Part shown: positions 1 to 64,000 of the stretch, piece by piece
Layout of the letters: each line of letters opens with the position of its first letter
Position numbering within the stretch: the first letter of the stretch is position 1
Assembly (NCBI GenBank): GCA_963732005.1
Contig: CAVSXT010000005.1
Span: 2,057,315-2,121,314 of the forward strand
DNA: 64,000 nucleotides
Source of the DNA: an uncultured Acidobacteriota bacterium
GTDB lineage: Bacteria > Acidobacteriota > Thermoanaerobaculia > Multivoradales > UBA5704
Direction: 5' to 3'
Notes under the pieces: model-generated
Database searches by the model: none
What the model saw: the letters and a program-made list of their open reading frames with translations, nothing else
What the model was told of the DNA's origin: nothing
Made by a program: the position numbers and the translations under genes

Positions 1-274
1 CTGACGGCGTGAAGCCCAGCATGCAACGCAGGACGACAAGGCAGATTGGCTGCTGGAGGGCGGCGGCGAGCACCGCCTCGGGGTCGAACTCCCTGAAGCC
101 GTGGGTGGCCATCTTGAGCCGCTCGTAGCCGTTCTCGAAAGCCGGGAACTCGACGAAGCCAGGACCCTTCGGCAGGATGAGGAAGTCCGACTCGAGGCTG
201 TCGATCACCACGGCAGCGAAGGCGTCGAGGTCCGCGGCCACCTCGGCGAAGGGCACTTCAAATGGGAACGTCAT
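1..274 (-). CDS. Hypothetical protein, partial (3' part lies outside the window); the gene immediately downstream of the DUF1156 methyltransferase
   Basis: Minus-strand reading frame from ATG (complement of 272-274), MTFPFEVPFAEVAADLDAFAAVVIDSLESDFLILPKGPGFVEFPAF..., with very high GC3 and no stop before position 1. It is missing from the ORF track because it runs off the edge. Its start overlaps the methylase stop by about 17 nt. Confidence 0.45.
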   Translation of the reverse strand, partial: MTFPFEVPFAEVAADLDAFAAVVIDSLESDFLILPKGPGFVEFPAFENGYERLKMATHGFREFDPEAVLAAALQQPICLVVLRCMLGFTPS

Positions 275-2435
275 CTTGCAAGGGGGCTCCGAGTTTGGTG
301 CCGATCTCGAACAACGGGCCGAGGGAGGGCTCGGCGCGGGCGTGCGCCTCGAGGGCAGCGGCGAGGATCGCTGAGGGATCCCAGCCGGCCACGGCGACCT
401 CAACGGCGGCGAGCTTCTCCGTCACCGGGCGTGTGGCGTCCCAGCTTTTTCGTAGGTTCCAGATCACCAGGCGGACGACGTGGCCGAAGACCACACAGCG
501 GACGTCTCCTGCCGTGACCTGAACGCCCCCCTCTGCGAGGCCGCGGAGGTCTTCGAGGACGAGGCTCACAATCGCCTCGCGAGAGCGGGCCAGCGTCCTT
601 TGGGGTGTTGCACCGGTGACGCGGCAGACGAAGACCGTGTCGACCGTCGAGGAGCCGGTGCCGCTGATGTGGATGGAGGCACCCATCTCGCCTGGGCACG
701 GCAACGCCGCAGTGCAGGCGAAGCGCGCGTCGAGAAGGCCGACCGCCACCGGGAAGTAGGCATCGACTCGATTGTGGTGGTAGGTGAAGACAAGCGGCGC
801 ACCCGACCTGAGTGCCCTGGCCATGCGCTGGAAGACTGCCGAAAGGCCGGCTGTGAAGTGCGGAAGCCCACGCTCGAGCGTCTCGTTGCCGGTCAGCTCA
901 TCGGCGTTGCGGGTCGAGGCGCCGCGGAAGGCCGCGTGTTGCTTGCCGACGAGTTTCCGCAGCCAGACGTAGCAAAAGTCCATCAGTTCGGCGTACTGGA
1001 CGTTCTGGAAGTAGGGCGGGTCGGTGAGGACCGCGTCGAGGCTCCCCGGCCGCAGCCGCGCACTCGTCGCGGTCGCGCAACGCAGGCTGACCTGGCGGCC
1101 GCCGTTGCCGATCGATTCGCCGCGGATCGGGACGACGGTCTTGCGTGAGGACTCGTGAAAAATCTCGAAGGGTTGGACGCAGAAGGACTTCGCGCGGACG
1201 TACTTCTCGACGATGTTCGACCAGCCGCCGCTGCCGACGACCGCTCCGCCGCCGTTGGTGATCCCGAGGAGGTTCGACTCGCAGGCGATGAGGCCCACTG
1301 GGAAGCCGTGGACTGAGAAAATGTCGAGCGACTTTAGGGCCATCGTATCGTAACGGCACAGCAGGTTTTGGTACCGGAGGAGGTCGGACAGGTTGGTGGC
1401 TAGTGCTTCACGTACCAACTTATCCCTCAGTGCCGCAATGCCACGCGCGCTGAGCTCCAGGCCGAGAAGCTGCCTTGCGTTGAACATCTCGCGATAGCGC
1501 CGGTAGCCCCAGCGGTGGAGTCGGTCGGTTTCGTCGCCCGATGGAATCTCGTCGTTTGGCACATAGCGCAACCGCGTGTGTCCGAGGCGAGCCGCTGCCT
1601 CTGTGTAGCGGTATAGATCCTCCGCGTCCGGGCGCTTGAAGAAGCGGCCAGTGTGCTCGCCGCGGCAGGAGTGGCAGTGATACTCGATAGCGAACATGCG
1701 GTGGCCGAGCGGGTTTTTGCCGTCGGGAAACTTCACGACGCTCCCGCAGGCCGGGCAAGCGCACGAGCCGCGGCGCGCCGGCCCACCGACGCGGAGAGCG
1801 GTGTGGCAAGTGCGGCAGGTACCGGGGGTCCTTCGGTCGACGACTTCGTTGAGCTCGCCACACGCGGCGCAGGCGAGAACGTTTCGCGGATGCCGCACGT
1901 TCTCCGCTACGAGATATCCGGGAAAGAGGTCCACCAGCGTAGAGCAGACGGCGCAGGGCGCCTGTTTCACCCAGAGCCAGTACTTCACCTCTGCGAGGCC
2001 CGCGCAGAGGTGACAGCTCGTCTGGTAGAGATGTCCCAGCTCCTGCCTGAGCTTTGCTACCAGCTCGACGCTCGCGGCGCGATAGGCTGCGGGGTTGAGC
2101 GGGGCGAGTTCCTGGCGAACGATCCACCAAGCCATTGGGTTGATGTCGAAGCCGACGACGTCGCACCCGATGCGGTTTGCCTCAAGGAGCGGCGTGCCAC
2201 CGCCCATGAAGGGGTCGGCAACTCGCTTACCGCGGTGATCGTTCGCGCGGTAGAAGGTCTCGCGCAGGGAACCCTCGCCGAATTCCGCGAGGAGGAGGGC
2301 GCGGAAGAGGGTGCCGGGGCGTCGCGCGAACCACTTGTGAACGGCGATGATTGGGCGGTAGCTTTGCTGGATCTGCTTCTCCCGAAGAGCCAGGTTCGCC
2401 ACGAAGGCGACGTCGAAGCGCCGCTCGATAGACAT
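258..2435 (-). CDS. DUF1156-family DNA methyltransferase (N6-adenine/N4-cytosine type, DPPY motif)
   Basis: Motif I-like DPFMGGGTPLLEANRIGCDVVGFDINP and motif IV LTDPPYFQNVQY. The N-terminus MSIERRFDVAFVANLALREKQIQQ...WFARRPGTLF is typical of DUF1156. Start chosen at the internal ATG (complement of 2433-2435); the ORF is open up to 2711 but the extension is Pro/Arg-rich and probably not translated. Confidence 0.8.
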   Translation of the reverse strand: MSIERRFDVAFVANLALREKQIQQSYRPIIAVHKWFARRPGTLFRALLLAEFGEGSLRETFYRANDHRGKRVADPFMGGGTPLLEANRIGCDVVGFDINPMAWWIVRQELAPLNPAAYRAASVELVAKLRQELGHLYQTSCHLCAGLAEVKYWLWVKQAPCAVCSTLVDLFPGYLVAENVRHPRNVLACAACGELNEVVDRRTPGTCRTCHTALRVGGPARRGSCACPACGSVVKFPDGKNPLGHRMFAIEYHCHSCRGEHTGRFFKRPDAEDLYRYTEAAARLGHTRLRYVPNDEIPSGDETDRLHRWGYRRYREMFNARQLLGLELSARGIAALRDKLVREALATNLSDLLRYQNLLCRYDTMALKSLDIFSVHGFPVGLIACESNLLGITNGGGAVVGSGGWSNIVEKYVRAKSFCVQPFEIFHESSRKTVVPIRGESIGNGGRQVSLRCATATSARLRPGSLDAVLTDPPYFQNVQYAELMDFCYVWLRKLVGKQHAAFRGASTRNADELTGNETLERGLPHFTAGLSAVFQRMARALRSGAPLVFTYHHNRVDAYFPVAVGLLDARFACTAALPCPGEMGASIHISGTGSSTVDTVFVCRVTGATPQRTLARSREAIVSLVLEDLRGLAEGGVQVTAGDVRCVVFGHVVRLVIWNLRKSWDATRPVTEKLAAVEVAVAGWDPSAILAAALEAHARAEPSLGPLFEIGTKLGAPLQDDVPI

Positions 2436-2700
2436 GGCAGACCGGGGTTCAGGAGAGCGCTTTGGCATGGCTGCGGCCGATGGCGCAAGTATAGCGTAAG
2501 ATGGGCGCCGCAGGTTGACGCGGGTGCCCGCGGCCGTCAGCAGGGCTGGTACCCGACTCTGCCGAAGCCGTGCAAGCCTAGAGGTGGACGCCGCCGGGTG
2601 GGGAGCCGGCAGCGGACGAGGCGGGCCGGGCGACCATGGGATACTGGAACGCGGCGGCGCGCCATGGCTCCACGGTTGCGAGGGCGCCGCCCACCTCTCC

Positions 2701-3666
2701 ATGAAAGCCATCGTCTACCGCGTCTACGGTCCGCCCGATGTCCTCGAATTGGCGGAGATCGAACAGCCGGCCGCCGGCGCCGACGAGGTCCTGATCGAGG
2801 TGCGCGCCGCCGCCGTCAATCCGCTGGACTGGCACTACATGCGAGGCATCCCGTATTTCATTCGGCTGCTGGCCGGCCTGCGCCGGCCGAAGATCACGCG
2901 ACTGGGCGTCGACGTGGCCGGCCGGGTCGAGGCGGTGGGTGTGAACGTCACGCGATTCAAGCCGGGCGACGAGGTGTTCGGCGGCTGCCGGGGGGCCTTT
3001 GCCGAGTATGCGTGTGCCGCCGAGCGGGCGTTGGCGATGAAGCCGGGGAACCTCACGTTCGAGCAAGCTGCGGCGGCGCCGGTGGCGGCATACACCGCCC
3101 TGCAGGGCCTTCGCAACCACGGACGGTTGCAGCCGGGGCAGCAGGTCCTGATCAACGGCGCGGCGGGAGGGGTGGGCACGTTCGCCGTGCAGATCGCCAA
3201 GTCGTTCGGCGCCTTGGTGACCGGTGTCTGCAGCGCGGGGAATGCCGGCATGGTCCGATCCCTCGGCGCGGACGAGGTGACCGATTATTCGCAGGAGGAT
3301 TTCACCAAGAGCGGCAAGCGTTACGACCTGATCCTCGACGCCGTCGGCAACCATCCGTTGCTGGCCTGCAGGCGCGCCCTGCAGCCCAAGGGGATCTACG
3401 TGATGGTCGGCGGGTCGGGAGGATTGATCGGGACGCTGGCTCGTGCGCTCGCGGCCGTCGTGCTGTCGCGGTTGGTGAGCCAGGACCTGCTCATGATGCT
3501 GACCAAGCCAAGCCAGGAGGACCTGACCATCATCCGCGAGCTGATGGCGGCCGGCAGGGTGACGCCGGTCATCGACCGGCGCTACGGCTTGAGTGAGGTC
3601 CCCGAGGCGATCCGGTATCTGGAAGCAGGACACGCTCGCGGCAAGGTGGTGATCAGCTTGGAATGA
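2701..3666 (+). CDS. Zinc-binding alcohol dehydrogenase / NADPH:quinone oxidoreductase family protein (MDR superfamily)
   Basis: MKAIVYRVYGPPDVLELAEIEQP... and the INGAAGGVGTFAVQIAKSFGA Rossmann motif. ATG at 2701; the long upstream extension in the ORF track is likely non-coding. Confidence 0.85.
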   Translation: MKAIVYRVYGPPDVLELAEIEQPAAGADEVLIEVRAAAVNPLDWHYMRGIPYFIRLLAGLRRPKITRLGVDVAGRVEAVGVNVTRFKPGDEVFGGCRGAFAEYACAAERALAMKPGNLTFEQAAAAPVAAYTALQGLRNHGRLQPGQQVLINGAAGGVGTFAVQIAKSFGALVTGVCSAGNAGMVRSLGADEVTDYSQEDFTKSGKRYDLILDAVGNHPLLACRRALQPKGIYVMVGGSGGLIGTLARALAAVVLSRLVSQDLLMMLTKPSQEDLTIIRELMAAGRVTPVIDRRYGLSEVPEAIRYLEAGHARGKVVISLE

Positions 3667-3691
3667 CGCACGCTGGACGCCGATCGCCAGC

Positions 3692-4354
3692 TCACACCCC
3701 GCCGAGTGCGATGCGGCGAAAGGTTTCCGCCAGGAGGTCGCGGAACCTCTCGAGCTGGCCTGGGGTGAGAGGTTTCAGCATCAAGGGTAAGGGGTGAGTC
3801 GGAAACTGCGCGACGAGCCAGGCCAGGACCCCTGGATCGATGCCGGAGTCTTTGCGTAGCGCCCACTCTAGATCTCGCGCCGGCGGGAAGCCGGCCTGGT
3901 CGAGGAAATAGAGATCGACGAGATCGCGGGGTTCGGAACGCGAGAGAATACAGGTCAACTTGCTCGCGCGCAGGTCGGCAAGCGACTCGATCACGATACC
4001 CTCGACCGGCGCTGGCGGCGGCGCGATGTCCGCGACCGGCTCGTAGACGAGGTCGACCTCGACGCTCTGTCCGTCTTGGGTTTCAAGGTGTGCACGAACA
4101 AGGTGGCCGGCGTCGCGGAGCAGCGAGCAGGAAGCCCCGGCCTCATCGGCGGCAGCAGGGAGCAGGCCGACAAGCGCTCGCATTTCCTCGGCATCATGCA
4201 CAAATAGATCGACGTCGCCGGTAGTTCGGTGACCAAGGTACGCCCCGGAGAGAGCCGCGCCGCCGCCGAGGTGGCAGGAGCTTCGCGTCTGGCAGGCTCG
4301 CACGAAACCGAGGGCGAAGTCCGGGACCACACGCCGATCGAAGGTGTTACGCAT
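3692..4354 (-). CDS. Nucleotidyltransferase, AbiEii/AbiGii-like toxin family (type IV TA-like)
   Basis: GGGAALSGAYLGHRTTGDVDLFVHD nucleotidyltransferase-fold motif in a protein of about 220 aa. Start at the internal ATG (complement of 4352-4354), which overlaps the stop of the upstream small gene. Confidence 0.65.
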   Translation of the reverse strand: MRNTFDRRVVPDFALGFVRACQTRSSCHLGGGAALSGAYLGHRTTGDVDLFVHDAEEMRALVGLLPAAADEAGASCSLLRDAGHLVRAHLETQDGQSVEVDLVYEPVADIAPPPAPVEGIVIESLADLRASKLTCILSRSEPRDLVDLYFLDQAGFPPARDLEWALRKDSGIDPGVLAWLVAQFPTHPLPLMLKPLTPGQLERFRDLLAETFRRIALGGV

Positions 4355-4700
4355 GGCGCACAAGGTCCTGACGCAATGGGGGCCACTGCGGCCGCGGCAG
4401 CTGCAGCAGCCAGGCCCACATCGACCGTGAGCGTCCCAGGTACCGGATGAGGAGCGGCCAGAGCGCGCGAATCTCGTCGGCGTTGACGAAGAGCCAGACG
4501 TCCCGGGTGTTCGCTTCTCGCAGCAGAGCTCCCATCCAATAAGCGCGCGCCTCCGGATCCGGGGAGGCAAGGTGCTCCTTGAGCTGCGCGACCGTGGCGC
4601 CCGTCCACCAGAGAAAGTAGGGCCTGGCTGTATCGTCAAGGAGTGCCGCCGTCGTCGGTGGCAGACGATCGGTGGGCGCTGAGGATTTCGAACTGCTCAT
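4347..4700 (-). CDS. Small protein upstream of, and overlapping, the NTase toxin gene; a putative cognate antitoxin-like partner
   Basis: 118-aa ORF (MSSSKSSAPTDRL...WLFVNADEIRALWPLL) whose stop overlaps the NTase start. No recognisable family; the role is inferred only from position. Confidence 0.4.
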   Translation of the reverse strand: MSSSKSSAPTDRLPPTTAALLDDTARPYFLWWTGATVAQLKEHLASPDPEARAYWMGALLREANTRDVWLFVNADEIRALWPLLIRYLGRSRSMWAWLLQLPRPQWPPLRQDLVRHA

Positions 4701-4772
4701 CGGAAGAATCCTGCCCCGGAAGGACCCTACCACGGCGGCGACTCTACCGGTCGAGCCTCCCGGCGAGCGGCT

Positions 4773-5324
4773 TCAGGTCTGGGCGAGGGCGTTGAGCTTC
4801 AGGATCGTGGTCCAGTTGCGGCTGGTCGCGGCGTCGCGGAGAGCCTTGCCGAAGCTGATCGCCAGCGGGCTGGCGAGGAGTCCCTCGTGGCACCAGAGAT
4901 AAGCCGCGCGCTCGCCGGCCGCCAAACGGTCCGGCGCCCAATCCTGACCGAGCAAGGGCTCCAGGCGCTGTCGGTCCGAGCGGTCGTTGAGGATGGCGAC
5001 GAGCAGGCGCGCGGGGTCGCCGGCGACGTCGAGCAGGGGATTGGCCGCGACGACGGCGGCGAGCTCTGCGGCCGTCAGCACGGTCACCCGAGAAGCGACT
5101 CCGAGACGCGCGACCAGCGATTCCTCGATGCGCGCGGCGACATCCTTGGCGCCGCCCTTGGCGCCGCCCGGCGCGGTGAACACGACGTTGCCGCTGTTGA
5201 GCAGCGTCCGCACGTCGCTGTAGCCCAGGCTCTCCACCGCCGCGCGCAGATCCGCCATCGCGATCCGCTTGGCCTTGCCGACGTTGATGCCGCGCAAGAA
5301 CGCCACGTGTGTGCTCGCCGGCAT
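4773..5324 (-). CDS. DUF1697 family protein
   Basis: N-terminal MPASTHVAFLRGINVGKAKRIAMADLR matches the DUF1697 signature; ATG start verified. Confidence 0.8.
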   Translation of the reverse strand: MPASTHVAFLRGINVGKAKRIAMADLRAAVESLGYSDVRTLLNSGNVVFTAPGGAKGGAKDVAARIEESLVARLGVASRVTVLTAAELAAVVAANPLLDVAGDPARLLVAILNDRSDRQRLEPLLGQDWAPDRLAAGERAAYLWCHEGLLASPLAISFGKALRDAATSRNWTTILKLNALAQT

Positions 5325-5352
5325 GGTCGTCCCATGCTAACACCAGGCGAGA

Positions 5353-6669
5353 TCAGGCGGGACCGCGGAGGCGCGCCAGACCGAAGAAGGGGTCGGGCCG
5401 GCGGCGGCCGAGGACGGTCTCGGCGACCTGCTGTCCCCAGGCGGGCGCGAACTTGAAGCCATGCCCGGAGCCGCCGCCGACCAGCCAGGCGTTGGCGGCC
5501 TCGGGATGGCGGTCGAGCACGAAGTTCTGATCGGGGGTGTTCTCGTACTGGCAGACGCGGGTCTCGACCAGCGGCGCGCCCGCCAGCGCCGGAAAGCGCC
5601 GGTCCAGCAGGGCACGAGCCCGCGCCAGCGCCTCGGGAGCCACGGTGCGCTCGCCGCCGGTCGGATCGAACGCCGGGCCGCGCGTGTCGTCGGCCACCTT
5701 GAAGCCCCGCCGCTCGTTGCCGGGGATGCCGTAGAACAGCCGCTCGCCCACCTCGATCCACACCGGCATCGCCGGCGGCTCGAAGCGCGGATCGCCGGCC
5801 GGGGTGCCGAAGAAGAAAACCTCCTGCTTGGTCGGCGCGATGCTGGCGCCGAGCACGCCGGGGAACAGCGCTCCGAGCCAGGGGCCGCAGGCGAAGACGT
5901 AGGCGTCGGCGCTCACCCGCGAGCCGTCGCTCAGGCGCAACGCCTGCATGCGGCCGGCGGCGACGGCCCCGGGCTCGACCCGCGCCAGCCGCATCTCGCC
6001 GCCGGCGGCGATCAGCGCCTCGACCGCGGCGGCGCACGCCTGCCGCGCCAGCAGGAAGCCCGCCCGCTCCTCCCACAGCGCCCAGCGCACGCCCGCGAAG
6101 GAGATCTGGGGAAAGCGCCGCGCCGCCTCGGCGGTCTCGAGGCGATGGTAGGGAAAACCCACCGCCCGCAGGTTCTCGGCCGCCTTGGCGACGAAGTCGG
6201 AGCCGTCCGCCACCATCCAGAGGGCCCCCGTCGGGTGAAAGAAGGTGCGGCCGGTGAGCCGCTCGAACTCCGCCCAGCGCTCGAAGGCCCTGGCCGCCAG
6301 CTCGACGTAGACCTTGTCGGCATAGACGGCGCGCAGCACCCGGGTCTCGCCCCCCGAGCTGGCGCGCGAGTTCCCCGGACCCCAGGCGTCGAGCAGCGTC
6401 ACCCTGGCTCCCAGCCGCCGCAGCGCCAGCGCGGTGAAAGCGCCAAAGGCGCCGGCGCCGACCACCGCGATCGTCGGCGCCGTCGCGGCGGGCGAGGTGC
6501 TCGCCGCTGGCTCGCCGGCCGCCGCCGGAGCTGCCTCCGGAGTCGCCGCCGGGGCCGCCGGCCGCGCCTTGGTATCCTCGCCACCCGCCGCAAGCCCGGG
6601 CACCAGCGTCGCCGCGGCGAGCCCTCCCAGCAGCGAGCGCCGCGATAGCTCCTGCGATCGGTCAGCCAT
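5353..6669 (-). CDS. FAD-dependent oxidoreductase (DAO family; sarcosine/glycine oxidase-like) with a Tat signal peptide
   Basis: Tat motif SRRSLLGGLAAA, dinucleotide-binding IAVVGAGAFGAFTA, and a DAO-like C-terminus. Start at the internal ATG (complement of 6667-6669). Confidence 0.8.
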   Translation of the reverse strand: MADRSQELSRRSLLGGLAAATLVPGLAAGGEDTKARPAAPAATPEAAPAAAGEPAASTSPAATAPTIAVVGAGAFGAFTALALRRLGARVTLLDAWGPGNSRASSGGETRVLRAVYADKVYVELAARAFERWAEFERLTGRTFFHPTGALWMVADGSDFVAKAAENLRAVGFPYHRLETAEAARRFPQISFAGVRWALWEERAGFLLARQACAAAVEALIAAGGEMRLARVEPGAVAAGRMQALRLSDGSRVSADAYVFACGPWLGALFPGVLGASIAPTKQEVFFFGTPAGDPRFEPPAMPVWIEVGERLFYGIPGNERRGFKVADDTRGPAFDPTGGERTVAPEALARARALLDRRFPALAGAPLVETRVCQYENTPDQNFVLDRHPEAANAWLVGGGSGHGFKFAPAWGQQVAETVLGRRRPDPFFGLARLRGPA

Positions 6670-6894
6670 GGACACACCTCTCAGTGGCGCGAATCGACGG
6701 TGGCATGGTAGCCGCCAGCGGGCGGCACTGTCGACCCGGCCCGGCCATCGACGGAGAGCCAAGGGTGGCGAGATTGCATTCCAACCGGCGGCGCCGCGGA
6801 AATGGCGATAGTCTTAGCCGTCGGCCGGTCGCCGGACGGGCCGGGGAGCCGGTGGCACGAGGCTTGCCGTGCAGTTGCTGGTGGAGGTGTCGCC

Positions 6895-7296
6895 ATGGCA
6901 CAACGGAAGAGCCAGGAAGAAACGCACAGCACCGAGGCCGGAACGGGACGTGCCGAACGCGGAGGCGGGTTCCCGGATGCCGACCAGGACTCCGGCGAGA
7001 CCGCGCCGGTGGCGCCTGATCCGCGGGACACCGGGCTCTTCGACGCCCGTGCGCGGACACCGGCGCGAGGGCTTGGGATCGAGGCCGGCGGTCAGGCCGG
7101 CGACACCGAGGGGGTGTCGCGGGAAGAGCTAGCCGGCCCGGAGAGCGTCGAGGAGCTGCTCGAAGAGGGCCAGGCCTTCGAGGCCGGCGTCATCAGCGGC
7201 GTCGAAAACGCGCCCGACGCCGATCAAGGGGAGGTGAGGACCCGCCAGGTGCCCGAGGACGACGTCCCGGAGGAGTATCTCGACGACGAGCGGTGA
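6895..7296 (+). CDS. Hypothetical highly acidic protein
   Basis: ORF with high GC3 and a Glu/Asp-rich C-terminus (EELLEEGQAFE...PEEYLDDER). No homology recognised. Overlaps the convergent LLM gene 3' end by about 70 nt. Confidence 0.35.
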   Translation: MAQRKSQEETHSTEAGTGRAERGGGFPDADQDSGETAPVAPDPRDTGLFDARARTPARGLGIEAGGQAGDTEGVSREELAGPESVEELLEEGQAFEAGVISGVENAPDADQGEVRTRQVPEDDVPEEYLDDER

Positions 7297-8375
7297 GCCC
7301 GGGTGCCGGTCGCGAGGATGGGGATCACCTCATCCCGGATCAGCTCCATCGAGCGCCGCACCTTGGCGTAGGGCAGGTCGCCGAAATTCAGCCAGGCGAT
7401 GACGTGGCGGACGCCCAGGCCGCGAAGCTCCGCGAGCTCTCGCAGGACGGTCTGCGGCGTGCCGATGCAGCCGCCGGTCACCTCGGGCAGGGGGTGGGGC
7501 TCCGCGCCGCCGGCGAGCCTGGCGGCGGCGCCGTCGTGGTCGTCGCCCCTGGGGTCGGCGTCGCCAGCGTCGCCGGCGTCGCCGTCGCCGTGGACCCGGC
7601 TGCCGACCGTGTTCTCCCAGCGTAGCGCCTGGCGGGCGTCGCTCAGCGCCTCTTCGTCGCTGGGCGCCAGCGCGACGCGGCGGAGGACCCGGAACTCGGC
7701 GACCTCGCGGTCGATCGCGGCCGCGGACAGGCCGAGTGCCGAGCGGCACGCCCGGTAGGCGGCAATGCATTCCGCGATCTGCGCGGCGGGCTTGAGGCCG
7801 AGCAGCAGCGGCACGCCGTCGAGCGCCGCCTGGCGCAGCGACTCCGGGCCCGAGCTGGCGCGCAGGAAGGGCGGAGACGAGCCGCGGAAGGGACGCGGCC
7901 GCAGGGTCACCCGGGGAATGTTCCAGAAGCGTCCCGCGTGGGCGAAGCTGGGCTGCGACAGGGCGGCGCGCAGGATCGCGGTCCCCTCCTCGAGGCGCGC
8001 CTGGCGCTCGTCGAGCGGCACGCCGAAGGCGCCGAGCTCGTAGGGGCTGAAACCAGGGCCCACCCCCACCAGCACCCGGCCCTGGCTCAGGTTGTCCACC
8101 CAGGCGATCTCCTCGGCGAGCCGCAGGGGGTGATGCAGGGGCAGGACGGCGACCGCATAGCCGATTCGCATCCGCCGCGTCCGCTGCGCCACCGCCGCCG
8201 CGTAGACCGACGGCGCGCCGACGAGCCCGAACGACGCCAGATGGTGCTCGGCGATCCAGACGCTGTCATAGCCGCCGGTCTCGGCGCGGTCCACCTCCCA
8301 GAGGGCCTGCTCGATCACCTCGCGGTCGGAGAGCGTGTCGGGCGCCGGCAGGAGCTGAAAGATTCCGATGTCCAC
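7224..8375 (-). CDS. LLM-class (luciferase-like) flavin-dependent oxidoreductase
   Basis: N-terminal VDIGIFQLLPAP...YDSVWIAEHHL luciferase-like monooxygenase signature. GTG start (complement of 8373-8375) with an AAGGAG Shine-Dalgarno sequence 5 nt upstream. Confidence 0.8.
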   Translation of the reverse strand: MDIGIFQLLPAPDTLSDREVIEQALWEVDRAETGGYDSVWIAEHHLASFGLVGAPSVYAAAVAQRTRRMRIGYAVAVLPLHHPLRLAEEIAWVDNLSQGRVLVGVGPGFSPYELGAFGVPLDERQARLEEGTAILRAALSQPSFAHAGRFWNIPRVTLRPRPFRGSSPPFLRASSGPESLRQAALDGVPLLLGLKPAAQIAECIAAYRACRSALGLSAAAIDREVAEFRVLRRVALAPSDEEALSDARQALRWENTVGSRVHGDGDAGDAGDADPRGDDHDGAAARLAGGAEPHPLPEVTGGCIGTPQTVLRELAELRGLGVRHVIAWLNFGDLPYAKVRRSMELIRDEVIPILATGTRAHRSSSRYSSGTSSSGTWRVLTSP

Positions 8376-8459
8376 ATGTTCTCCTTTTCGGTCGGCGCCG
8401 GTGCGGCGGGGCGCGGGTGGGCCAAGCAGAGCGATCAGATCGTGTCTTGCGCGGATTAT

Positions 8460-8529
8460 GGTACCAATGTACCAAAGTAGATGTCAATAGAAATAGAGGC
8501 TCGGCAGTCCTAATGCTGGTACATTGGTA
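8460..8529. promoter_or_regulatory. Perfect 13-bp inverted repeat (TACCAATGTACCA ... TGGTACATTGGTA) separated by 42 bp in the divergent promoter region; a candidate operator
   Basis: Read directly: 8462-8474 TACCAATGTACCA and 8517-8529 TGGTACATTGGTA are exact reverse complements. It lies between the divergent LLM gene (start 8375) and the RHH-like gene (start 8581) and spans an AT-richer TTGACA-like stretch (atgtcaatagaaatag). Confidence 0.5.
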
Positions 8530-8580
8530 GATGCGCACGGACCGAGAAGTCGAGGTCGTTGCCGAGAGGAGGCTCGCGAG

Positions 8581-8877
8581 ATGGCCAGCGCCAGAGGTAA
8601 CGCCGGTAGGGCGACATTCGAGGTGGAGCGCGTGCAGACGGGGGTCCGGATGGAGAAGCGGATCCTCAAGGTGCTCAAGGCGCTGGCGGAGCTGCACGAT
8701 CTCTCGCTCGGCGACCTGCTGGAGGGCATCGTGCTGCACGCCTTCGAGGGCAAGTCGCCGTTCGGGGCCGAGACCCTGCGCCAGGTGGTGGAGCTGAAGC
8801 GCATCTACGGCCTGGACCTCGACGCCGGCGCGAGCCACCGCTTGCGGGAAGCCGCCCGGAGGGGCCGCGGGCGCTGA
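8581..8877 (+). CDS. Small putative DNA-binding protein (ribbon-helix-helix/CopG-like)
   Basis: ATG at 8581 preceded by GAGAGGAGG. The sequence ...MEKRILKVLKALAELHDLSLGDLLEGIVLHAF... resembles RHH regulators. Weak assignment. Confidence 0.45.
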   Translation: MASARGNAGRATFEVERVQTGVRMEKRILKVLKALAELHDLSLGDLLEGIVLHAFEGKSPFGAETLRQVVELKRIYGLDLDAGASHRLREAARRGRGR

Positions 8878-8940
8878 GCGGCTCGCCGTGCACCGTGCGG
8901 TGGCAATGCCGTGCCGGAGGGAACGGAAGGAGTTGAGGCG

Positions 8941-10167
8941 ATGGAGCGGCGGCCGAATGGCCCGCCGGCGCCGGCGGGATATGATTCTGGGCTGGTGACC
9001 CTCTCCATTCTCGACGCTGTGCGCGATCCCACGGGACGGCGGGCGTTCCTGCGCCTGCCGGATGTGGTCTATGCCGGCGATCCCGGCTACTGCGCCTCGC
9101 GTCCCGGCGACGCCGTGGCGAGCCTGGAGCGGCGGGAGTTCGCGGAGCGCCAGCTGGCGATGGTGGCAGTTGCGGCAGGGCGGCCGGCGGCGCGGCTGGT
9201 GGCGCGGCTGTCGCCGACGCTGCGCGACGCATCCGGGCGGCCCTACGGCATGCTGGGGTTCGCCGAGGCGCTGGCCGGCGCGACCGGCGGCGCGGCGGCG
9301 GCGCGGCTGTTCGCCGAGGCGATCGCCTGGCTGCGGGCTGGCGGCGCCGGCGAGATCATCGGTCCGATGGACGGCGACACCTGGCACCGCCACCGCCTGA
9401 ACGTCGGCCCCTGGGACGAGGAGCCCTTCCTGCTCGAGCCCTACAACCCGCCGCACTATCGCGAGCTCTGGGAGGCGCAGGGGTTCGCCGTGCTGGAGCG
9501 CTACGGTTCGCTGCGGGTCGACGATCTGCCGGCCGTCGCCGCGCATCTCGAGCCGCGGCGGCGGCAGGCGCTCGACGCAGGCTACCGCCTGCGGCGGCTG
9601 GACATGGGCCGCTTCCGCGAAGAGCTGGGGGTGCTCTACCGGCTGTCGTGCGCCATCTTCGCCGGCAATTTCCTCTACACCGAGATCCCGGAGGCCGAGT
9701 TCGCAGCCCTCTACGTCGGCGCCCGCGGCCTGGTCGACCCGGATCTGGCGTGGATCGCGGAGGCTCCCGGCGGCGAGCCCGTCGGCTTCCTGTTCGCGTT
9801 TCCGGACCGCTTCCGCGAGGTGGCGGCGCTGCGCGGCGGGCGCGGGCCGGGCGCGTTGCTGCGCTACGGCGCGGCCCGCCTGCGGCGGCGCGGTAGGCTG
9901 CCGGCGGTGAACTTCAAGACCCTCGGCGTGCTCGCCGCGCACCGCCGCGCGGGCATCGCCGCAGCGCTCATGGGCCAGGGCCACCAGGTGGCGGCGGCCA
10001 AGGGCTACGCCATCGCCCACCACTGCCTGTTCCGGGAGGGCAACCCCTCCGGCCGTCTCGACGGCGGTCATGGCCGCGTGCTGCGCCGCTACCTGCTCTA
10101 CCGGCTGGCCACGGCGCCTGACGGCGGGCCGGCGGCGGTGGCGGCAACGGGGGCGGTGGCGGGGTGA
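8941..10167 (+). CDS. GNAT/FemAB-like N-acyltransferase superfamily protein (double-domain, about 408 aa)
   Basis: ATG at 8941 with GGAAGGAG upstream. Acyltransferase-like segments (PYGMLGFAE, GIAAALMGQGHQVAAAKGYAIAHHCLFREGNPS). The stop overlaps the next gene's GTG (GTGA). Confidence 0.6.
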   Translation: MERRPNGPPAPAGYDSGLVTLSILDAVRDPTGRRAFLRLPDVVYAGDPGYCASRPGDAVASLERREFAERQLAMVAVAAGRPAARLVARLSPTLRDASGRPYGMLGFAEALAGATGGAAAARLFAEAIAWLRAGGAGEIIGPMDGDTWHRHRLNVGPWDEEPFLLEPYNPPHYRELWEAQGFAVLERYGSLRVDDLPAVAAHLEPRRRQALDAGYRLRRLDMGRFREELGVLYRLSCAIFAGNFLYTEIPEAEFAALYVGARGLVDPDLAWIAEAPGGEPVGFLFAFPDRFREVAALRGGRGPGALLRYGAARLRRRGRLPAVNFKTLGVLAAHRRAGIAAALMGQGHQVAAAKGYAIAHHCLFREGNPSGRLDGGHGRVLRRYLLYRLATAPDGGPAAVAATGAVAG

Positions 10168-12188
10168 GGGCGGCCGGCGCGGGAGCAGACGGCGAGGGCG
10201 GGGAGCATGCCGCGGGTGCCGCGGGTGCCGGGGGCGCCGCGGGCGGCAGCGCCAACGTCATCGAGCTGCTGGCGGCGGCGGCGCGGCGACATCCCGAGCG
10301 GCCCGCGCTGGTGACCTCTGAGCCGGGCGGCCGGCAGCAGGGAATCACCTATGGCGCCCTGTGGCAGCGTGTCCGGCGGGTGGCGGCCGGCCTGCGGCAG
10401 GCCGGCCTCGCGCCGGGCGAGCGGGCGATCGTCATGATCCCGATGTCGATCGATCTCTACGTCGCCCTGCTGGCGCTGCTCGAGCTGGGCGCGGTGGCGG
10501 TGTTCGTGGATCCCTGGATCGGCTGGCGCCAGGTGGCCGCCTTCGCCGCCTTCGCGTCGCCCGCGGCCTACCTGGGAACGCCGCGCAGCCACCTGCTGCG
10601 CTGGCTCTCGCCGGCGCTGCGGCGGGTGCGGCTGACGGTCACCACCGGCCGGCGCTGGGGGCCGCTGCCGGCCGGCCGCAGCCTGGCGGAGCTGGCGGCG
10701 GCGGGCGCCGCGGCCGGTACGAGCGAGGGTGCCGCGGGCCACGCCGGCAGGGGTGGCGAGGGTGCCGGGAGCGAGGTCGCGGCAGCTGCCCGAGGCGATG
10801 CCGTCAGGAATGCCAGCGGTGAAGCGAGCAGGAGCGCCGACGCCGCCGGGGACGGGGTCGCAGGAGAGATCTTCCGGGCCGCTGCCGGCGACCCGGCGCT
10901 GATCACTTTCACCAGCGGCTCCTCGGGCGAACCCAAAGGAGCCAACCGCACGCATGGCTTCCTGCGCGCCCAGCACCTGGCCCTGGCCGCCGAGTTCCCG
11001 CTGGCGGCCGACGACGTGGACCTGACGATGTTCCCGGTCTTCGCCCTGCGCAACCTGGCGAGCGGCGTCACCTCGGTCGTCCCGGCGATGGACTTCGCCC
11101 GCGTCGACCGCGTCGACGGCGCGGCGCTGCTGGCGCAGATGGAGGCTCACGGCGTGACCACCTGCACGGCGTCGCCGCCGTTCTTCGACCGCCTCGCCGC
11201 GGCGATCGCGGCGGCCGGTGCCGGCGGGGGCGATGCGGGCGGGCGGCCCGACCAGGACCTGCCGCCCCCGGCGCCCTTGCGGCGGCTGCGCCGCCTGCTG
11301 ACTGGCGGCGCGCCGGTCGCCGACGAGCAGCTGGCGCTCTGGCGGCGGGCGCTGCCGGAGACCGAGATCGTGGTGGTGTACGGCTCGACCGAAGCGGAGC
11401 CGGTCGCCCACCTCACCGTCGAGGAGCGATTGGCCCTGTGCAGAGCCTCGGCCCCGGCCGCGGTCTTGCCGGGCGCGGCGCCGGTGGCCGGCTACTGCGT
11501 CGGGCCGCCGTGCGCCGCGGTGCGGGCGCGCGTCATCCGTATCCACGGTGGTGCGGTGACGCTCGACGGCGGTTGGGCGGCTTGGGAGGTGCCGGCCGGC
11601 GAGGTCGGCGAGCTGGTGGTCGCCGGCGACCACGTCTGCCAGGACTATTTTCGCAATCCCGAGGCGGTGGCGGAGAACAAGATCCGTGACGCCGAGGGGG
11701 TGATCTGGCACCGCATGGGGGACACCGGCCGCCTCGACGCGCAGGGCCGCTTCTGGCTCGCCGGCCGGGTGCACTCGACGATCTGGCGCGCCGGCCGGGC
11801 GGTGCACCCCCAGCTCGTGGAGCAGGCGGCGGCGCAGGCGCTGGGCCGCTCCGCGCAGGCCATGGCGGCGGTGGGGCTGCCGGACGAGGCGCTGGGCGAG
11901 CGGGTGGTGCTGGTGATCGAGGGCGAGGAGGACGCCGGCGTGCACGCCGCTCTCGCGGCGCGCCTCGGTGGCGGGACGGAGGCGGGCGGCGCGGAGCCAG
12001 GCGGCGCGGAGCCGGGCGGGGCGGAGCCGGGCGTCGGTATCGCGATCGACGAGGTCGTGTTCAGCCGCCAGCCGTTGCCGCGCGATCCGCGCCACCGCAG
12101 CAAGGTCGACTACGCGCAGCTGCGCCGGCGGCTGCTGCGCGGCGGCGGCGCCGGCGGGCGCCTGCCCGCGGCGGGGAGCGGCCGATGA
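10164..12188 (+). CDS. AMP-dependent synthetase/ligase (acyl-CoA synthetase / fatty-acyl-AMP ligase-like)
   Basis: AMP-binding motif ITFTSGSSGEPKG and the core YGSTEAEP...GDTGRLD. GTG start overlaps the preceding stop; its own stop overlaps the next ATG (ATGA). Confidence 0.85.
   Translation: MRAAGAGADGEGGEHAAGAAGAGGAAGGSANVIELLAAAARRHPERPALVTSEPGGRQQGITYGALWQRVRRVAAGLRQAGLAPGERAIVMIPMSIDLYVALLALLELGAVAVFVDPWIGWRQVAAFAAFASPAAYLGTPRSHLLRWLSPALRRVRLTVTTGRRWGPLPAGRSLAELAAAGAAAGTSEGAAGHAGRGGEGAGSEVAAAARGDAVRNASGEASRSADAAGDGVAGEIFRAAAGDPALITFTSGSSGEPKGANRTHGFLRAQHLALAAEFPLAADDVDLTMFPVFALRNLASGVTSVVPAMDFARVDRVDGAALLAQMEAHGVTTCTASPPFFDRLAAAIAAAGAGGGDAGGRPDQDLPPPAPLRRLRRLLTGGAPVADEQLALWRRALPETEIVVVYGSTEAEPVAHLTVEERLALCRASAPAAVLPGAAPVAGYCVGPPCAAVRARVIRIHGGAVTLDGGWAAWEVPAGEVGELVVAGDHVCQDYFRNPEAVAENKIRDAEGVIWHRMGDTGRLDAQGRFWLAGRVHSTIWRAGRAVHPQLVEQAAAQALGRSAQAMAAVGLPDEALGERVVLVIEGEEDAGVHAALAARLGGGTEAGGAEPGGAEPGGAEPGVGIAIDEVVFSRQPLPRDPRHRSKVDYAQLRRRLLRGGGAGGRLPAAGSGR
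11991..12035. repeat. 3 x 15-bp tandem repeat encoding (GGAEP)3 inside the AMP-ligase C-terminus
   Basis: gcggagccaggcggc / gcggagccgggcggg / gcggagccgggcgtc, read directly. Confidence 0.8.
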
Positions 12189-13150
12189 GCGACGGCGCCG
12201 CCACTCTCAGTCTCGCCTCGCCGTTCCCGCTCCGGCTGCGCGCCTATCTCGCGGAGCGCTTCCCGCTGCTCGGCCATGGCGTGCTCATCGCCGCCTACTA
12301 CTCCTCCAACCAGTTCCTCGCCCGCGTCCTCACCGCGCCCGGGCGGCCGATGCGCTACGACCTCTCGTCGCTGGCCGGCGCCGTCACCCTGTTCTGCTTC
12401 TTCTTCCACCTGCGGGTCTTCGACGAGCACAAGGATTACCGCGACGACTGCCTGCACTACCCCGAGCGGGTGCTGCAGCGGGGCCTCGTCTCGCTGGCGC
12501 AGCTGCGCCTGCTGGGCGGCGGCGCCATCGCCGTCGAGCTGGCGCTGGCCGCCGCCAACGGCCTGCCGGCGCTCATCGCGCTGCTCGCCGCGCTCGCCTT
12601 CTCGCTGCTGATGCTGCGCGAGTTCTTCGCCGGCGCCTGGCTGCGGCGCCACTTCCTGCTCTATGCCGCCTCCCACATGCTGATCATGCCGCTGCTGTCG
12701 CTGATGGTGTTCGCGTTCGCCACCGGCCGCTTCCCGTGGCAGGCGCCGGCCTGGTTCTGGGTTTACAGCTGGGTGGGCTTCTGCGTCACCTCCAACTGGG
12801 AGGTGTCGCGCAAGATCCGCGCGCCGGCCGACGAGATCGAGGGCGTCGAGAGCTACACCCGCGTCTTCGGCACCTACGGCGCCGCCTATGTGGTCCTCGG
12901 CATCCGCGTCCTCGACACCGGCATGGTGGCGCTGGTGGGCCACCACCTGGGCCTGCCGGCCAGCTTCTACGCCGCGCTGGTGGCGCTCTTCGTCCTCTGC
13001 CTCGGTGGCTTCTTCGACTACCGCTTCCGCACCAGCCGCGCCAGCGCCAAGCGCATGGAGCTCTTCGCCGGCATCTACATCATCGCCTTCGATCTCATCC
13101 TCGCCTTCGAGATCGGCCGCCGCTTCGGCATCGCTCCCCCGTGGCGCTGA
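12185..13150 (+). CDS. Polytopic membrane protein, UbiA-prenyltransferase-like (tentative)
   Basis: About 8 predicted hydrophobic helices and an Asp-rich loop, RVFDEHKDYRDD, reminiscent of the UbiA NDxxDxxxD motif. ATGA overlaps on both sides. Confidence 0.5.
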   Translation: MSDGAATLSLASPFPLRLRAYLAERFPLLGHGVLIAAYYSSNQFLARVLTAPGRPMRYDLSSLAGAVTLFCFFFHLRVFDEHKDYRDDCLHYPERVLQRGLVSLAQLRLLGGGAIAVELALAAANGLPALIALLAALAFSLLMLREFFAGAWLRRHFLLYAASHMLIMPLLSLMVFAFATGRFPWQAPAWFWVYSWVGFCVTSNWEVSRKIRAPADEIEGVESYTRVFGTYGAAYVVLGIRVLDTGMVALVGHHLGLPASFYAALVALFVLCLGGFFDYRFRTSRASAKRMELFAGIYIIAFDLILAFEIGRRFGIAPPWR

Positions 13151-16107
13151 TGAACGAGCCCGCAACGCCGAACGCCGCGGCCGCCGGCGACGCCCTGGTG
13201 GTGGCGGACCTGGCGAGCGCGGCCCGCCAGCGCGAGCGGCTGGGCGGCAAGGCCGCCAACCTTGCCCGGCTGGAGGCCCTGGGCCTGCCGGTGCCGCCCT
13301 GGTATGCGGTCACCACCGCGGCCTTCGCGGCGGCGGTCGACCCGGACCTGCGCGGGCGCATCGCGGCGCGGCTGGCGCCGTTCGCAAGGCAGGAGGGAAG
13401 CCCGCCGGGCCAGGTCCCGGTGGCCGCCGCCGGCGCGGCACGCGACCTGGAGGTGTCGACGCGCGAGCTCGACGCGGCGGCGCGCGACGTCCGCTCCTGG
13501 ATCGAGGCGCTGCCGCTGCCCGCGGGCCTGGGGGCAGCGATGGCGGCGGCGCACGCGGCGCGCATCGGCGCCGGCGCCTTCGTCGCGGTGCGCTCCTCGG
13601 CGGCCGGCGAGGACGCCGCCGGCGAGTCGTTCGCCGGACTGCACGACAGCTTCCTCTACGTGCGTGGCGAGACGGAGGTCGAGTCGGCGTTGCGGCGGGT
13701 CTGGTCGTCCGCCTACAGCGAGCGCGCCCTCGCCTACCGGCTGGCTCAGGGGCTGCCGCTGCTGGAGATCGCGGTGGCGGTGGTGGTGCAGGAGATGGTC
13801 ACGGCGCGCGCCAGCGGCGTGCTCTTCACCGCCGACCCGGCGACCGGCAGCGTCCACGACATCGTGATCAGCGCCCTCTACGGCGCCGGCGAAGGGCTGG
13901 TCAGCGCCGGCCTCGACGCCGACACCTTCGTGGTCGACAAGCAGAGCCTCGAGGTCGACCAGCGCCTCGCCGGCAAGCGCGAGCGGCTGGTCTTCGACGC
14001 CGAGGGTGGCAGCGGCTTGCGCCACGAGCCGGTGCCGGCGGCGATGCAGGAGGCGAGCAGCCTGAGCGCCGCCGAGGTCGGCGCCCTGGCGCGGCTCGGC
14101 CTGCTCGTCGAGCGGCACCACGGCTGCCCGCAGGACCTCGAGTTCGCCATCGACGAGGGCGGCCGCGCCTGGCTGCTGCAGGCGCGGCCGGTGACCACCG
14201 TCGCCGAGCTCGGGCCGGCGGCCGGCAACCGCCTGCTGTGGGACAACTCCAACATCATCGAGAGCTACTCCGGCGTCACCTCGCCGATGACCTTCAGCTT
14301 CATCCGGCGCGCCTACGCCATCGTCTATCACTGCTTTGCCGAGGTGATGGGCATCGAGCCGGGAAAGGTGCGCGCCCATCGCGTGGTCTTCGATCACATG
14401 CTCGGCCTGTTCCGCGGCCAGGTCTATTACAACCTCCGCAACTGGTATGCCCTGGTGCGGCTCTTCCCCGGCTACCAGTACAACCAGAAGTTCATGGAGT
14501 CGATGATGGGGGTGCGGGAGCCGGCCGCCGATCCCGCGGATGCCGCGGACACCGCGGGCACGCCGGCGCCAGTTGCCGGTGCGGCTCGCGTCGCCAGGAT
14601 CGCCGCGGCGCCGTCGCGCCTGCACCGCTACACCGTCGAGCTGCCGGCGCTGCTGCGCCTGGTGCTGCGTTCGGCGAGCAACTTCCTGCACATCCGGCGC
14701 ATCGTCGGCGACTTCCAGACGTCGTTCTCGGCGCTCTACGGCGAGTGGTCGGCGCGCGACTTCAGCGCCATGGCGCCGCACGAGCTGCTGGCCCTCTATC
14801 GCGAGATGGAGGACCGGCTGCTGTGGAACTGGAAGGCGCCGATCGTCAACGACTTCTTCGTCATGGTCTTCTACGGCACCCTCAAGCGGCTAGCCACGAG
14901 CTGGTGCGGCGACGCCTCGGGGTCGTTGCAGAACGACCTGATCTGCGGTGAGGGTGGCATCGAGAGCACCGAGCCGACCAAGATGCTGCTGGCGATGGCC
15001 GCGGCGGCGCGCCGGCGGCCGGAGGTGGTGGAGCTGCTGCGCGCGAGCCCTCCCCAGGTGCTGGCCGCGCAGGTGCCTGCGGACCCGCGCTGCGCCGAGC
15101 TGGCCGCGGCGGTGCGGCGCTACCTCGAGCTCTACGGCCTGCGCTGCATGAACGAGCTGAAGCTCGAGGAGCCGTCGCTGCGCGACCGCCCGGCATTCCT
15201 CTACCAGGTGCTGCGCAACTACCTCGCGGCGAGCGATGCCGCGGCCCTCGACGTCGCCGCCCTGGAGGCGCGGGAGGGCCAGATCCGCGCCGCGGCGGAG
15301 CGTCGCGCGGCGGCGGCGCTGGCGGCCCGGCGGGGCCTGCTGCCGCGCCGCGCGGTTTTCCGATGGGTGCTCGGCAACGCGCGCCTGGGGGTCAAGAACC
15401 GCGAGAACCTGCGTTTCGCCCGCACCCGCATCTACGGCCTGCTGCGCGAGCTGCTGCGCGCCGTGGGCCACCGCTTCACCGCGGCGGGGATCCTCGCCGC
15501 GCCGGAGGACGTCTTCTACCTCACGCTCGACGAGGTCTGGGACTACGTCGAGGGCATGGCGGTGACCACCGACCTGCGGGGTCTGGCGGCGCTGCGCCGC
15601 GCCGAGTTCGACCGCTACCGCGAGGTCGAGGCCCGGCCCGAGGACCGCTTCGAGACCTTCGGCATGGCCTACCACCGCAACCTCTTCCGGGGCCGGCCGC
15701 CGCGGCGCGTCGTTGCCGGGAGCGCAGGTGCCACTGCCGGGGGCGACGCGGGCGACGCGGGCGGGGCGGGCGACATGGGCGCCGGCGCGGCAGTCTTGCA
15801 GGGCACTCCCTGCTGTCCGGGGGTGGTGACCGGAGCGGTCAAGGTGATCCGCACGCCGGCCGACGACGCCAGCCTGGCGGGCGAGATCCTGGTCGCCGAG
15901 CGCACCGATCCGGGCTGGGTGCCGCTCTACCCGTCGGTCTCGGGCCTGCTCATCGAGCGCGGCAGCATCCTCTCGCACTCCGCCATCGTCGCCCGCGAGA
16001 TGGGCATCCCGACCATCGTCGGCATCCCGGGGTTGATCGCGGCGATGCGGACCGGCCAAAGGGTCCGCATGGACGGCGCCGCCGGCACCGTCGAGCTGCT
16101 GGACTAG
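13150..16107 (+). CDS. PEP-utilising enzyme (phosphoenolpyruvate synthase / rifampicin-phosphotransferase-like; PPDK N-terminal ATP-grasp plus mobile His domain)
   Basis: N-terminal GGKAANLARLEALGLPVPPWYAV (PPDK_N) and C-terminal GVVTGAVKVIRTP...GEILVAERTDPGW...ILSHSAIVAREMGIPTIVG (PEP-utilising mobile domain). ATG at 13150 overlaps the upstream stop. Confidence 0.8.
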   Translation: MNEPATPNAAAAGDALVVADLASAARQRERLGGKAANLARLEALGLPVPPWYAVTTAAFAAAVDPDLRGRIAARLAPFARQEGSPPGQVPVAAAGAARDLEVSTRELDAAARDVRSWIEALPLPAGLGAAMAAAHAARIGAGAFVAVRSSAAGEDAAGESFAGLHDSFLYVRGETEVESALRRVWSSAYSERALAYRLAQGLPLLEIAVAVVVQEMVTARASGVLFTADPATGSVHDIVISALYGAGEGLVSAGLDADTFVVDKQSLEVDQRLAGKRERLVFDAEGGSGLRHEPVPAAMQEASSLSAAEVGALARLGLLVERHHGCPQDLEFAIDEGGRAWLLQARPVTTVAELGPAAGNRLLWDNSNIIESYSGVTSPMTFSFIRRAYAIVYHCFAEVMGIEPGKVRAHRVVFDHMLGLFRGQVYYNLRNWYALVRLFPGYQYNQKFMESMMGVREPAADPADAADTAGTPAPVAGAARVARIAAAPSRLHRYTVELPALLRLVLRSASNFLHIRRIVGDFQTSFSALYGEWSARDFSAMAPHELLALYREMEDRLLWNWKAPIVNDFFVMVFYGTLKRLATSWCGDASGSLQNDLICGEGGIESTEPTKMLLAMAAAARRRPEVVELLRASPPQVLAAQVPADPRCAELAAAVRRYLELYGLRCMNELKLEEPSLRDRPAFLYQVLRNYLAASDAAALDVAALEAREGQIRAAAERRAAAALAARRGLLPRRAVFRWVLGNARLGVKNRENLRFARTRIYGLLRELLRAVGHRFTAAGILAAPEDVFYLTLDEVWDYVEGMAVTTDLRGLAALRRAEFDRYREVEARPEDRFETFGMAYHRNLFRGRPPRRVVAGSAGATAGGDAGDAGGAGDMGAGAAVLQGTPCCPGVVTGAVKVIRTPADDASLAGEILVAERTDPGWVPLYPSVSGLLIERGSILSHSAIVAREMGIPTIVGIPGLIAAMRTGQRVRMDGAAGTVELLD

Positions 16108-16138
16108 CGAGACGACCGTCGCGCCCCGCCGCGCCGGC

Positions 16139-17614
16139 TCAGGAATGAACCTGCAGCGGCTGGAAGGCGCCCCAGACGGCCAGGTCCGGGCGCCAGGCGG
16201 ATGCCAGGCCGGCCCACTGCAGCGCCAGGACCAGCGCGGCGGCGGCGAAGGCGAGGAGGAAAAGGCGCGCCGGCCAGGGGATGTCGGCCTCCTCCTCGGC
16301 CTCCAGGCCACCCTCGTCGCGGACCAGGGCGGCGTTCGCCAGGGAGACCGCCAGCACCACGGTGCTCACCGCCAGCAGGGGTGAGGGCGGGAGGCCCTGG
16401 ATCAGCCAGGGCGGCACGGCGACCGCCAGCCCGGCCGCGGCGCCGGCGGCGGCGCCCGCGAGCCAGGGCGCTGCCCGCAGGGCCCTCCAGGTGCGCGGGG
16501 TCCGCAGCTCAGGCGGCGACCCGGGCGCCGCGCGGCAACTCGGCCGCCGGCGCAGCAGGATCAGCAGCCCCGGCCGCAGGCAGAATGCGAGCACCGCGCC
16601 GGAGGCGGCCAGGTAGGGGCCGTAGGCAGGGTCGAAGGCCTGGCGGAAGCTGTTGGCGAGGATCAGGATGCAGAACGGCGGCAGCACGGCGCGGGCCAGG
16701 GTCTGCACCCGCGCCCCGCCCGGCCGCCCGCGGCGCCCGAGGTAAACCCAGATGGCAACGTAGGCGGCGAAGCCGATGAAGGCCGGCAGCGCCCACTGCC
16801 AGCTGCCCAGCGACCAGGCGCCGTAGGCGTAGAGGATGAACGCCAGCGTGCCGCCGGCGTTGAGCGCGCGTGTCCGCCAGACCAGCGCCGCCACCACCAG
16901 GCAGATGACCAGCAGCGAGAGGTTCTGGAAGATCACCTCGGCGAGCGGCTGGGCGGTGATCTTGCCCAGCACCACCGCCACCGCCAGCGGCACGAAGAGG
17001 TTGTCCGCCCCCTTCAGCGAGATGGCCTCGAAACCGGTCACCAGCGCCGCCACCAGCAGCGCGGCGAGCACGCAGACCGGGCGCGGCAGGGCGGTGAGCA
17101 GCAACATCGGGAGATGCATGGCGAGGAAGGCGATGACCAGGAAGACCATCGATCCCTCGAGGCTCTTGTACTCGTCCTCGACCTGGTAGCGCACCACGCC
17201 GTAGCGGCTGCCGATGAGCGCGGCGAAGGCGTCGCCGACCGCCAGCACCAGCAGCGCCGAGACATAGATCCAGGGCCGGTCGCGGGCGATGAGGAAGACC
17301 AGGAAGACCGCCAGCGGGTAGTACTCGACGCCGCGGCTGCGGCGGCTGACCCCATGCAGGCTGCGCAGGAAACCGAGGCGGCCGCCGAGCGCGAAGACGG
17401 CGGTGAGCGCCGCCGCCATCGCCAGCACCACCCACGGCGAGCGCACCAGGAACGGGAAGAACAGGCAGGCGATGCCGCCGCCCATGTGGACCAGCTTGCG
17501 CGTCCACTCGGCCTGCGGATTGCCGAAGCGCCGCCAGAGCTCGGCGGCGAGCAGCAGGCCCAGGAACACGCCGGACAGCACCGCCGCCCCCGGCAGGTCC
17601 GCGCGCCAGTCCAT
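16139..17614 (-). CDS. Membrane protein with an N-terminal polyprenol/dolichol-kinase (CTP-dependent, Sec59/VTE5/CdsA-superfamily)-like domain fused to a further multi-TM domain
   Basis: RKLVHMGGGIACLFFPF and VGDAFAALIGSRYG (a GDxxAxxIGxxxG motif). The ATG overlaps the BtaA-like stop (TGATG). Confidence 0.5.
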   Translation of the reverse strand: MDWRADLPGAAVLSGVFLGLLLAAELWRRFGNPQAEWTRKLVHMGGGIACLFFPFLVRSPWVVLAMAAALTAVFALGGRLGFLRSLHGVSRRSRGVEYYPLAVFLVFLIARDRPWIYVSALLVLAVGDAFAALIGSRYGVVRYQVEDEYKSLEGSMVFLVIAFLAMHLPMLLLTALPRPVCVLAALLVAALVTGFEAISLKGADNLFVPLAVAVVLGKITAQPLAEVIFQNLSLLVICLVVAALVWRTRALNAGGTLAFILYAYGAWSLGSWQWALPAFIGFAAYVAIWVYLGRRGRPGGARVQTLARAVLPPFCILILANSFRQAFDPAYGPYLAASGAVLAFCLRPGLLILLRRRPSCRAAPGSPPELRTPRTWRALRAAPWLAGAAAGAAAGLAVAVPPWLIQGLPPSPLLAVSTVVLAVSLANAALVRDEGGLEAEEEADIPWPARLFLLAFAAAALVLALQWAGLASAWRPDLAVWGAFQPLQVHS

Positions 17615-18825
17615 CAGCACACCTCCTCGAGGACGAAGGCGCTGTAAAAGAAAGCGCGGTCGTGCGCGAACAGCTCGGCGGCCTCGGCGTCGAGCGCGCG
17701 CACCCGCGGCACCCGCGGCGCCGCCGCCGCCGCCGGCGACGCAGCGGGCGCCGGCGGCGGGCAGCGGCGCGGCACCAGCATGTTCCAGTAGGCCAGGCGG
17801 GCGCCGGGGTTGGCGGCGGCCAGCAGGCCACGGAAGATGCGGGCGCAGGCCGGCGGATCGAGGTACTCGAAGATGTCCGACAGGTTGAAGCCGTCGAAGC
17901 CGCCGCCGCCGGCCGCGACGATCGCGGCGCCAACCTCGTCGATGGCTCCCAGGTGCAGCGCCAGCGCTTCCGGCCGGCTGTCGAGGCGCGCCCGCAACCG
18001 CGCCCAGACCTCGGGGCGCAGGTAGTGCGGCAGGGCGGTGTCGAAGCCGCCGGTCAGGATGTAGCGCACGTAGGGGTTGTCGGCGATCGGCAGCACGGTG
18101 AGCGCGTAGCGGGCGCGCCCCAGGATGCGCTCGGCCACCGAGCCCTCGACGTAGCGGAAGAACTCCGGATCGCGGCCCAGCCTGCCCATCGCCGCGCGGC
18201 TGAAGAAGAGGCGGAAGAGCAGCCGCCAGCGCCAGGTGTCCCAGCGCCGGCGGTAGAAGTCTGCCCGCCCGGCGGCGTCGCGCGGCGCCAGCAGCTCGCC
18301 GACGGTGCGGCGGCCATGGACGAGCGGCAGGACGCGGCGCCGGAAGAGGCCGAAGTAGTGCTCGAACTTGCCCCAGTGGATGACCCCGCCGGCCACCGCC
18401 GCGGCGTTGCGGTGCCAGTAGTCGCGGGTCTCCGGCGACAGCTCGCCGCCGAGGTCCGCGAGCGTCGCCAGCCGGTCCCGCTCCGGAACCGCCGGCCGCA
18501 CGCCGAGGAAGCCAAGCAGCGCCGCGTAGGGCAGGCGCCGGATCGCGGCGCGCTTGAGCTCGGCGAGCGCCAGCTGCGCCGGCGACAGGTCGACGGCCAC
18601 CACGTCGGCGCCCGCCGCCACCAGCGACAGGCAGTTGTCCCCGGCCGAGGCGATCCCCAGGATGCGCGCGCCCGGCCGCGGTCGCAGGGCGGCCACCAGG
18701 ACGTCCGCGTCCTCCCAGCAGTTGGCGTAGCGGACGAAGTCGAAGCGGGCCCGGTCCGCGATCCGGTCGGCGGGCGGCGCCGGATCGCCGTGAGCCTGGG
18801 CCGGCGCCGGCCGTTCGGGGTTCAT
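17614..18825 (-). CDS. DUF3419 / BtaA-like S-adenosylmethionine:diacylglycerol 3-amino-3-carboxypropyltransferase family protein
   Basis: FDFVRYANCWEDADVL...ILGIASAGDNCLSL is characteristic of DUF3419 (BtaA). ATG verified at the complement of 18823-18825. Confidence 0.7.
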   Translation of the reverse strand: MNPERPAPAQAHGDPAPPADRIADRARFDFVRYANCWEDADVLVAALRPRPGARILGIASAGDNCLSLVAAGADVVAVDLSPAQLALAELKRAAIRRLPYAALLGFLGVRPAVPERDRLATLADLGGELSPETRDYWHRNAAAVAGGVIHWGKFEHYFGLFRRRVLPLVHGRRTVGELLAPRDAAGRADFYRRRWDTWRWRLLFRLFFSRAAMGRLGRDPEFFRYVEGSVAERILGRARYALTVLPIADNPYVRYILTGGFDTALPHYLRPEVWARLRARLDSRPEALALHLGAIDEVGAAIVAAGGGGFDGFNLSDIFEYLDPPACARIFRGLLAAANPGARLAYWNMLVPRRCPPPAPAASPAAAAAPRVPRVRALDAEAAELFAHDRAFFYSAFVLEEVC

Positions 18826-18893
18826 GCCGGCATCATATCGACCCGCCGCTGAAGCCTTGCGCGATATACTTGAGGAAACGAGGAGAACCCTGG

Positions 18894-19526
18894 ATGAGCG
18901 ACCAAGGGCCGCAGGCCGCGGCGGAGCCCGGCAGCCTGCAGCTGGATCACGCCGAGTTCGCCGACGGGCAGCCGCAGCGCTGCGCCGTCTGCGGCCAGGC
19001 GCTGGCCGGCAGCTATTACGAGGTCGCCGGCCGCGTCTGCTGCGCGGCCTGCCACCAGCGGCTGGTCGGGGCCTTCGAGCGGCGGCCGGGACCTGCCGGC
19101 TTCCTGCGCGCGGCGGGCGCCGGACTGGCCGCCGCGGTGGTGGGGGCAGGGGTCTACTTCGGCGTCTCGGCGCTCACCGGGTATCACTTCGGCTTGATCT
19201 CGATCCTGGTGGGCTTCCTGGTCGGCAAGGCGGTGCACTGGGGCTGCGGCGGCCACGGCGGCGGGCTGTACCAGGCGCTGGCCGTCGTCCTCACCTACCT
19301 GGCGATCGTCGGCACCTACGTGCCGGCGGTCTACGCCGCCTACCAGCGCGCCGACGTCCCGAGCGCGGTGCTGGTCGCCGCGACGCTGCCTCTCCGGGGC
19401 GGCGTCGGCATGCTCGGCCTGATCGTCATCGCCGTCGGGCTCTACGAGGCGTGGCAGCTGAACCGCCGGCCCCGGCTGCAGACCTCCGGCCCGCACGCGC
19501 TGACGCCGGCGGCCTGGCGGCGATGA
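18894..19526 (+). CDS. Zinc-ribbon-containing membrane protein
   Basis: AGGAG followed by ATG at 18894. Contains CAVCGQ...CCAAC (CxxC...CxxC) followed by about 4 hydrophobic helices. The stop overlaps the next ATG (ATGA). Confidence 0.55.
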   Translation: MSDQGPQAAAEPGSLQLDHAEFADGQPQRCAVCGQALAGSYYEVAGRVCCAACHQRLVGAFERRPGPAGFLRAAGAGLAAAVVGAGVYFGVSALTGYHFGLISILVGFLVGKAVHWGCGGHGGGLYQALAVVLTYLAIVGTYVPAVYAAYQRADVPSAVLVAATLPLRGGVGMLGLIVIAVGLYEAWQLNRRPRLQTSGPHALTPAAWRR

Positions 19527-20551
19527 CCTGCGCCTGCGGCACCGAGGTGGCGCCGGCGCTGCTCGCCTGCCCCTCCTGCCATGCCCTGGTCCATGCCGCC
19601 GTGCTCAAGGGGCTGGCGTCGTCGGCCGAGGCCGCCGGCCGGAACGGCGATCCCGTCGCGGAGCTCGCCAGCTGGCGGCGGGCGCTGGAGCTGCTGCCTC
19701 CGGGGTCGAGGCAGGCGACACAGGTCGGGGCCAAGGTCGCCGCGCTGAGCGAGGCCGCCGCGATGGGGGGCCGGCCGGCCGCCGGCGCCGGTGCCGGCGC
19801 CGGCGCGCCCGCGGGCGGCGAGGCCGGAGACGGCGCGCGGCGGCGCTCCTGGAGCCTCCGCGGCGGCCTCGCGACCGGCCTCGCCTTCCTGGCGACCAAG
19901 GCCAAGCTGCTGCTGCTCGGGCTCACCAAGGCGGGGACGCTGCTCTCCATGCTGCTGACGGTGGGCGTCTACTGGACCATCTTCGGCTGGTGGTTCGCGG
20001 TGCTGGTGGTGCTGTCGATCTACGTGCACGAGATGGGGCACGTGGCGGCGCTGCGCCGCTTCGGCATCCAGGCCAGCGCGCCGATGTTCGTGCCCGGCCT
20101 GGGGGCGCTGATCCGCCTGCGCCAGCATCCGGCCAACCCGCGCGAGGACGCGCGAATCGGCCTGGCCGGCCCCATCTGGGGCCTCGGCGCCGCGGTCGTC
20201 GCCTACGCCGGCTTCCTGCTCGGCTGGGGACCGCTGTGGGCCGCCGTCGCGCGCTTCGGCGCCTGGGTCAACCTGTTCAACCTGCTGCCGGTCTGGCAGC
20301 TCGACGGCGGCCGGGCTTTCCGCGCGCTGTCGCGCCGGCAGCGCCTGGCGGCGGCGGCGGTGCTGGCCGGGCTGTGGGCGCTGAGCCGCGAGGGCCTGCT
20401 GCTGCTGCTGCTGATCGCGGCCGCGGTCCAGGCCTTCCGCCGCGACGCCCCGGAAACCGAGGACCCCATCGCGCTCGGCCAGTACGCCGGCCTCGCCGCC
20501 GCCCTGACGCTGCTCTGCCAGCTGCACGTCCCCCTCGCCGGCCCAAGGTAG
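19523..20551 (+). CDS. M50 family (site-2 protease-like) zinc metalloprotease with an N-terminal Zn-ribbon
   Basis: HEMGH (HExxH) and the LLPVWQLDGG motif. N-terminal CACG...CPSC. Confidence 0.75.
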   Translation: MTCACGTEVAPALLACPSCHALVHAAVLKGLASSAEAAGRNGDPVAELASWRRALELLPPGSRQATQVGAKVAALSEAAAMGGRPAAGAGAGAGAPAGGEAGDGARRRSWSLRGGLATGLAFLATKAKLLLLGLTKAGTLLSMLLTVGVYWTIFGWWFAVLVVLSIYVHEMGHVAALRRFGIQASAPMFVPGLGALIRLRQHPANPREDARIGLAGPIWGLGAAVVAYAGFLLGWGPLWAAVARFGAWVNLFNLLPVWQLDGGRAFRALSRRQRLAAAAVLAGLWALSREGLLLLLLIAAAVQAFRRDAPETEDPIALGQYAGLAAALTLLCQLHVPLAGPR

Positions 20552-20566
20552 CGCCGCCCGGCGGCC

Positions 20567-20614
20567 GCGGCGCTTCATGGCCGCGGTGCTTCACGGTCGC
20601 GGCGCTTCGCCAAC
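20567..20614. repeat. Three tandem copies of an approximately 16-bp unit (CCGCGGYGCTTCAYGG) between convergent genes
   Basis: ccgcggcgcttcatgg / ccgcggtgcttcacgg / tcgcggcgcttcgcca, read directly. Confidence 0.5.
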
Positions 20615-20618
20615 CTCC

Positions 20619-21695
20619 TCAGCGCGGCGGCGGCGCCAGCCGGGTGCTCTCGTCGCAGCCGCGGTCGTAGCCCAGGGCGCACGCCCGGCGGTACAGGGCG
20701 AGGGCGCGGGCCGGATCCTGGGGCACGCCGCGGCCATCGTCGTAGAGCGCCGCCGCGGCGAAGCAGCTCGGCGCATCGTGCCGCTCGCAGGCCCGGCGGT
20801 AGAGGGCCAGGGCGGCGGCGGGTTCGGCGGCGGGGACGCCGTGGCCCTGCTCGAGCGCCGCGGCGAGGTCGGCGCAGGCCTGAACGGCTCCCAGGTCGCA
20901 GGCCCGGCGGTAGAGCGCGGCGGCGCGCGTGGCGTCCGCGGGCATGCCGGCACCGTCGGCGTAGGCGGTCGCCAGCTGGTGGCAGCCCTGCGGGTCGCCG
21001 CCGTCGCAGGCCCGGGCATAGAGCGCCCGCGCCCGCGGCTCGTCGCGAGGCACTCCTTCCCCCGCCGCACAGAGGTCGCCGAGGTGGCCGCAGGCTCGCG
21101 CCTCGCCGCCGTCGCAAGCGGTGGCGAGGAGACCCGCGGCGCGGACGGGATCGTGCTCAATGTCGGCGTCGGCGTCGGCGTCGGCGCCGACGGCATACAG
21201 GGCGCCCAGCTCGCCGCAGCCGGCCGGGTCGCCGGCGTCGCAGGCCTGGGCGTAGTGCCCGGCGGCGGCCGCCGCATCCCGCGGCACGCCCAGGCCGGTG
21301 GACTCGACGACCGCGAGGTCGAAGCAACCGAGCGCCGAACCGCCGGCACAGGCCCGCCGGTAGAGCGCCGCGGCGGCCACGAGGTCGGCCGGCAGTCCCT
21401 CGCCCGAGCCGGTCATGACGCCCAGCTGGGTGCAGGCCCCGGCGTCGCCGCCGGCGCATGCCGCCCGGTACGCCGCGGCCGCCCGCCGGGGCGACGACTC
21501 GGCCGCCGTCCGGGCCGGCGCCGCCGGCGTGCCGGCGCAGGCCGCTACCGTCGCCAGCAGCGCCACCGTTGCCAACAGCGCCACCGTCGCCAACGTCGCC
21601 ACCAGCGCGGACCGCGCCGCCGGCTGCCGGCGAGCGCCTCGGGGCGAGCGCCGCGCGCGGGCCGGCGGCGCTGCTGAAGACGCTTCCGAGGACAC
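20619..21695 (-). CDS. Sel1-like repeat (SLR/TPR-like) lipoprotein
   Basis: Multiple repeats of A..LYRRAC.GG...GC..LG..Y..G.GVP.D. A hydrophobic segment with a lipobox-like LATVAACAG. The start is uncertain (GTG at the complement of 21693-21695 chosen; the ORF is open up to 22136). Confidence 0.6.
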   Translation of the reverse strand: MSSEASSAAPPARARRSPRGARRQPAARSALVATLATVALLATVALLATVAACAGTPAAPARTAAESSPRRAAAAYRAACAGGDAGACTQLGVMTGSGEGLPADLVAAAALYRRACAGGSALGCFDLAVVESTGLGVPRDAAAAAGHYAQACDAGDPAGCGELGALYAVGADADADADIEHDPVRAAGLLATACDGGEARACGHLGDLCAAGEGVPRDEPRARALYARACDGGDPQGCHQLATAYADGAGMPADATRAAALYRRACDLGAVQACADLAAALEQGHGVPAAEPAAALALYRRACERHDAPSCFAAAALYDDGRGVPQDPARALALYRRACALGYDRGCDESTRLAPPPR

Positions 21696-21733
21696 GCCGG
21701 AGGACCTTCGAGGGCGCCGAGCCGCGGCCGGCC

Positions 21734-23095
21734 TCAGGGGACGAAATGGTTCGCGGCGCAGGCGTCGTCCAGCCGGTAGGCGTCCAGGGCCACCGCGAAA
21801 TGGAGGTTGGAAGATTGGGTGGTGATCACCCATGCCTGCTCGGCCGCCGGGTCGGCCTTCGGATTGCCGCCGGCGCTGGTGCCGTTGAGGTCGATGTAGA
21901 ACCAGCCGAACGCGAACGGGACCGGGAGCTGCGCGCTCGACACCGGGGTCCGCTGCGTCGCCGCCGGGAACGGCAGGAAGGGAGGCACCGGCGGCATCGG
22001 CGATGGCGGACACGGCAGAGGCGGGTTGCAGGTGCCGTTGCCGGTTACCACGGCGTGCTCCTGCTCGTCGAACATGACGAAGCCCTCCTGCCCTAGCGGG
22101 AACCATGCCGGACTCACGCCCGGCTGCGCCGGACACGCGAAGGGCTGCTGCATCACCTTGCTGTCGCGCCAGACCAGGAGGTCCGTGCCGCCGTTGAAGC
22201 CGCCGCCGGTCGCGAACTGCGCCGCGAAGGTCGTCGCCAGGGGCTCGCGGTGGTCGACCGCCGTCCAGCCGTCGAAGCGGCCGTAGAAGGTGTAGCGCCC
22301 CGGAGTGGAGGTCGCCGGGTTGCTGCCGTCGGCTTCGATCGCCACCATGTCGGAGCCTTCGGCGAAGCCCTTGGTAGCGTTGACGATGTACCAGCTGCCC
22401 CAGAGCACGTTCTGGTCCGTCACGACGCCGGCGTTGTTGGGCGCGAAGTAGCCGATGTCGCCAGGGTAGTCGGTGGAGCAGCGGCTCACCGTGTCGACGG
22501 TGACGTAGCCGCGCGCGATGTTGTCGCCGTAGAGCAGGCCCGCGCAGAGATTCGCGAGGACGGGCGAGGGCAGGCCGCTCAGGGCATGCTGCAGGTGGGT
22601 CAGGTAGATGGCGGGCAGGGGAGGGAGCGGCAGGAAGCCGTCGCAGCTGGCGAAGTCGATGTCCTGGGAGAGCCCACCCCGCGGGCTGATGGTGTCGGTC
22701 GGATCCTGGCCGGCGGAGGCGGTGCGCGGCAGGTTGCCGGAGATGACGATGTCGCGGAGATTGATGGTCTGGACGTCGAAACCGGTGAGATAGACGTCGA
22801 AGGCGAGCACCGGCACGTCCAGGTCCGTCCAGAGGACGACATGGGTGAGGACGGCGGCCGCGGCGGCGTTGTTGATCGAGAACAGGGTGGTCAAGCCGTT
22901 CGGGTCGTTGAGGTCCACCTCGAAATAGGGCAGCAGCAGGGTCGCGCCCGGGCTGGTGTCGGTGGCGCAGATCGTGGCCGACGCCGGAGCGAGGGCGCCG
23001 GACAGCAAAGCCAGCGCCGCCGCCGTCGCCAGCCAGGCAACGCGGCGCGACCGGGACGGTAGTGGCGAGACGGGCACTTGCGAGGTGGGCGGCAT
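21734..23095 (-). CDS. Secreted hypothetical protein
   Basis: Signal-peptide-like N-terminus (RRVAWLATAAALALLSGALAPASA). No family recognised. Confidence 0.55.
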   Translation of the reverse strand: MPPTSQVPVSPLPSRSRRVAWLATAAALALLSGALAPASATICATDTSPGATLLLPYFEVDLNDPNGLTTLFSINNAAAAAVLTHVVLWTDLDVPVLAFDVYLTGFDVQTINLRDIVISGNLPRTASAGQDPTDTISPRGGLSQDIDFASCDGFLPLPPLPAIYLTHLQHALSGLPSPVLANLCAGLLYGDNIARGYVTVDTVSRCSTDYPGDIGYFAPNNAGVVTDQNVLWGSWYIVNATKGFAEGSDMVAIEADGSNPATSTPGRYTFYGRFDGWTAVDHREPLATTFAAQFATGGGFNGGTDLLVWRDSKVMQQPFACPAQPGVSPAWFPLGQEGFVMFDEQEHAVVTGNGTCNPPLPCPPSPMPPVPPFLPFPAATQRTPVSSAQLPVPFAFGWFYIDLNGTSAGGNPKADPAAEQAWVITTQSSNLHFAVALDAYRLDDACAANHFVP

Positions 23096-23312
23096 GCGGT
23101 CCTCCAGCGAGTACGATGTCCGACTACACGGAGTGCTGAGCCGCTGTAAATGCTATTACAGCATTGGCGACCGGTCAAGAACGGCGGGCTCGTGGGAATT
23201 TCCGAGGGCGCCACCGGCTCGTGCGTCACCGGGCGCGCCGGCTTGCCGCAACCTGCTATGAAGAGTGCCCCAGGCGCCGGAGCTCGGCGCCGGGCTGGAG
23301 GAGAGAACGCCG

Positions 23313-24365
23313 ATGCCGATCGACCAGCAGCGATTCCCCGTTTCCACCGCCGCCGCCGCCGCCGCCGCTCCCGTCGCCACCGCCACCGCCGGCTGGCGCG
23401 CCGCCGCTCCCGTCGCCACCGCCACCGCCGGCTGGCGCGCCGCCGCCGGCGTGCTGCTGCTGCTGGCGCTGCTGTCGCTCGGCGCCGCACCCGGCGAGAC
23501 CGCCGCTCCGGCCCGGCGCGGCACGGCAGGCGGAGCGGGCAATGCCCCCGCGGGTTTCGAGATCGCGCAAGAGGCCCGCTTCAGCGAGCAGCGCAACGCC
23601 GGCGGCGGCTGGGATCGCCTGGTGGTGGAACCGGGCTTCCAGGTCACGCGCGTGGCGCTGACGCCCAAGCATCCGATCGATCTGCTGGTGATCCAGCGCC
23701 TGCAGAGCCTCTCGCATTCCGACGCCGAGAGCGAGGAATCGACCCTGACGGTGAGTGGCTGGATCGACGGCGCGTCGCGCTTCGATCGTCGCCTGTGGAG
23801 TTTCACCGACGCGGCGGACGAGGGCGGCATCCCGCGCGATCGCGAGCTCTACGAGGCGACCAAGCTGGGGTGCTGCGGCGGCGAGGACGTGCACGACTAC
23901 TACAGCCTGGTCAGCGGCCGGCTGGTGGGCACCGCGACCGCCGAGGCCGCCGCGAACATCGCCATTCCCAACACGCCGACCTGGCGGATCGTGGCCTACC
24001 AGGGGGCCAACGGCCAGCGGCCGCCGCAGACGCCGGCGCCGATCGCCAACCTGCTGGGGGTCCTGACCCTGGGCTCCGACGACGGGGTGCGCCGGCGGGT
24101 CGCGGTCACCGCGCCGGGCATCGATGCCTGGACGCCGCGCCTCGCCCTGCGCCTGACCGGCAAGAGCGAGGAGACCACCCGCCTGGACCTGTGGGCCGCC
24201 AACGCGAACCCGTCGGCGGCCGGCATCAAGGGGTGCGAGGTGCGGCTGGTCTTCGAGGACACCAAGACCCTCGTCGTCCCGATCGCGGCGGACGACTTCG
24301 ATCTCGCCCACGCCGTCCTGCCGGCGGGCTTCCAGCTCGCGCGGCTCGACGGCGCGGGCCGCTGA
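23313..24365 (+). CDS. Secreted hypothetical protein containing a recent 13-aa tandem duplication
   Basis: GGAGGAGAG followed by ATG at 23313. Hydrophobic signal-like segment after an Ala-rich repeat region. No family recognised. Confidence 0.5.
   Translation: MPIDQQRFPVSTAAAAAAAPVATATAGWRAAAPVATATAGWRAAAGVLLLLALLSLGAAPGETAAPARRGTAGGAGNAPAGFEIAQEARFSEQRNAGGGWDRLVVEPGFQVTRVALTPKHPIDLLVIQRLQSLSHSDAESEESTLTVSGWIDGASRFDRRLWSFTDAADEGGIPRDRELYEATKLGCCGGEDVHDYYSLVSGRLVGTATAEAAANIAIPNTPTWRIVAYQGANGQRPPQTPAPIANLLGVLTLGSDDGVRRRVAVTAPGIDAWTPRLALRLTGKSEETTRLDLWAANANPSAAGIKGCEVRLVFEDTKTLVVPIAADDFDLAHAVLPAGFQLARLDGAGR
23367..23444. repeat. Perfect 39-bp tandem duplication (2 copies)
   Basis: gctcccgtcgccaccgccaccgccggctggcgcgccgcc occurs twice back to back, giving AAPVATATAGWRA twice in the protein. 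Confidence 0.9.
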
Positions 24366-24408
24366 CGGCTGCGACGGTCCGCCCGATCGCATCGTACATA
24401 ATGAATGC

Positions 24409-25722
24409 ATGCGCCGGCGCGGCCACTTCGCGCGGCTGCTGGTAGCCGCATTCGGGCTGGCGGGGCTGGCCGGCTGCAGCCATGCGCAGGGCTCGCCGCC
24501 GGCAGCGGCCCCCCAGCCCGCGGACGGCGCGCTGGCGGTGCGGCGCGGCAGCCTGCGCCCGCAGCTGCTGCTCAGCGGCGAGATCCGGGCGGCGGCAGCC
24601 GTGCCGCTGGTGACGCCGGCGACGTCCGACTTCCAGCTGACGCTGACCTGGCTTGCCGAGGACGGCTCGACGGTCGCCGCCGGCCAGCCGGTGGCGCAGT
24701 TCGACAACTCCGCGTGGGTGGCGCAGATCGAGGAGAAGCGTTCCGCCGTCACCGCCGCCGTGGCCGAGCTGGCGCGGCTGCGGGCCGACGGCCTCGCCAA
24801 GCTGGCCGACCTGGCCTTCGCCGTCGAGCAGAAGCGCCACGACCTCGCCAAGGCGCGCACCGCCGCCGCGGTGCCGGCCGAGCTGCTGTCGGCGTTCGAC
24901 TACCAGGATTTGCAGCTGAAGCTAAAGAGCGCCGAGACCGAGCTGGCCAAGGCCGAGAAGGACCTGGCCACCGAGCGCGGCGCCGGCGCCGCCGACCTCG
25001 GCGTGCAGGAGGTGGCGCTGGCCAAGGCGCGCCGTGAGCTGGCAGCCGCCGAGTCCGGCGTCCGCGACCTCACCGTGCGGGCGCCGCAGGCGGGCACCGT
25101 GCTGATCGCCGACCACCCCTGGGAAGGCCGCAAGGTGCAGGTGAGCGACAACCTGTGGCCGGGCATGGCCGTGGCGACGCTGCCGGATCTGTCCTCGACG
25201 CTGGTGGAGGCGGCGCTCTCCGACGTCGACGACGGCCGGGTGACGCCGGGGATGGCGGCGGCCTGCATCGTCGACGCCTTCCCGGACGAGGTCTACGCCG
25301 GGCGCGTGGCCGAGGTCGCGGCGGTGGCCCGCGAGTCGGGCCGCAGCGCGCTGCTGCGCTACTTCCCGGTGCGCATCGCGCTGGCGCCGCTGCCGCTTTC
25401 CCGGCGCAGCCGGTTGCGCCCGGGCATGTCGGTGCGGGTCGAGATCGCCGCGGCGCCGGTGCGCGACGCGCTGCTGGTGCCGCGGGCGGCCCTCGACCTC
25501 GCGTCGCGGCCGCCGCGGGCGCTGCTGGCCGGCGGCGGCGCGGCGGCGGTGCGGCTGGGCCCCTGCGATTCCTTCTGGTGCGTCGCCGAGAGCGGCGTCG
25601 CGGCCGGCCAGGCCCTGCGGCGGCGCGGCGGCGGCGACACCGCCGACACCGCCGACACCGCCGATTCCTCCCATGCCGCCCATGCCTCCCATGCCTCAGA
25701 CACCGCGGGGGAGGGGCGATGA
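24409..25722 (+). CDS. HlyD-family periplasmic adaptor (membrane fusion protein) 1, lipoprotein-type signal
   Basis: LAGC lipobox, coiled-coil and beta-barrel segments typical of HlyD/MacA-like adaptors. C-terminal DTADTADTAD / SHAAHASHAS low-complexity tail. Confidence 0.8.
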   Translation: MRRRGHFARLLVAAFGLAGLAGCSHAQGSPPAAAPQPADGALAVRRGSLRPQLLLSGEIRAAAAVPLVTPATSDFQLTLTWLAEDGSTVAAGQPVAQFDNSAWVAQIEEKRSAVTAAVAELARLRADGLAKLADLAFAVEQKRHDLAKARTAAAVPAELLSAFDYQDLQLKLKSAETELAKAEKDLATERGAGAADLGVQEVALAKARRELAAAESGVRDLTVRAPQAGTVLIADHPWEGRKVQVSDNLWPGMAVATLPDLSSTLVEAALSDVDDGRVTPGMAAACIVDAFPDEVYAGRVAEVAAVARESGRSALLRYFPVRIALAPLPLSRRSRLRPGMSVRVEIAAAPVRDALLVPRAALDLASRPPRALLAGGGAAAVRLGPCDSFWCVAESGVAAGQALRRRGGGDTADTADTADSSHAAHASHASDTAGEGR

Positions 25723-26996
25723 CCGCCTTTGTTCGCGACGCCGCCGGGCGCCCGCGCCGGCCGGCGATGCCGATCGCGCTGGCGGCGGTCGCCGTCCTCG
25801 CCCTGGCCGGCGTCGCCGCCGTCGCGCTCGGCGCCCGCATGCAGCGGACGGCCCTGGCCGTCGGCGGCGAATGGGCCGAGGTGCATCGCGAGGACCTGGT
25901 GATCGCGGTGCCGGTGAGCGGCAGCCTCGCCGCCATCGACGCCGCCCGCCTGGGCCCGCCGGCGATTGGCGGCGACATCTTTCGCGTCAAGATCACCTTC
26001 ATGGCGCCGGAAGGCAGGACGGTGCGCCGCGGCCAGCCGGTGCTGGCGTTCGACCCCGCGGAGCTGCAGAAGAACCTGCAGGTCAAGGAGGCCGAGCGCG
26101 ACTCGGCCGAGGAGAAGCTGAAGCAGCGGCGCGCCACGCTCGACATCTCGCGCCGCGACGACGAGCTGAAGCTGGCCCAGGCGGCGGCCGACGAGCGCAA
26201 GGCGGCGCTGAAGCTCGCCGTGCCGCCCGAGCTCAAGCGGCGGCACGAGCTCGAGGACGCGCGTGCCGACCTCGAGCTGGCGCAGCACGAGAACGCCTAC
26301 TACCGCGAGCGCCTGCGCCTGACCGGCGGCGCCGGCGACGCCGAGCTGCGGGCACTCGCCGAGCAGCGCGACCTGGCGGCGGCGCGGGTCGCCGAGACGC
26401 GGACCGAGATCGCCAGCCTGCAGGTGGCCGCTCCCCGCGACGGCACGGTGGTCTACGTGGCGGACCGCAAGGGGGTGAAGAAGAAGGTGGGAGACTCGGT
26501 CTGGCGCCGGGAGGTGGTGCTCGAGATCCCCGACCTGCGGCGCCTGCAGGCCGAGGGCGAGATCGACGAAGGCGACGCCGGCCGCGTCGCCGCCGGCCAG
26601 GTGGTCACGCTGCGCCTCGACGCGCATCCCGAGACCGCCTTCACCGGCCGGGTGCGCACCCTGCTCGGCGCCGTCGAGGCCCGTTCGCCCGCCGACCCCG
26701 CCAAGGTGGCGAAGCTGAAGATCGGCCTGGACCGCACCGAGCCGCTGCTGATGCGGCCGGGCATGCGCTTCGCCGGCGACGTCGAGGTGCAGCGCGCGCC
26801 CGGGGCCCTGGTGGCGCCGCTCGACGCGGTGGTCAACCGCGCCGACGGACCGCTGGTCTATCGCCGGACCGGCTTCGGCAGCGAGGCGGTGCGGCCGCGG
26901 CTCGGCCGCCACAACGACCGCTGGGTGGAGGTGCTGGCCGGCCTCCGTGCCGGCGACCTGGTGCGGCGCGCCGGCGGGCCGCGGGAGGGCGGATGA
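25719..26996 (+). CDS. HlyD-family periplasmic adaptor 2
   Basis: ATGA overlap with adaptor 1. N-terminal TM anchor, long coiled coil (KNLQVKEAERDSAEEKLKQ...) and a conserved C-terminal beta domain. Confidence 0.8.
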   Translation: MTAFVRDAAGRPRRPAMPIALAAVAVLALAGVAAVALGARMQRTALAVGGEWAEVHREDLVIAVPVSGSLAAIDAARLGPPAIGGDIFRVKITFMAPEGRTVRRGQPVLAFDPAELQKNLQVKEAERDSAEEKLKQRRATLDISRRDDELKLAQAAADERKAALKLAVPPELKRRHELEDARADLELAQHENAYYRERLRLTGGAGDAELRALAEQRDLAAARVAETRTEIASLQVAAPRDGTVVYVADRKGVKKKVGDSVWRREVVLEIPDLRRLQAEGEIDEGDAGRVAAGQVVTLRLDAHPETAFTGRVRTLLGAVEARSPADPAKVAKLKIGLDRTEPLLMRPGMRFAGDVEVQRAPGALVAPLDAVVNRADGPLVYRRTGFGSEAVRPRLGRHNDRWVEVLAGLRAGDLVRRAGGPREGG

Positions 26997-28372
26997 AGCG
27001 TCGCCTCGCCCTGGCGGCGCTCGGGCTGGCGGCCCTGGCGGCGCTCGCTGCCACCCTGCCTTCGGTGGCCCGCCTGGGGCGGGCAGGGGCGCCCGGCGGG
27101 CCCGGCGGGCCGGCGGGAGGGTTGGTGGATGGCGTTGGCGCCGGCGGCGGTGGCGTGCCGGTGGCGGCGGTGGTGCGGCGCGACTTCGTCCATCTGGTGC
27201 CGGCCGAAGGCAACCTGCGGGCCGTACGCTCGACGGCGGTGCTGGTGCCGGCGGCGGCTCCGGGCTCGTTCCGCCTCGCCTGGCTGGCGCCGGACGGCAG
27301 CCGGGTGCGCGCCGGCGAGGTGGTGGCGCGGTTCGATCCCACCGACATCGAGAAGGCGCTCGCCGACGCCGAGGGCGATCTGGCCACCTCGCGGCTCAAG
27401 GCGGGCAAGCAGCGCGCGACCGATCTGGCCGAGATCTACAAGCTCGAGCGCGACGCGGCGATGGCGCGCAGCGAGCTCGAACAGGCCAAGCGCTTCCAGA
27501 AAAAGGACACCCTGATCTTCTCGCGCAACGACATCATCGAGTCGGGGATCGACGAGGAGCTGGCGGCGCAAAAGGAGCAGCATGCGCGCCATGTGCAGGC
27601 CAGCCGGCAGGAGCTGCAGCGGGCGGACGTCGGGTTGCTCGGCGTGGACACCCGCCAGGCCGAGCTCAAGATCCGCCAGGCGCGCGAGGGCCTGCGCGCG
27701 CTGCTGGTGAGGGCGCCCAACAACGGGGTGCTGATCCTCAAGCGCGACCAGCGGCTCGAGGTGCCGCACGTCGGCGACCAGGTGTGGACCGGCAGCACCC
27801 TGGCGGAGGTGCCGGAGCCGGCGGCGATGGAGGCCGAGGTCTACGTGCTGGAAGCCGACGCCGGCGGGCTGGCGGCCGGCCGGCCGGCGACGGTCGCCGT
27901 CGAAAGCGCGCCCGGCGTCGAGCATGCGGCGCGCATCGCGCGCGTCGATGCGCTGGCCAAGCCGCGCCTGCGCGGCTCGCCGGTGCAGTTCTTCGCCGTC
28001 ACCCTGCAGCTCGATCGCACCGATCCGCGGGTGATGAAGCCGGGCCAACGGGTGCAGGCGACGCTGCGGCTCGCCGAGCGGCGCGGTGCGCTGGTGGTGC
28101 CGCGGCAGGCGGTGTTCCAGCGCGATGGCCACGACGTCGTCTATCGCCGGCGCGCCGGCGGCGGCTTCGACGCGGTGCCGGTGACGCTGGGGCCGGCGGA
28201 CCTGGCGACCACCGTCCTGGACTCGGGAGTCGCCGCCGGCGACCTGCTGGCGTTGCGCGATCCGACCGGCGCCGGGCGGTCCACGGGAGCGGCGGCGGCG
28301 GGGGCGGGGGCGGCGGCCGCACCGCGGGTGCCGCGCATCGGGCCGCCGCCGGCGGAGGTCGGGCTGCCATGA
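26993..28372 (+). CDS. HlyD-family periplasmic adaptor 3
   Basis: ATGA overlap with adaptor 2. Same architecture; paralogous to adaptors 1 and 2. Confidence 0.8.
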   Translation: MKRRLALAALGLAALAALAATLPSVARLGRAGAPGGPGGPAGGLVDGVGAGGGGVPVAAVVRRDFVHLVPAEGNLRAVRSTAVLVPAAAPGSFRLAWLAPDGSRVRAGEVVARFDPTDIEKALADAEGDLATSRLKAGKQRATDLAEIYKLERDAAMARSELEQAKRFQKKDTLIFSRNDIIESGIDEELAAQKEQHARHVQASRQELQRADVGLLGVDTRQAELKIRQAREGLRALLVRAPNNGVLILKRDQRLEVPHVGDQVWTGSTLAEVPEPAAMEAEVYVLEADAGGLAAGRPATVAVESAPGVEHAARIARVDALAKPRLRGSPVQFFAVTLQLDRTDPRVMKPGQRVQATLRLAERRGALVVPRQAVFQRDGHDVVYRRRAGGGFDAVPVTLGPADLATTVLDSGVAAGDLLALRDPTGAGRSTGAAAAGAGAAAAPRVPRIGPPPAEVGLP

Positions 28373-28406
28373 GGCGCCGCCGCTGGGCTGGCAGGAGGCG
28401 GCGGCG

Positions 28407-29657
28407 ATGAGCCCGGCCGAAGCGGTGCGCTCGGCGCTCGAGAACCTGGCCGCGCACAAGCTGCGCTCGGTGCTCACCATGCTGGGCATGATCTTCGGCG
28501 TTGGCGCGGTGATCGCCATGCTCTCGATCGGCGCCGGCGCCGAGCGCCAGGCGCTGGCGATGATCGAGCGCCTGGGCCTGCGCAACGTGCTGGTGCGGGC
28601 GAAGGCCTTCAAGGACGACGAGCTGCAGGAGATCCGCCGCAAATCGCCGGGGGTGTCGGCGCGCGATGCCGCCGCCATCGCCGAGGCGGTGCGCGGCGTG
28701 CGCCTGGTGGCGCCGCGCATCCGCATCGAGCCCTATAAGGTGCGGTCGGCGTCCGGCCGGGCGCCGGGGGCCGAGGTGTACGGGGTCAGCGCGGCGCAGG
28801 CCGAGCTCTCGCACCTGGTGGTGGCCGAGGGGCGTTTCCTCGATCCCCTGGACGAGCGGCAGCACGCCCAGGTGGGGGTCATCGGACCGGCGGTGCGGCG
28901 CGAGCTCTTCGGCTTCGGGCCGGCGCTCGGCCAGCGGCTCAAGATCAACGACGTCTGGCTCGAGGTGGTGGGGGTGCTGGCCGGCGACGAGGGGGCCGCG
29001 GGCGCCGCCGGCAGCACGTTCGAGGGCGTCGCGGTCGGCTCGGTGGCGCACGAGATCTACCTGCCTGCCGCCACCGCCGAGCGGAAGTTCGAGCATCCGG
29101 TGCTGCAGTCGCCGCTCGACGAGATCGTGGTCAGCCTGGCGCCGGGCACCGGCGGCGGCGAGGCGGCGTCGCTGATCGACGATCTGCTGGCGCGCCTGCA
29201 CGGCGGCGCCGCCGATTACGAGGTGGTGGTGCCGGAGGCGCTGCTGGCGCAGAGCCGGCGCACCCAGCGGCTGTTCAACCTGGTGATGGGCTGCATCGCC
29301 GGCATCTCGCTGCTGGTGGGCGGCATCGGCATCATGAACATCATGCTGGCGACGGTGCTGGAGCGCACCCGCGAGATCGGCGTCCGCCGGGCGGTCGGCG
29401 CGCGCCGCGGCGACATCCGCTTCCAGTTCGTGGTCGAGTCGTTCGCGATCAGCCTGATCGGCGGCCTCACCGGAGTGACCGCCGGAGTGGTGATCGCCCG
29501 CGTCGTCGCCGCCTTCGCCGGCTGGCAGACGGAGGTGACCGGCGCCTCGATCCTGCTGTCGACCGGCGTCGCCATGACCGTCGGCCTGGTCTCCGGCATC
29601 TATCCCGCCACTCGTGCCGCCGCCCTCGACCCGATCGAAGCCCTGCACTACGAGTAG
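28407..29657 (+). CDS. ABC transporter permease, FtsX/MacB-like (permease only, no fused ATPase)
   Basis: AGGAGG followed by ATG. An N-terminal TM helix, a large periplasmic domain and a C-terminal FtsX 3-TM bundle (LERTREIGVRRAVGARRGDI). Confidence 0.85.
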   Translation: MSPAEAVRSALENLAAHKLRSVLTMLGMIFGVGAVIAMLSIGAGAERQALAMIERLGLRNVLVRAKAFKDDELQEIRRKSPGVSARDAAAIAEAVRGVRLVAPRIRIEPYKVRSASGRAPGAEVYGVSAAQAELSHLVVAEGRFLDPLDERQHAQVGVIGPAVRRELFGFGPALGQRLKINDVWLEVVGVLAGDEGAAGAAGSTFEGVAVGSVAHEIYLPAATAERKFEHPVLQSPLDEIVVSLAPGTGGGEAASLIDDLLARLHGGAADYEVVVPEALLAQSRRTQRLFNLVMGCIAGISLLVGGIGIMNIMLATVLERTREIGVRRAVGARRGDIRFQFVVESFAISLIGGLTGVTAGVVIARVVAAFAGWQTEVTGASILLSTGVAMTVGLVSGIYPATRAAALDPIEALHYE

Positions 29658-29797
29658 GCGGAGCGCGCGAAATCCGGCCTGTGGAGCAGCCCTGCTGCGA
29701 GCGCCTTGAGCACGGCGCGGGTGCGATCGCGCACGCCGAGCTTGGCGAGGATGCTGGAGACCTGGCCGCCGGGCGCCCGTGACATCATCATGCGTGC

Positions 29798-31183
29798 ATG
29801 CGCGAGCCGACTGCGCGACCCTACGACGCCGTGGTGGTGGGGGCCGGAATCTCCGGGCTGGCGGCCGCCTTCCGGCTGGTGCGGGCCGGCCTGCGGGTGG
29901 CGGTGCTCGAGGCGTCGTCGCGACCGGGAGGCGCGCTGCTCACCCACGAGACGAAGGGGTTCCGCTTCGAGCTCGGACCCAACACGGTGCTCGAGAGCGA
30001 TCCGAGCCTGCCGGCGTTGATCCGCGACAGCGGCCTGGAGGGCGAGCGCGTCGTCGCCGCGCCGGCGGCGCGCCGGCGGTGGGTCTGGCACGGGGGCAGG
30101 CTGCGCGAGCTGCCGGGCGGACCGCGCGCCTTCCTGCTCAGCCCGCTGTTTCCGCCGGCCGCCAAGCTGCGGCTGCTGCGCGAGCCCTGGGTGCCGGCGC
30201 CGGCGGTGGGTGGGCAGGACGAGGAGACGATCGCCGCCTTCGTGCGGCGCCGGCTGGGTGAGGCGTTCCTGGAGCGGGCGGTGGGGCCGTTCGTCTCCGG
30301 GGTCTTCGCCGGCGATCCCGAGCGGTTGGCGGTGCGCTGGGCGGCGCCCAGGATCGCGGCGCTGGAAGCCGAGCACGGCAGCCTGATCCGCGGCGCCCTC
30401 GCCCGCCGCAAGGGCGCTCCGCGGGCGCCGCGAGGGGCCATGGTCTCGCTGCGCGGCGGCCTCGAGCAGCTGCCGCGGCACCTGGCGAGAGAGCTCGGCG
30501 TGGTGCGCTATGGGATCGCCTGCCGGGGGGTGCGGCGCGACGGCGAGCGCTTCCTGGTCGAGCACGCCGGCGGTGCCGTCGGCGCGCGGCGGGTGCTGCT
30601 GGCCGTCCCGGCGGACGTAGCGGCGGCGCTGCTCGCGGAGGTGACGGGAGGGCGCAGCCGGCTGCTGGCCGAGATCCCGTATGCCGCGGTGGCGGTGGTG
30701 GCGGCCGGTTACCGCCGCCAGGACGTGGCGCAGCCGCTGGACGGCTTCGGCTTCCTGCGCGCCCTGGGCGGCGGTGGCGCCGGCCTGCGGCTGCTCGGGT
30801 GCCTGTTCACCTCCAGCCTCTTCCCCGACCGCGCGCCGGAAGACTGCGTGGCGCTCACCGCGTTCTTCGGCGGCCGCACCGACCCCGAGGCCGCCGCCTG
30901 GAGCGACGAGCGGCTCGGCGCCGTGGCGCAGGAGGAGCTCGGCCGCGCCCTGGGGGTGCGCGGCCAGCCGCTGGCGAGCGTCGTGCGCCGCTGGCCCCGG
31001 GCCATTCCGCAATACGAGCTGGGACATGGCCGCTTCGTCGCGCTGCAAGCCGAGCTCGAGCGCGACCTGCCGGGCCTGTACCTGGCGGGCAACTACCTGC
31101 ACGGCGTCTCGGTCGCCGATTGCGTGCGCGACGCCACGGCCCTGGCGGCGCGGGTCGCCGCCGGCGGCGCGGGCCGGGCCTGA
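29798..31183 (+). CDS. hemY: Protoporphyrinogen oxidase (HemY/PPOX family, FAD-dependent)
   Basis: N-terminal [16 protein letters not shown] and the family-typical C-terminus ...[16 protein letters not shown]. Confidence 0.8.
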
Positions 31184-31233
31184 GCCTGGACGGAGCGGGG
31201 AACGGGCCGGTTCCGGGCGAACGAGAATCAGGG

Positions 31234-31623
31234 TCAGTCGGTCCAGATCGCTTGGCTATAGTGCCGCCGGATGGCATCGTCCTTGGTGAGGAGCGGCGCC
31301 GGGCGCACGGCCGCCTGACCGACCAAAAGGCGATCGAATGGATCGCGAGTCCACGACTGTTGTATCGCCGCTGCGATCACCTGGGGAAAGGGCAGATCGC
31401 AGATCTTCAGGCCGATCTCCCGGTTCAGGGCCGCGACCACCTCACGGCCAGGCTTGACAGTACGCTGAATCTCGAACAGGTACTCGAGCTCGAGCTCGAC
31501 TGCAGGTGAGATCATGAGCTCGCTGGTGTCGAGCAACCGGCGCACAGCGGCAGGCAAGAGCTCGAGGCGACCCGCGAACAGCCAGGCCACGACGTGCGTG
31601 TCGAGATAGATCAGGGCCGCCAT
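31234..31623 (-). CDS. vapC: PIN-domain toxin (VapC-like)
   Basis: N-terminal MAALIYLDTHVVAWL PIN motif. 129 aa. Overlaps the upstream antitoxin gene. Confidence 0.8.
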   Translation of the reverse strand: MAALIYLDTHVVAWLFAGRLELLPAAVRRLLDTSELMISPAVELELEYLFEIQRTVKPGREVVAALNREIGLKICDLPFPQVIAAAIQQSWTRDPFDRLLVGQAAVRPAPLLTKDDAIRRHYSQAIWTD

Positions 31624-31832
31624 TCGCCGGACCAGTCGAGGTGCACGAGATCCTCAGGGGCAGCACGCAGATAGTCTCGCGGTGTGAGGCGCTCGATCCT
31701 GCTCGGCGGCTCCTCGCAGACGATCTTGAGCAGCTTGCCCCGCCGCTCGATCTCGACCGGCACACCGGTTTCCAGTACCTGGTCCAGGATGCGGTAGATG
31801 TTCTCGCGCAGCTTCGAGGCCTTGAGTCGCAT
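31611..31832 (-). CDS. Phd/YefM-type antitoxin
   Basis: MRLKASKLRENIYRILDQVLETGVPVEIERRGKLLKIV is typical of Phd/YefM. ATG at the complement of 31830-31832. Confidence 0.75.
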   Translation of the reverse strand: MRLKASKLRENIYRILDQVLETGVPVEIERRGKLLKIVCEEPPSRIERLTPRDYLRAAPEDLVHLDWSGEWRP

Positions 31833-31925
31833 GGGTAGCAGGTTATCTTGATCTCGTACGTTTGTCAATCGAAGTACGTACGATTCGCTGGATTAGAGGG
31901 GTGGGCGCGCCCCGCCAGGCCCCGA

Positions 31926-34691
31926 TCAGCGAAGGCGGATTGCTGAAGAGGTGCCGTGGGAATCCGCCGCGCCGCCGGCGAAGGTGCCGGCGAGGCTGGT
32001 GGCGCCGCCGGCCAGGCGCCAATTGAAGGTGCCGCTGACGGTACCGTGTGGTCCGCGCTCGACGAAGCGCAGCCGCACCTCGCGGCCGTCGATCGAGCCG
32101 GTCAGGTCGACCGGCGCGCGGGCGAGGAGCTGGCGGCCGTCCACCGCCCACCGCTCGCCCTCGCCGCTGATGCGGGTACCCTCCTGGCGCAGCGCGATGC
32201 GATAGGTCACCTGCAGGCCGCGATCCTCGCCGAGGCTGGTCGGATCGACGCGGTTGGTGACCTCCCACCAGCCGGCGATGTCGCCGGGAGCGCCGGAGGC
32301 GCCGGCGCTGCCGGCGCCTGGGGCCGGCGCCGGGGGCAGACCCTGGCTGGCGGCGCCTCCTCGCGGGCGGCCGGCGGCTGGCGGCGCGGTGCCTTCGGCG
32401 GCCTGCGGTCGCTGGTCGTCATCGCCGTCCGCCTGGTCGCCCGGTGCCGCGGCGGCCCCGGGCGCCGCAAGGGGCACGGTGGCGGCGGTGGCGGTTCCGG
32501 GTTCGCCGGGAGAGCCTACACCTGACCCCCCGCGCTGGTCGCCGGCCTCGGTGTCGGTGTCGGCCTCGGCCGCCGGCGCCGGTCGCGTCTGGTTCCACTC
32601 CACGGCGGGGGTCGGACCGCCGGCGCCGGGACAGGAGGGGGCGGGACCGAGGCCGGCGAGGAACAGCTCGCGTAGCGGCGGCTCGCCGCCGGCAGGGGCG
32701 CAGCCGTCGTCGAGCGCCAGTCCGGTGGCCGGATCGATCGGCAGGGAGGCGACGCCTGCCGGCGGTTCCCACCAGGCGGGCGCCTGGCGATTGGCGTAGA
32801 GCCGGCTCATCAGGCGCCGGAAGACCGGCGCCGCCAGCCGGCCGCCGGTCGCCTGGTTGGCAATCGGCCGCGGCTCGTCGAAGCCGATCCAGACGCCGGT
32901 CACCACCTCGGTGGTGAAGCCGATGAACCAGACGTCGTTGCCGGCGGTGCTGGTGCCGGTCTTGCCGGCGGCGCGCCCGGCGAATCCCGGCGGCAGGCCA
33001 GGCGCGCCGCTGCCGCGGATCAGCGCCTCGCGCAGGGCGTCGTCGAGGAGGTAGGCGACCGCCGGATCGAGTACCTGCCGGCGGGTGGGCGGCGGCGCGG
33101 TCCACAGCGTGGTGCCATCGGCGCGCTCGACGCGGAGCACCGTCCGCGGCGCGACCTGCCAGCCCAGCGTGGCGAAGGCGGCATAGGCGGCGGTGAGCTC
33201 GAGCGGCGCCACCGAGACCGTTCCCAGCGGCATCGAGGGCTCCCGCGGCACCGGCGCGGTGATGCCGTCGGCGGCGGCAAGCGCGGTGATGCGGTCGTAG
33301 CCGACGGCCTCGGCCAGCCGCACGGTGGGCACGTTCTTGGAGCGCGCCAGCGCCTCGCGCAGGCTCACCCGGCCGTCGAAGGCGCCGTCGTAGTTGCGCG
33401 GCTCCCAGGTGCCGCCGCCGGCGAGCGGCACCACCAGCGGGGTGTCGGCGATCTGCTGGCTCAAGGGGTAGCCGCGGGCCAGGGCGGCGGCATAGACGAA
33501 GGGTTTCCAGGCGCTGCCCGCCTGGCGCCGGGCGTGCGCCACACGGTCGAACTGCGAGGTACGGTAGTCGCGGCCTCCGACCCAGGCGAGCACGTCGCCG
33601 CTGGCCGCCTGGAGGGTCACCACCGCGCCCTCGAGGTCGCGATCCTCGTCGGCCTGGCCGCCGGCGGCAGCCGCGGCGCGCGAGAAGCGTCCGAGCTTGC
33701 CGGACTCGATCGCGTGCAGCTGGCGCTCGAGCTCCTCTTCGGCGGCATGCTGGGCCGCGAGGTCGAGCGTCGTCCAGACCCGCACCGGAGTGGTGTAGAG
33801 ACCCTCGCCGAAGCGCTCCTCGAGCTCGTGCCGCACTTCGTCGACGAAGTAGCGGGCCACCAGCGGTCCCTGCTGCGCGTGCGCCGGCGGCGCATGGACG
33901 CCGAGCGGCTCGCGCGCCGCGGCGGCGGCGAGCTCCGGCGCCACCCTGCCCTGCGCCGCCATGCGCGCCAGCACCAGGTTGCGCCGCGCCAGGGCGCGCT
34001 CCGGATGGCGCCGCGGATCGTAGCGGCTCGGCGCCTTGGGCAGCGCGGCGAGCAGCGCCGCCTGTGCCAGGTCGAGCCGCTCGGCCGGCCGGCCGAAGTA
34101 CTGCCAGGCCGCCGCCTCGATGCCGCGGGCGCCGTTGCCGAAGGAGATGTGATTGAGGTAGAGCTCGAGGATCTCGCGCTTGCTGAAGTGGGCCTCGAGC
34201 TGTTGCGCGACGCGGATCTCGAGCAGCTTCCTGGCCGTCGTCCGCTGCTCGCCGGGGATCTCCTGGGGGTAGAGGTTGCGTGCCAACTGCATGGCAATGG
34301 TGCTGAACCCCTGCGCGAAGCTGCATGCGCGCAGGTCGGCGGCGAGCGCGCCGGCGACGCGGCGCCAATCGACGGCGCCGTGATCGAGGAAGCGCCGGTC
34401 TTCGATCGCCACGAAGGCGGCCGGTAGGTGCGCGGGCAGGGAGGCCAGGCGGACCTCCTGCAGGTCGTCGCGGTCGAGCGTCGCGATCACCTGGCCGTGC
34501 CGGTCGAGCAGCAGCGGCGCGCCGCCGGGCCGGAAGGCGGCGAGACGAGCGGCGTCGGGGCAGCCGGCGAAGTCGCAGGTCTGCCAGGCGGCGCCGCCGG
34601 TCAGCGCCAGCGCGTAGCCGATGGCGAGCGCCACCGCCAGGGTGCGCCGCAGCGCCGGCCGGCGGGCCACCGGTCTCCAGATCGCGTCCAT
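31926..34691 (-). CDS. Class A penicillin-binding protein (PBP1A family transglycosylase/transpeptidase) with a roughly 230-aa C-terminal extension
   Basis: GT51 motifs (FVAIEDRRFLDHGAVD, RKLLEIRVAQQLE) and transpeptidase motifs (SAWKPF, SRN-like, KTGT). The start is ambiguous (ATG at 34691 or the ORF start at 34751). Confidence 0.85.
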   Translation of the reverse strand: MDAIWRPVARRPALRRTLAVALAIGYALALTGGAAWQTCDFAGCPDAARLAAFRPGGAPLLLDRHGQVIATLDRDDLQEVRLASLPAHLPAAFVAIEDRRFLDHGAVDWRRVAGALAADLRACSFAQGFSTIAMQLARNLYPQEIPGEQRTTARKLLEIRVAQQLEAHFSKREILELYLNHISFGNGARGIEAAAWQYFGRPAERLDLAQAALLAALPKAPSRYDPRRHPERALARRNLVLARMAAQGRVAPELAAAAAREPLGVHAPPAHAQQGPLVARYFVDEVRHELEERFGEGLYTTPVRVWTTLDLAAQHAAEEELERQLHAIESGKLGRFSRAAAAAGGQADEDRDLEGAVVTLQAASGDVLAWVGGRDYRTSQFDRVAHARRQAGSAWKPFVYAAALARGYPLSQQIADTPLVVPLAGGGTWEPRNYDGAFDGRVSLREALARSKNVPTVRLAEAVGYDRITALAAADGITAPVPREPSMPLGTVSVAPLELTAAYAAFATLGWQVAPRTVLRVERADGTTLWTAPPPTRRQVLDPAVAYLLDDALREALIRGSGAPGLPPGFAGRAAGKTGTSTAGNDVWFIGFTTEVVTGVWIGFDEPRPIANQATGGRLAAPVFRRLMSRLYANRQAPAWWEPPAGVASLPIDPATGLALDDGCAPAGGEPPLRELFLAGLGPAPSCPGAGGPTPAVEWNQTRPAPAAEADTDTEAGDQRGGSGVGSPGEPGTATAATVPLAAPGAAAAPGDQADGDDDQRPQAAEGTAPPAAGRPRGGAASQGLPPAPAPGAGSAGASGAPGDIAGWWEVTNRVDPTSLGEDRGLQVTYRIALRQEGTRISGEGERWAVDGRQLLARAPVDLTGSIDGREVRLRFVERGPHGTVSGTFNWRLAGGATSLAGTFAGGAADSHGTSSAIRLR

Positions 34692-35020
34692 GAGTACATG
34701 CAGGCGTCGCCCGCTCTCGCGCAGTCGTAGGTCTAGCCATTGCCGGTCCATGAGACGGGGGTAGAAGCAAAGGTTCTGCCAAGCGGGCGCAGCGCACCTC
34801 GGCCGCCTCGCGGTCCGGGTGCCGCGGCGAGCCCGCCGCGCGGCGAAGGCCGGCCCGGACCCGGGTGGCGCGGCGCCGGAGCGGAGAATGGATCAAATTA
34901 CATCCTTGCGGCTTTCAATCGATGCAAGCTTTCTGAGCCGGCTATGGCGGCGCGCCGGCGGCGGGAGCGTCTCGACCGCAACGTGATGGGTGGTACAATC
35001 CGCGCCGCACTCCCGAACCC

Positions 35021-37816
35021 ATGCCAATCGCGAGCTTCGATCCCTCGAGGTATGACTGGAACGCCTGCGCGGTGCCGCCGCTGGTGACCGCGGCAGCGAT
35101 GTTGTTGCTTGGCGCGACGGTGATGGTGCGCGGCCGGGGCGCTCGCGAGGCCCGTCCTTTCGCATGGCTGGCGGCGGCGATTTGCATATGGCTCTTCTGC
35201 TTTTCGTTCATGTACCTAGCTGCGGACGAACGCGTGGCGCTGGTCTGGGCGAAGGCGGCCTATCTCGGGATCACCTTCATTCCGGCCGCGCTCTATCACT
35301 TCACGCTGGCGGTGACGCGCAGCGAGCGCCGGCGTTGGGCCTGGGCCGGTTGGGCGGCGTCGGCGCTGTTTTGCGCGCCGGCGGTCGCCGGCGATGCGCT
35401 GCTGCGCGACCTGTACCATTACTGGTGGGGTTTCTATCCGCGCTTTCGTTGGCTGGGCGCGCCGTTCCTCGCGTACTTCTTCGCCATGCTGGCGCTCGGC
35501 CAGTACGAGCTGTGGAGCGACTACCGGCGGTCCGAGCCGGGGACGACCCGCCGTGTGCGCACCCGGGCGCTGATGATCGGCCTGGCGATCGCGTACCTGG
35601 GGTCGTGCGACTTCCTCGCGGCCTACGGCGTGCCGCTGTATCCGTTCGGCTATCTGCCGGTCCTCGCGTTCATCCTGATCGTCGTGCACGCCATCCGCCG
35701 TCACCGGCTGGTGGATCTCACGCCGGCCTTCGCGGCCGAGCAGATCCTGGCCACCGTCGCCGACCCGGTGATCGTCTGCGATCGCGAGGGGCGCATCCGG
35801 TTCACCAACCAGGCGGCCGCCAACGTCTTCGGCTACAGCGGCGGCGAGCTGGCCGGCGCGCCGATCGATTGCCTGGAGGAGCCGCCGGCGGCGCTGGCGG
35901 AACGCCTGCGGGCGGACGCGGCCCTGGTGGTGCGGGACGAGGAGATGGTCTTTTGCGACCGCGCCGGCGACCGGATCGAGGTCCGGGTGTCGCTGTCGCC
36001 GCTGCTCGACGAGCGGCGGACACCGGTCGGGGTCGTGCTGATCGCTCGCGACGTCCGCGCCCGCAAGCGCGTCGAAGCGGCGTTGCGCGAATCGGAAGAG
36101 CGCTATCGCTTGCTTTTCGAGCGCAACCAGGCCGGGGTCTTCCGCACCTCCGTTGCCGGCGTGATCCTCGATTGCAACGATGCCTTCGCACGCATCCTGG
36201 GTTTTGCCGCCCGCGGCGAGTGCATCGGCAAGAGCATGCTCCATCATTACAAGGACCTGTGGGAACGCACCGAGCTGCTGCAGAAGATGCGTTCCCTGGG
36301 CGGGCTCGCCGACGAGGAAGTGGCCTTGCAGCGGATCGACGGCAGCCCTGCCTGGGTGCTCGCCAACGCCACCCTGCTGGCGCCGCTGGCGCCTGGGGAA
36401 GGTGCCTTCGAGGTGCTGGAAGGGACCGTGATCGATATCACCCAGCGCAAGAACGCCGAGCGGACGATCGTTTATCAGGCCTACCATGATGCGCTGACCG
36501 GCCTGCCCAATCGCATGCTGTTCTACGACCGGCTGGCCGAGGCGCTCACCCTGGCGCGGCGCGAGGAGCGCGGCCTGGCGGTGCTGTTCCTGGACGTCGA
36601 TCAGTTCAAGCTGGTCAACGACACGCTCGGGCACGCCGCCGGCGACCGCCTGCTGGTGGAGATCGCGCGGCGGCTGCAGCAATTGGTGGGGGAGGGCGAT
36701 GCGGTGGCGCGCGTCGGCGGCGACGAGTTCACGCTGCTGCTGCACCTCGTCGAGGCGGGAGACGATGCGGTACGGGCGGCGCGGAAGATCCTGGCAGCGG
36801 TCGCCAGGCCGGTCGAGGTCGACGGCCAGCGGCTGTTCCTCACCGCCAGCATCGGCATCAGCATTTATCCGGCCGACGGCGAGGAGCCGGAAGCCCTGCT
36901 GACCAACGCCGACATCGCCATGTATCGCGCCAAGGAGCTCGGGCGCAACCGCTATCAGCTCTGCACGCCGGCGATGAACGCCAAATCGGTGGCGCGGTTG
37001 ACGCTCGAGCGCGACCTGCGCCTGGCGGTGGAGCGCGGTGAGCTCGCCCTGCTGTACCAGCCGCAGGTGCGCACCGCGACCGGCCGCGTCGTGGGCGTCG
37101 AGGCGCTGTTGCGCTGGAACCACCCGCAACGCGGGCTGGTGGGGCCCGCCGACTTCATCGGCATCGCCGAGGAGACGCGGCTGATCCTGCCGATCGGCGA
37201 GTGGGTGCTGCGCACCGCCTGCGAGCAGGCGCGGCGCTGGCACCTGGACGGCTGTAACGTGCGCATCGCGGTCAACCTGTCGGCGCTGCAATTCCAGCAG
37301 CGCGGTTTGGTGGCGCTGGTGCAGGACGTCCTGGCGGAGACCGATCTGGATCCCGGACGCCTGGTGCTCGAGATCACCGAGAGCGCCGCGATGCACGACG
37401 CCGCGCTGACCGTCGAGGTGCTGTCGATGCTGCGCGCCATGGGGCTGCGCGTCGCCATCGACGATTTCGGCACCGGCCACGCCTCGTTGTCCTACCTGCG
37501 GCAGTTCCCGATCGATGCGCTGAAGATCGATCGCAGCTTCGTCTCGGACCTCGCGGCGCGCCGCGAGGGCTCGGAGATCGTCGATGCCATCATCGGGTTG
37601 GCCCACGGCCTCGACCTCGAGGTGATCGCCGAAGGAGTCGAGACCGAGGACCAGCTGCGCTTCCTGACCGAGCGCGGCTGCGAGGAGTACCAGGGTTTCC
37701 TGATCAGTCAGCCGCTTGCCGCGACCGAGGTGCCGAGGCTGTTGGACCAGGTGCAGACCGCGGTCGCCGCCGGCGGCGCGGTGCTGCGGCCGGCCGAGTC
37801 GGCGCCGCCGATGTAG
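35021..37816 (+). CDS. Membrane sensor with a polytopic N-terminal domain, two PAS domains, a GGDEF diguanylate cyclase domain and an EAL phosphodiesterase domain
   Basis: GGDEF present (RVGGDEF), EAL present (EALLRW...), and DDFGTGHASLSYL. N-terminal hydrophobic helices. Confidence 0.9.
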   Translation: MPIASFDPSRYDWNACAVPPLVTAAAMLLLGATVMVRGRGAREARPFAWLAAAICIWLFCFSFMYLAADERVALVWAKAAYLGITFIPAALYHFTLAVTRSERRRWAWAGWAASALFCAPAVAGDALLRDLYHYWWGFYPRFRWLGAPFLAYFFAMLALGQYELWSDYRRSEPGTTRRVRTRALMIGLAIAYLGSCDFLAAYGVPLYPFGYLPVLAFILIVVHAIRRHRLVDLTPAFAAEQILATVADPVIVCDREGRIRFTNQAAANVFGYSGGELAGAPIDCLEEPPAALAERLRADAALVVRDEEMVFCDRAGDRIEVRVSLSPLLDERRTPVGVVLIARDVRARKRVEAALRESEERYRLLFERNQAGVFRTSVAGVILDCNDAFARILGFAARGECIGKSMLHHYKDLWERTELLQKMRSLGGLADEEVALQRIDGSPAWVLANATLLAPLAPGEGAFEVLEGTVIDITQRKNAERTIVYQAYHDALTGLPNRMLFYDRLAEALTLARREERGLAVLFLDVDQFKLVNDTLGHAAGDRLLVEIARRLQQLVGEGDAVARVGGDEFTLLLHLVEAGDDAVRAARKILAAVARPVEVDGQRLFLTASIGISIYPADGEEPEALLTNADIAMYRAKELGRNRYQLCTPAMNAKSVARLTLERDLRLAVERGELALLYQPQVRTATGRVVGVEALLRWNHPQRGLVGPADFIGIAEETRLILPIGEWVLRTACEQARRWHLDGCNVRIAVNLSALQFQQRGLVALVQDVLAETDLDPGRLVLEITESAAMHDAALTVEVLSMLRAMGLRVAIDDFGTGHASLSYLRQFPIDALKIDRSFVSDLAARREGSEIVDAIIGLAHGLDLEVIAEGVETEDQLRFLTERGCEEYQGFLISQPLAATEVPRLLDQVQTAVAAGGAVLRPAESAPPM

Positions 37817-37904
37817 GCGGTCCGCTGGCCCGCCCGGGGGCCGCGACGCACTGCCGGCCGGGAGTTTGGATTGGGCCTGCTTTCTGGTTCGGGTTGCCTC
37901 CTCC

Positions 37905-37919
37905 TTACCGTGGTAATAT
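37905..37919. promoter_or_regulatory. Palindrome TTACC-GT-GGTAA overlapping a TAATAT -10-like element immediately upstream of vapB; a candidate autoregulatory operator and promoter
   Basis: 37905-37916 ttaccgtggtaa, whose half-sites are reverse complements. TAATAT lies 7 nt before the ATG at 37926, and no Shine-Dalgarno sequence is present, suggesting a leaderless transcript. Confidence 0.4.
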
Positions 37920-37925
37920 ACCCTT

Positions 37926-38186
37926 ATGGCGATTGCTCACTCGAAGCTGACGGCGCAGGGTCAGATCTCCGTGCCGGCCGAGGTCAGGCGGCGGCTCGGC
38001 ATTGGACCGGGCTCGATCCTGGAATGGGAGCAGGAGGACGGGCGAATCGTGGTCCGGCGGGCCGGCCGCTACAGCTCGGAGGAGATCCATCGAGCGCTCT
38101 TCCCCGAGGCACCTCGACCCCGGACGCTCGCAGAGCTCGAGCAGGGTGTGTCGCGGCACGTGAAGAGCCGCCATGCGCGCCGTTGA
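37926..38186 (+). CDS. vapB: AbrB/MazE/SpoVT-family antitoxin (VapB-like)
   Basis: ISVPAEVRRRLGIGPGSILEWEQEDGRIVV swapped-hairpin motif. Confidence 0.75.
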   Translation: MAIAHSKLTAQGQISVPAEVRRRLGIGPGSILEWEQEDGRIVVRRAGRYSSEEIHRALFPEAPRPRTLAELEQGVSRHVKSRHARR

Positions 38187-38559
38187 CACCAACCTGCTGG
38201 TCCGGCTGGCGACGCGGGACGACGTTCGGCAGACCGCCGCCGCCGAGGCCTTCGTGGCCGGCGGCGCCTGGGTCCCTCATCTCGCCCTGATCGAGGCCAT
38301 GTGGGTGCTGGCATCGCTCTACGAGCTTGGTCCCGAGAAGATCGCGACGGCCGTCGCGATGTTCCTGCATCACCGAGATCTCACCATTCAAGACGCCGAG
38401 GTGGTGGCGGCTGCGCTCGAGCAGTTTCGGCAGCGCCCGGGGCTGGGCTTCTCCGATTGCCTGATCCTGGAGACGGCGCGGAAGGCCGGCCATCTGCCGC
38501 TCGGGACGTTCGACCGCGAGCTCGGCAAGCTGGCAGGGGCGCAGCGCCTGGAATCCTGA
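38173..38559 (+). CDS. vapC: PIN-domain toxin (VapC-like)
   Basis: MRAVDTNLLVRL...GFSDCLILETARKAG. Overlaps the vapB stop. Confidence 0.8.
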   Translation: MRAVDTNLLVRLATRDDVRQTAAAEAFVAGGAWVPHLALIEAMWVLASLYELGPEKIATAVAMFLHHRDLTIQDAEVVAAALEQFRQRPGLGFSDCLILETARKAGHLPLGTFDRELGKLAGAQRLES

Positions 38560-38579
38560 ATGGGGCAGGCGGCCCCGCG

Positions 38580-39713
38580 TCAGCCGGCAGCGGTCGCTCC
38601 GTCCAGGGCCGCGAGCGCGAAGGCGTAGGCGCCGAGGGCCACGGCGTGGCTGGTGCCGAGGCGCGACAGGCCGACGCCGGTGCGCTTGAGCGGGTCGTGG
38701 AGGACGCGGCGGGCGGAGCCGGGGACGGCGAGCGTCGTCGTGTTACCGGCGAGGAAGGCGCGGCGCTCGGCCTCGTCCTCGAGGTTCCAGGCGGTCAGCT
38801 CGAGGCGTGGCACGTCGCCGCCGTCGAGGCGCTTCAGGCGGCCGTTCAGTTGGCCGACCAGGGCCGGCAGGAAGTGCGGCGCGGCGGCGGCGAGCCCGCC
38901 GCCGACCACCACCAGCCCGTCGAGCAGGGTGAGGGCGTTGGCGATGGCGTCGCCGGCCACCTCGCCGAGGCGGCGAAAGGCCTCGCGCGCCGCCGGCGCG
39001 TCGCCGGGCGTCTGGCCGCGGGCGATGGCGTCGATCGTCTTCGGCTCGGGCGCGGCGGCGAGCGGCAGGCCGGCTGCCTGGGCGTAGGTCCGGCGCACCG
39101 CGCGAAGGCTGGCGCCTTCCTCGGCGAAGCAATCGCCGTCGAGCTTGTTGCGCATCAGCCAGATCTCGCAGGCGGCGCTGTTGTCGCCGGCGTAGAGCTC
39201 ACCGGCGCGCACGATGCCGCCGCCGAAGCCGGTGCCCAGGGTGACGCCGAGGAGGTTGCGGAAGCGCTTCAGGCTGCCGGCAGCCGCCAGGGCGCGGTTG
39301 ACCTCCGGCAGCAGGCCGTGGAGCGCCTCGCCGTAGGTGAAGAGGTCGCCGTCGTTGTTGATGAAGACCGGCACGCCGAAGCGCTCTTCGAGTAGCGGCC
39401 CGAGCGGGACGCCGCCGCGGAAGCCGGGCAGGTTGGGAAGGTCGCCGATGATCCCCGCGGGGTAGTCCGCGGGCCCGGGAAAGGCAAAGGAGAGCGCCGC
39501 CGCGCCGCCGCCGGCCGCGGTCCAGAGGCGGGAGAAGCCCTCGACGATCTGGCCGAGGCAGCGGTCGAGATCGTCGCCGTGGGCGGGCAGGGTGACCGGT
39601 GCGGCGACCTCGCGGTTGCCGGCGATCGCCGAGAAGGTGAGGTTGGTGCCGCCGGCGTCGAGAGTCAGGACGGTGCGGCGGTCTGCCGCGAAGCGGTTGA
39701 GTGGATCCGCCAC
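38580..39713 (-). CDS. ROK-family sugar kinase (glucokinase / N-acetylglucosamine kinase-like)
   Basis: LTLDAGGTNLTFSAI N-terminal ATP-binding motif and the ROK-like core GVTLGTGFGGGIV. Confidence 0.8.
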   Translation of the reverse strand: MADPLNRFAADRRTVLTLDAGGTNLTFSAIAGNREVAAPVTLPAHGDDLDRCLGQIVEGFSRLWTAAGGGAAALSFAFPGPADYPAGIIGDLPNLPGFRGGVPLGPLLEERFGVPVFINNDGDLFTYGEALHGLLPEVNRALAAAGSLKRFRNLLGVTLGTGFGGGIVRAGELYAGDNSAACEIWLMRNKLDGDCFAEEGASLRAVRRTYAQAAGLPLAAAPEPKTIDAIARGQTPGDAPAAREAFRRLGEVAGDAIANALTLLDGLVVVGGGLAAAAPHFLPALVGQLNGRLKRLDGGDVPRLELTAWNLEDEAERRAFLAGNTTTLAVPGSARRVLHDPLKRTGVGLSRLGTSHAVALGAYAFALAALDGATAAG

Positions 39714-39726
39714 CGGGCTGTCTCTC

Positions 39727-40962
39727 CTAGGCCGGTCCGGCGGCGGGCGAGGCAGTCGGCAGCTCCCCCGGGCGCGGCGGGCGGGGCGGGTGCGGTGGTT
39801 GGGCGCCGGCCCCGCGCTGGGCGGCTAGCGCCAGGATGGTGAGGTAGGCGAAGGCGGCGACGGGCACCAGGAACGCCAGCCGCACACCGTGGTGGTCGGC
39901 GACCAGGCCCATGAGCGCCGGCAGCACCGCTCCGCCGACGATCGCCATGCACATCAGGCCGGAGAGCGCGCCGGTCCGCTCGGGGCGGCTTTCGACGGTG
40001 AGCGCGAAGACCAGCGGCCAGACGTTGGCGAAACCCAGGCCGCAGGCGGCGATGCCGGCGAGCGCCAGCGGCCGCGAACCGAGCAGGAGCAGCCCGAGCC
40101 CGCCGAGGCCCAGCAGCGCCGAGACCAGGAAGAAGCGGCGGGCGCCGATGAAGCTCAGCACCGCCGCGCCCAGGAGGCGTCCGGCGGCGAGCGCGAGGAA
40201 GAACAGGCCGGGGCCGAAGCGGGTTGCCGACGAGGCCAGATCCATGTCGAAGGCGCGGGCGAGCAGGGTGGCGAGCCAGGAGTTGAGCCCCACCTCGGCG
40301 CCGACGTAGAGGAAGATGCCGAGCACGGCAAGCGCCACCGGCGGCTGGGCGAGCAGGGCGAGGCTGCTGGCGACGCCGGCCGGGGTCTCGTCGGCGTGGG
40401 ACTCGGCGACCGGCACGGCTGCGACGAGCAAGAGGGTGAGCAGCGTCACGCCGGCGAACACCGGAAAGATGTGGTACCAGGCAAATCCCAGCACCACCAG
40501 CTGCGCCGTGAGGTAAGGACCGGAGATCGAGCCCAGGCTCTTGACGAACTGGGCGAAGGTGAGATTGCGGGCATAGCGCCCCGGGGCGCTGACGTCGCGC
40601 ATGATCGGGTTGCCGGCCACCTGCAGTGCCGCCATGCCGGCGCCGATGAGGAAGATGGCGCCGAGCAGCAGCCCGTAGTGCGCCACGGACAGGCAGGGGA
40701 TCAGCTGCCCGGCGAGCACCACGGCAAGCGACGCCGTCATGAGGAACTTCCTGCCGCGGCGATCGGCGACCACTCCGGCGGGTACCGAGAACAGCGCGAA
40801 GGCGATGAAGCCGAAGAACGGCAGCAGCCCGGCCTGGGCGCCGCTGAGCTGGAACTCCCGCTCCGCGAAGCCGACCAGGGTGCCGACGGCGTCGACGAAC
40901 CCCATGACGAAGAAGCCCAGGAAGATGGGGAGTGTCCGGAATCGCAGGCGACACCTCCGCAA
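39727..40962 (-). CDS. MFS transporter (FucP / glucose-galactose transporter-like)
   Basis: 12-TM MFS topology; FLGFFVMGFVDAVG N-terminal motif. Probable TTG start (complement of 40960-40962), and the start is uncertain. 13 nt upstream of the ROK kinase gene. Confidence 0.7.
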   Translation of the reverse strand: MRRCRLRFRTLPIFLGFFVMGFVDAVGTLVGFAEREFQLSGAQAGLLPFFGFIAFALFSVPAGVVADRRGRKFLMTASLAVVLAGQLIPCLSVAHYGLLLGAIFLIGAGMAALQVAGNPIMRDVSAPGRYARNLTFAQFVKSLGSISGPYLTAQLVVLGFAWYHIFPVFAGVTLLTLLLVAAVPVAESHADETPAGVASSLALLAQPPVALAVLGIFLYVGAEVGLNSWLATLLARAFDMDLASSATRFGPGLFFLALAAGRLLGAAVLSFIGARRFFLVSALLGLGGLGLLLLGSRPLALAGIAACGLGFANVWPLVFALTVESRPERTGALSGLMCMAIVGGAVLPALMGLVADHHGVRLAFLVPVAAFAYLTILALAAQRGAGAQPPHPPRPPRPGELPTASPAAGPA

Positions 40963-41215
40963 AGGTCCGGCGGGAGAGCAGTCTGGATCATACAGGAGGG
41001 GGGTGGGCTGGGAGGGGTGGCGGGGCGGCGGCGGCCCGGGTGCGGGGCCTCGGGATCTCCGGATGCAGCGCCTCGAGGCAGCGGGTTGAGGCAGCGGGTT
41101 GGTTGTGCGTATACTCGGCTCCGCTCCCGGGGAGGGCAGGAGGAGCGGGGATCGGCCCTTTTCCGGCCGTCGCACCCGCAAAGCCCCCGGCGAGTTCTCT
41201 TTGCAAGCCCCAATT

Positions 41216-41302
41216 GGAGGTGTGGCCGAGTGGACAATGGCAGCAGACTGTAAATCTGCCGGGCTAAGCCCTACCTAGGTTCGAATCCTAGCGCCTCCAC
41301 CA
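41216..41302 (+). tRNA. tRNA-Tyr (anticodon GTA), with encoded CCA
   Basis: GGAGGTG acceptor arm paired with CGCCTCC; anticodon loop CTGTAAA; long variable arm CGGGCTAAGCCCTACC; T-arm CTAGG-TTCGAAT-CCTAG; 3' ACCA. Confidence 0.9.
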
Positions 41303-41630
41303 ATGGAATCAATGAATTAGAGCGAGAAGCTGCCGGCTCCATACGCTGCAGTTGGACCAAATCTGGCCACTTAGGAAATTTTGCCGATGGTCTCGAGCGG
41401 TGCATCGGCCGCGGTGGCAAGGTCACCTGGTGGGGGGCCGCATTCCCTTGATGGATCGGGAAGAGTAAGTCGGCGACCATCGCCGGCAGCACCGATAGCC
41501 GACCTCATCGACCGCCGGGACGCGGTGTGCGCAGTGGCGATGCAGCCGGCACTGGAGGGCGGAGGTACCTTCCTGCACGACAAGGTCGCTTGGCGCGCGC
41601 CGCGGGCAAGCGCCGCGGCGCGCGTGGTGG

Positions 41631-42515
41631 TCAGAAGCGAGCAGGGGGACAATGAGGGATCAGCGTGGTAGCGAGCGGCCCGCAATCAGTGACATCGGGC
41701 CACGGGAGCAACGTGCCAGGCGTCGTGCAGAGCCGGTGGAAGTGAAGGAAGTGCATCTCAGCCTGCGCGGGCCCCCCGGTTGAAGCACCGAGCGTCGAGA
41801 GCGGGATGTTGACGAGCCAGGCCTCGACATCGTTGCCTCCTGTCGTCAAGGTGATGTTGCCTTTGTTGCTCTGGAAGACCACCTGCTGGCCAGCCGAGAT
41901 CGTTATGGTCACCTTGACGACGTCGGCAATAGCCCTCCTGGTAACGACGCTGATGTTCTTGTTCATCATGTCGGCATAGTACCAACGGACGATCAAACCG
42001 CTGCCCGAAGCGAGCTGATCCGTCGACCAGGTGCCGTTCATGACCCACAATCGAGCCGAAGCGAGGCCGGCGGGGAAGGCGTTAGCCGTGACCTCCGGCA
42101 GCAGCGGCTGTCCAGGATTCGCGTCGGCCATGTTGCAGGTCCAGCCGAAATGGGTTTTGGGTTCGGCGGGAGACAGGCACGGTCCTACCACGGGAGCAGG
42201 CAAGGGAGTCGCTGCTGCACTTACCGGCGACACTCCGATGTCCTCCTCATCGAGAGGGAAGGCGATGAGAGCATCCTTGGCGAGATTCTGCGCCGGTGGA
42301 ATGTAGAGCCAGTTCTGGCGTGCAGTGGCAATCTGCCCCGGCGGCAGGGCTGGCAGGCACAGCATGGGGGTGTGGCGGTCCGGCGAGCCGATCGGAAGGG
42401 GTTGGCCGGAGGTGTCGTAATCGTAGGCATTGGGCAAGACGATGACGACGCTCTGGCCGGCGGCTGGCACGCACGCGCAGAGTCCGGTCACGTAGAGGTT
42501 CAGATTAAAGGTCAT
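41631..42515 (-). CDS. Hypothetical protein translationally coupled to the CHAT-domain protein (ATGA overlap)
   Basis: ATG (complement of 42513-42515) preceded by AAGGAGG at 7-nt spacing. The CHAT ORF stop overlaps this start. No family recognised (MTFNLNLYVTGLCACVPAAGQSVVIVLPNAY...). Confidence 0.6.
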   Translation of the reverse strand: MTFNLNLYVTGLCACVPAAGQSVVIVLPNAYDYDTSGQPLPIGSPDRHTPMLCLPALPPGQIATARQNWLYIPPAQNLAKDALIAFPLDEEDIGVSPVSAAATPLPAPVVGPCLSPAEPKTHFGWTCNMADANPGQPLLPEVTANAFPAGLASARLWVMNGTWSTDQLASGSGLIVRWYYADMMNKNISVVTRRAIADVVKVTITISAGQQVVFQSNKGNITLTTGGNDVEAWLVNIPLSTLGASTGGPAQAEMHFLHFHRLCTTPGTLLPWPDVTDCGPLATTLIPHCPPARF

Positions 42516-45500
42516 CGCGAGATCCTCCTTTCGGTGGTGGCCACCTGGAACAATTGAAATCCGCCCCACGCTGCGACCTCGTGCAATACGGGGTCGCGTC
42601 CGTGCAGCAGCTCAAGTTGGGTGTTGCGAAGAGCCGCGGCCGGGCCTTCGGCGGAGCGGAGGCGGCGATAGAAGCGTGCGAAAAACTGCTCGGCGGAGGC
42701 GTCGTCGACGCTTCCCAGCGCCGCCACTACGGCAGGTACGCCGGTGGCTAGAAAGGCCTCGACCAGGCCGCGCGAGCCTTCGGTATCTTGGCTGCCGGCG
42801 GCCCGGCAGGAGGAAAGCACCACGAGTCGCGTGCGGCCGGCCGCAAGGCGTCGAATGTCGCCGGCGCTCAAGGCCACCTTGTCCTCAGTGCTGGCCCGCG
42901 CGAGGGGCAGGAGAGAGAGGTCCGGCTGCTGGTCATCGGCGAGCACATGCGCGGCCAAGTGCACGATTGCAAATCGACCGAAACCGCGGGAGAACGCGGC
43001 GGCGGTTGCGTCCTGGCCGAGGCTGAGAACTGAGTTGGGGCGGTAGAGATCGGCGATCGCAGTGGCCTCTCGCCGGGCGCTGGGGAGCGGTTCCAGAAAG
43101 GAGAAGATCGCTGCGTCCAGACGAGGGTCTCCCAGCACGAAGGCGCTTGCGAGCGCCTGCCCCGAAGTTGCACCCCTCGGATCGGCCAATGCCGCGCTGG
43201 GTACGATCACCACTTCATGGTCGGCGACGAGCGGTTGTCCTGCCGGGCCGGCCAGTGCCGCGAAGGGGACGCGGCGCAGGCTCTTGTCAGGGGAGACGAG
43301 CAATGTGGTGACACCGAAAATGTCAGGAGCGATGGGATCGATCAAGACCGAAGAGAGCTTGCGCAGTGCCTCACGCGCGTCCTGCGGGCCAGAGTCCAGG
43401 AATTGCACCCAGGTTTCTAGGTCCGCGGCCGCGATGGACTCGATGTGGAAGCGAATGCGACCCTTGGTCATCACCCAGATTAGCAGCTGGTGAGGGAGCA
43501 CGGCGAACTCGACGAGAGCCCGTGCGCGATCCAGGCGATGCGTCAGGCCAGCGTCGGCCGCGGGGAGGTGGAGGGTGTCGCGCAGGGCGCGGGCGCGCGC
43601 TTCGTCGGCAATCGCAAAGAGGGCCGCCGGGGTCGCATGGGCCTCGATCGAGGTGGACATCCACTGGTCATAGACGGTGCGCGACTGAGAGAGGAAGGCA
43701 GTGCGAGACTCTCCAGCGTCGAGATGGACGCGTTGCGCCTCGACCTCCAGTAGAGCCTTGTGCAGCGACGCGGCTGCCGCAGCGCTATCGTGATTCGCGG
43801 TTTGGGCGAAGGCGAGCTCGGTCAGAAAATGGATCAGGCGCACCGCATCGTGCAAGGCTTGTGCGACGGCGGTTGCGCGCGCCAGCTCGGTAGCGGCTTT
43901 CACAGGAGCGGTTTTGAGGAGCAGATGCCCGCGCTCGGTCCAGATGTCCGCCAGCCATTGTCGGCGAGAGTCCGGATCGGCAAGCGCCGCGGCGGCGCCT
44001 TCAGCGGCCTTGAGATCCTGTAGAGCGCTCGCCTTACGACCGAGCGCCGCCCGTGCCCGTGCGCGGGTCAAGAGAGCGTACGCAGCTCCCGCCTGCCCGA
44101 GCGAGGGGCCCGATCGCTCAACGAGGCGGTCGGCGAACGCCAGCGCAGCGTGGGGAAGATTTGAGTCCTGCGCTGCCTGGCAAAGAGTCGCATAGGCGAC
44201 GATGAGGCGCCGCGGGTCGCCCGCCTGTACCGCAAGGCGACTACCCTGGTATAGCCAGGGCCATGCTGCAGGCCGTTGACCCAGGAGCCACAGGCTCTCG
44301 TAAAGGTTGAGAGCCACGCCCGCGCGCTCGGCCAGCGCACCCGAGTGCTGCGCAAGCACTTGGGCGTCATGGTAGTCGCGCAAGCAGTCGCCATTGCGTC
44401 CGGAATGGCTGAGGCTGGCACCTCGCAGCCAGAGCAGGCGCAGGCGGAGCGACGGGTATCGCCCGTGTAGGTCGCGATCGAGGGCCGTCAGGATGGTTAT
44501 GGCGCTGCCGAAATGGCCGCTCTGATAGGCGCAGAGGCCGCGGCCATACTCTGCCCACCAGGCGAGTGCCGGGACCGTGCGAGCCAGCTGCCGTGCAGCA
44601 GGCACAAGCAGCGCCTCCCCTCGTTTGCCCTCGTTGACCTGACAGGTTGTCAAGCCTGCCGCCACCTGGCTTACGCTGCGGGCAAGCGAAGGCAGGCGGC
44701 GAGGCTCTGCCTGGCGCAGGAGCGCCGTCGCCTCGACAAGCATGGAATCCGAGCAGCAGGCGGCTACACTCTGGCCGATACGCGTCATGAGGTCGAGGAG
44801 CCTGGCGGCAGCAGCGTCTTGGCCGCGCTGCACGGCTTCGGCCCAGCGGGGCAGCAGCCGCTCCTCGGCGAGCTTGCGCATCTCGCGCGGGAAGCTGGAG
44901 ATGAGGACGTTCGCTTCGGCGCAGGGCAATGGACAGGCCTCGAATCGCGCGAGTGCTGAGGGCCAGGCCGCCGTTGGATCCCCGGCGAGGCCTCGTGCGC
45001 CGACAGCGCCGTCGGTGAGCGAGGGTGACACCGCTTCCGGAGCAGCGAGGAAAGCGGCGTGCAGTGCGAGAGTCCAGTTGACTCTTGCCTCGGGCAGGAG
45101 AGGCGAGAGTTCGAGCGCTGTCTCGATTGCATCGAGCGCTGCAAGGCGCCCGGGGCCGTCCAACGCCGTGAGGTGAGTGAGATAAAACGCTCCGAGGTCA
45201 TTCAGGATGCACGCGTTGCGCGGACTCATGGCTGCGGCGTGTCTGAGAGCTGCCTCGGCCAGACGGTGATGTCCAAGTACCGCGCGCGCGACGCCAAGGT
45301 CGGCTAGCGCGTCCGCGCTTGGCGCTTGTGTCGCCCGCCGCTCGATGGCGTGTAGGGCGGCGATCTCGGAGCCGGTGGCAGGTGCCACGAGCGCGCCGGC
45401 GGCGAGCGGTTCAGCGAGCACCCCGCCAGCGAACCAAGGCCCTGAAGCCAGCGGACGAGCAAGGGCATCTCGGAGTCGTGCCCGCTCGGTGGAGCAGCTC

Positions 45501-45544
45501 GACCAGGGGGCGACAGTGACCTGCCTGCAGGCAGTGCCGGGCAC
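42512..45544 (-). CDS. CHAT-domain (caspase-like peptidase) protein with a long helical/TPR-like N-terminal region
   Basis: C-terminal CHAT domain IVHLAAHVL...LVVLSSCRAAGS...GLVEAFLATGVPAVVAALGSVDD with a His/Cys dyad. GTG start at the ORF track position; the true start is uncertain. Confidence 0.75.
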   Translation of the reverse strand: MPGTACRQVTVAPWSSCSTERARLRDALARPLASGPWFAGGVLAEPLAAGALVAPATGSEIAALHAIERRATQAPSADALADLGVARAVLGHHRLAEAALRHAAAMSPRNACILNDLGAFYLTHLTALDGPGRLAALDAIETALELSPLLPEARVNWTLALHAAFLAAPEAVSPSLTDGAVGARGLAGDPTAAWPSALARFEACPLPCAEANVLISSFPREMRKLAEERLLPRWAEAVQRGQDAAAARLLDLMTRIGQSVAACCSDSMLVEATALLRQAEPRRLPSLARSVSQVAAGLTTCQVNEGKRGEALLVPAARQLARTVPALAWWAEYGRGLCAYQSGHFGSAITILTALDRDLHGRYPSLRLRLLWLRGASLSHSGRNGDCLRDYHDAQVLAQHSGALAERAGVALNLYESLWLLGQRPAAWPWLYQGSRLAVQAGDPRRLIVAYATLCQAAQDSNLPHAALAFADRLVERSGPSLGQAGAAYALLTRARARAALGRKASALQDLKAAEGAAAALADPDSRRQWLADIWTERGHLLLKTAPVKAATELARATAVAQALHDAVRLIHFLTELAFAQTANHDSAAAAASLHKALLEVEAQRVHLDAGESRTAFLSQSRTVYDQWMSTSIEAHATPAALFAIADEARARALRDTLHLPAADAGLTHRLDRARALVEFAVLPHQLLIWVMTKGRIRFHIESIAAADLETWVQFLDSGPQDAREALRKLSSVLIDPIAPDIFGVTTLLVSPDKSLRRVPFAALAGPAGQPLVADHEVVIVPSAALADPRGATSGQALASAFVLGDPRLDAAIFSFLEPLPSARREATAIADLYRPNSVLSLGQDATAAAFSRGFGRFAIVHLAAHVLADDQQPDLSLLPLARASTEDKVALSAGDIRRLAAGRTRLVVLSSCRAAGSQDTEGSRGLVEAFLATGVPAVVAALGSVDDASAEQFFARFYRRLRSAEGPAAALRNTQLELLHGRDPVLHEVAAWGGFQLFQVATTERRISR

Positions 45545-45732
45545 CGCAAATGCCGCAAGCAGACAGACCCAGCGAATGAGACTGGTCAGATCAGCCTCCT
45601 GTAAAACGACAGCCCGAGTCGCTGCGCGGAGCGGAAGGGGCGGAGATGTTTGGCGTCCACCGTTCTTCTCCTCTGACGTGCTTAGACGGCCGTGCCGGCG
45701 TTTTTTCGCGGGTGCGGCGCGCAGACCTCTGA

Positions 45733-47199
45733 CTACGGCTCCCTGACAACGAAAAAGAACGGGTCAATGGATGGCTGCACGGGGTAACCTGCGAGGTCCG
45801 TCAGGACATGCCGTTTCCAGTCGACGTTACGTAAATACCTGACCTTGACGTGCTTGGGGATCTTGGTGGGGTCAGGGTTGTTATAGGCGGAGAAGATGCC
45901 GTAGAAATCCTTCCCGACTGCGATCAGGTGGTCGTAATCGCCGAGCGTGTTGTTGCCTTGGCAGGAGCCTGGAACATCCTGCGTGTTCGCCAGCATTTCG
46001 TGGACGGCTGGCGCGGTAGCGAAGCGGTTGTCCGAGATCTCGATGTGGGTTTCCCAGTAGTGGCTACCAGGAGTGCCGGTAAGCTTCTGGTAGAGGAAGC
46101 CGACCTGCCCCAGGTTGTTGACCGCAAGCGCCGGATTGGTAGCAGCGACGACCTGCCGTAGATCATGACTCCATCGGGCACCGCCGTCATACGAGGAGCG
46201 GAGATGCAGAGTGAAGGTGTCAGCGGTGGTGCCGTCAGCCCAGGCGATGTATAAAATCTTGCTCTTGCCTCGCCGCGGATCGACGGCGAGCGCGAGGTTG
46301 CCGCGGACCCTCTGAGTGCCGAGATACAGGTTGGGGAGCGAGATAGCGACAGCGCAAGCCGCGCAGACGCCGGGGACACCTCCCGCGCTAATTGCCTGAT
46401 AGGGATTCGATGCAGCCCCCCAGGCGTCGTCTCTGACGACGATCACATCGGCGATCGCGGGAGGTATGCACGACCTCGGATGCAAGAAGGCCAGGTACAC
46501 AGTGCCGTTAGGATGAATCGCCGGACGAATGGAAGTGCCGTCCATGCACCCGAGGGTCCGGGCATCGAGAGATAGGGGGCCGACAAAGTTGTCCAGCGGC
46601 GGGGCTTTCGCCGCGTCGAGTGATTGCTCGACGGCCGCTGACCGGTAGTAAGGTGCATCGAGGTTGTTGTAACCTACGTAAACGCGGTCGACGCCAGGGT
46701 TCAGGGCGGTCGCCTCCTCGACGTCGGGCTGGTCGCCGTCTTGGATCTGGATGAGATCGGTCATCGCGCCAGGCGCCAGTAAGTTGACCTGGCGTAGCAG
46801 GTCGACCTTCTTGTTGTCGTTACGCAGGATGCCCGCGTAAAGAACGCCAGAGGTTTGGGAAAATCGCAAGGTGATGTCGCACATGGCGGACCCGCCCGGC
46901 AAGACGCCCGGCAAGACAACGTTGAGAAGCCAGGTCATGCCGCCGTCGGTCGAGACGAAGATCGGCGCCTCGCTCGATTCGAGAGGGTCGGGTGTTAGGG
47001 CAGATGCTGCCATCTGAAGAGGGTTTGCCGGGTTGACCGCGATGCTCGGCTCGGCGTCGCAGTTGGATTCTCCACTTAGAGACCGCGGGATGACGTCGAC
47101 CACCTGGATCGTCGGAAGATGAGCACAGTGCAGCCCGAGCAGACTCAGAAGGAGGAGCAACCAGTTCTGCGGTGCCGCGAGAGGCGAGGGCCTCGTCAT
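45733..47199 (-). CDS. Secreted BNR/Asp-box repeat protein (sialidase-fold-like)
   Basis: Signal peptide MTRPSPLAAPQNWLLLLLSLLGLHCAH and Asp-box motifs STDGGMTW and SYDGGARW. Confidence 0.65.
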   Translation of the reverse strand: MTRPSPLAAPQNWLLLLLSLLGLHCAHLPTIQVVDVIPRSLSGESNCDAEPSIAVNPANPLQMAASALTPDPLESSEAPIFVSTDGGMTWLLNVVLPGVLPGGSAMCDITLRFSQTSGVLYAGILRNDNKKVDLLRQVNLLAPGAMTDLIQIQDGDQPDVEEATALNPGVDRVYVGYNNLDAPYYRSAAVEQSLDAAKAPPLDNFVGPLSLDARTLGCMDGTSIRPAIHPNGTVYLAFLHPRSCIPPAIADVIVVRDDAWGAASNPYQAISAGGVPGVCAACAVAISLPNLYLGTQRVRGNLALAVDPRRGKSKILYIAWADGTTADTFTLHLRSSYDGGARWSHDLRQVVAATNPALAVNNLGQVGFLYQKLTGTPGSHYWETHIEISDNRFATAPAVHEMLANTQDVPGSCQGNNTLGDYDHLIAVGKDFYGIFSAYNNPDPTKIPKHVKVRYLRNVDWKRHVLTDLAGYPVQPSIDPFFFVVREP

Positions 47200-47250
47200 G
47201 ATGATCTCTCGTGTCACGAAAGTGCGTCGGGCAGAAGGCCGGCGTGTCGA

Positions 47251-48078
47251 TCAGTTGGTCTGAACCGCGATGATCGAGCGGATCTGCTCGAGCCGGTCCA
47301 GCGACAGGACATCGAGTTCGTCAAGGGCCGTCAGTCCGAGTAGGTGCAGCACCGGCATCCCTCTCTCCTTTTGGTCGCGCTGCAAGATCAGGATCTGCAC
47401 GGTTCCTGTGCGCAACTTGGGTGAGGCCCGCCACAGCAAGTCCGTGCTGTTGGGAAAGAGGACGTGCAAGGCGGACGGCGGCTCGCCCATAAGGACGGAG
47501 TGGACTTCGATCGTAGCCACCCACCAATCGGGGTCGTGCTCAGCGATGAGGGGCGGGGCGCCGTATGACGACGCGGGGCAGGTCGCCTTGACGGTACCTA
47601 CGACGATAAGCTGGGCGCGGGCGACGCGATCGCGGAGCTGGGCGGCGAACGCCCTGTTCTCGGCATCGCGGATCCGCGCTGGAAGGCTCGCGCCCTCCGT
47701 GGGGTTCATGTGGTATATCTCAACTACGGCCAAGGTGTCGCCGAAGAGCCAGCTGCGAGTCAAGAAGATCGCGGCATCTCCGATTTTGAGGAGCGAGTCG
47801 CCCTTGAGCCTCACGGTGACGCGTTTTCCTTTCAGGGAATAGTATGGCCCCGCCACTGGCCGATAAACTTGGTCTACTTGGATCACCGCTGTACGAGAGT
47901 CGACGGGGAAGGCCGGTTCGGTCGCAGTTCCAATTGCCTTCACGGTGCCTTGGAATATGAACTGCGACCGGCTCAGCAGCGCATCAAGACCTTGGGCGCC
48001 CGCGAGCGCGGAAAGAGAAAGAGCCAAGGTGCCGAGGAGCGAGAGCTGGCGTGCTGTTGAGCAGCGTGACACCGCCAT
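47251..48078 (-). CDS. Secreted hypothetical protein
   Basis: Internal ATG followed by the signal peptide MAVSRCSTARQLSLLGTLALSLSALAGAQG. No family recognised. Confidence 0.5.
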   Translation of the reverse strand: MAVSRCSTARQLSLLGTLALSLSALAGAQGLDALLSRSQFIFQGTVKAIGTATEPAFPVDSRTAVIQVDQVYRPVAGPYYSLKGKRVTVRLKGDSLLKIGDAAIFLTRSWLFGDTLAVVEIYHMNPTEGASLPARIRDAENRAFAAQLRDRVARAQLIVVGTVKATCPASSYGAPPLIAEHDPDWWVATIEVHSVLMGEPPSALHVLFPNSTDLLWRASPKLRTGTVQILILQRDQKERGMPVLHLLGLTALDELDVLSLDRLEQIRSIIAVQTN

Positions 48079-48398
48079 CGTTCGCCCCCGCGCTCGACTC
48101 CTGGATTGTGGGGCACCCATGCGAGTCTCCGATGGCGACGGCCGTGAGTGTCGCGGGGCCGGAGAGGGGCGGATGCTCAGTCTGCCCCGATGGTGGAAGA
48201 GTCTACGAGGCAGTCCGACTGAGGGCAAGCATTTTGATGCATTGCGATATCGACAAATGAGGTGGTTCTTACAGTCCGGATCGGCGGTGGAGCAGGAAGG
48301 CGAGGCTGCCATAGGCGCTCACTTCGATCGCTCAAGGAGGCGATCGATGAAGAAATGCGGCAGCGTGCACGGCGACGCCATTTGCGAGGAAAATAACC

Positions 48399-48782
48399 AT
48401 GCCCGACAGAACCAAGAAGACCCCAAGAGCGAACACCACTGTGAAGAGCGAAGAGCGGAACCTGTTTCGCGAATTGATGTCTGGCGTGAAGGCGATGCAG
48501 CAACACCGCGAAGGGCGACTCACCTTGCGGAGCCACCACGTCCTGCCGATCACGCTTCCTCCCTTGAATCCGCAGCTCGTGCGCGACACGCGTGAAGCGT
48601 TGCACATGTCACGACAGGTGTTTGCGTTGAAGCTGGGCGTGAAGCCCCGCACGCTCGAACGCTGGGAGCAAGGACGTAGCAAACCAAACGAGCAGGCGGC
48701 AGCACTGATCTGGTTGGTGCGGAAATATCCGGACACTCTCGAGCGTATCGAGTCCCTGAGTGTTGGTGAGAGCAAGGCCTGA
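48399..48782 (+). CDS. XRE-family HTH protein, COG2944/HigA-MqsA-like antitoxin-type regulator (no cognate toxin identified)
   Basis: TREALHMSRQVFALKLGVKPRTLERWEQGRSKPNEQAAALIWLVRKYPDTLERI is characteristic of this antitoxin family. The start is uncertain (no Shine-Dalgarno sequence at 48399). Confidence 0.6.
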   Translation: MPDRTKKTPRANTTVKSEERNLFRELMSGVKAMQQHREGRLTLRSHHVLPITLPPLNPQLVRDTREALHMSRQVFALKLGVKPRTLERWEQGRSKPNEQAAALIWLVRKYPDTLERIESLSVGESKA

Positions 48783-48820
48783 ATGAGTGAGGGTTGCGGG
48801 CATGAGCGCGGCCGTGGCCT

Positions 48821-49879
48821 CTACGCCAGGATCTGCTCGATGCAGGCTGCCGCGCCGGGCAGCTGCCGGTACTCGAGGCAGCGTGACCGCTGGCGCTCGC
48901 GCAGCTCTTCCAGGTCTTGACGCAACGCACCGAACGCTGCGGCGGCCGCCTCCGGGTTGGCGCACCGCAGGTGGCGAAACTCGAGGGGCACGGGGTCGGG
49001 CGGCAGGACCGCGCCAGCGGCGACACGCAGCAGATTTCCGGGGACCGGGCCGGGCCTGCCCGGGCGCGGCAGGGCGGCCGGATCCACCAGAGCGAGCGGG
49101 ACGCCCATGGCCGCCGCGCGAGCGGCCAGGACGGAGCGGCAGTTGGCGGTGATCAGGAGGTCGTGGCGCGCGACCTCGGCCTCGAGCTCGCCGTAGGGGA
49201 GGTCCTCTCGGATGACCCGCGCCTGGCGAAGAAACGGCAGGGAGGGGTCGAGCGGGCTCAGCACACTGAGCTCGACGTCGAGCTGGGAAAGACCTTGGAA
49301 GGCCAGGCGCTCGGCGGCCGGAAATTCCGGAAAGGCATGCATCCAGGGCGCGGCCGCCCACAGCCAGCGGTGGTGGCGCCGCGGGCGGCCCGCCCTCGCG
49401 CCGGCCGAGAACACGAGCTGTTCCGCACGGGGCGCCTCGCCGTAGGTGAAGGGCCGCGGCAGGATGACCGCGACGCCGGGCGGGAGCGGGCAGACGAAGG
49501 AATCGCCGCAAGGATCCAGCGCCGCGATGCGGACGCCGGCCGCCTGCCAGAGCGCCAGCAGCGCCTGGGTCAGCTGGGGGAAGATCGGCACCTGGAAGAA
49601 GGCGCGAAAGCTCGCCAGCACGATGAGGTCGGGAGCACGATCCATCGGGCGCACCTCGACGTCGAGGCCGCTCTGCCCGCGCTGCTTTTCGAGCAGGGCA
49701 AACCCGCGCAGGCGGCGCAGCAGACCGTCGACCCGGGGATGCGGGTCCCAGGCGCGGAGCAGCTCCGCATAACGGATCCGAAAACGTTCCCTGGACAAGC
49801 CCCGCGCCAGCCGGATGAGCGCCGTCAGCTCGCCGATGCTCCCCGCCATGAGGTGAGTGCTGGTCGAGGGGAAGACCAT
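48821..49879 (-). CDS. Putative GT-B fold glycosyltransferase (MurG/GT28/MGT-like)
   Basis: Two-lobe pattern: an N-terminal domain (MVFPSTSTHLMAGSIGELTALIRLARGL) and a C-terminal nucleotide-sugar lobe (DLLITANCRSVLAARAAAMGVPLALV). Weak assignment. Confidence 0.45.
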   Translation of the reverse strand: MVFPSTSTHLMAGSIGELTALIRLARGLSRERFRIRYAELLRAWDPHPRVDGLLRRLRGFALLEKQRGQSGLDVEVRPMDRAPDLIVLASFRAFFQVPIFPQLTQALLALWQAAGVRIAALDPCGDSFVCPLPPGVAVILPRPFTYGEAPRAEQLVFSAGARAGRPRRHHRWLWAAAPWMHAFPEFPAAERLAFQGLSQLDVELSVLSPLDPSLPFLRQARVIREDLPYGELEAEVARHDLLITANCRSVLAARAAAMGVPLALVDPAALPRPGRPGPVPGNLLRVAAGAVLPPDPVPLEFRHLRCANPEAAAAAFGALRQDLEELRERQRSRCLEYRQLPGAAACIEQILA

Positions 49880-49907
49880 GAGCACCCACGGACGGCGTCG
49901 CCGGCCC

Positions 49908-50729
49908 TCAGGAGATCGTCGTGACATGCGGTTGGAGCAGACCTGCGATCGTCCCCTCGAGCGCCAGCAGCGGCGGCCGGCCCGCCTCGCGATGCCGCCG
50001 CCGCGCCTCGACCAGCGAGGCCAGCAGCGCATCCTCGGCGGTGTTGAGATTGAGATGGATCTCGCGAAACTCGAGGGCCTCGGCCCGCGCCCCGCGAGCG
50101 AGCAGCCACGACAGCAGATCGCCGAGATGCGGGTGGCGCCGCACCAGGTCGGGCGGCACGCCGTCGAGCAGCCCGGCGCCGAATCCCACGCAACCGCACC
50201 AGCGGGTGCTGCCGGCCAGCTGGCCGGCGGCCGGCTTCTCGCGCACGCTCAGCACGCGGCCGGCAGCGTCGGTCACCACGTTGCACAGGATCCTGTGCGA
50301 CTCCGAGTCGCGCACGACGCCCACCAGCAGATCGGGCGCCGCCGCCCGCCCGGCCAGCGCGCGGAACGGCGACGAGTCTTCGTAGTACTCGTCGCCGAGG
50401 AGCACGAGCGCCGCATCTCCTGCCAGCCACGGCGCCAGCGACAGCAGGCCCAGGATCGGACCGAGGGGCTCGGCTTCGGCCACGCAGGAGATGGTCACTC
50501 CCGTCGGCGGCGTGTAGAGGGCGAGCGCCGAGCGCACGCTGCCGGCGAAGGTCGCCGAGGTCGCAACCAGGATCTCGGCGACGCCCGCCTCGGCACACTG
50601 CTCGATCTGGCGCATCAGGAGCGGCTGGTCGAAGACCGGCAGCAGGCACTTGGGCAGCACCTGGCCCAGGGTGCCGAGGCGGGAGCCCCTGCCCCCGGCC
50701 AGGATGACCGCCCGCGGATACGGGACCAT
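49908..50729 (-). CDS. Sugar-1-phosphate nucleotidylyltransferase (NTP_transferase, RmlA/GlmU-like)
   Basis: RAVILAGGRGSRLGTLGQVLPKCLLPV signature. ATG at the complement of 50727-50729 (the TTG called in the track lies 9 nt upstream). Confidence 0.8.
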   Translation of the reverse strand: MVPYPRAVILAGGRGSRLGTLGQVLPKCLLPVFDQPLLMRQIEQCAEAGVAEILVATSATFAGSVRSALALYTPPTGVTISCVAEAEPLGPILGLLSLAPWLAGDAALVLLGDEYYEDSSPFRALAGRAAAPDLLVGVVRDSESHRILCNVVTDAAGRVLSVREKPAAGQLAGSTRWCGCVGFGAGLLDGVPPDLVRRHPHLGDLLSWLLARGARAEALEFREIHLNLNTAEDALLASLVEARRRHREAGRPPLLALEGTIAGLLQPHVTTIS

Positions 50730-50843
50730 GGGCGCCAACGGTAGCCGCTGCTCGCTCCCGCCGCAAGTCCGGGGAAATGCTAAGGTGCCGGCGTACGCGG
50801 CGATTTCGCGGCGATCCTGCCGCTACCCGCGACGCAATGTTCC

Positions 50844-51773
50844 ATGAGGTCGACGCATGGAGGACGGCGAGCTGGTCGAGGTCGCTGCCGAAGGGCGCCC
50901 GGCTCGCCTGCCCGGCGAGGACCACAGCGGCCATGGCAGCCTGGTCAGCCCGGCTATTTCGCCGCGCTGAAGATCCCGCTGCTCGCCGGCCGGACCTTCA
51001 GCGAGCGCGACGACCGCAAGAGCCTGCCGGTGACCATCCTTGGCCGTTTCGCGGCGGCCCGCCTCTGGCCGGGACAGAATGCGGTCGGCCGGCGCGTCAC
51101 CTTCGGCCGGATCCCGAGCCGGCCGGACGCGCCATGGTGGACGGTGATTGGAGTGGTGGGCGACGTGCGCGACACCGACCTCGCCGTCGCGCCGGAGATG
51201 GAGGTCTACATCCCGCAGCTGCAGCTTCCGGTCGGGACCTCGACGCTGGTCGTGCGCGCCGCGGGCGACCCGCGGAGACTGGTCGGACCGATCCGCCGCG
51301 CCATCCGGAGGCTCGACGCGGACCTGCCGCTCGACAAGGTGCAGACCCTGGCGCGGGTCGTCTCGTCGGCGCTCGCCGGCCGGCGCGTCAGGACCTGCCT
51401 GCTGGGCATCCTTGCCGCCCTGGCGCTGGTGCTGGCGGTCGTCGGGGTCTACGCGCTGGTCAGCGGCTCGGTCGGCGAGCGGGTGCACGAGATCGGCATC
51501 CGCATGGCCCTGGGCGCCAGGGGCGACGAGGTGGTGCGAATGATCGTTCGGCAGGGGATGCGGCTGGTCGCCGCCGGCCTGCTGCTCGGGCTGGCGGGTG
51601 CCTATGCTTTCAGCCGGCTGCTGGCAGGCCAGGTCTACGAGGTCGCGGTCGCGGACCCGTGGACCTACCTCGGCGCGGCGGGGTTTCTCGCGGCCTTTGC
51701 CTTGCTCGCCAACTGGCTGCCGGCGCGGCGGGCGAGCCGCGTCGATGCGCTCGAGGCAATGCGCTGCGAGTGA
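50844..51773 (+). pseudogene. Truncated FtsX/MacB-type ABC permease: only the C-terminal roughly 270 aa; the N-terminal TM helix and most of the periplasmic domain are missing
   Basis: The protein-like sequence starts abruptly at ...PGYFAALKIPLLAGRTFSERDD and continues through the FtsX 3-TM bundle (VHEIGIRMALGARGDEVVRMIV...). The first 37 codons of the ORF are Arg/Gly junk. There is no upstream partner. Confidence 0.55.
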
Positions 51774-51785
51774 AGACAAGCAGCG

Positions 51786-51830
51786 CCGGCCCGCCCTCGA
51801 TCCCGGAGGCGGGAGCGGGAGCGGGCCGGC
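51786..51830. terminator. GC-rich hairpin (GCCGGCCCGC ... GCGGGCCGGC) between convergent transcription units; a possible bidirectional terminator
   Basis: 10-bp perfect inverted repeat read directly. No clear U-tract, so the call is tentative. Confidence 0.3.
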
Positions 51831-51905
51831 GGTCTGCCGTTGCAATGGGCCGTTGCCGCGTCTGCAGGCGGTTCCTTCAACGAAGCCGCTGCGGTACGGT
51901 GCGGG

Positions 51906-52052
51906 TCAGGGCTTGCAGGGTTCGGTGTGCCCCGAGGGCGTGAGGTTGCAGGAGCCCCCGGCGATCTCCGCCAGATCCAGGTCTCTCGCCGGGGTGATCA
52001 GATTCAGCACGGTCTCTTTCGACAGGACCAACTGCTTCTTCCTTTTCTTCAC
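51906..52052 (-). CDS. Small ORF (48 aa) resembling a RiPP/bacteriocin precursor peptide: Lys-rich N-terminus, double-glycine-type leader (DLDLAEIAGG) and a Cys/Ser/Thr/Pro-rich 15-aa core (SCNLTPSGHTEPCKP)
   Basis: Hand translation of the minus strand: GTG(52052) AAG AAA AGG ... TGA(51906-51908) gives MKKRKKQLVLSKETVLNLITPARDLDLAEIAGGSCNLTPSGHTEPCKP. AAAGGGG Shine-Dalgarno sequence 5 nt upstream. An AT-rich promoter-like stretch (TTCAAC...TATAGCATAAG) lies immediately upstream. Not in the ORF track (below 60 aa). Confidence 0.55.
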   Translation of the reverse strand: MKKRKKQLVLSKETVLNLITPARDLDLAEIAGGSCNLTPSGHTEPCKP

Positions 52053-52114
52053 GTTCGCCCCTTTCTTATGCTATACGACTGTTGAACTAGCCTCTTATAC
52101 ATCGTTTCCATGGT

Positions 52115-53482
52115 TCAGGACAAGGGGATCGGCAAGGTGGAGATCAGTAGCGCCCGATCCCAGGCCGGATCGACGTGAGAGACAGCCGCGAGGAGAGCCA
52201 GTCCGATGCCCGTGGCGCCCCTGGCGAACCCGGGCTCGTCCAACCACTCGCCACGATAGGTGATGCGAAAGCCGGCAATGCCGACGCCAGGCGTGCGCTG
52301 GGCGAGCGCCCGGTCGAGCCAGCGGCGCGCGGCCTCGGCGAAGGCCGTCTCGCCGGTCGCCTGATAGAGCCGGTTGAAGACGTGGCCGATACCGGCCGGC
52401 CCGTCGGAGAGCCCGGCGCCGGCGCCGCCGGCCATGCCGGGATGGCCGGGATGGCGGGCGGCCGCGGCGAGCGCCACGCGCCGGCCGGCGGCTTCCCAGG
52501 CCGGCTCGCCGGCGCCACGCGCCGCCAGCAGCAGGCTGGCGGCGATGCCGAGATCCCCGACCCGCCAGGCGAGTGGGCTACCCCGCGCCGCGGCGCCGGG
52601 GAAGTGGAACTGAGGAAAGCGGTAGCCGCTCTCGGGAGGCTGCTCGCGCGCCAGCAACCAGGAGACCGTGGCCGCGAGCAGCGGCCGCGCCGCGGGGGCG
52701 GCGACACCGGCCTGACAGGCGGCACCCAGCAGCGCGATGACGCCCGCGATCCCCTGGCCCATGCCGAGGACATAGGCGCCCTGCGGGAGCTCGCCGCGGA
52801 ATGGAGGAGGCAGGTCGCCCACCGGGCTGAAGAAGGCGGCACCTTCCGGATGGCGCTCGGCGCGGCGCGCCAGCTGGGTGACCACCGCCTCCAAGCATTG
52901 CGCCGCGTTAGGCCGCGGCAGCCGCTCGAGCGCGTAGACGCCCAGCCCCACCAGGCCGGTGAAGAGGTCGTAAGCGCCCTCCCAGGACGAGCGCGAAAGG
53001 CCACGCAGGAGGACCTCGTCCACCTCGCGGTTGCCGTCCTCCTCGTCCGCGAACAGTCGCCCAGCCAGGTGGGCCGCGGCCCAGGCGATCCCCGGAAATC
53101 CGAGGTACAGGCTGGTGCCCAGGCGCAGGCCGGCGGCGGCCTCGGTGGCCTGGTCGAGCAGGTCGATGGCGACGTCGGCATGGGCATCGCCGGCGCCGTG
53201 AAGCGCAAGGTAGGCATGGAGGAGGCACTGCCCCACGCGGCCGCTGCTCAGCGCGTTCTCCCAGATCGGAACGCCCTCGGGCCGGAGGTTGCGGGGAAAG
53301 CAGCTGACGCCGCGGGCGGTGACGGCGGCGATGTCGCCGGCCGCCGCCAGCGCTCGGGTCGCGGCCTCGCCGGCCAGGAGGGGGCTCCAGGGGAGGCTCA
53401 CGCCCGGATCATGTGGGACCCGGCGGAGCGGGTCAATCGTCGCCGCCAGCGCCCTGCTCTCCCCGCGACGGGGGCGGGGCAC
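52115..53482 (-). CDS. LanC-like (lanthionine synthetase C-like, alpha/alpha-toroid with GxxG repeats) protein lacking the canonical Zn-ligand Cys/His motifs
   Basis: Repeated GxxG-containing helices (SLYLGFPGIAWAAAHL, DLFTGLVGLGVYALE, GMGQGIAGVIALLGAA, LSDGPAGIGHVFNRLYQATGE). Where LanC has SWCHG and GLCHG, this protein has GMGQG and LSDGPAG. Start uncertain: GTG at 53482 chosen; the ATG at 53638 would overlap the divergent gene by 110 nt. Confidence 0.55.
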   Translation of the reverse strand: MPRPRRGESRALAATIDPLRRVPHDPGVSLPWSPLLAGEAATRALAAAGDIAAVTARGVSCFPRNLRPEGVPIWENALSSGRVGQCLLHAYLALHGAGDAHADVAIDLLDQATEAAAGLRLGTSLYLGFPGIAWAAAHLAGRLFADEEDGNREVDEVLLRGLSRSSWEGAYDLFTGLVGLGVYALERLPRPNAAQCLEAVVTQLARRAERHPEGAAFFSPVGDLPPPFRGELPQGAYVLGMGQGIAGVIALLGAACQAGVAAPAARPLLAATVSWLLAREQPPESGYRFPQFHFPGAAARGSPLAWRVGDLGIAASLLLAARGAGEPAWEAAGRRVALAAAARHPGHPGMAGGAGAGLSDGPAGIGHVFNRLYQATGETAFAEAARRWLDRALAQRTPGVGIAGFRITYRGEWLDEPGFARGATGIGLALLAAVSHVDPAWDRALLISTLPIPLS

Positions 53483-53527
53483 TCGGGGCAGCAAGTAGAC
53501 TAGAAGCTCCGACTGCGAGGCCAGACC

Positions 53528-54595
53528 ATGGATGAGAAACGGCTGGATTGGAGCACTTCGTACGTGGTTCCCGCGAGCCTTCGCTTCCGGCTGACGCCTG
53601 CCGGAAAGCTCCGCGCGGATGCCGAGTGGGCTCCCCATGTGATGACCGAGCAGGCCGAGGTGGCAGCCGATCAGGTCGAGCTGCTGCTCGGTTTCGCGAG
53701 CCCCCTGGTGGCCGAGGCGGCGTTCGCGCGCGCGGCGGAGACCTGGGACCTCGACCGCGAGACCTACGGCCTGCTGCTCGAGACCTGGATCGCCCGCGGC
53801 CTGCTGCGGCCGGTCGACGCCGGCGCCTACGCGACCACGCGCCTGGCGCTGTTCGCCGAGGCGGTCGCGGAAAAGGCCGCGACTGCATCTCCGGTCTTCC
53901 CGCTGCGCTCGCACTTCGCCATGCAGCAGCCGGTGCTGTTCGTGCCCGGGCTGGGCACCCGCGAGATCCACGACGGCCGGCGCTTTCCCTGGGTCGCCGT
54001 CCTCGAGACCGCCTTCCCGCTCATCCAGGCCGAATTCATCGCGCTTCTCGCCAGCTCCGACTTCTTGCGGGTCAACCCCGACTTCACCCATCAGGGAGAA
54101 TGGGCGGCGGCCTACCTCTGGGCTCACGGCGAGAGAATCGACGCGATCTGCCGCCAGTGTCCGGAAACCACCCGCCTGTTGACCTCGATCCCCGGAGTCT
54201 CGCAATTCGGCCTGGCGATGTTCTCGGCCCTCGCCCCGCACACCCGGATCGCGCCGCACCATGGCGTCACCAACGCGATCCTGCGCTGCCAGCTGCCGCT
54301 AAGGGTGCCGCCCGGCTGCAAGCTGAAGGTCGGAGATCACGAGCTCGAGCAGCAGGAAGGGCGCTGCATCGTCTTCGACGACTCCTTCCTGCATTCGGCC
54401 TGGAACGATAGCGACCAGGCGCGCTTCGTCCTGCTGTTCGACTTCTTCCACCCCGACCTGACCGGCGACGAGATCGAGTATCTGGCGCGGCTGCCGGCGA
54501 AGCAGGCCATGGCCAAGCACCACCTCGCCCAGGCGGTCGGTGGCCCGAAGGCGGAGTGGGCGAAGCAAGGGCCCGCCGGCGGCCCTGCCGGGTGA
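53528..54595 (+). CDS. Aspartyl/asparaginyl beta-hydroxylase family (Fe(II)/2-oxoglutarate oxygenase) protein with a roughly 150-aa N-terminal extension
   Basis: C-terminal KLKVGDHELEQQEGRCIVFDDSFLHSAWNDSDQARFVLLFDFFHP matches Asp/Asn beta-hydroxylase (LpxO/AspH). The N-terminal 150 aa are of unknown function. Confidence 0.75.
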   Translation: MDEKRLDWSTSYVVPASLRFRLTPAGKLRADAEWAPHVMTEQAEVAADQVELLLGFASPLVAEAAFARAAETWDLDRETYGLLLETWIARGLLRPVDAGAYATTRLALFAEAVAEKAATASPVFPLRSHFAMQQPVLFVPGLGTREIHDGRRFPWVAVLETAFPLIQAEFIALLASSDFLRVNPDFTHQGEWAAAYLWAHGERIDAICRQCPETTRLLTSIPGVSQFGLAMFSALAPHTRIAPHHGVTNAILRCQLPLRVPPGCKLKVGDHELEQQEGRCIVFDDSFLHSAWNDSDQARFVLLFDFFHPDLTGDEIEYLARLPAKQAMAKHHLAQAVGGPKAEWAKQGPAGGPAG

Positions 54596-54695
54596 CGGCG
54601 CCCTGAGCAGACCTGAGCAGCCGTCGTCCGGTGCCGCGGCCCCTCCTGCGGCCGCTTCGCCGGACATCTCCTGCAACGGAACGGGACAGGAAGCA

Positions 54696-56282
54696 ATGGA
54701 CAAAGCCACGAACAGATGGATTGCGCGCTCGGCCCTGCCCGCCGTCGTGGCGGCGCCAACCCGAGAGGCCGGCGGGGGGTGGCCGAGGGCCACCGCGGCG
54801 CGGCCGTGGGTCTGGGGGGCCATTGCCTGCTGGGCCGCCGTGGTCGGCTTTCTCGGCTGGCGCTTTCGGGGCCAGGCGCTCGACGACTTCTTCATCACCT
54901 ATCGCTATAGCCTGAACCTCGCCGAAGGACGGGGCTTCGTGTTCAACGCCGGCGAGCGGGTGTTCGCGCTCACCAACCCGGGGCTGGCGCTGGTGCTGGC
55001 CCTGGGCCGGACGCTGACCGGTCTGGAAGTGCCGCTGCTGGCTTCGGCGCTCTCGGGCCTGGCGCTGCTGGCGGTGGCGGTCCTACTGCTGCTCGAGGCG
55101 CGGGCGCTGGGACGGGCGCCGGAAGCGCTGCTCGGCGGCACGCTGCTGGTGACCTCCTCCTTCCTCTGGGTGCTGCAGGGCGGCGAGGGGATGGTGATGC
55201 TCGCCCTGCTGCTGCTGGCCGCGCGGTGGGGAGCCGACCGGCCGGTCCTGGCCGGCCTGCTGGCGGGTTTTGCCGTCTGGTGCCGCCCGGAGGCCGCGAT
55301 CGGCGCCGGCCTGCTGGCGATCCTCTTGTGGCGGGAGCGCAAGCGGTTGCCGTGGCGCCTGGCTGCCACCGCGGCTGCCGTCGTCCTGCTCGGCGTGCTG
55401 CTCGCCTGGCTCTATTTCGGCAACGCCATCCCGAACTCCCTGGCCGCGAAGCGCGCCCTGGCGGCGGGCAGCTCGGGGCTGGGCTTCTGGCCGCAGTCGG
55501 CGGAGCTGGCACGGCGTCATGCGGGGCAACTATGGCCGGCGGTCGTCGGGCTCGGACTGCTGGGGCAGTGGCCCCTGCTGCGCTCCGGGGGCCGCTGCCT
55601 GCGGCTGCTCTCCCTGCTGGCGCTGAGCCTCACGGTGATCTATCCGCTCCTCGGCGTGCCCTATGCGCCGTGGTACGTGCTGCCGATGGCCGTGGCGATG
55701 CTGTACGGGCTCGGTTTCCTGATCGGGTTGCCGGCGCGGCTGAAGGCCACGGCCACCCCGCTTGCCGGCCGGGCGCTCGCCACGGCCGCCGCCGCGCTGG
55801 CCCTCGCGGCGGTGGTGATCTCGCTGGCGCCGGCCGAGGCCCGGCGGCTGCGCCGGTTCACCTGGCCGCCCTACATGCGGGCCTACCAGCGGGCGGCGGA
55901 GTGGCTGAACGCCAACACGGCGCCGGCTGCGGCGGTGTCGTATTTCGAGGTCGGGGCGCTCGGCTATTTCAGCGATCGGACGGTGATCGACATGGTCGGC
56001 ATTGTGACGCCCGAGCTCTTGCCTTACGTGCGGCGTCGCGATTTCGCCGGCGCCTTCCTGGCCCGTCCCGGTGCCTTCGCTCTCGTGGATCCGGACCAGG
56101 GTCCCTTCATGCCGGCCGATAGGCCCTGGTTCAAACGCGCCTACCAGCCCGTGGCCACGTTCGGCGAGCAGGGGAGGCTGGTCCTGTATGAGCGCCGCGT
56201 CGACGTCGGCCTGCCGCGGGCACCGTCGCCCGGCGGCGATCCGGACGCGGGCGGCGGCAGCGGCAGCAACGCAACGCGCTGA
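54696..56282 (+). CDS. GT-C fold membrane glycosyltransferase-like protein (ArnT/PMT-superfamily-like), paralog A
   Basis: About 11 TM helices with a first-loop motif DDFFITYRYSLNL. ATG at 54696. The 3' end overlaps convergent paralog B by about 142 nt. Confidence 0.55.
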   Translation: MDKATNRWIARSALPAVVAAPTREAGGGWPRATAARPWVWGAIACWAAVVGFLGWRFRGQALDDFFITYRYSLNLAEGRGFVFNAGERVFALTNPGLALVLALGRTLTGLEVPLLASALSGLALLAVAVLLLLEARALGRAPEALLGGTLLVTSSFLWVLQGGEGMVMLALLLLAARWGADRPVLAGLLAGFAVWCRPEAAIGAGLLAILLWRERKRLPWRLAATAAAVVLLGVLLAWLYFGNAIPNSLAAKRALAAGSSGLGFWPQSAELARRHAGQLWPAVVGLGLLGQWPLLRSGGRCLRLLSLLALSLTVIYPLLGVPYAPWYVLPMAVAMLYGLGFLIGLPARLKATATPLAGRALATAAAALALAAVVISLAPAEARRLRRFTWPPYMRAYQRAAEWLNANTAPAAAVSYFEVGALGYFSDRTVIDMVGIVTPELLPYVRRRDFAGAFLARPGAFALVDPDQGPFMPADRPWFKRAYQPVATFGEQGRLVLYERRVDVGLPRAPSPGGDPDAGGGSGSNATR

Positions 56283-58048
56283 GGCACGCGCTGCCGCGCG
56301 CTCAGCGGTCGCCGGACCGTGGAAGCGGCAGGCCGCAGCCAGTCACGGCTCTCGCAGGCGCGGATCCGGTCGTCGGTGAGCGGTACCGGGCGCTCGATCA
56401 CCCGCACCTGCTTGCCGCCGCGCAGGTGGACGTTGGGCAGGAAGCATTCCACGTAGCCGGGCGGCGGCTGCCGTTCGTGCGCCATCAGGACGCGCCCGCC
56501 GGCCGCCAGCGGCGCGCGCGCGATCACCCGATCGTTGAGGCCCAGGGTGTCCACCACGGCGACGTGCGGCAGGACCCAGCCGGCGAGGCCGACGCCGCTC
56601 GTCGCCATCACCGGCCGGCCGCTCCAGGAGATGCGGGCGCCGTCCTGCCGCGACGGAAACCGCTCGGTCAGCCAGATCAGGCAGACCGCGTGCTCCTGCC
56701 GGCGCAGGCCGATGGCGTGGCCGATCAGCGTCGCCTGCCAGCCATCCCAGGCCGCGACGATGGGCCGCACCGGCGGCGGGAAGTCCCCGGCCAGCGGCCA
56801 GCGCAGGAAGGAGGTCTGCTCGCGGCTCAGGAGATCCCTGGTGCGCCACCAGTACAGCCATGGCAGCGGCCAGGAGGCGAGCAGGAAGACGCTCAGCGTC
56901 GCGACGGCGGCGGCGCCACCGAGACCGGCGGCGTCGACCAGCGCCAGCGCCGAGAGCAAGAGCAACGGGATCAGGTAGCTAAAGACGCGGTACTCGAAGT
57001 GATCGCCGCCGACGATGAGTGTGTAGTAGGCGACGTGGGTCACCACCACCGCCGGCGCGAGCACTCTCGCCAGCCGCGCCGCCACGGGCCGGGTGCTCGG
57101 GACGCGCCGCGGCGAGAGCAGGCCGCGGCAAGCCGCCGCCACGGCCAGCGCCAGCCAGACCCAGGTGCCGTTCTCGACCACGAAGCTGGCGAGGTAGCGC
57201 CAGCCCATCTCGGGCCACGGCGCCGGCACCTTGGCGTAATAGGTGTTTGGCAGCCAGGAGCCGTAGGTCCAGCGGCGCCACAGCAGGTGAGCGGCGATGG
57301 CCAGCAGCGGGCTCGCCGCGAGGACCGTCGCGCGCACCGGCCTGGCGTGCGACGGGGCGGCGGCGAGCAGGAGCAGCGCCGTGGCCGGCACCGTCAACAG
57401 TCCATCCGGCCGCGCCAGGCAGGAGAGCGCGGCGGCGGTCGACAGCCGCAGGCCCCAGGCCAGGCCGGCCTCGTCGCCGCCCACGAGTCCGAGGGCTTCG
57501 AGCAGCCACCAGGTGAAGCAGAGGTTCCAGAGCTGGGTCTCGAGCCCGGAGCTCAACCAGGTCAGGAAGGTGGTGTTGGTGCAGATACCCAGCAGGACGA
57601 GGGCCGCCAGCAGGGTCCGCCGCCGGTCCAGCCGGGGTGAGAGCCGCAGGCGTCCGCCGGCGCGCCAGACGAGCGCCAGCGTCGCGAGCCCGCAGAGCAG
57701 GCTCAGCCAGCAGGAGGTGCGCGGCGGATCGATCCCCGTCAACCGCCAGGCGGCGCCGAGCAGCAGCGCCCACAGGAGGCTGGTGTAGCCCTCGACCGGC
57801 AGGAACGGCGGCGGGTTCCAGATCAGGCCGTATCCCGCCAGCAGGTTGGAGACATAGCGGAACGTGATGTAGGCGTCGTCGGTCTGGAACCAGAGCAGCT
57901 TCCAGCCGGCGACGGCGACCAGCAGCGCCGCGCCGAGCACCCAGTAGCGCGCGGCTCCGGGGGCCGGCCCGCGACGCCGGCCCGGCAGGTCCCCTGGCGA
58001 GCTCGCTTGCTCCGGTTCCAGGGTTGCCGCCGTCGGGGTCGGGCTCAT
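56141..58048 (-). CDS. GT-C fold membrane glycosyltransferase-like protein, paralog B, translationally coupled to cydB
   Basis: First-loop motif TDDAYITFRYVSNL. Polytopic. Its ATG (complement of 58046-58048) overlaps the cydB stop (ATGA). Confidence 0.6.
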   Translation of the reverse strand: MSPTPTAATLEPEQASSPGDLPGRRRGPAPGAARYWVLGAALLVAVAGWKLLWFQTDDAYITFRYVSNLLAGYGLIWNPPPFLPVEGYTSLLWALLLGAAWRLTGIDPPRTSCWLSLLCGLATLALVWRAGGRLRLSPRLDRRRTLLAALVLLGICTNTTFLTWLSSGLETQLWNLCFTWWLLEALGLVGGDEAGLAWGLRLSTAAALSCLARPDGLLTVPATALLLLAAAPSHARPVRATVLAASPLLAIAAHLLWRRWTYGSWLPNTYYAKVPAPWPEMGWRYLASFVVENGTWVWLALAVAAACRGLLSPRRVPSTRPVAARLARVLAPAVVVTHVAYYTLIVGGDHFEYRVFSYLIPLLLLSALALVDAAGLGGAAAVATLSVFLLASWPLPWLYWWRTRDLLSREQTSFLRWPLAGDFPPPVRPIVAAWDGWQATLIGHAIGLRRQEHAVCLIWLTERFPSRQDGARISWSGRPVMATSGVGLAGWVLPHVAVVDTLGLNDRVIARAPLAAGGRVLMAHERQPPPGYVECFLPNVHLRGGKQVRVIERPVPLTDDRIRACESRDWLRPAASTVRRPLSARQRVPQRVALLPLPPPASGSPPGDGARGRPTSTRRSYRTSLPCSPNVATGW

Positions 58049-59121
58049 CGCCGGGGGCTACTCGCGGCGCGGCGCCGGGAGCCAGGGAGCCGCTCCGGCA
58101 GGCGACCGAAGATGCGATAGAGGTAGAAGAACGCCGGCAGCAGCGCCATGGCGCCGGCGGCCAGCGCGCCGAGCAGGAAGCGCAGGGTCGCGGTGGGCGC
58201 GGCGGCGCCGGCAAGCGTGAGGTCGGGGGGGACCAGGAACGGGTACTGCGCGACGGCCCAGCCGGCGACGATGAGGCTGGCCTGTGCGGCGGCGGCGGCG
58301 CGGGCGAGGCGGTAGCGGCGGCGTGCCAGGGCCGTCAGGGCGGTGACGGCACAGGCGCCGGTTGCCGCGTGCAGGGCCCAGGACCAGGGCGTGCGGGTCA
58401 GCTCGTGCAGCAGGCCGGGGGCCTGCCACCAGGCAGTGGCCAGCACGCCGGCGGCGAGCGGCGCGAGCAGCACGCCGGCGGCCAGGGCGCGCCGGCGGAA
58501 ATCGTCGCTCAGCTCGGCCGCGTCGCCCGGATCCTCGCTGCCGTCCGCAGCGTGGCGAGCGTCGTGCGCCAGATAGACGGCGGCGAGAAAGGCGAACAGC
58601 ACCAGGGTGAAGGCGCCGACGGCGAAGGGGAAGGGGCCGATCCAGGCGGTCAGGTAGTCGGTGGCCGCGGCCGGTGGGCGGAGCCTGCCGGTGGCGATGG
58701 CGCCGACGACGATGCCGAGGAGCAGAGGCGTCGCCAGGCTCGCGGCGGCGAAGAGCCGTCCCCACGATCCGGCGGCGGCCTCGCCCGCGGGGTCGCCGTA
58801 GGAGCGGAAGCTGAACGCGGCGCCGCGGGCGACGATGCCGAGCAGCATGAGCAGCAATGGCACATGCAGGACGGTGGCGAGGCGCGCGAACGCCGGCGGG
58901 AAGGCGGTGAAGAGGACGACGATGGCGAGGATCAACCAGATGTGGTTGGCCTCCCAGATCGGGCCGATGGAGTGGGCGATCAGCCGGCGCTGGCGCGCCG
59001 CCCGCGGCCCGCGCGCCAGCAGGTCCCAGACGCCGCCGCCAAAATCGGCGCCGCCGCTCAGGGCATAGGCGATCAGGGAGATGGCGATCGCGAGGCCGGC
59101 CAGGTCCTCAAGCGCCGGCAT
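58045..59121 (-). CDS. cydB: Cytochrome bd ubiquinol oxidase subunit II
   Basis: ADFGGGVWDL and IGPIWEANHIWLI signatures. Confidence 0.85.
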   Translation of the reverse strand: MPALEDLAGLAIAISLIAYALSGGADFGGGVWDLLARGPRAARQRRLIAHSIGPIWEANHIWLILAIVVLFTAFPPAFARLATVLHVPLLLMLLGIVARGAAFSFRSYGDPAGEAAAGSWGRLFAAASLATPLLLGIVVGAIATGRLRPPAAATDYLTAWIGPFPFAVGAFTLVLFAFLAAVYLAHDARHAADGSEDPGDAAELSDDFRRRALAAGVLLAPLAAGVLATAWWQAPGLLHELTRTPWSWALHAATGACAVTALTALARRRYRLARAAAAAQASLIVAGWAVAQYPFLVPPDLTLAGAAAPTATLRFLLGALAAGAMALLPAFFYLYRIFGRLPERLPGSRRRAASSPRR

Positions 59122-60475
59122 CGCCGGCCTCCCGCCGGTTGGCGCCGTTGCCGGGTAAGCCGAGGTCGGTGCCGCTGGCGGCGCTCATCGTCGACAGCAC
59201 GTGGCGGCGCAGCAGGTGGACGACGATGCCGCCGAGCAGCACGTAGACGACAGTGATGACGGCGAAAGGCGCCGTGAGCCCCGGCATCGGCGTCACCGCG
59301 TCGGCGGTGCGCATCACGCCCTGGATGATCCAGGGCTGCCGGCCCAGCTCGGTGACCGACCAGCCGCTCTCGACGGCGATGACGCCGAGGGGCGCGGCGC
59401 CCACCAGGCAGCGCAGCAGCCAGCGGCGATCGGGTACGCCGCGCCTTCGCCATGCCGTCACGCCCGCCAGCGCCGCCGCCGCGGCCAGCAGGGTGCCGCA
59501 GGCGGCCATGATCTGGAAGGCGGTGTGGACCAGTACGACGTTGGGCCGATCGGCCGGCGGCACCGACTCGAGGCCGGCGACGACGGCATGCCGGTCGTGA
59601 TAGGCGAGCAGCGACAACCCGGCGGGTATCTCGATCGCGCCGCGGGTGGTGCCGGTCGCGGGATCCGGCATGCCGCCGATGCGCAGCGGCGCGCCGGCCT
59701 CGGTTCGCCACTGTCCTTCCATGGCGGCGAGCTTCATCGGCTGGTAGACCCCCAGCATCTGACCCAGCAGGTCGCCCGAGAGCGGCTCGAGCACCGCCGC
59801 CGGACCGCCCACCATCAGGGCGATGCCGAGAGCGGCGCGATGGAAGCGGTCGCCGGGGCGGCGCAGCAGCGCGGCGGCATGGATGCCCGCCACCGCGAAG
59901 CCCACCGCCGCGTAGGCCGCGAGCACCATGTGCAGGGCCTGCGGACCGGCCGCCGGATTGAGCATCGCAGCCAGCGGGTGGAGATGAGTCAGCCGGCCGC
60001 CGGCGAGCTCGAATCCCGCCGGCGTGTTCATCCAGGCGTTGGCGCTGACCACGAACACCGCGGAGAGGGTGCCGGCGACGGCCACCACGACGCCCGCCGC
60101 GAGATGAGCGCGCGGCGACACCCGGTTCCAGCCATAGAGATAGATGCCGAGGAAGATGGCTTCGGCGAAGAAGGCAAAACCCTCGAGCGAGAAGGGCATG
60201 CCGATGACCGCCCCGGCGGCCTGCATGAAGCGCGGCCAGAGCAGTCCGAGCTCGAAGGAGAGCACGGTGCCGGACACCGCGCCGACCGCGAACAGGATGG
60301 CCGTGCCGCGCGCCCAGCGGCGGGTGAGGTCCAGGTAGACGGGATCGCCGGTCCGGCGCCACCACGTCTCGGACGCCACCATCAGAACCGGCATCGCCAT
60401 GCCGGCGATGGCGAAGAGGATGTGAAACATCAGCGACACCGCCATCTGGCTGCGTGCCGCCAGCAGGTCCGACAT
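59108..60475 (-). CDS. cydA: Cytochrome bd ubiquinol oxidase subunit I (short Q-loop / CioA-like length)
   Basis: MFHILFAIAGMAMP...GWNRVSPRAHL...GRQPWIIQGVMRTADA. The 3' end overlaps the cydB start. Confidence 0.85.
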   Translation of the reverse strand: MSDLLAARSQMAVSLMFHILFAIAGMAMPVLMVASETWWRRTGDPVYLDLTRRWARGTAILFAVGAVSGTVLSFELGLLWPRFMQAAGAVIGMPFSLEGFAFFAEAIFLGIYLYGWNRVSPRAHLAAGVVVAVAGTLSAVFVVSANAWMNTPAGFELAGGRLTHLHPLAAMLNPAAGPQALHMVLAAYAAVGFAVAGIHAAALLRRPGDRFHRAALGIALMVGGPAAVLEPLSGDLLGQMLGVYQPMKLAAMEGQWRTEAGAPLRIGGMPDPATGTTRGAIEIPAGLSLLAYHDRHAVVAGLESVPPADRPNVVLVHTAFQIMAACGTLLAAAAALAGVTAWRRRGVPDRRWLLRCLVGAAPLGVIAVESGWSVTELGRQPWIIQGVMRTADAVTPMPGLTAPFAVITVVYVLLGGIVVHLLRRHVLSTMSAASGTDLGLPGNGANRREAGDAGA

Positions 60476-60511
60476 GCGCACAGCCTAGCAAATCGCCGGC
60501 TGCCCGCCAGG

Positions 60512-62455
60512 CTACCCGCAGGGCAGTGCCGAGGTGTCCTGCAGCGGCGGCGCAGCGGTGCCGATCGGGTTGGTGTAGGTCCGCTGGCGGCCGGTCTGGG
60601 TGTCGGTGACCGTCACCGTGAAGCCGACGTTGGTGGCCGCGGCATAAAAGATCCAGAAGCTGTGATTGACCGCGCAGCCGTCCAGCACCTTGATCAACAT
60701 CTCCGGGTTGTCGGCGGCGAAGAACCAGAAGAGCCCGCCCTGGGCGACGCCCAGACTCTGCAGGGGGATCGCCTGGGCGTCTCCCGAATCGCCGCCGCCG
60801 AGGTGGAAGCGCACCGCGACCTGGAAGCGGCCGTCGATGCACACCGCGGTGCCGGTGGATGCGCAGGTGCTCTGGGGCGCCGCGCCGGCGGCAACCCCGG
60901 CGGTGCCGGCAGTGCCCGGCGCCATCATCGGCGAGGGTTCGGCGGGCCAGCTCGCGGTCCAGAACGGCTCGCCGGCGGTGCCGGCGCCAAGGGCGCCGGC
61001 GGCGGCGTCCGGCGTCGGCGGCGGGTCGGCGGGCCAGCTCGCGGTCCAGGTGGGCTCCGGAGCGTCGAGCGCGAGGCCGCCGCCGGGTGGCGGCTCGACC
61101 GGGCCTGACGCCTCGCCCCTGGGGGAAGCATCGCCGTCGATGCAGGCGAAGGCGGAGGTGTCCTCGATCGGCGCGGCGGCGACGCCGTCGCGGTTGGTGT
61201 AGGGCTTGGCGCGGCCGGTGCGGGTGTCGAGCACCGTCACCGTGAAGCCGACGTTGGTGGCGGCGGAGGCAAAGACCCAGAACTCCTGGTTGAGGGGGCA
61301 GCCGTCGAGCACCTTGACCAGCAGCTCGGGGTTGTCGGCGGTGAAGAACCAGAACAGACCGCCGCGCGCGACCCCCAGGCCGGCCAGCGGGATCGCCTGA
61401 CCGTTGCCCGACTTGCCGCCGCTCTGGGCAGTGGCGAACGCCGCGGTGATCTGCCAGCGCCGGTCGCCCGGCTGGTCGTCGAGGCAGAGGGTGGCGCCGG
61501 CGGGCGTGCACTGGAAGGTGGCGCGGCCGATCCGCGCGACGGCGGTCTCGGCGAACCAGAGGTTGCCGTCGGGGCCGGCGGCGATCCCTTGCGGGCCGGC
61601 GTTGGCGGTGGGCACCGCCACCTCGGCGACGACGCCGGCGGTGGAGATGCTGCTGATCTTGTCGGTCTCGGGTTCGGTGAACCAGAGCTTGCCGTCGGGG
61701 CCGGTGGCGATGCCGTAGCCCGGACCGATGCTGGGGAGCTCGGTCACCGTGCCGCTGGTGGCGATCCTGCCGATCCGCTTCGCCAGGCGCTCGGTGAACC
61801 AGAGCGCGCCGTCGGGGCCGACGGTGATGACGAACGGCTGGCTGCTTGCCGTCGGCACCGGATACTCGGTGATCACGCCCTTGGGGGTGATGCGTCCGAT
61901 CTTGTTGGCGGCCGCCGCCGATTCGGTGAACCAGAGCGCGCCGTCCGGCCCGGTGGCGATGAAGGCAGGATCGGTCCCGGCCGGCAGCGTGTATTCCGTG
62001 AACACTCCGCCGGTCGAGATGCGGCCGATCTTGCTGGTGGCGAGCTCGGTGAACCAGAGCGCCCCGTCGGGACCCGCGGCGATGCCCTGCGGTCTGGCGC
62101 CCGGGGTGGGGATGGAGTACTCCGAGAGCGCGCCGGCGGTGGTGATCCTGCCGATCTGGCTGGCCGTGAGCTCGGTGAACCAGAGGGCGCCGTCGGGACC
62201 CGCGGCGATGCCGACGGGTGCGCTGTGGGGAGTCGGGATGGGGAACTCGGTGATGGTCCCGCCGATGGTGATGCGCCCGATCTGGTTGGCGCCTTCCTCG
62301 GTGAACCAGACCGCGCCGTCGGCGCCGGCGACGATCCCGGTGGGGCCGCCGTTGGCCGACGGCAGGACGTATTCGCCGATCGCGACGGCGCGCGCCGCCC
62401 CGCGCAGCCCGACGAAGAGCACGATTGTCAAAGCGAGGCGGCGAGCGGTGCGCAT
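60512..62455 (-). CDS. Secreted Vgb-like (streptogramin-lyase-fold) beta-propeller protein with two tandem copies of an unidentified roughly 110-aa C-terminal domain
   Basis: ATG (complement of 62453-62455) with AGGAGG upstream. Signal peptide MRTARRLALTIVLFVGLRGAARA. Six or more repeats of GPDGxLWFTE...IGRI. Duplicated C-terminal segments containing GGLFWFF.ADNPE.L.KVLDGC...FW.F.AA.TNVGFTVTV.DT.TG. Confidence 0.7.
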   Translation of the reverse strand: MRTARRLALTIVLFVGLRGAARAVAIGEYVLPSANGGPTGIVAGADGAVWFTEEGANQIGRITIGGTITEFPIPTPHSAPVGIAAGPDGALWFTELTASQIGRITTAGALSEYSIPTPGARPQGIAAGPDGALWFTELATSKIGRISTGGVFTEYTLPAGTDPAFIATGPDGALWFTESAAAANKIGRITPKGVITEYPVPTASSQPFVITVGPDGALWFTERLAKRIGRIATSGTVTELPSIGPGYGIATGPDGKLWFTEPETDKISSISTAGVVAEVAVPTANAGPQGIAAGPDGNLWFAETAVARIGRATFQCTPAGATLCLDDQPGDRRWQITAAFATAQSGGKSGNGQAIPLAGLGVARGGLFWFFTADNPELLVKVLDGCPLNQEFWVFASAATNVGFTVTVLDTRTGRAKPYTNRDGVAAAPIEDTSAFACIDGDASPRGEASGPVEPPPGGGLALDAPEPTWTASWPADPPPTPDAAAGALGAGTAGEPFWTASWPAEPSPMMAPGTAGTAGVAAGAAPQSTCASTGTAVCIDGRFQVAVRFHLGGGDSGDAQAIPLQSLGVAQGGLFWFFAADNPEMLIKVLDGCAVNHSFWIFYAAATNVGFTVTVTDTQTGRQRTYTNPIGTAAPPLQDTSALPCG

Positions 62456-62682
62456 GACTTCCACATCCTCCTGCAATGTCAATGATAGGCCAATTGCGGA
62501 CCGGTGGCATCCGCGAAGCGCGGGAGGCGGCTGGGAAGGGGGATGGAGGGGGCGGGCTGGGGGCGGTCCGCGGTGGCGGCAGCGGCCCGCGAGGGGGCGG
62601 CGACTCGTGGCGGTGGCGATCCGGAGCGGCGGCGGTCCGCGCTGGCGTCGGCCCCGCGGCGAGGGCAGCTGGGCGCTACCGG

Positions 62683-64000
62683 CTACTGGAAATAGCCGGT
62701 GACGTCGACGATGACGTGGACGGTGCCGGACAGGGCTGCCAGCACGTCGATGCTGCCCGAGCCCTCGCCGCTCAGCCGCAGGATGGCGTTGTTGGCGCGG
62801 GTCGTGCCGGCGGGGAAGTTGATGGTGCTGGTTCCGCCCGGTTGCTGATCGGCGGCGTAGAGGGTCAGGTATCCGGCGGTTGCCGGTCCGGTGACGGTGA
62901 TATTGGCTGCCAGCGCTTTGGCCGTGCTGGGGATGCCGCAACTGCCGGCCAGGGGAAAGCTGCGGGTCTGGTTCGACTGCAGGCCGGGGCCGCCGGTGGG
63001 TCCGGCGGGTCCGCGGGTGTCGACCGCGCGGCAGGGAGTCACGGTGTAGTAGCGGGTGTTCTGGGGCAGGCCGATGGCGCAGAAACCGCCGGACGCGTTG
63101 ACCCATTCTTCTTGCAGGAGGAAGTCGCGCGCGCCGAGGCGAACGTTTGCGACGGAGCCGTTGGCAGTGGTGTAGACGCTGCCGAACGTGAAGTTGCACA
63201 GGTCGGCGACCTCGTTACCGGCGTTGTCGTACCAGGCGTCGCCGTGGGGGTCGGTGACCGCTTCGTCGAGCTCGTGGGTCATGATCGACGCCATGCCGTC
63301 GGCGCCCTCGTTGCCGTTGGGATCGTTGCCGGGTGAGCCGATGCAGGAGTCCGGGCAGGCCACGGGGTTGCCGACGAAGGCGTACTGGCTGACGACGGTG
63401 CCGAAGGCTGCCGAAGCGTGCCAGCCGCAATAGACCGTGCAGAAGCCGGAGGTCTCGGCGACGTCGGCCGAGGTGAGGACGAAGTAGACGCCGTTGCCGT
63501 CGAGCGGCAGGGAGCCGCCGGCGATCGCCGCCGAGACGATGGTGTAGATATCGCCATCGTCCAGCGAGGTGCCGAGCGAATAGGCGTCGAAGGCCGCGCC
63601 GCCGAAGGTCACCGAGTTGCTGATAGTCCGGTTGGAGCCATCGAAGTAGGTGGTGTTGATGGCGTACAGAGCACTGCCGCCGAGGTTCTTGGCCCAATCC
63701 GGCAAGATCGTCGTGGCGGTGTCCGAGCCCCAGCTGCCATACCAGATGAAATAGACGTGCGTGGTGCCCAGCAGCACCGGACCGCCGTGGTAGAAGATGC
63801 CGTTGCTCGAGACGGTAGGGTTGGGGATCCTGATCCCAGGCACGTTCGGCCGGCGTATGCCGTGGCCCTTGCCGTCGGGTACCAGGCCGGAAGCCTGGCC
63901 GGGTTCCAGGCAGGAAGCCTGGCCGGGATCACCGGCCGGTGGGGTGGGACTGGCGGCGGTATCCGTCGTCACGGTCGCCGCGCGCGCTCCTGCCGGGGCC
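62683..64000 (-). CDS. PHI-1/EXORDIUM-like (phosphate-induced protein 1 family) domain protein with a C-terminal PCRxxDTRG-type domain; the 5' end is outside the window
   Basis: YFVLTSADVAETSGFCTVYCGWHASAAF matches the Phi_1 conserved region. The C-terminal YTVTPCRAVDTRG...LTLYAADQ...VIVDVTGYFQ domain is of a common type with no assigned function. The ORF is open to the window edge. Confidence 0.6.
   Translation of the reverse strand, partial: APAGARAATVTTDTAASPTPPAGDPGQASCLEPGQASGLVPDGKGHGIRRPNVPGIRIPNPTVSSNGIFYHGGPVLLGTTHVYFIWYGSWGSDTATTILPDWAKNLGGSALYAINTTYFDGSNRTISNSVTFGGAAFDAYSLGTSLDDGDIYTIVSAAIAGGSLPLDGNGVYFVLTSADVAETSGFCTVYCGWHASAAFGTVVSQYAFVGNPVACPDSCIGSPGNDPNGNEGADGMASIMTHELDEAVTDPHGDAWYDNAGNEVADLCNFTFGSVYTTANGSVANVRLGARDFLLQEEWVNASGGFCAIGLPQNTRYYTVTPCRAVDTRGPAGPTGGPGLQSNQTRSFPLAGSCGIPSTAKALAANITVTGPATAGYLTLYAADQQPGGTSTINFPAGTTRANNAILRLSGEGSGSIDVLAALSGTVHVIVDVTGYFQ

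Follow-up and report, generated by a model that had tools for sequence, protein, structure and literature searches.

Human AspH acts on Asp or Asn residues within a Cys-bounded macrocycle. Among the LanC cyclases, Asp141 and His212 (NisC numbering) are essential; the cyclase domains of class IV synthetases retain the zinc ligands, and class III alone is without them (PMC10604976). In the class III enzyme ThurKC, the three ligand positions hold Ser, Phe and Asp, the last of which (Asp771) is required for cyclisation, and the domains of the enzyme function in trans (PMC10604976). Here we describe a locus in which a LanC-family protein that has lost its zinc ligands is encoded divergently from an AspH-type hydroxylase and beside the gene of a small peptide. 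It lies in the window, by which we mean the whole 64-kb stretch of DNA that was analysed. We propose to read this locus as a lanthipeptide (RiPP) cassette of derived class I type from Thermoanaerobaculia (Acidobacteriota). A precursor with a double-glycine leader is accompanied in it by a protein of the LanC family and by a hydroxylase that serves as an accessory tailoring enzyme, and these would work in the manner set out below; we give this reading, mechanism included, a probability of about 60%.

Gene content of the locus

Table 1. Features of the locus, with positions and strands in the window.
Feature	Position	Strand	Remarks
342-aa protein gene, no family match	48821-49849	-	may belong to hydroxylase module
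NTP-transferase gene	49908-50738	-	PF00483/PF12804; may belong to hydroxylase module
MacB/FtsX-type ('ADOP'-like) permease gene, truncated	50844..51773	+	partial MacB_PCD + FtsX
Precursor peptide gene	51906..52052	-	48 aa, GTG start
LanC-family gene	52115..53401	-	428 aa from GTG 53401
Promoter-like site	53408..53436	-	TTGACC-17 nt-CATGAT; consensus scan
AspH-type hydroxylase gene	53528..54595	+	355 aa; PF05118; divergent from LanC-like gene
Hydroxylase N-terminal domain	53528..53872	+	residues ~1-115; predicted RRE-like

An earlier note on this DNA had placed the start of the LanC-like gene at either GTG 53482 or ATG 53638, but neither fits. The homologues of 415-440 aa all start 1-6 residues ahead of a conserved PW-P motif, AlphaFold (AF2) models the first 27 residues of the 455-aa ORF as disordered, and the end of a promoter-like site lies 7 nt ahead of GTG 53401; for these reasons we chose this codon as the best start. 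Read from this codon, the gene is separated from that of the hydroxylase by 126 nt, with no overlap. The promoter-like site is a match to the consensus only, one such match being found against 0.1 expected in shuffled sequences; a transcript of the LanC-like gene made from it would be leaderless or nearly so.

The small peptide that had been noticed beside the divergent pair is a real and conserved ORF, and in the window lineage its gene is conserved together with the LanC-like and AspH genes. It starts 60 nt downstream of the LanC-like stop codon, with an AAAGGGG ribosome-binding site in the AT-rich spacer, and encodes the leader MKKRKKQLVLSKETVLNLITPARDLDLAEIAGG and the predicted core SCNLTPSGHTEPCKP. 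Orthologues of the peptide occur in four other loci (L003, L004, L010 and L093) and related peptides in two more (L005 and L006), and the NCBIfam family lant_leader_L1a gives a weak match (E 0.07). Leaders of the type MKK..KL.L.[KR]ET[LIV] were found in 41 of 92 loci, mostly right after a LanC gene.

On the far side of the peptide gene, the NTP-transferase gene and the gene of the 342-aa protein, for which neither Pfam nor NCBIfam returned a match, lie within a 5.8-kb block that is syntenic with L003 and L093. In L092, orthologues of these two proteins (69% and 64% identity, respectively) are encoded directly ahead of an AspH gene fused to the same N-terminal domain as in the window, and L096 also has both orthologues. 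The permease gene of the window keeps only the C-terminal ~310 aa of a protein that measures 806 aa in L003, and about 1.5 kb of L003 in the permease region (10541-12054) is missing from the window. The truncated gene is possibly what is left of an exporter. No LanB, no other dehydratase, no leader protease and no intact exporter were found in the 64-kb window; given these absences and the truncation of the adjoining permease, the cassette may be incomplete.

The LanC-like protein and the loss of its active site

The LanC-like protein matches PF05147 with 75.3 bits (cut-off 23.2, E 4.5e-21) over profile positions 2-350 of 350. A total of 590 homologues were found, the best of them from Thermoanaerobaculia, and among GTDB species genomes tblastn confirmed 292 of 305 pattern matches as relatives, with several per genome. 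The AF2 model (pLDDT 87.6) is closest in Foldseek to the class I cyclase MadC (E 3e-13, TM 0.72/0.75), NisC follows with E 6e-9, and the class III enzyme ThurKC ranks 16th (E 6e-5), while glycoside hydrolases and epimerases match at only E 5e-3 or weaker, the glycoside hydrolases at about 1e-2. The LanC fold is therefore kept, as the earlier note had supposed. The PF05147 match and the rank of MadC and NisC also speak against an unrelated alpha/alpha-toroid identity, such as a glycoside hydrolase.

The same note had taken the protein for a stand-alone version of a class III-type, metal-independent cyclase. The best NCBIfam match is indeed the class III (LanKC) cyclase region (E 1e-13), which scores 50.6 bits where 575 would be required; however, all close homologues are class I-type LanCs, and both sequence and fold place the protein in the class I family. 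Nor is zinc independence common to classes III and IV, as had been stated, since the class IV domains keep their ligands.

The LanC family to which the protein belongs is large and often multi-copy, its genes normally lie directly upstream of those of precursor peptides, and a full LanB adjoins in about a third of cases. The sole constant feature across the loci is the LanC gene followed by the peptide gene. A LanB (PF04738 + PF14028) is encoded within 10 kb of LanC in 28-30 of 79 loci, with none in the closest relatives, and chromosome OY970330.1 carries at least four LanC loci with a LanB detected at one only (L059).

Active-site residues were assigned from alignments to MadC (8BYK) and to sets of 40 and 98 relatives. 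In NisC numbering, the LanC-like protein carries H212Q (in GMGQG), R280P, C284R and Y285V (in SPLAWRVGD), and C330S and H331D (in GLSDG), and it retains the equivalent of Asp141 (in YDL). The claim that both zinc motifs had been lost thus holds in that all three ligands are gone and GLCHG has become GLSDG. It fails for GMGQG, which corresponds to the G-x-x-H-G motif of the acid/base His (NisC His212); the first zinc motif, (A/S)WC(Y/H)G, here reads AWRVG. With these six catalytic and zinc-binding positions changed, the protein can neither bind zinc nor carry out the known acid/base chemistry.

This loss is exceptional within the family. All seven NisC-equivalent residues (DHRCYCH) are intact in 79 of the 98 relatives, the Cys at the C284 position is kept in 90 and all three zinc ligands in 89 (one fragment could not be scored). 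Only three small lineages have lost the ligands, namely that of the window (DQPRVSD), L005/L006 (DQGRMGD) and L007/L013 (NERWAAL); L011/L012, at 70% identity, lack only His212 and Tyr285. Judged from these alignments, ligand loss is recent, stepwise and limited to a few close lineages, and in the window lineage the acid/base His went first, before Arg280, the zinc ligands (both Cys and the His) and Tyr285. The LanC-like protein is, on the same comparison, a recently degenerated member of the large class I LanC family of Thermoanaerobaculia.

Degeneration of the active site has not been accompanied by relaxed constraint. The LanC-like ORF is unbroken in at least four lineages that are dS 0.1-0.9 apart, and dN/dS in the degenerate clade is 0.26-0.37, with 0.22-0.48 for pairs of intact relatives. 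From this agreement we conclude that the protein is still under selection, and that the purifying selection acting on it is, by these estimates, the same as that on its catalytically intact relatives. The corresponding values are 0.16-0.20 for the precursor peptide and 0.27 for AspH compared with L003.

Constraint of this kind would also be expected if the zinc-less protein were still a cyclase that had converged on a metal-independent mechanism like that of class III, a reading we consider unlikely. Asp360, at the His331 position, would then activate the Cys thiol with the assistance of Arg307, at the Cys284 position, and one or two rings, for example from Thr10 or Ser7 to Cys13, would form after a LanB or a kinase/lyase encoded elsewhere had dehydrated the peptide. 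The Asp and the Arg occur together in four of five ligand-less lineages (the window, P0001, P0002 and P0003), the core segment S7-x-x-T10-x-x-C13 resembles the class III motif Ser-x-x-Ser/Thr-x(2-5)-Cys, and ThurKC offers a parallel in its ligand-position residues, its need for Asp771 and the action of its domains in trans; the class III region as best NCBIfam match, although far below its cut-off, points the same way. Against this, the replacements are not conserved across the ligand-less lineages: P0005 has Cys/Val/Cys/Tyr and L007/L013 Trp/Ala/Ala/Leu. Such variability looks like drift after loss of function and not like a new active site. Furthermore, the fold is closest to class I, His212 has become Gln and not part of an Asp/Arg pair as in ThurKC, and the window and the closest loci encode no kinase, lyase or LanB. 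Comparison with the class III pattern gives a mixed picture: the zinc ligands are absent and the Asp is present, but Ser rather than Phe, Tyr or Met stands at the Cys330 position, and Leu or Tyr replaces the Asp in sister lineages.

The hydroxylase and its N-terminal domain

The gene divergent from that of the LanC-like protein encodes an AspH-type β-hydroxylase, in agreement with the earlier note. Its catalytic cupin domain spans residues ~155-315 and matches PF05118 over residues 162-309 with 150.3 bits (cut-off 22.6, E 5e-44). In the alignment to human AspH (5APA), PHhGvTN, FDDSFlHsaW and aRfvllfDffHPdL pair with PHtGpTN, FDDSFeHevW and fRlifivDvwHPeL, and both His that bind Fe are conserved, as is the Arg that binds 2OG. 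By this alignment the active site is of the intact AspH type. OlsC and LpxO are the only named NCBIfam relatives; membership of either equivalog was rejected, the scores being 96.7 bits against a cut-off of 450 for OlsC (NF052565) and 58.6 against 500 for LpxO (NF033391).

An extension of 150 aa had been described ahead of the catalytic domain. The extension is real, but it consists of a domain of only ~100-115 aa and a poorly modelled linker (residues ~121-148, pLDDT <50). For the domain, AF2 predicts the order β-β-β-(β)-α-α-α, with pLDDT 74-95 over residues 1-100, and the winged helix-turn-helix arrangement by which the RRE fold is recognised, a three-stranded β-sheet followed by three helices, is present in this model. 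The domain is rare, with 16 matches among 1.84 billion representative proteins, and it is N-terminal every time. None of 17 members matches a Pfam family, PF05402 included, even at E up to 10, and no PDB sequence matches better than E 0.1. Besides stand-alone copies, there are fusions of the domain to AspH and to PRMT-like methyltransferases. Fusions to sulfotransferase-like proteins are probable as well, to judge from a P-loop motif recognised by eye and a Pfam match that stays below threshold (E 0.051). A PqqD gene neighbours P0130.

The genomic context of the domain is often that of lanthipeptide synthesis. AspH proteins bearing it are encoded beside LanC, LanB or LanM in 8 of ~15 loci with usable context, to which four methyltransferase or stand-alone loci can be added. 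They adjoin an intact LanC and a leader peptide in L100/L107, L104 and L109, form a LanC-LanB-AspH operon in L110, and lie next to LanM in L097; the methyltransferase fusion occurs beside LanC and a peptide in L088 and L074, and the stand-alone form follows LanC in L090/L091. No lanthipeptide gene is present at about half of the usable loci with AspH (L092, L096, L098, L103, L105 and L108). The suggestion that the extension recognises peptides gains from the RRE-like predicted fold and from its recurrence beside LanC, LanB, LanM and leader peptides of the type seen in the window, and the available evidence supports the view that it is a previously undescribed, putative leader-peptide docking domain of RRE-like predicted fold. 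The same recurrence bears out the idea that LanC, AspH and a small peptide form a peptide-modification module. Because LanC is catalytically intact in the other AspH-linked loci, loss of zinc is not a feature of the pairing.

The locus could instead be a decaying remnant, with a dead cyclase, a truncated exporter, no dehydratase and a peptide that is no longer matured, in which the hydroxylase has the NTP-transferase and the 342-aa protein as partners and acts on something other than a peptide, for example a lipid or glycan, as its distant relatives LpxO and OlsC do. Every catalytic residue of the LanC-like protein except the Asp141 equivalent has been lost, the adjoining permease gene has suffered a 1.5-kb deletion, OlsC and LpxO are the only named relatives, and the NTP-transferase, the 342-aa protein and AspH are found together again in L092 and L096, where there is no LanC. 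We nevertheless find this improbable: the intact LanC-like ORF with its dN/dS of ~0.3, no higher than in intact LanCs, and the constraint on the peptide conflict with decay, the OlsC and LpxO scores fall far under their cut-offs, and the N-terminal domain is repeatedly tied to loci with LanC, LanB, LanM or leader peptides.

Proposed mode of action and comparison with known systems

For the lanthipeptide cassette that we favour, we propose that the leader peptide is bound by the N-terminal domain in the manner of an RRE, and that the cupin domain would then hydroxylate a carbon in one of the side chains of the core. For the residue that is modified, and for what the dead cyclase does now, we infer the following. 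Asn3 would be the obvious candidate target, being the only Asn of a core that holds no Asp. Asn is found at core position 3 only in AspH-bearing loci (the window, L003, L004, L010 and L093), whereas L005 and L006, which lack AspH, have Gln or Thr. However, neither Asp nor Asn occurs in the peptides linked to AspH in L104 and L109. This weakens the idea that the enzyme acts on Asn or Glu of the peptide; the target of the clade need not be Asp or Asn, Asn3 is only a guess, and any residue within the shared S/T-G/N-H/I-T stretch is as good a candidate. As for the LanC without zinc ligands, it would no longer perform canonical thia-Michael cyclisation. Its retention probably reflects a non-catalytic function, for example binding the leader, chaperoning the peptide or scaffolding it for the tailoring and export machinery, although the Asp at the His331 position in four of the five ligand-less lineages, the residue essential in ThurKC, may mean that some metal-independent cyclase activity persists. 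Any dehydration would need a LanB encoded elsewhere in the genome.

The distribution of Asn3 also enters into a scheme in which AspH acts first and the LanC-like protein second, without a dehydratase. A β-hydroxyl would be placed, for example on Asn3, and the remodelled LanC pocket would promote elimination and/or addition of Cys to give a β-thioether; or the product would be a hydroxylated peptide with a Cys2-Cys13 disulfide, similar to the loop on which AspH acts in EGF domains. The divergent arrangement of the two genes across 126 nt, their conservation along with the peptide gene in the lineage of the window, the lack of a dehydratase nearby and the macrocyclic substrates of human AspH are all consistent with such a scheme. 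But all other AspH-linked loci have an intact LanC, or LanB or LanM, which makes the pairing independent of the zinc-less LanC, and closely related zinc-less LanCs (L005/L006 and L007/L013) occur without AspH. Chemistry of this kind is undocumented, the scheme is speculation, and we hold it to be very improbable. A further reading, in which a class I LanC has been rebuilt as a metal-free enzyme or peptide-binding partner, with the Arg/Asp pair in place of the zinc site, and joins an RRE-bearing hydroxylase in making a cross-linked or hydroxylated peptide without a dehydratase, is a long shot. If it is true, cyclisation of the lanthionine type without zinc would have arisen a second time in nature, independently, or thioethers would be reached by a new route that depends on hydroxylation.

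Compared with the class I LanC proteins NisC, SpaC and MadC, the LanC-like protein belongs to the same Pfam family and has the same seven-repeat α/α-toroid fold, with MadC (8BYK) and NisC (2G02) as the closest structures. The gene context is also alike, beside a Ser/Thr/Cys-rich double-glycine precursor; the adjoining LanB is seen in relatives but not inside the window. In contrast to class III LanKC, the protein stands alone, without kinase or lyase domains, and is nearer to class I in sequence and fold (E 6e-5 for ThurKC against 3e-13 for MadC). Like ThurKC, it lacks the three zinc ligands and has Asp at the NisC His331 position, but Phe770 and the Asp667/Arg610 pair of ThurKC have no counterpart, Ser and Gln being found instead, and its ligand loss is recent, with replacements that differ among sister lineages.

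The hydroxylase shares with human AspH the PF05118 cupin, at ~30% identity, and the conserved Fe/2OG residues. It differs from human AspH and from LpxO/OlsC in having neither the TPR domain of the former nor a membrane anchor, and in carrying a different N-terminal domain. This domain resembles the PqqD-like RRE in its predicted three-stranded sheet followed by three helices, and in its occurrence at the N-terminus of varied tailoring enzymes or as a free-standing protein; it differs in showing no detectable sequence similarity to PF05402, and its peptide binding is putative. The nearest functional parallels are the RiPP Asp β-hydroxylases CinX/DurX of class II lanthipeptides, YhhC, CanE and SmaO, which we compare as Fe(II)/2OG enzymes of RiPP clusters and not as PF05118 members. 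An RRE-like N-terminal domain is not described for these enzymes in the literature searched. As in those clusters, hydroxylation of a peptide is predicted here, and relatives of the window enzyme are encoded beside LanM (L097) and beside LanB and LanC (L110).

The zinc-less LanC-like protein

The two divergent genes described in the earlier note, a LanC-like gene and an Asp/Asn beta-hydroxylase (AspH) gene in DNA of about 72 % G+C, are real, since each matches its Pfam profile (see table). A homologue search with the LanC-like protein returned 590 proteins, the best of which are annotated Thermoanaerobaculia (Acidobacteriota) proteins of 415-440 aa, and in a GTDB scan with a single genome for each species tblastn confirmed 292 of 305 pattern matches as relatives, often several per genome. 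We aligned the protein with the class I cyclase MadC (8BYK), with 40 family members, and with 98 family genes from fetched loci. In NisC numbering, SPLAWRVGD aligns on S-R-x-A-W-C-Y-G-D (Arg280, Cys284, Tyr285) and GLSDG on G-L-C-H-G (Cys330, His331). The zinc site has indeed been lost, as proposed, but GMGQG, previously taken for a former zinc motif, aligns on the G-x-x-H-G motif of the acid/base histidine (His212).

To describe the loss we scored seven active-site residues, D-H-R-C-Y-C-H. The full pattern is present in 79 of the 98 family genes, most of them 40-55 % identical to the window protein, and 11 more (one a fragment) differ at one or two non-ligand positions. At 70 % identity, loci L011 and L012 read DQRCFCH, having lost His212 and Tyr285. 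The zinc ligands are missing only in the window lineage (the window with L003, L004, L010 and L093; 95-100 % identity, DQPRVSD), in L005/L006 (74 %, DQGRMGD) and in L007/L013 (67 %, NERWAAL), with the homologue P0005 as a partial case. Read from these alignments, zinc-ligand loss is stepwise and lies inside one shallow clade, whose sister lineages carry different replacements. This distribution is decisive for the reading of the protein as a degenerated class I LanC.

The AlphaFold model, a confident one (pLDDT 87.6), agrees in its nearest structures, MadC (E 3e-13, TM 0.72) and NisC. Glycoside hydrolases and epimerases were marginal in a structure search dominated by LanC structures, and we rejected any other α/α-toroid family; the LanC fold assignment survives. 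The class III enzyme ThurKC came at rank 16 (E 6e-5). The protein had been interpreted as a stand-alone class III-type cyclase. Zinc ligands are kept in cyclase classes II and IV, and in ThurKC the three positions are taken by Ser/Phe/Asp, with Asp771 required for cyclisation (PMC10604976). The Asp of GLSDG resembles this Asp771 and is for that reason suggestive, at the level of sequence, of a class III-like feature, but the remaining class III signature is missing, and we rejected the class III interpretation on the family alignment together with the fold ranking.

The start codon also needed revision, because neither GTG 53482 nor ATG 53638, the choices considered earlier, fits the homologue N-termini and the model, and we replaced both with GTG 53401. 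A conserved PW-P motif follows 1-6 residues after the N-terminus in 39/39 aligned homologues, the AlphaFold model leaves the first 27 residues of the 455-aa version disordered, and a promoter-like site lies just upstream of GTG 53401, from which translation gives VSLPWSPLL… and a protein of 428 aa. With this start the LanC-like and AspH genes are separated by 126 nt and do not overlap.

Selection on the protein was assessed by dN/dS (Nei-Gojobori). Within the zinc-less clade, all six pairs fall at 0.26-0.37 (dS 0.10-0.89), including the window against L003 (0.29, dS 0.10), L005 (0.30, dS 0.57) and L007 (0.26, dS 0.89); for relatives whose zinc ligands are intact, 33 pairs give 0.22-0.48, and relaxed selection on the zinc-less cyclase was discarded on this comparison. 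The precursor peptide gives 0.16-0.20 (dS 0.12-0.85). The zinc-less reading frame is unbroken in at least four lineages, which, with the unrelaxed constraint, argues against a decaying pseudogene and suggests that the protein is functional. Its role is probably a non-catalytic one, for example in binding the leader, as a chaperone or as a scaffold, although it may instead have gained a metal-free activity. We read the LanC-like protein as a class I cyclase that, in this lineage, has been stripped of its catalytic residues and is still maintained by selection.

Precursor peptides and scattered LanC cassettes

The 48-codon precursor gene lies beyond an unusually AT-rich spacer that carries an AAAGGGG ribosome-binding site, and encodes the leader MKKRKKQLVLSKETVLNLITPARDLDLAEIAGG and the predicted core SCNLTPSGHTEPCKP. 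Leaders of the style MKK..KL.L.[KR]ET[LIV], followed by a Ser/Thr/Cys-rich core, were seen at 41 of 92 loci, in most cases directly 3' of the LanC gene. NCBIfam's leader model for class I lanthipeptides gives a weak match to the window peptide, and Pfam Lant_leader_dom gives one to a relative. A precursor-type peptide is the sole constant neighbour of LanC across loci; what else flanks it differs greatly from locus to locus and includes housekeeping genes.

In unbiased neighbour clustering, 28-30 of 79 loci had a full-length LanB (PF04738 + PF14028) no more than 10 kb away, and none of the LanCs at these 28-30 loci exceeds 51 % identity to the query. The chromosome OY970330.1 has at least four LanC loci (L014, L059, L076, L088), with LanB detected at only one. 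No LanB, LanM or kinase/lyase-type lanthipeptide enzyme was found among the large ORFs examined between 5 and 64 kb of the window, and no leader protease is present in the window. The many LanC-precursor cassettes with no LanB anywhere close, and the detection of LanB at just one of the OY970330.1 loci, suggest a distributed class I system that would escape cluster-based mining, its LanC-LanA cassettes often being found at a distance from the dehydratase gene. In OY970330.1, and also in OY970373.1 and OY969112.1, several LanC-precursor cassettes lie megabases apart in one Thermoanaerobaculia genome. At L027 a single LanC is followed by five tandem precursor genes whose cores alternate between two types (…WTGC.S.CT.C and …WTSCI.P.CCGFEQQQRIA), and at L001 an amidohydrolase gene (PF01979) overlaps the start codon of an intact LanC by 4 nt, a possible alternative tailoring partner.

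Synteny of the window with L003 and L093 is limited to a block of about 5.8 kb, with unlike flanks on both sides, as if the block had moved or its surroundings had been rearranged. Within it, the window has lost about 1.5 kb relative to the 94 %-identical L003; the lost segment codes for the first ~480 aa of an 806-aa MacB/FtsX 'ADOP'-type permease, of which the window retains a C-terminal fragment. A neighbouring stretch has a G+C of 0.62-0.67, below the ~0.72-0.77 found elsewhere, and contains a CHAT-domain gene and three large ORFs without a family match; the LanC cassettes of L001 and L003 likewise have CHAT or caspase-like (Peptidase_C14) genes in their vicinity. Two large multi-pass membrane proteins, with only marginal glycosyltransferase/O-antigen-ligase-like matches, are encoded beyond the hydroxylase. 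From its listed GTG start, the first gene would run over the last 56 nt of the AspH gene, and translation therefore probably begins at a more downstream codon.

Positions of the features discussed
Feature	Locus	Position	Strand	Remarks
CHAT-domain protein	window	42512-45544	-	1010 aa
Low-G+C stretch	window	41200-48700
Syntenic block	window	48817-54613		342-aa protein, NTP-transferase, permease, peptide, LanC-like, AspH
NTP-transferase + 342-aa protein	window	48821-50738
NTP-transferase + 342-aa protein	L092	3986-7806		with N-domain-AspH
NTP-transferase + 342-aa protein	L096	3457-7864		with N-domain-AspH
Deletion relative to L003	window	50788-50859		L003 10541-12054
Permease fragment	window	50844-51773
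Precursor peptide	window	52052-51906	-	60 nt past LanC-like ORF end
LanC-like protein	window	53401-52115	-	PF05147 LANC_like, E 4.5e-21, entire profile covered
σ70-like site (predicted)	window	53436-53408	-	TTGACC-17-CATGAT; sole site in 51.7-53.7 kb; stops 7 nt short of GTG
AspH	window	53528-54595	+	PF05118 Asp_Arg_Hydrox, E 5e-44, residues 162-309
Membrane protein	window	54540-56282	+
Membrane protein	window	56141-58048	-
Amidohydrolase overlapping LanC start	L001	6670-8004
Five tandem precursors	L027	5952-6928
Truncated AspH/LanC fragment	L089	216-1822
Precursor between intact LanC and AspH	L104	1390-1617
Precursor between intact LanC and AspH	L109	9690-9914

The hydroxylase and its N-terminal domain

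The catalytic domain of the hydroxylase is about 30 % identical to human AspH, with both iron-binding His and the Arg that binds 2OG aligned, and its LpxO and OlsC scores are far under their cut-offs. The domain that precedes it has the look of a recognition domain, as had been speculated, although it comprises about 115 residues and not 150. With a profile of this N-domain we found no significant match in Pfam or in PDB sequence searches. Exhaustive phmmer against 1.84 billion representative proteins gave 16 matches, always N-terminal, compared with only 7 in each of the word-indexed searches, and a metagenome scan added further AspH genes that carry it. The N-domain is fused to AspH domains, to PRMT/PrmA-like methyltransferases, to AspH with a second 2OG oxygenase and, probably, to sulfotransferase-like P-loop proteins (motif by eye and a sub-threshold Pfam match, E 0.051).

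Several of these genes lie among lanthipeptide genes. N-domain-AspH genes neighbour a catalytically intact LanC and a peptide in L100/L107, L104 and L109, a class II LanM in L097 and a PqqD gene on the P0130 contig, and form a LanC-LanB-AspH operon in L110. At L088 and L074, N-domain-methyltransferase genes directly adjoin LanC and peptide genes, and a stand-alone 108-aa N-domain gene overlaps the LanC stop codon in L090/L091. With the leader-type peptides beside LanC, these neighbourhoods uphold the idea of a peptide-modification module. We predict, with moderate confidence, that the N-domain is an RRE-like docking domain and the enzyme a lanthipeptide tailoring hydroxylase. Among the N-domain-AspH loci whose context is usable, no lanthipeptide gene is seen at roughly half. 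L092 and L096, which are without LanC, pair N-domain-AspH with orthologues of the NTP-transferase and 342-aa protein (69 % and 64 % identity) that also lie inside the window's syntenic block; in L092 they form an apparent operon that ends with an AspH-second 2OG-oxygenase fusion. The 342-aa protein has no match in Pfam, NCBIfam or PDB. At L089, an N-domain-AspH truncated to 216 aa directly adjoins part of a canonical LanC gene in convergent orientation, and the locus appears rearranged or decayed.

Candidate targets and known systems

Asn3, at position 3 of the predicted core, is the only Asp/Asn of the window core, and Asn at this position occurs only in the AspH-bearing lineage. As hydroxylase target, Asn3 is now a weak guess, because the AspH-linked peptides of L104 (SCQTCISGITCCP) and L109 (VCTGTPVSGITCCP) contain neither Asp nor Asn; for the same reason, the AspH clade may hydroxylate another residue type. 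In our reading, the AspH-linked cores seem to share a loose S/T-G/N-H/I-T stretch.

Our literature search yielded no article that deals with LanC pseudoenzymes, with PF05118 in RiPPs or with comparable Thermoanaerobaculia class I clusters, although absence from such a search is no proof of novelty. If functional, the zinc-less LanC would be a natural lanthipeptide cyclase retained for a purpose other than zinc catalysis, and would bear on LanC leader recognition, on the scaffolding of biosynthetic complexes and on the possible origin of the metal-independent class III cyclases. The N-domain, which Pfam and PDB sequence searches miss, is a marker of tailoring enzymes (a hydroxylase, a methyltransferase and, probably, a sulfotransferase) in largely unexplored acidobacterial lanthipeptide clusters and could therefore serve as a handle for genome mining. 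Among known systems, CinX/DurX and further RiPP Asp hydroxylases (PMC12186529) are the analogues of the window hydroxylase in its predicted tailoring role.

Follow-up and report, generated by a model that had tools for sequence, protein, structure and literature searches.

The locus raises the question of what two GT-C-like membrane proteins, here called A and B, do beside a cytochrome bd oxidase operon, with overlapping convergent genes and a lanthipeptide-like locus next to them, and whether this arrangement reflects a functional unit. We analysed the window, a 64-kb stretch of DNA from a bacterium with high GC content; its nearest relative among sequenced genomes is a metagenome-assembled Thermoanaerobaculia (Acidobacteriota) genome. 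The reading that we favour, with a probability of roughly 0.8, is that A and B are AftB-related GT-C(A) enzymes that would decorate an envelope glycan, that their placement beside cydAB is recent, that the overlap is the by-product of an indel, and that the LanC/AspH cassette is unrelated to both.

Every sequence feature on which the initial annotation was built is present: the ORFs, the DDxxITxRY motifs, the junction at ATGA and a 3' overlap of 142 nt. Gene A occupies positions 54696 to 56282 of the forward strand and, from the ATG at 54696, encodes a putative AftB-like GT-C(A) glycosyltransferase of 528 aa, more divergent than B; its ORF opens upstream at GTG 54540, and a start at GTG 54747, the same start position as in a relative, gives a product of 511 aa. 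The whole ORF of B lies on the reverse strand from 58048 to 56141 (635 aa), and its conserved part (56302 to 58048, about 577 aa plus the ancestral stop position) likewise encodes a putative AftB-like GT-C(A) glycosyltransferase. The codon-position GC of both genes is that of true coding sequence across their conserved parts. On the reverse strand there follow cydB (58045 to 59121, 358 aa, cytochrome bd oxidase subunit II; Pfam Cyt_bd_oxida_II, E 8.9e-66) and cydA (59108 to 60481, subunit I; Pfam Cyt_bd_oxida_I, E 4.8e-140), the likely start of cydA being ATG 60475, which gives 455 aa, equal to the gene of the relative (455 aa). The two genes in tandem, with both Pfam domains, make up a cytochrome bd oxidase operon. 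On the upstream side A adjoins, as had been described, the AspH-like gene (53528 to 54595, forward strand), which is immediately upstream of A, and before it the LanC-like gene (52115 to about 53500, reverse strand).

To place the two proteins, family profiles were needed, because direct single-sequence searches gave nothing usable (phmmer with A and B against PDB sequences returned nothing meaningful). The B-family profile matched AftB (PDB 9dlf) with E 5.5e-14 over profile positions 20-342 and an additional weak C-terminal stretch, and the A-family profile matched it with E 3.8e-4. The AF2 models are of high confidence, with a pLDDT of 90.2 for B and 88.1 for A. Foldseek with the B model retrieved AftB first (E 4.3e-10, TM 0.60, 609 columns), then AglB, ALG3 and ArnT, while for A the match to AftB was about equal to those to ALG12, Pmt4 and ArnT, with STT3, PglB and PMT also among the fold matches. 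By structural similarity both proteins contain the multi-pass GT-C(A) core (TM1, two juxtamembrane helices, TM2-7), and in both an Asp occupies the catalytic position, which is in the first periplasmic loop at the JM1 tip. Profiles and models thus identify A and B as membrane glycosyltransferases of the GT-C(A) fold, with mycobacterial AftB as the nearest solved relative of both.

The earlier proposal of GT-C enzymes of the lipid-linked-sugar type, with an acidic motif in the first periplasmic loop, is borne out by these profiles, models and fold matches, but its assignment to the ArnT/PMT group is not, AftB being nearest. A Pfam search of A, B and 30 members per family gave no real match, and none to PMT, PMT_2, ArnT-type or MIR models (E ≤ 0.1-1), so the PMT_2/ArnT-type HMM comparison that had been suggested found neither protein, and the GT-C nature emerged through the AftB family profiles. 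With the NCBIfam AftB equivalog model NF041481 (cutoff 1050 bits), A reaches 20 bits, confined to residues 38-137, and B gives no match; both are far below the cutoff and are therefore homologs of AftB, not orthologs. Separately, a precomputed annotation assigns PF13231 (PMT_2) to one distant homolog of B, P0109.

A and B had also been called paralogous, which holds in the superfamily sense alone. BLASTP aligns them with 38% identity over 103 N-terminal residues and finds nothing else significant, hhalign relates the A family to the B family with 98.3% probability (E 1.2e-14), and as queries the two retrieve different families. Judged by these comparisons they are distinct families that diverged anciently. 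A recent A/B duplication was considered and rejected, as recognisable BLASTP similarity is confined to the N-terminal 100 residues or so.

The acidic motifs reported earlier, DDFFITYRY in A (D63/D64) and TDDAYITFRY in B (D57/D58), are present, and in the 30-sequence alignments of both families the DD pair is invariant and aligned with AftB D61/D62. In AftB, D62 is catalytic and T91, E172, R221, T274 and R372 contact the donor (PMC12041299). The profile alignment pairs these six residues with D58, T89, E170, R213, T269 and R354 of B, of which T89 is nearly invariant and the other five are invariant in 30 B-family sequences, so that the full catalytic and donor-contact set (6/6) is kept. A retains part of the set (D64, T93, R197 and S248), with no counterpart identified for E172 or R372; the motifs common to A and AftB are T93, R197/P198 and P246...K252. 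The label 'AftB-like' is weaker for A than for B, because A has no recognisable E172/R372 equivalents and scores about equally with ALG12, Pmt4 and ArnT.

The most likely activity of A and B would be the decoration of an envelope glycan with a sugar taken from polyprenyl phosphate. In the mechanism that we propose, the N-terminus of both proteins would be cytoplasmic, and after TM1 the juxtamembrane helix would put the DD motif on the periplasmic face, where the second Asp (D58 in B, D64 in A) would act at the anomeric carbon of a sugar linked to polyprenyl monophosphate. Conserved arginines (R213 and R354 in B, R197 in A) would hold the phosphate, and the sugar would be passed to a periplasmic envelope glycan held by the C-terminal periplasmic domain. 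The donor of B is probably a lipid-linked pentofuranose or similar monosaccharide, since every AftB donor-contact residue is kept, and the donor of A would be less constrained. For both proteins the donor remains a guess, because the Pfam-scanned ORFs of the 64-kb window contain no polyprenyl-phosphoribose synthase, DprE1/E2, GtrB-like GT2 or flippase, and none of these donor-synthesis genes is among the recurrent neighbours in the 10-kb flanks of 79 listed B-family loci.

The convergent overlap (56141 to 56282, 142 nt) pairs the last 47 codons of A with the C-terminal extension of B (56141 to 56314), an unconserved stretch of 58 codons (RPLSARQRVPQ...NVATGW) that is read in the antisense frame of A. 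Alignment with 94%-identical relatives places one extra base in the window four codons before the ancestral B stop (56302 to 56304, TCA on the forward strand): pairwise DNA alignments show CCGG at 56312 to 56315, with one base fewer in relatives L001 and L084. The end of B accordingly reads ...ACG GTC CGC GAC CGC TGA in L001 and ...ACG GTC CGG CGA CCG CTG AGC... in the window. It is because of this base that the 58-codon tail of B extends into the stop-poor antisense frame of A. In the 94%-identical relatives, represented by four independent assemblies, B ends at the TGA, 35 nt from A; the tail is absent in all 11 aligned homologs, which end at most about 13 residues from a conserved DW; and over the last 58 or so codons the coding signature of B is lost, with GC2 rising from about 0.5-0.6 to 0.7-0.87 and GC1 falling. 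The coordinates show that third codon positions of B and A coincide in the overlap. Stops occur in that antisense frame at 1.9% per codon in the window, and a 58-codon stop-free run arises by chance with a probability of about 0.33, so the overlap is no more than chance expectation once the normal stop is bypassed. In mechanistic terms, a +1 indel before the ancestral TGA would let translation run into the shadow frame of A and append a 58-residue junk tail. The initial annotation had seen here a long antisense overlap of two real-looking ORFs, which does not hold for B, whose overlapping tail has no homologs and is the product of a 1-nt indel; its own reservation, that one of the 3' ends might be a frame artefact, applies in an evolutionary sense.

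The extra base at 56312-56315 may instead be an assembly or sequencing error, in which case B truly ends at the TGA at 56304-56302, 19 nt from the stop of A, and there is no overlap; we take this possibility seriously without favouring it. It would agree with the shorter form of B in the four assemblies of the 94% clade, with the ancestral end shared by all homologs and the missing coding signature of the tail, and with a database look-up of the exact 635-aa product, which found no gene. However, 9.2 kb of collinear coding DNA contain no other indel that breaks a frame, which argues that the assembly is not indel-prone, the same junction holds two more indels that look real, of 14 and 2 nt, and the site is not a long homopolymer. 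The 14 other indels between the window and L084 over these 9.2 kb are each in-frame or in gene junctions, and the idea of an error-riddled assembly was rejected for want of any other frame-breaking indel.

That the 142 nt were instead selected as an antisense or transcriptional-interference device tying the expression of A and B together is extremely improbable. Both transcripts would traverse the shared 142 nt, where our scan found no terminator-like site, but the overlap is missing in the 94% relatives, which have a 35-nt spacer, its local fold energy does not differ from that of shuffles (z = -0.75), and similar accidental 3' overlaps with unrelated neighbours occur in other family members (131 nt with MacB, 65 nt with a PQQ protein). 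Neither scans for terminators and promoters nor RNA folding of this stretch gave anything above shuffled controls. The case of an indel by-product holds a lesson for gene annotation: in genomes of high GC content the antisense frame with common third codon positions is almost stop-free, so that one indel close to a stop codon can be enough to give a long convergent overlap that looks 'real'.

At the other end of B, the stop codon TGA of cydB and the start ATG of B overlap as ATGA, and a scan of the junction found no terminator-like site. B abuts cydB so closely that no terminator would fit between them, which makes co-transcription likely, and the cydA-cydB-B transcription unit read earlier from this junction is in this sense upheld. 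The partnership of cydAB with a GT-C enzyme, once its synteny is followed in relatives, is however confined to the clade of at least 94% identity: cydA and cydB are beside B in 1 of the 79 species-level B loci listed, and that one is the 94% relative. B is thus not a conserved operon partner of cydAB among the loci listed. Homologs of B at 82, 81, 73 and 65% identity have ApbE/PQQ-propeller, CLC channel or NfeD/Band_7 genes as neighbours, and near the A homologs of 77-52% identity there is neither B nor cydAB. In the relative, cydB ends 5 codons earlier, and the 34-nt gap after it contains a separate SD-like GGAGGA; between the window and the relative this junction is unalignable. We consider it unlikely that cydA-cydB-B is a true functional operon in which the GT-C enzyme modifies the envelope or the surroundings of the oxidase in step with the oxygen-scavenging cytochrome bd. 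The ATGA overlap with no terminator-like site and the cydA-cydB-B order retained in the 94% clade point in that direction, and the presence of the cydAB-B-A block at 94% identity in several assemblies makes a lineage-specific functional link possible; against it stand the single occurrence among the listed loci, the other neighbourhoods of the 65-82% identical homologs and the unalignable junction. The adjacency of B and cydAB is most likely a recent juxtaposition in one clade, rather than a functional module.

On the side of A, blastn of the window against four loci of relatives (L001, L002, L084 and L085) shows that homology ends at 54740 and picks up again at 48807. To the left of this right-hand boundary is a variable LanC/AspH cassette of 5.9 kb (48808 to 54739), and to its right the conserved backbone A-B-cydB-cydA-Vgb_lyase-Phi_1. 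In the cassette interval relatives carry ZnuABC and Band_7 genes, yet they retain A, B and cydAB. A search of the surroundings of the cassette gave no repeats on its flanks that would mark a mobile element. From this distribution, the lanthipeptide-like locus is most likely an accessory element without connection to A or B. A PMT-type O-glycosylation link to the peptide had been suggested, and it is conceivable that the lanthipeptide-like product (core SCNLTPSGHTEPCKP) or other proteins are targets of O-glycosylation by A and/or B, in PMT or TfpW fashion, as A follows the AspH-like gene on its strand at a distance of 100-150 nt and GT-C(A) includes the protein glycosyltransferases STT3, PglB and PMT, which are among the fold matches of A. 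We regard this as very unlikely: relatives that keep A and B are without the cassette, homologs of A at 77-52% identity have no adjoining RiPP genes, A, B and 60 family members have no Pfam PMT, PMT_2 or MIR match, and the matches of B to the PMT fold are partial (TM about 0.27).

As an operon curiosity the locus is therefore fairly ordinary, since there is a mundane explanation for the association with cydAB, for the antisense overlap and for the supposed tie to the lanthipeptide. Its value is as a pointer to a large uncharacterised AftB-like family that has the AftB donor site and occurs in bacteria without arabinogalactan. Relatives of B are found in 471 species-level genomes, 1,687 50%-identity clusters match the B family at E ≤ 1e-30, and the 79 listed loci come from Myxococcota, Acidobacteriota, Planctomycetota, Gemmatimonadota, Chloroflexota and other phyla. 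When six-frame ORFs from these 79 loci were clustered, the recurrent neighbours were extra GT-C paralogs (about 20/79) and a sulfatase-family protein (12/79), and guilt by association in this set is uninformative. Shadow ORFs and generic ABC, kinase and SDR genes also recurred there. Our literature search found no paper on AftB-like/GT89 enzymes from Myxococcota or Acidobacteriota. With a very large family that has no Pfam/NCBIfam model and keeps the full AftB active site, one may speculate, tentatively and with more doubt than confidence, that polyprenyl-phospho-pentofuranose donors and AftB-type furanosyl decoration are widespread beyond Actinobacteria. If true, such decoration of envelope glycans would in many cases be the work of several GT-C paralogs encoded in a cluster, like A and B.

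A diderm acidobacterium such as this host is not known to have arabinogalactan or LAM. Among known systems, AftB, the terminal β-(1→2)-arabinofuranosyltransferase of mycobacteria (CAZy GT89; PDB 9dlf/9dlh; PMC12041299), matches B better than any other solved structure and shares first place for A. It shares with both the GT-C(A) fold, the TM1-JM1-JM2-TM2 module and the DD motif at the JM1 tip, and with B the six catalytic and donor-contact residues and a homologous C-terminal periplasmic domain motif (VG..GW....V.IID..GLND). In contrast, identity to A and B is just about 20%, its GGDxxxxR element is missing from A, and decaprenyl-phospho-arabinose pathway genes (Rv3806c-type synthase, DprE1/DprE2) were found neither among the Pfam-scanned ORFs of the 64-kb window nor among the recurrent neighbours in the 79 listed loci.

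ArnT, PglB/STT3 and PMT also have the seven-helix core with an acidic catalytic residue in the first loop, but are lower in the fold-match lists; neither A nor B has a Pfam PMT/PMT_2/ArnT-type match, the fold scores of B with them are below that with AftB, and their acceptors, lipid A or protein, differ from those proposed for A and B. The putative glycosyltransferase family of Leptospira LA_3751/LA_3752 (NF047440, cutoff 200 bits), itself uncharacterised, gives weak sequence matches well under the cutoff, with 16.6 bits for A and matches in 4/30 B-family members (best E 6.9e-5).

The three-component systems for pentofuranose side chains in Gram-negative bacteria consist of a polyprenyl-phosphoribose synthase, a MATE flippase and a GT-C enzyme (Kelly et al. 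2024, in PMC11194591), and the periplasmic GT-C is described there as adding a single sugar from a polyprenyl-monophosphate donor to a ready-made envelope glycan (PMC11194591). Unlike in these systems, a synthase and a flippase were found neither in the scanned ORFs of the window nor as recurrent genes in the 10-kb flanks of the 79 listed loci, and the Citrobacter GT-C is likened to A and B by description. We take the three-component scheme as the best-fitting working model for an AftB-like enzyme in a diderm.

The window has a G+C content of about 72%, so long spurious open reading frames (ORFs) are plentiful, and genuine genes were told from them by codon-position GC (GC3 about 0.9, GC2 about 0.5-0.6) together with homology. 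The genes recognized in this way are LanC-like (52115-~53500, minus strand), AspH-like (53528-54595, plus), the two convergent GT-C membrane proteins A (54696-56282, plus) and B (58048-56141, minus), cydB (59121-58045, minus) and cydA (60481/60475-59108, minus). What the initial annotation had read directly from the DNA is all present: the ORFs, the start codon of B overlapping the cydB stop as ATGA, the 142-nt overlap of the 3' ends of A and B (56141-56282), and the DD motifs DDFFITYRY (A) and TDDAYITFRY (B), both just after the first predicted transmembrane helix.

A and B are members of AftB-like GT-C enzyme families, so far uncharacterised. No Pfam model was matched by A, B or 30 members of each family, and the NCBIfam AftB model gave 20 bits against A, in the N-terminal part only. 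Profiles of both families match the sequence of the cryo-EM structure of Mycobacterium chubuense AftB, an arabinofuranosyltransferase (PDB 9dlf), with E = 5.5e-14 for B and 3.8e-4 for A. AlphaFold gave confident models of both proteins, with a pLDDT of 90.2 (B) and 88.1 (A). AftB is the best solved Foldseek match of the B model (E 4.3e-10, TM 0.60, 609 columns across the membrane and periplasmic domains), followed by AglB, ALG3 and ArnT, while for the A model many GT-C(A) enzymes score about equally. The GT-C fold proposed initially is thus right for both proteins; membership in the PMT/ArnT family is not, as neither matches by HMM. Neither A nor B is an AftB ortholog, as both stay below the NCBIfam equivalog cutoff. 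The description of A and B as paralogs holds for ancient superfamily relatives (98.3% probability between the family profiles) but not for recent ones, since BLASTP aligns them at 38% identity over only 103 N-terminal residues.

The catalytic residue of AftB is D62 of the DD motif, and T91, E172, R221, T274 and R372 touch the donor analog (PMC12041299). In the HMM alignment these six pair with D58, T89, E170, R213, T269 and R354 of B, of which five are invariant across the family and T89 nearly so. A retains D64, T93, R197 and S248 of this set, and no equivalents of E172 and R372 were found in its family and profile alignments.

The B family comprises at least 864 90%-identity clusters among the matches listed, many with the JGI label 'arabinofuranosyltransferase', and a relative is present in 471 species-representative genomes; its profile retrieves 23,380 50%-identity cluster representatives at E ≤ 1e-3 and 1,687 at E ≤ 1e-30. 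The A family is smaller (144 matches), and the organism, where the source gives one, belongs to Thermoanaerobaculia. Clustering of AftB-like paralogs is a recurrent feature of B-family loci, a second one lying within 10 kb in about 20 of the 79 best species-level loci. A sulfatase/alkaline-phosphatase-superfamily protein occurs within 10 kb in 12 of the 79 (e.g. L045 7759-9888 and L039 16463-17899), and such a gene is also divergent from an A-family homolog (locus L090, 5250-7691).

The nearest relatives are contigs of one Thermoanaerobaculia metagenome-assembled genome and of three other metagenome assemblies. Between 54740 and about 63900 they match the window collinearly at ~94% identity. 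In all of them B is a 575-aa protein with the end ...TVRDR-TGA, and 35 nt separate it from the A stop. The window carries one additional base in CCGG (56312-56315), four codons ahead of that TGA, and B is therefore read 58 codons further (...TVRRPLSARQ...). This tail is missing from all 11 aligned homologs, every one of which stops within ~13 residues of a conserved DW. It is without coding signature by codon-position GC. Its frame runs antisense to A, with the third positions of the two falling together; the stop rate of this frame in the window, 1.9% per codon, gives P ~0.33 for a 58-codon read-on. Judged from the sequence, conservation of B does not extend into the tail. The long antisense overlap of two real-looking ORFs does exist, but the share of B in it is a frameshift-derived extension where relatives have a 35-nt spacer. 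Elsewhere, A/B-family genes have convergent 3' overlaps with unrelated neighbours (a MacB permease, 131 nt, L086 11526-11656; a PQQ protein, 65 nt, L004 11793-11857), which suggests that overlaps of this kind arise generally as a by-product in GC-rich genomes, where antisense frames have few stops.

The extra base could be an assembly error. However, the window and L084, a ~94%-identical contig, differ by 15 indels over 9.2 kb; the 14 besides the extra base are all in gene junctions or in-frame, two of them (14 nt and 2 nt) within the A/B junction, and for this reason we favour, at about 65:35, a plausibly real mutation in a fast-evolving spacer. Both junctions of B, the cydB/B and the A/B spacer, are indel hot spots between the window and its relative.

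Since B directly follows cydB and the terminator scan found no terminator-like site at their junction, B is likely co-transcribed with cydAB. The junction is unconserved even against the 94% relative, in which cydB is 5 codons shorter at its end and B is preceded by a 34-nt gap that does not align and carries a GGAGGA of its own; neither the C-terminus of cydB nor the spacer can be aligned (window 58050-58080, L001 2990-3040). A cydAB partnership conserved in relatives, as envisaged initially, was not found: tblastn with the window CydA and CydB against the 79 loci, with flanks of up to 10 kb, placed them beside B only in the 94% relative. Homologs of B with 82% and 81% identity have ApbE on one side and a convergent PQQ-propeller gene on the other. 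The genome assembly that contains the 94% relative also has a 73% copy (L019), flanked by PQQ-propeller and CLC channel genes, and a 65% homolog adjoins NfeD/Band_7; A-family homologs at 77, 72, 54 and 52% have neither B nor cydAB nearby. Because of this single occurrence and these other contexts, the cydA-cydB-B<-A block is a recent arrangement of a single clade. The PQQ-propeller protein beside B homologs may be a conserved partner. The order ApbE -> B <- PQQ-repeat beta-propeller was seen in Thermoanaerobaculia-like contigs (L004 10001-13658 and L093 244-5240, B at 81-82%), and in L087 (4047-7931) a 73% homolog is divergent from a PQQ-repeat protein. Upstream of cydA, a Vgb_lyase/NHL-type beta-propeller gene (61500-62360) contains internal DNA repeats of ~68-70% identity, seen as multiple off-diagonal blastn matches to the relative.

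Homology to relatives ends at 54740, 44 nt inside A as initially called, and picks up again at 48807, close behind an MqsA-like HTH gene (48399-48782, plus), which delimits a 5.9-kb variable cassette (48808-54739). No flanking repeats were found around it, and ~94% relatives carry ZnuABC and three Band_7 genes at this position. In the relative A starts at a GTG equivalent to 54747; the window ATG at 54696, preceded by AGGAAG, sits in cassette-derived sequence. Besides the LanC-like and AspH-like genes, the cassette encodes an unknown 403-aa protein with no Pfam match (48821-50032, minus), an NTP_transferase (49908-50738, minus), a MacB/FtsX-type ORF (50844-51773, plus) and a 48-aa peptide (51906-52052, minus). 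The MacB/FtsX-type ORF, matching the periplasmic core domain model at 94-192 of 207 only plus the FtsX domain, looks N-terminally truncated and may be a gene remnant. The peptide (MKKRKKQLVLSKETVLNLITPARDLDLAEIAGG followed by SCNLTPSGHTEPCKP) is encoded on the strand of the LanC-like gene and directly downstream of it; with a leader ending of GG type and Cys/Ser/Thr in its core, it resembles a lanthipeptide-type precursor. The proposed link between the GT-C pair and this locus does not hold, as A and B are conserved backbone, present in relatives without the LanC/AspH cassette, and a dedicated role in modifying its peptide is therefore unlikely. The stretch at 40000-48000, ahead of the MqsA-like gene, has a GC of 0.62-0.67 (0.70-0.77 over most of the window), contains a 1010-aa CHAT-domain protein (42512-45544, minus) and several ORFs without Pfam match, and may be horizontally acquired or defence-related.

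The three standout features, cydAB operon fusion, antisense overlap and lanthipeptide link, are each explained in ordinary terms. The best-supported reading is that A and B are periplasm-facing GT-C(A) transferases, which would move one sugar from a polyprenyl-monophosphate donor onto an envelope glycan; B would do so with a donor pocket like that of AftB, which makes a pentofuranose donor possible. We can only infer donor and acceptor, because synthase and flippase partners are absent among the Pfam-scanned ORFs of the window and the recurrent neighbours in the 79 loci. The proposed transfer of a single sugar to an envelope glycan is the point in which A and B resemble the three-component periplasmic pentofuranose systems of Gram-negative bacteria.
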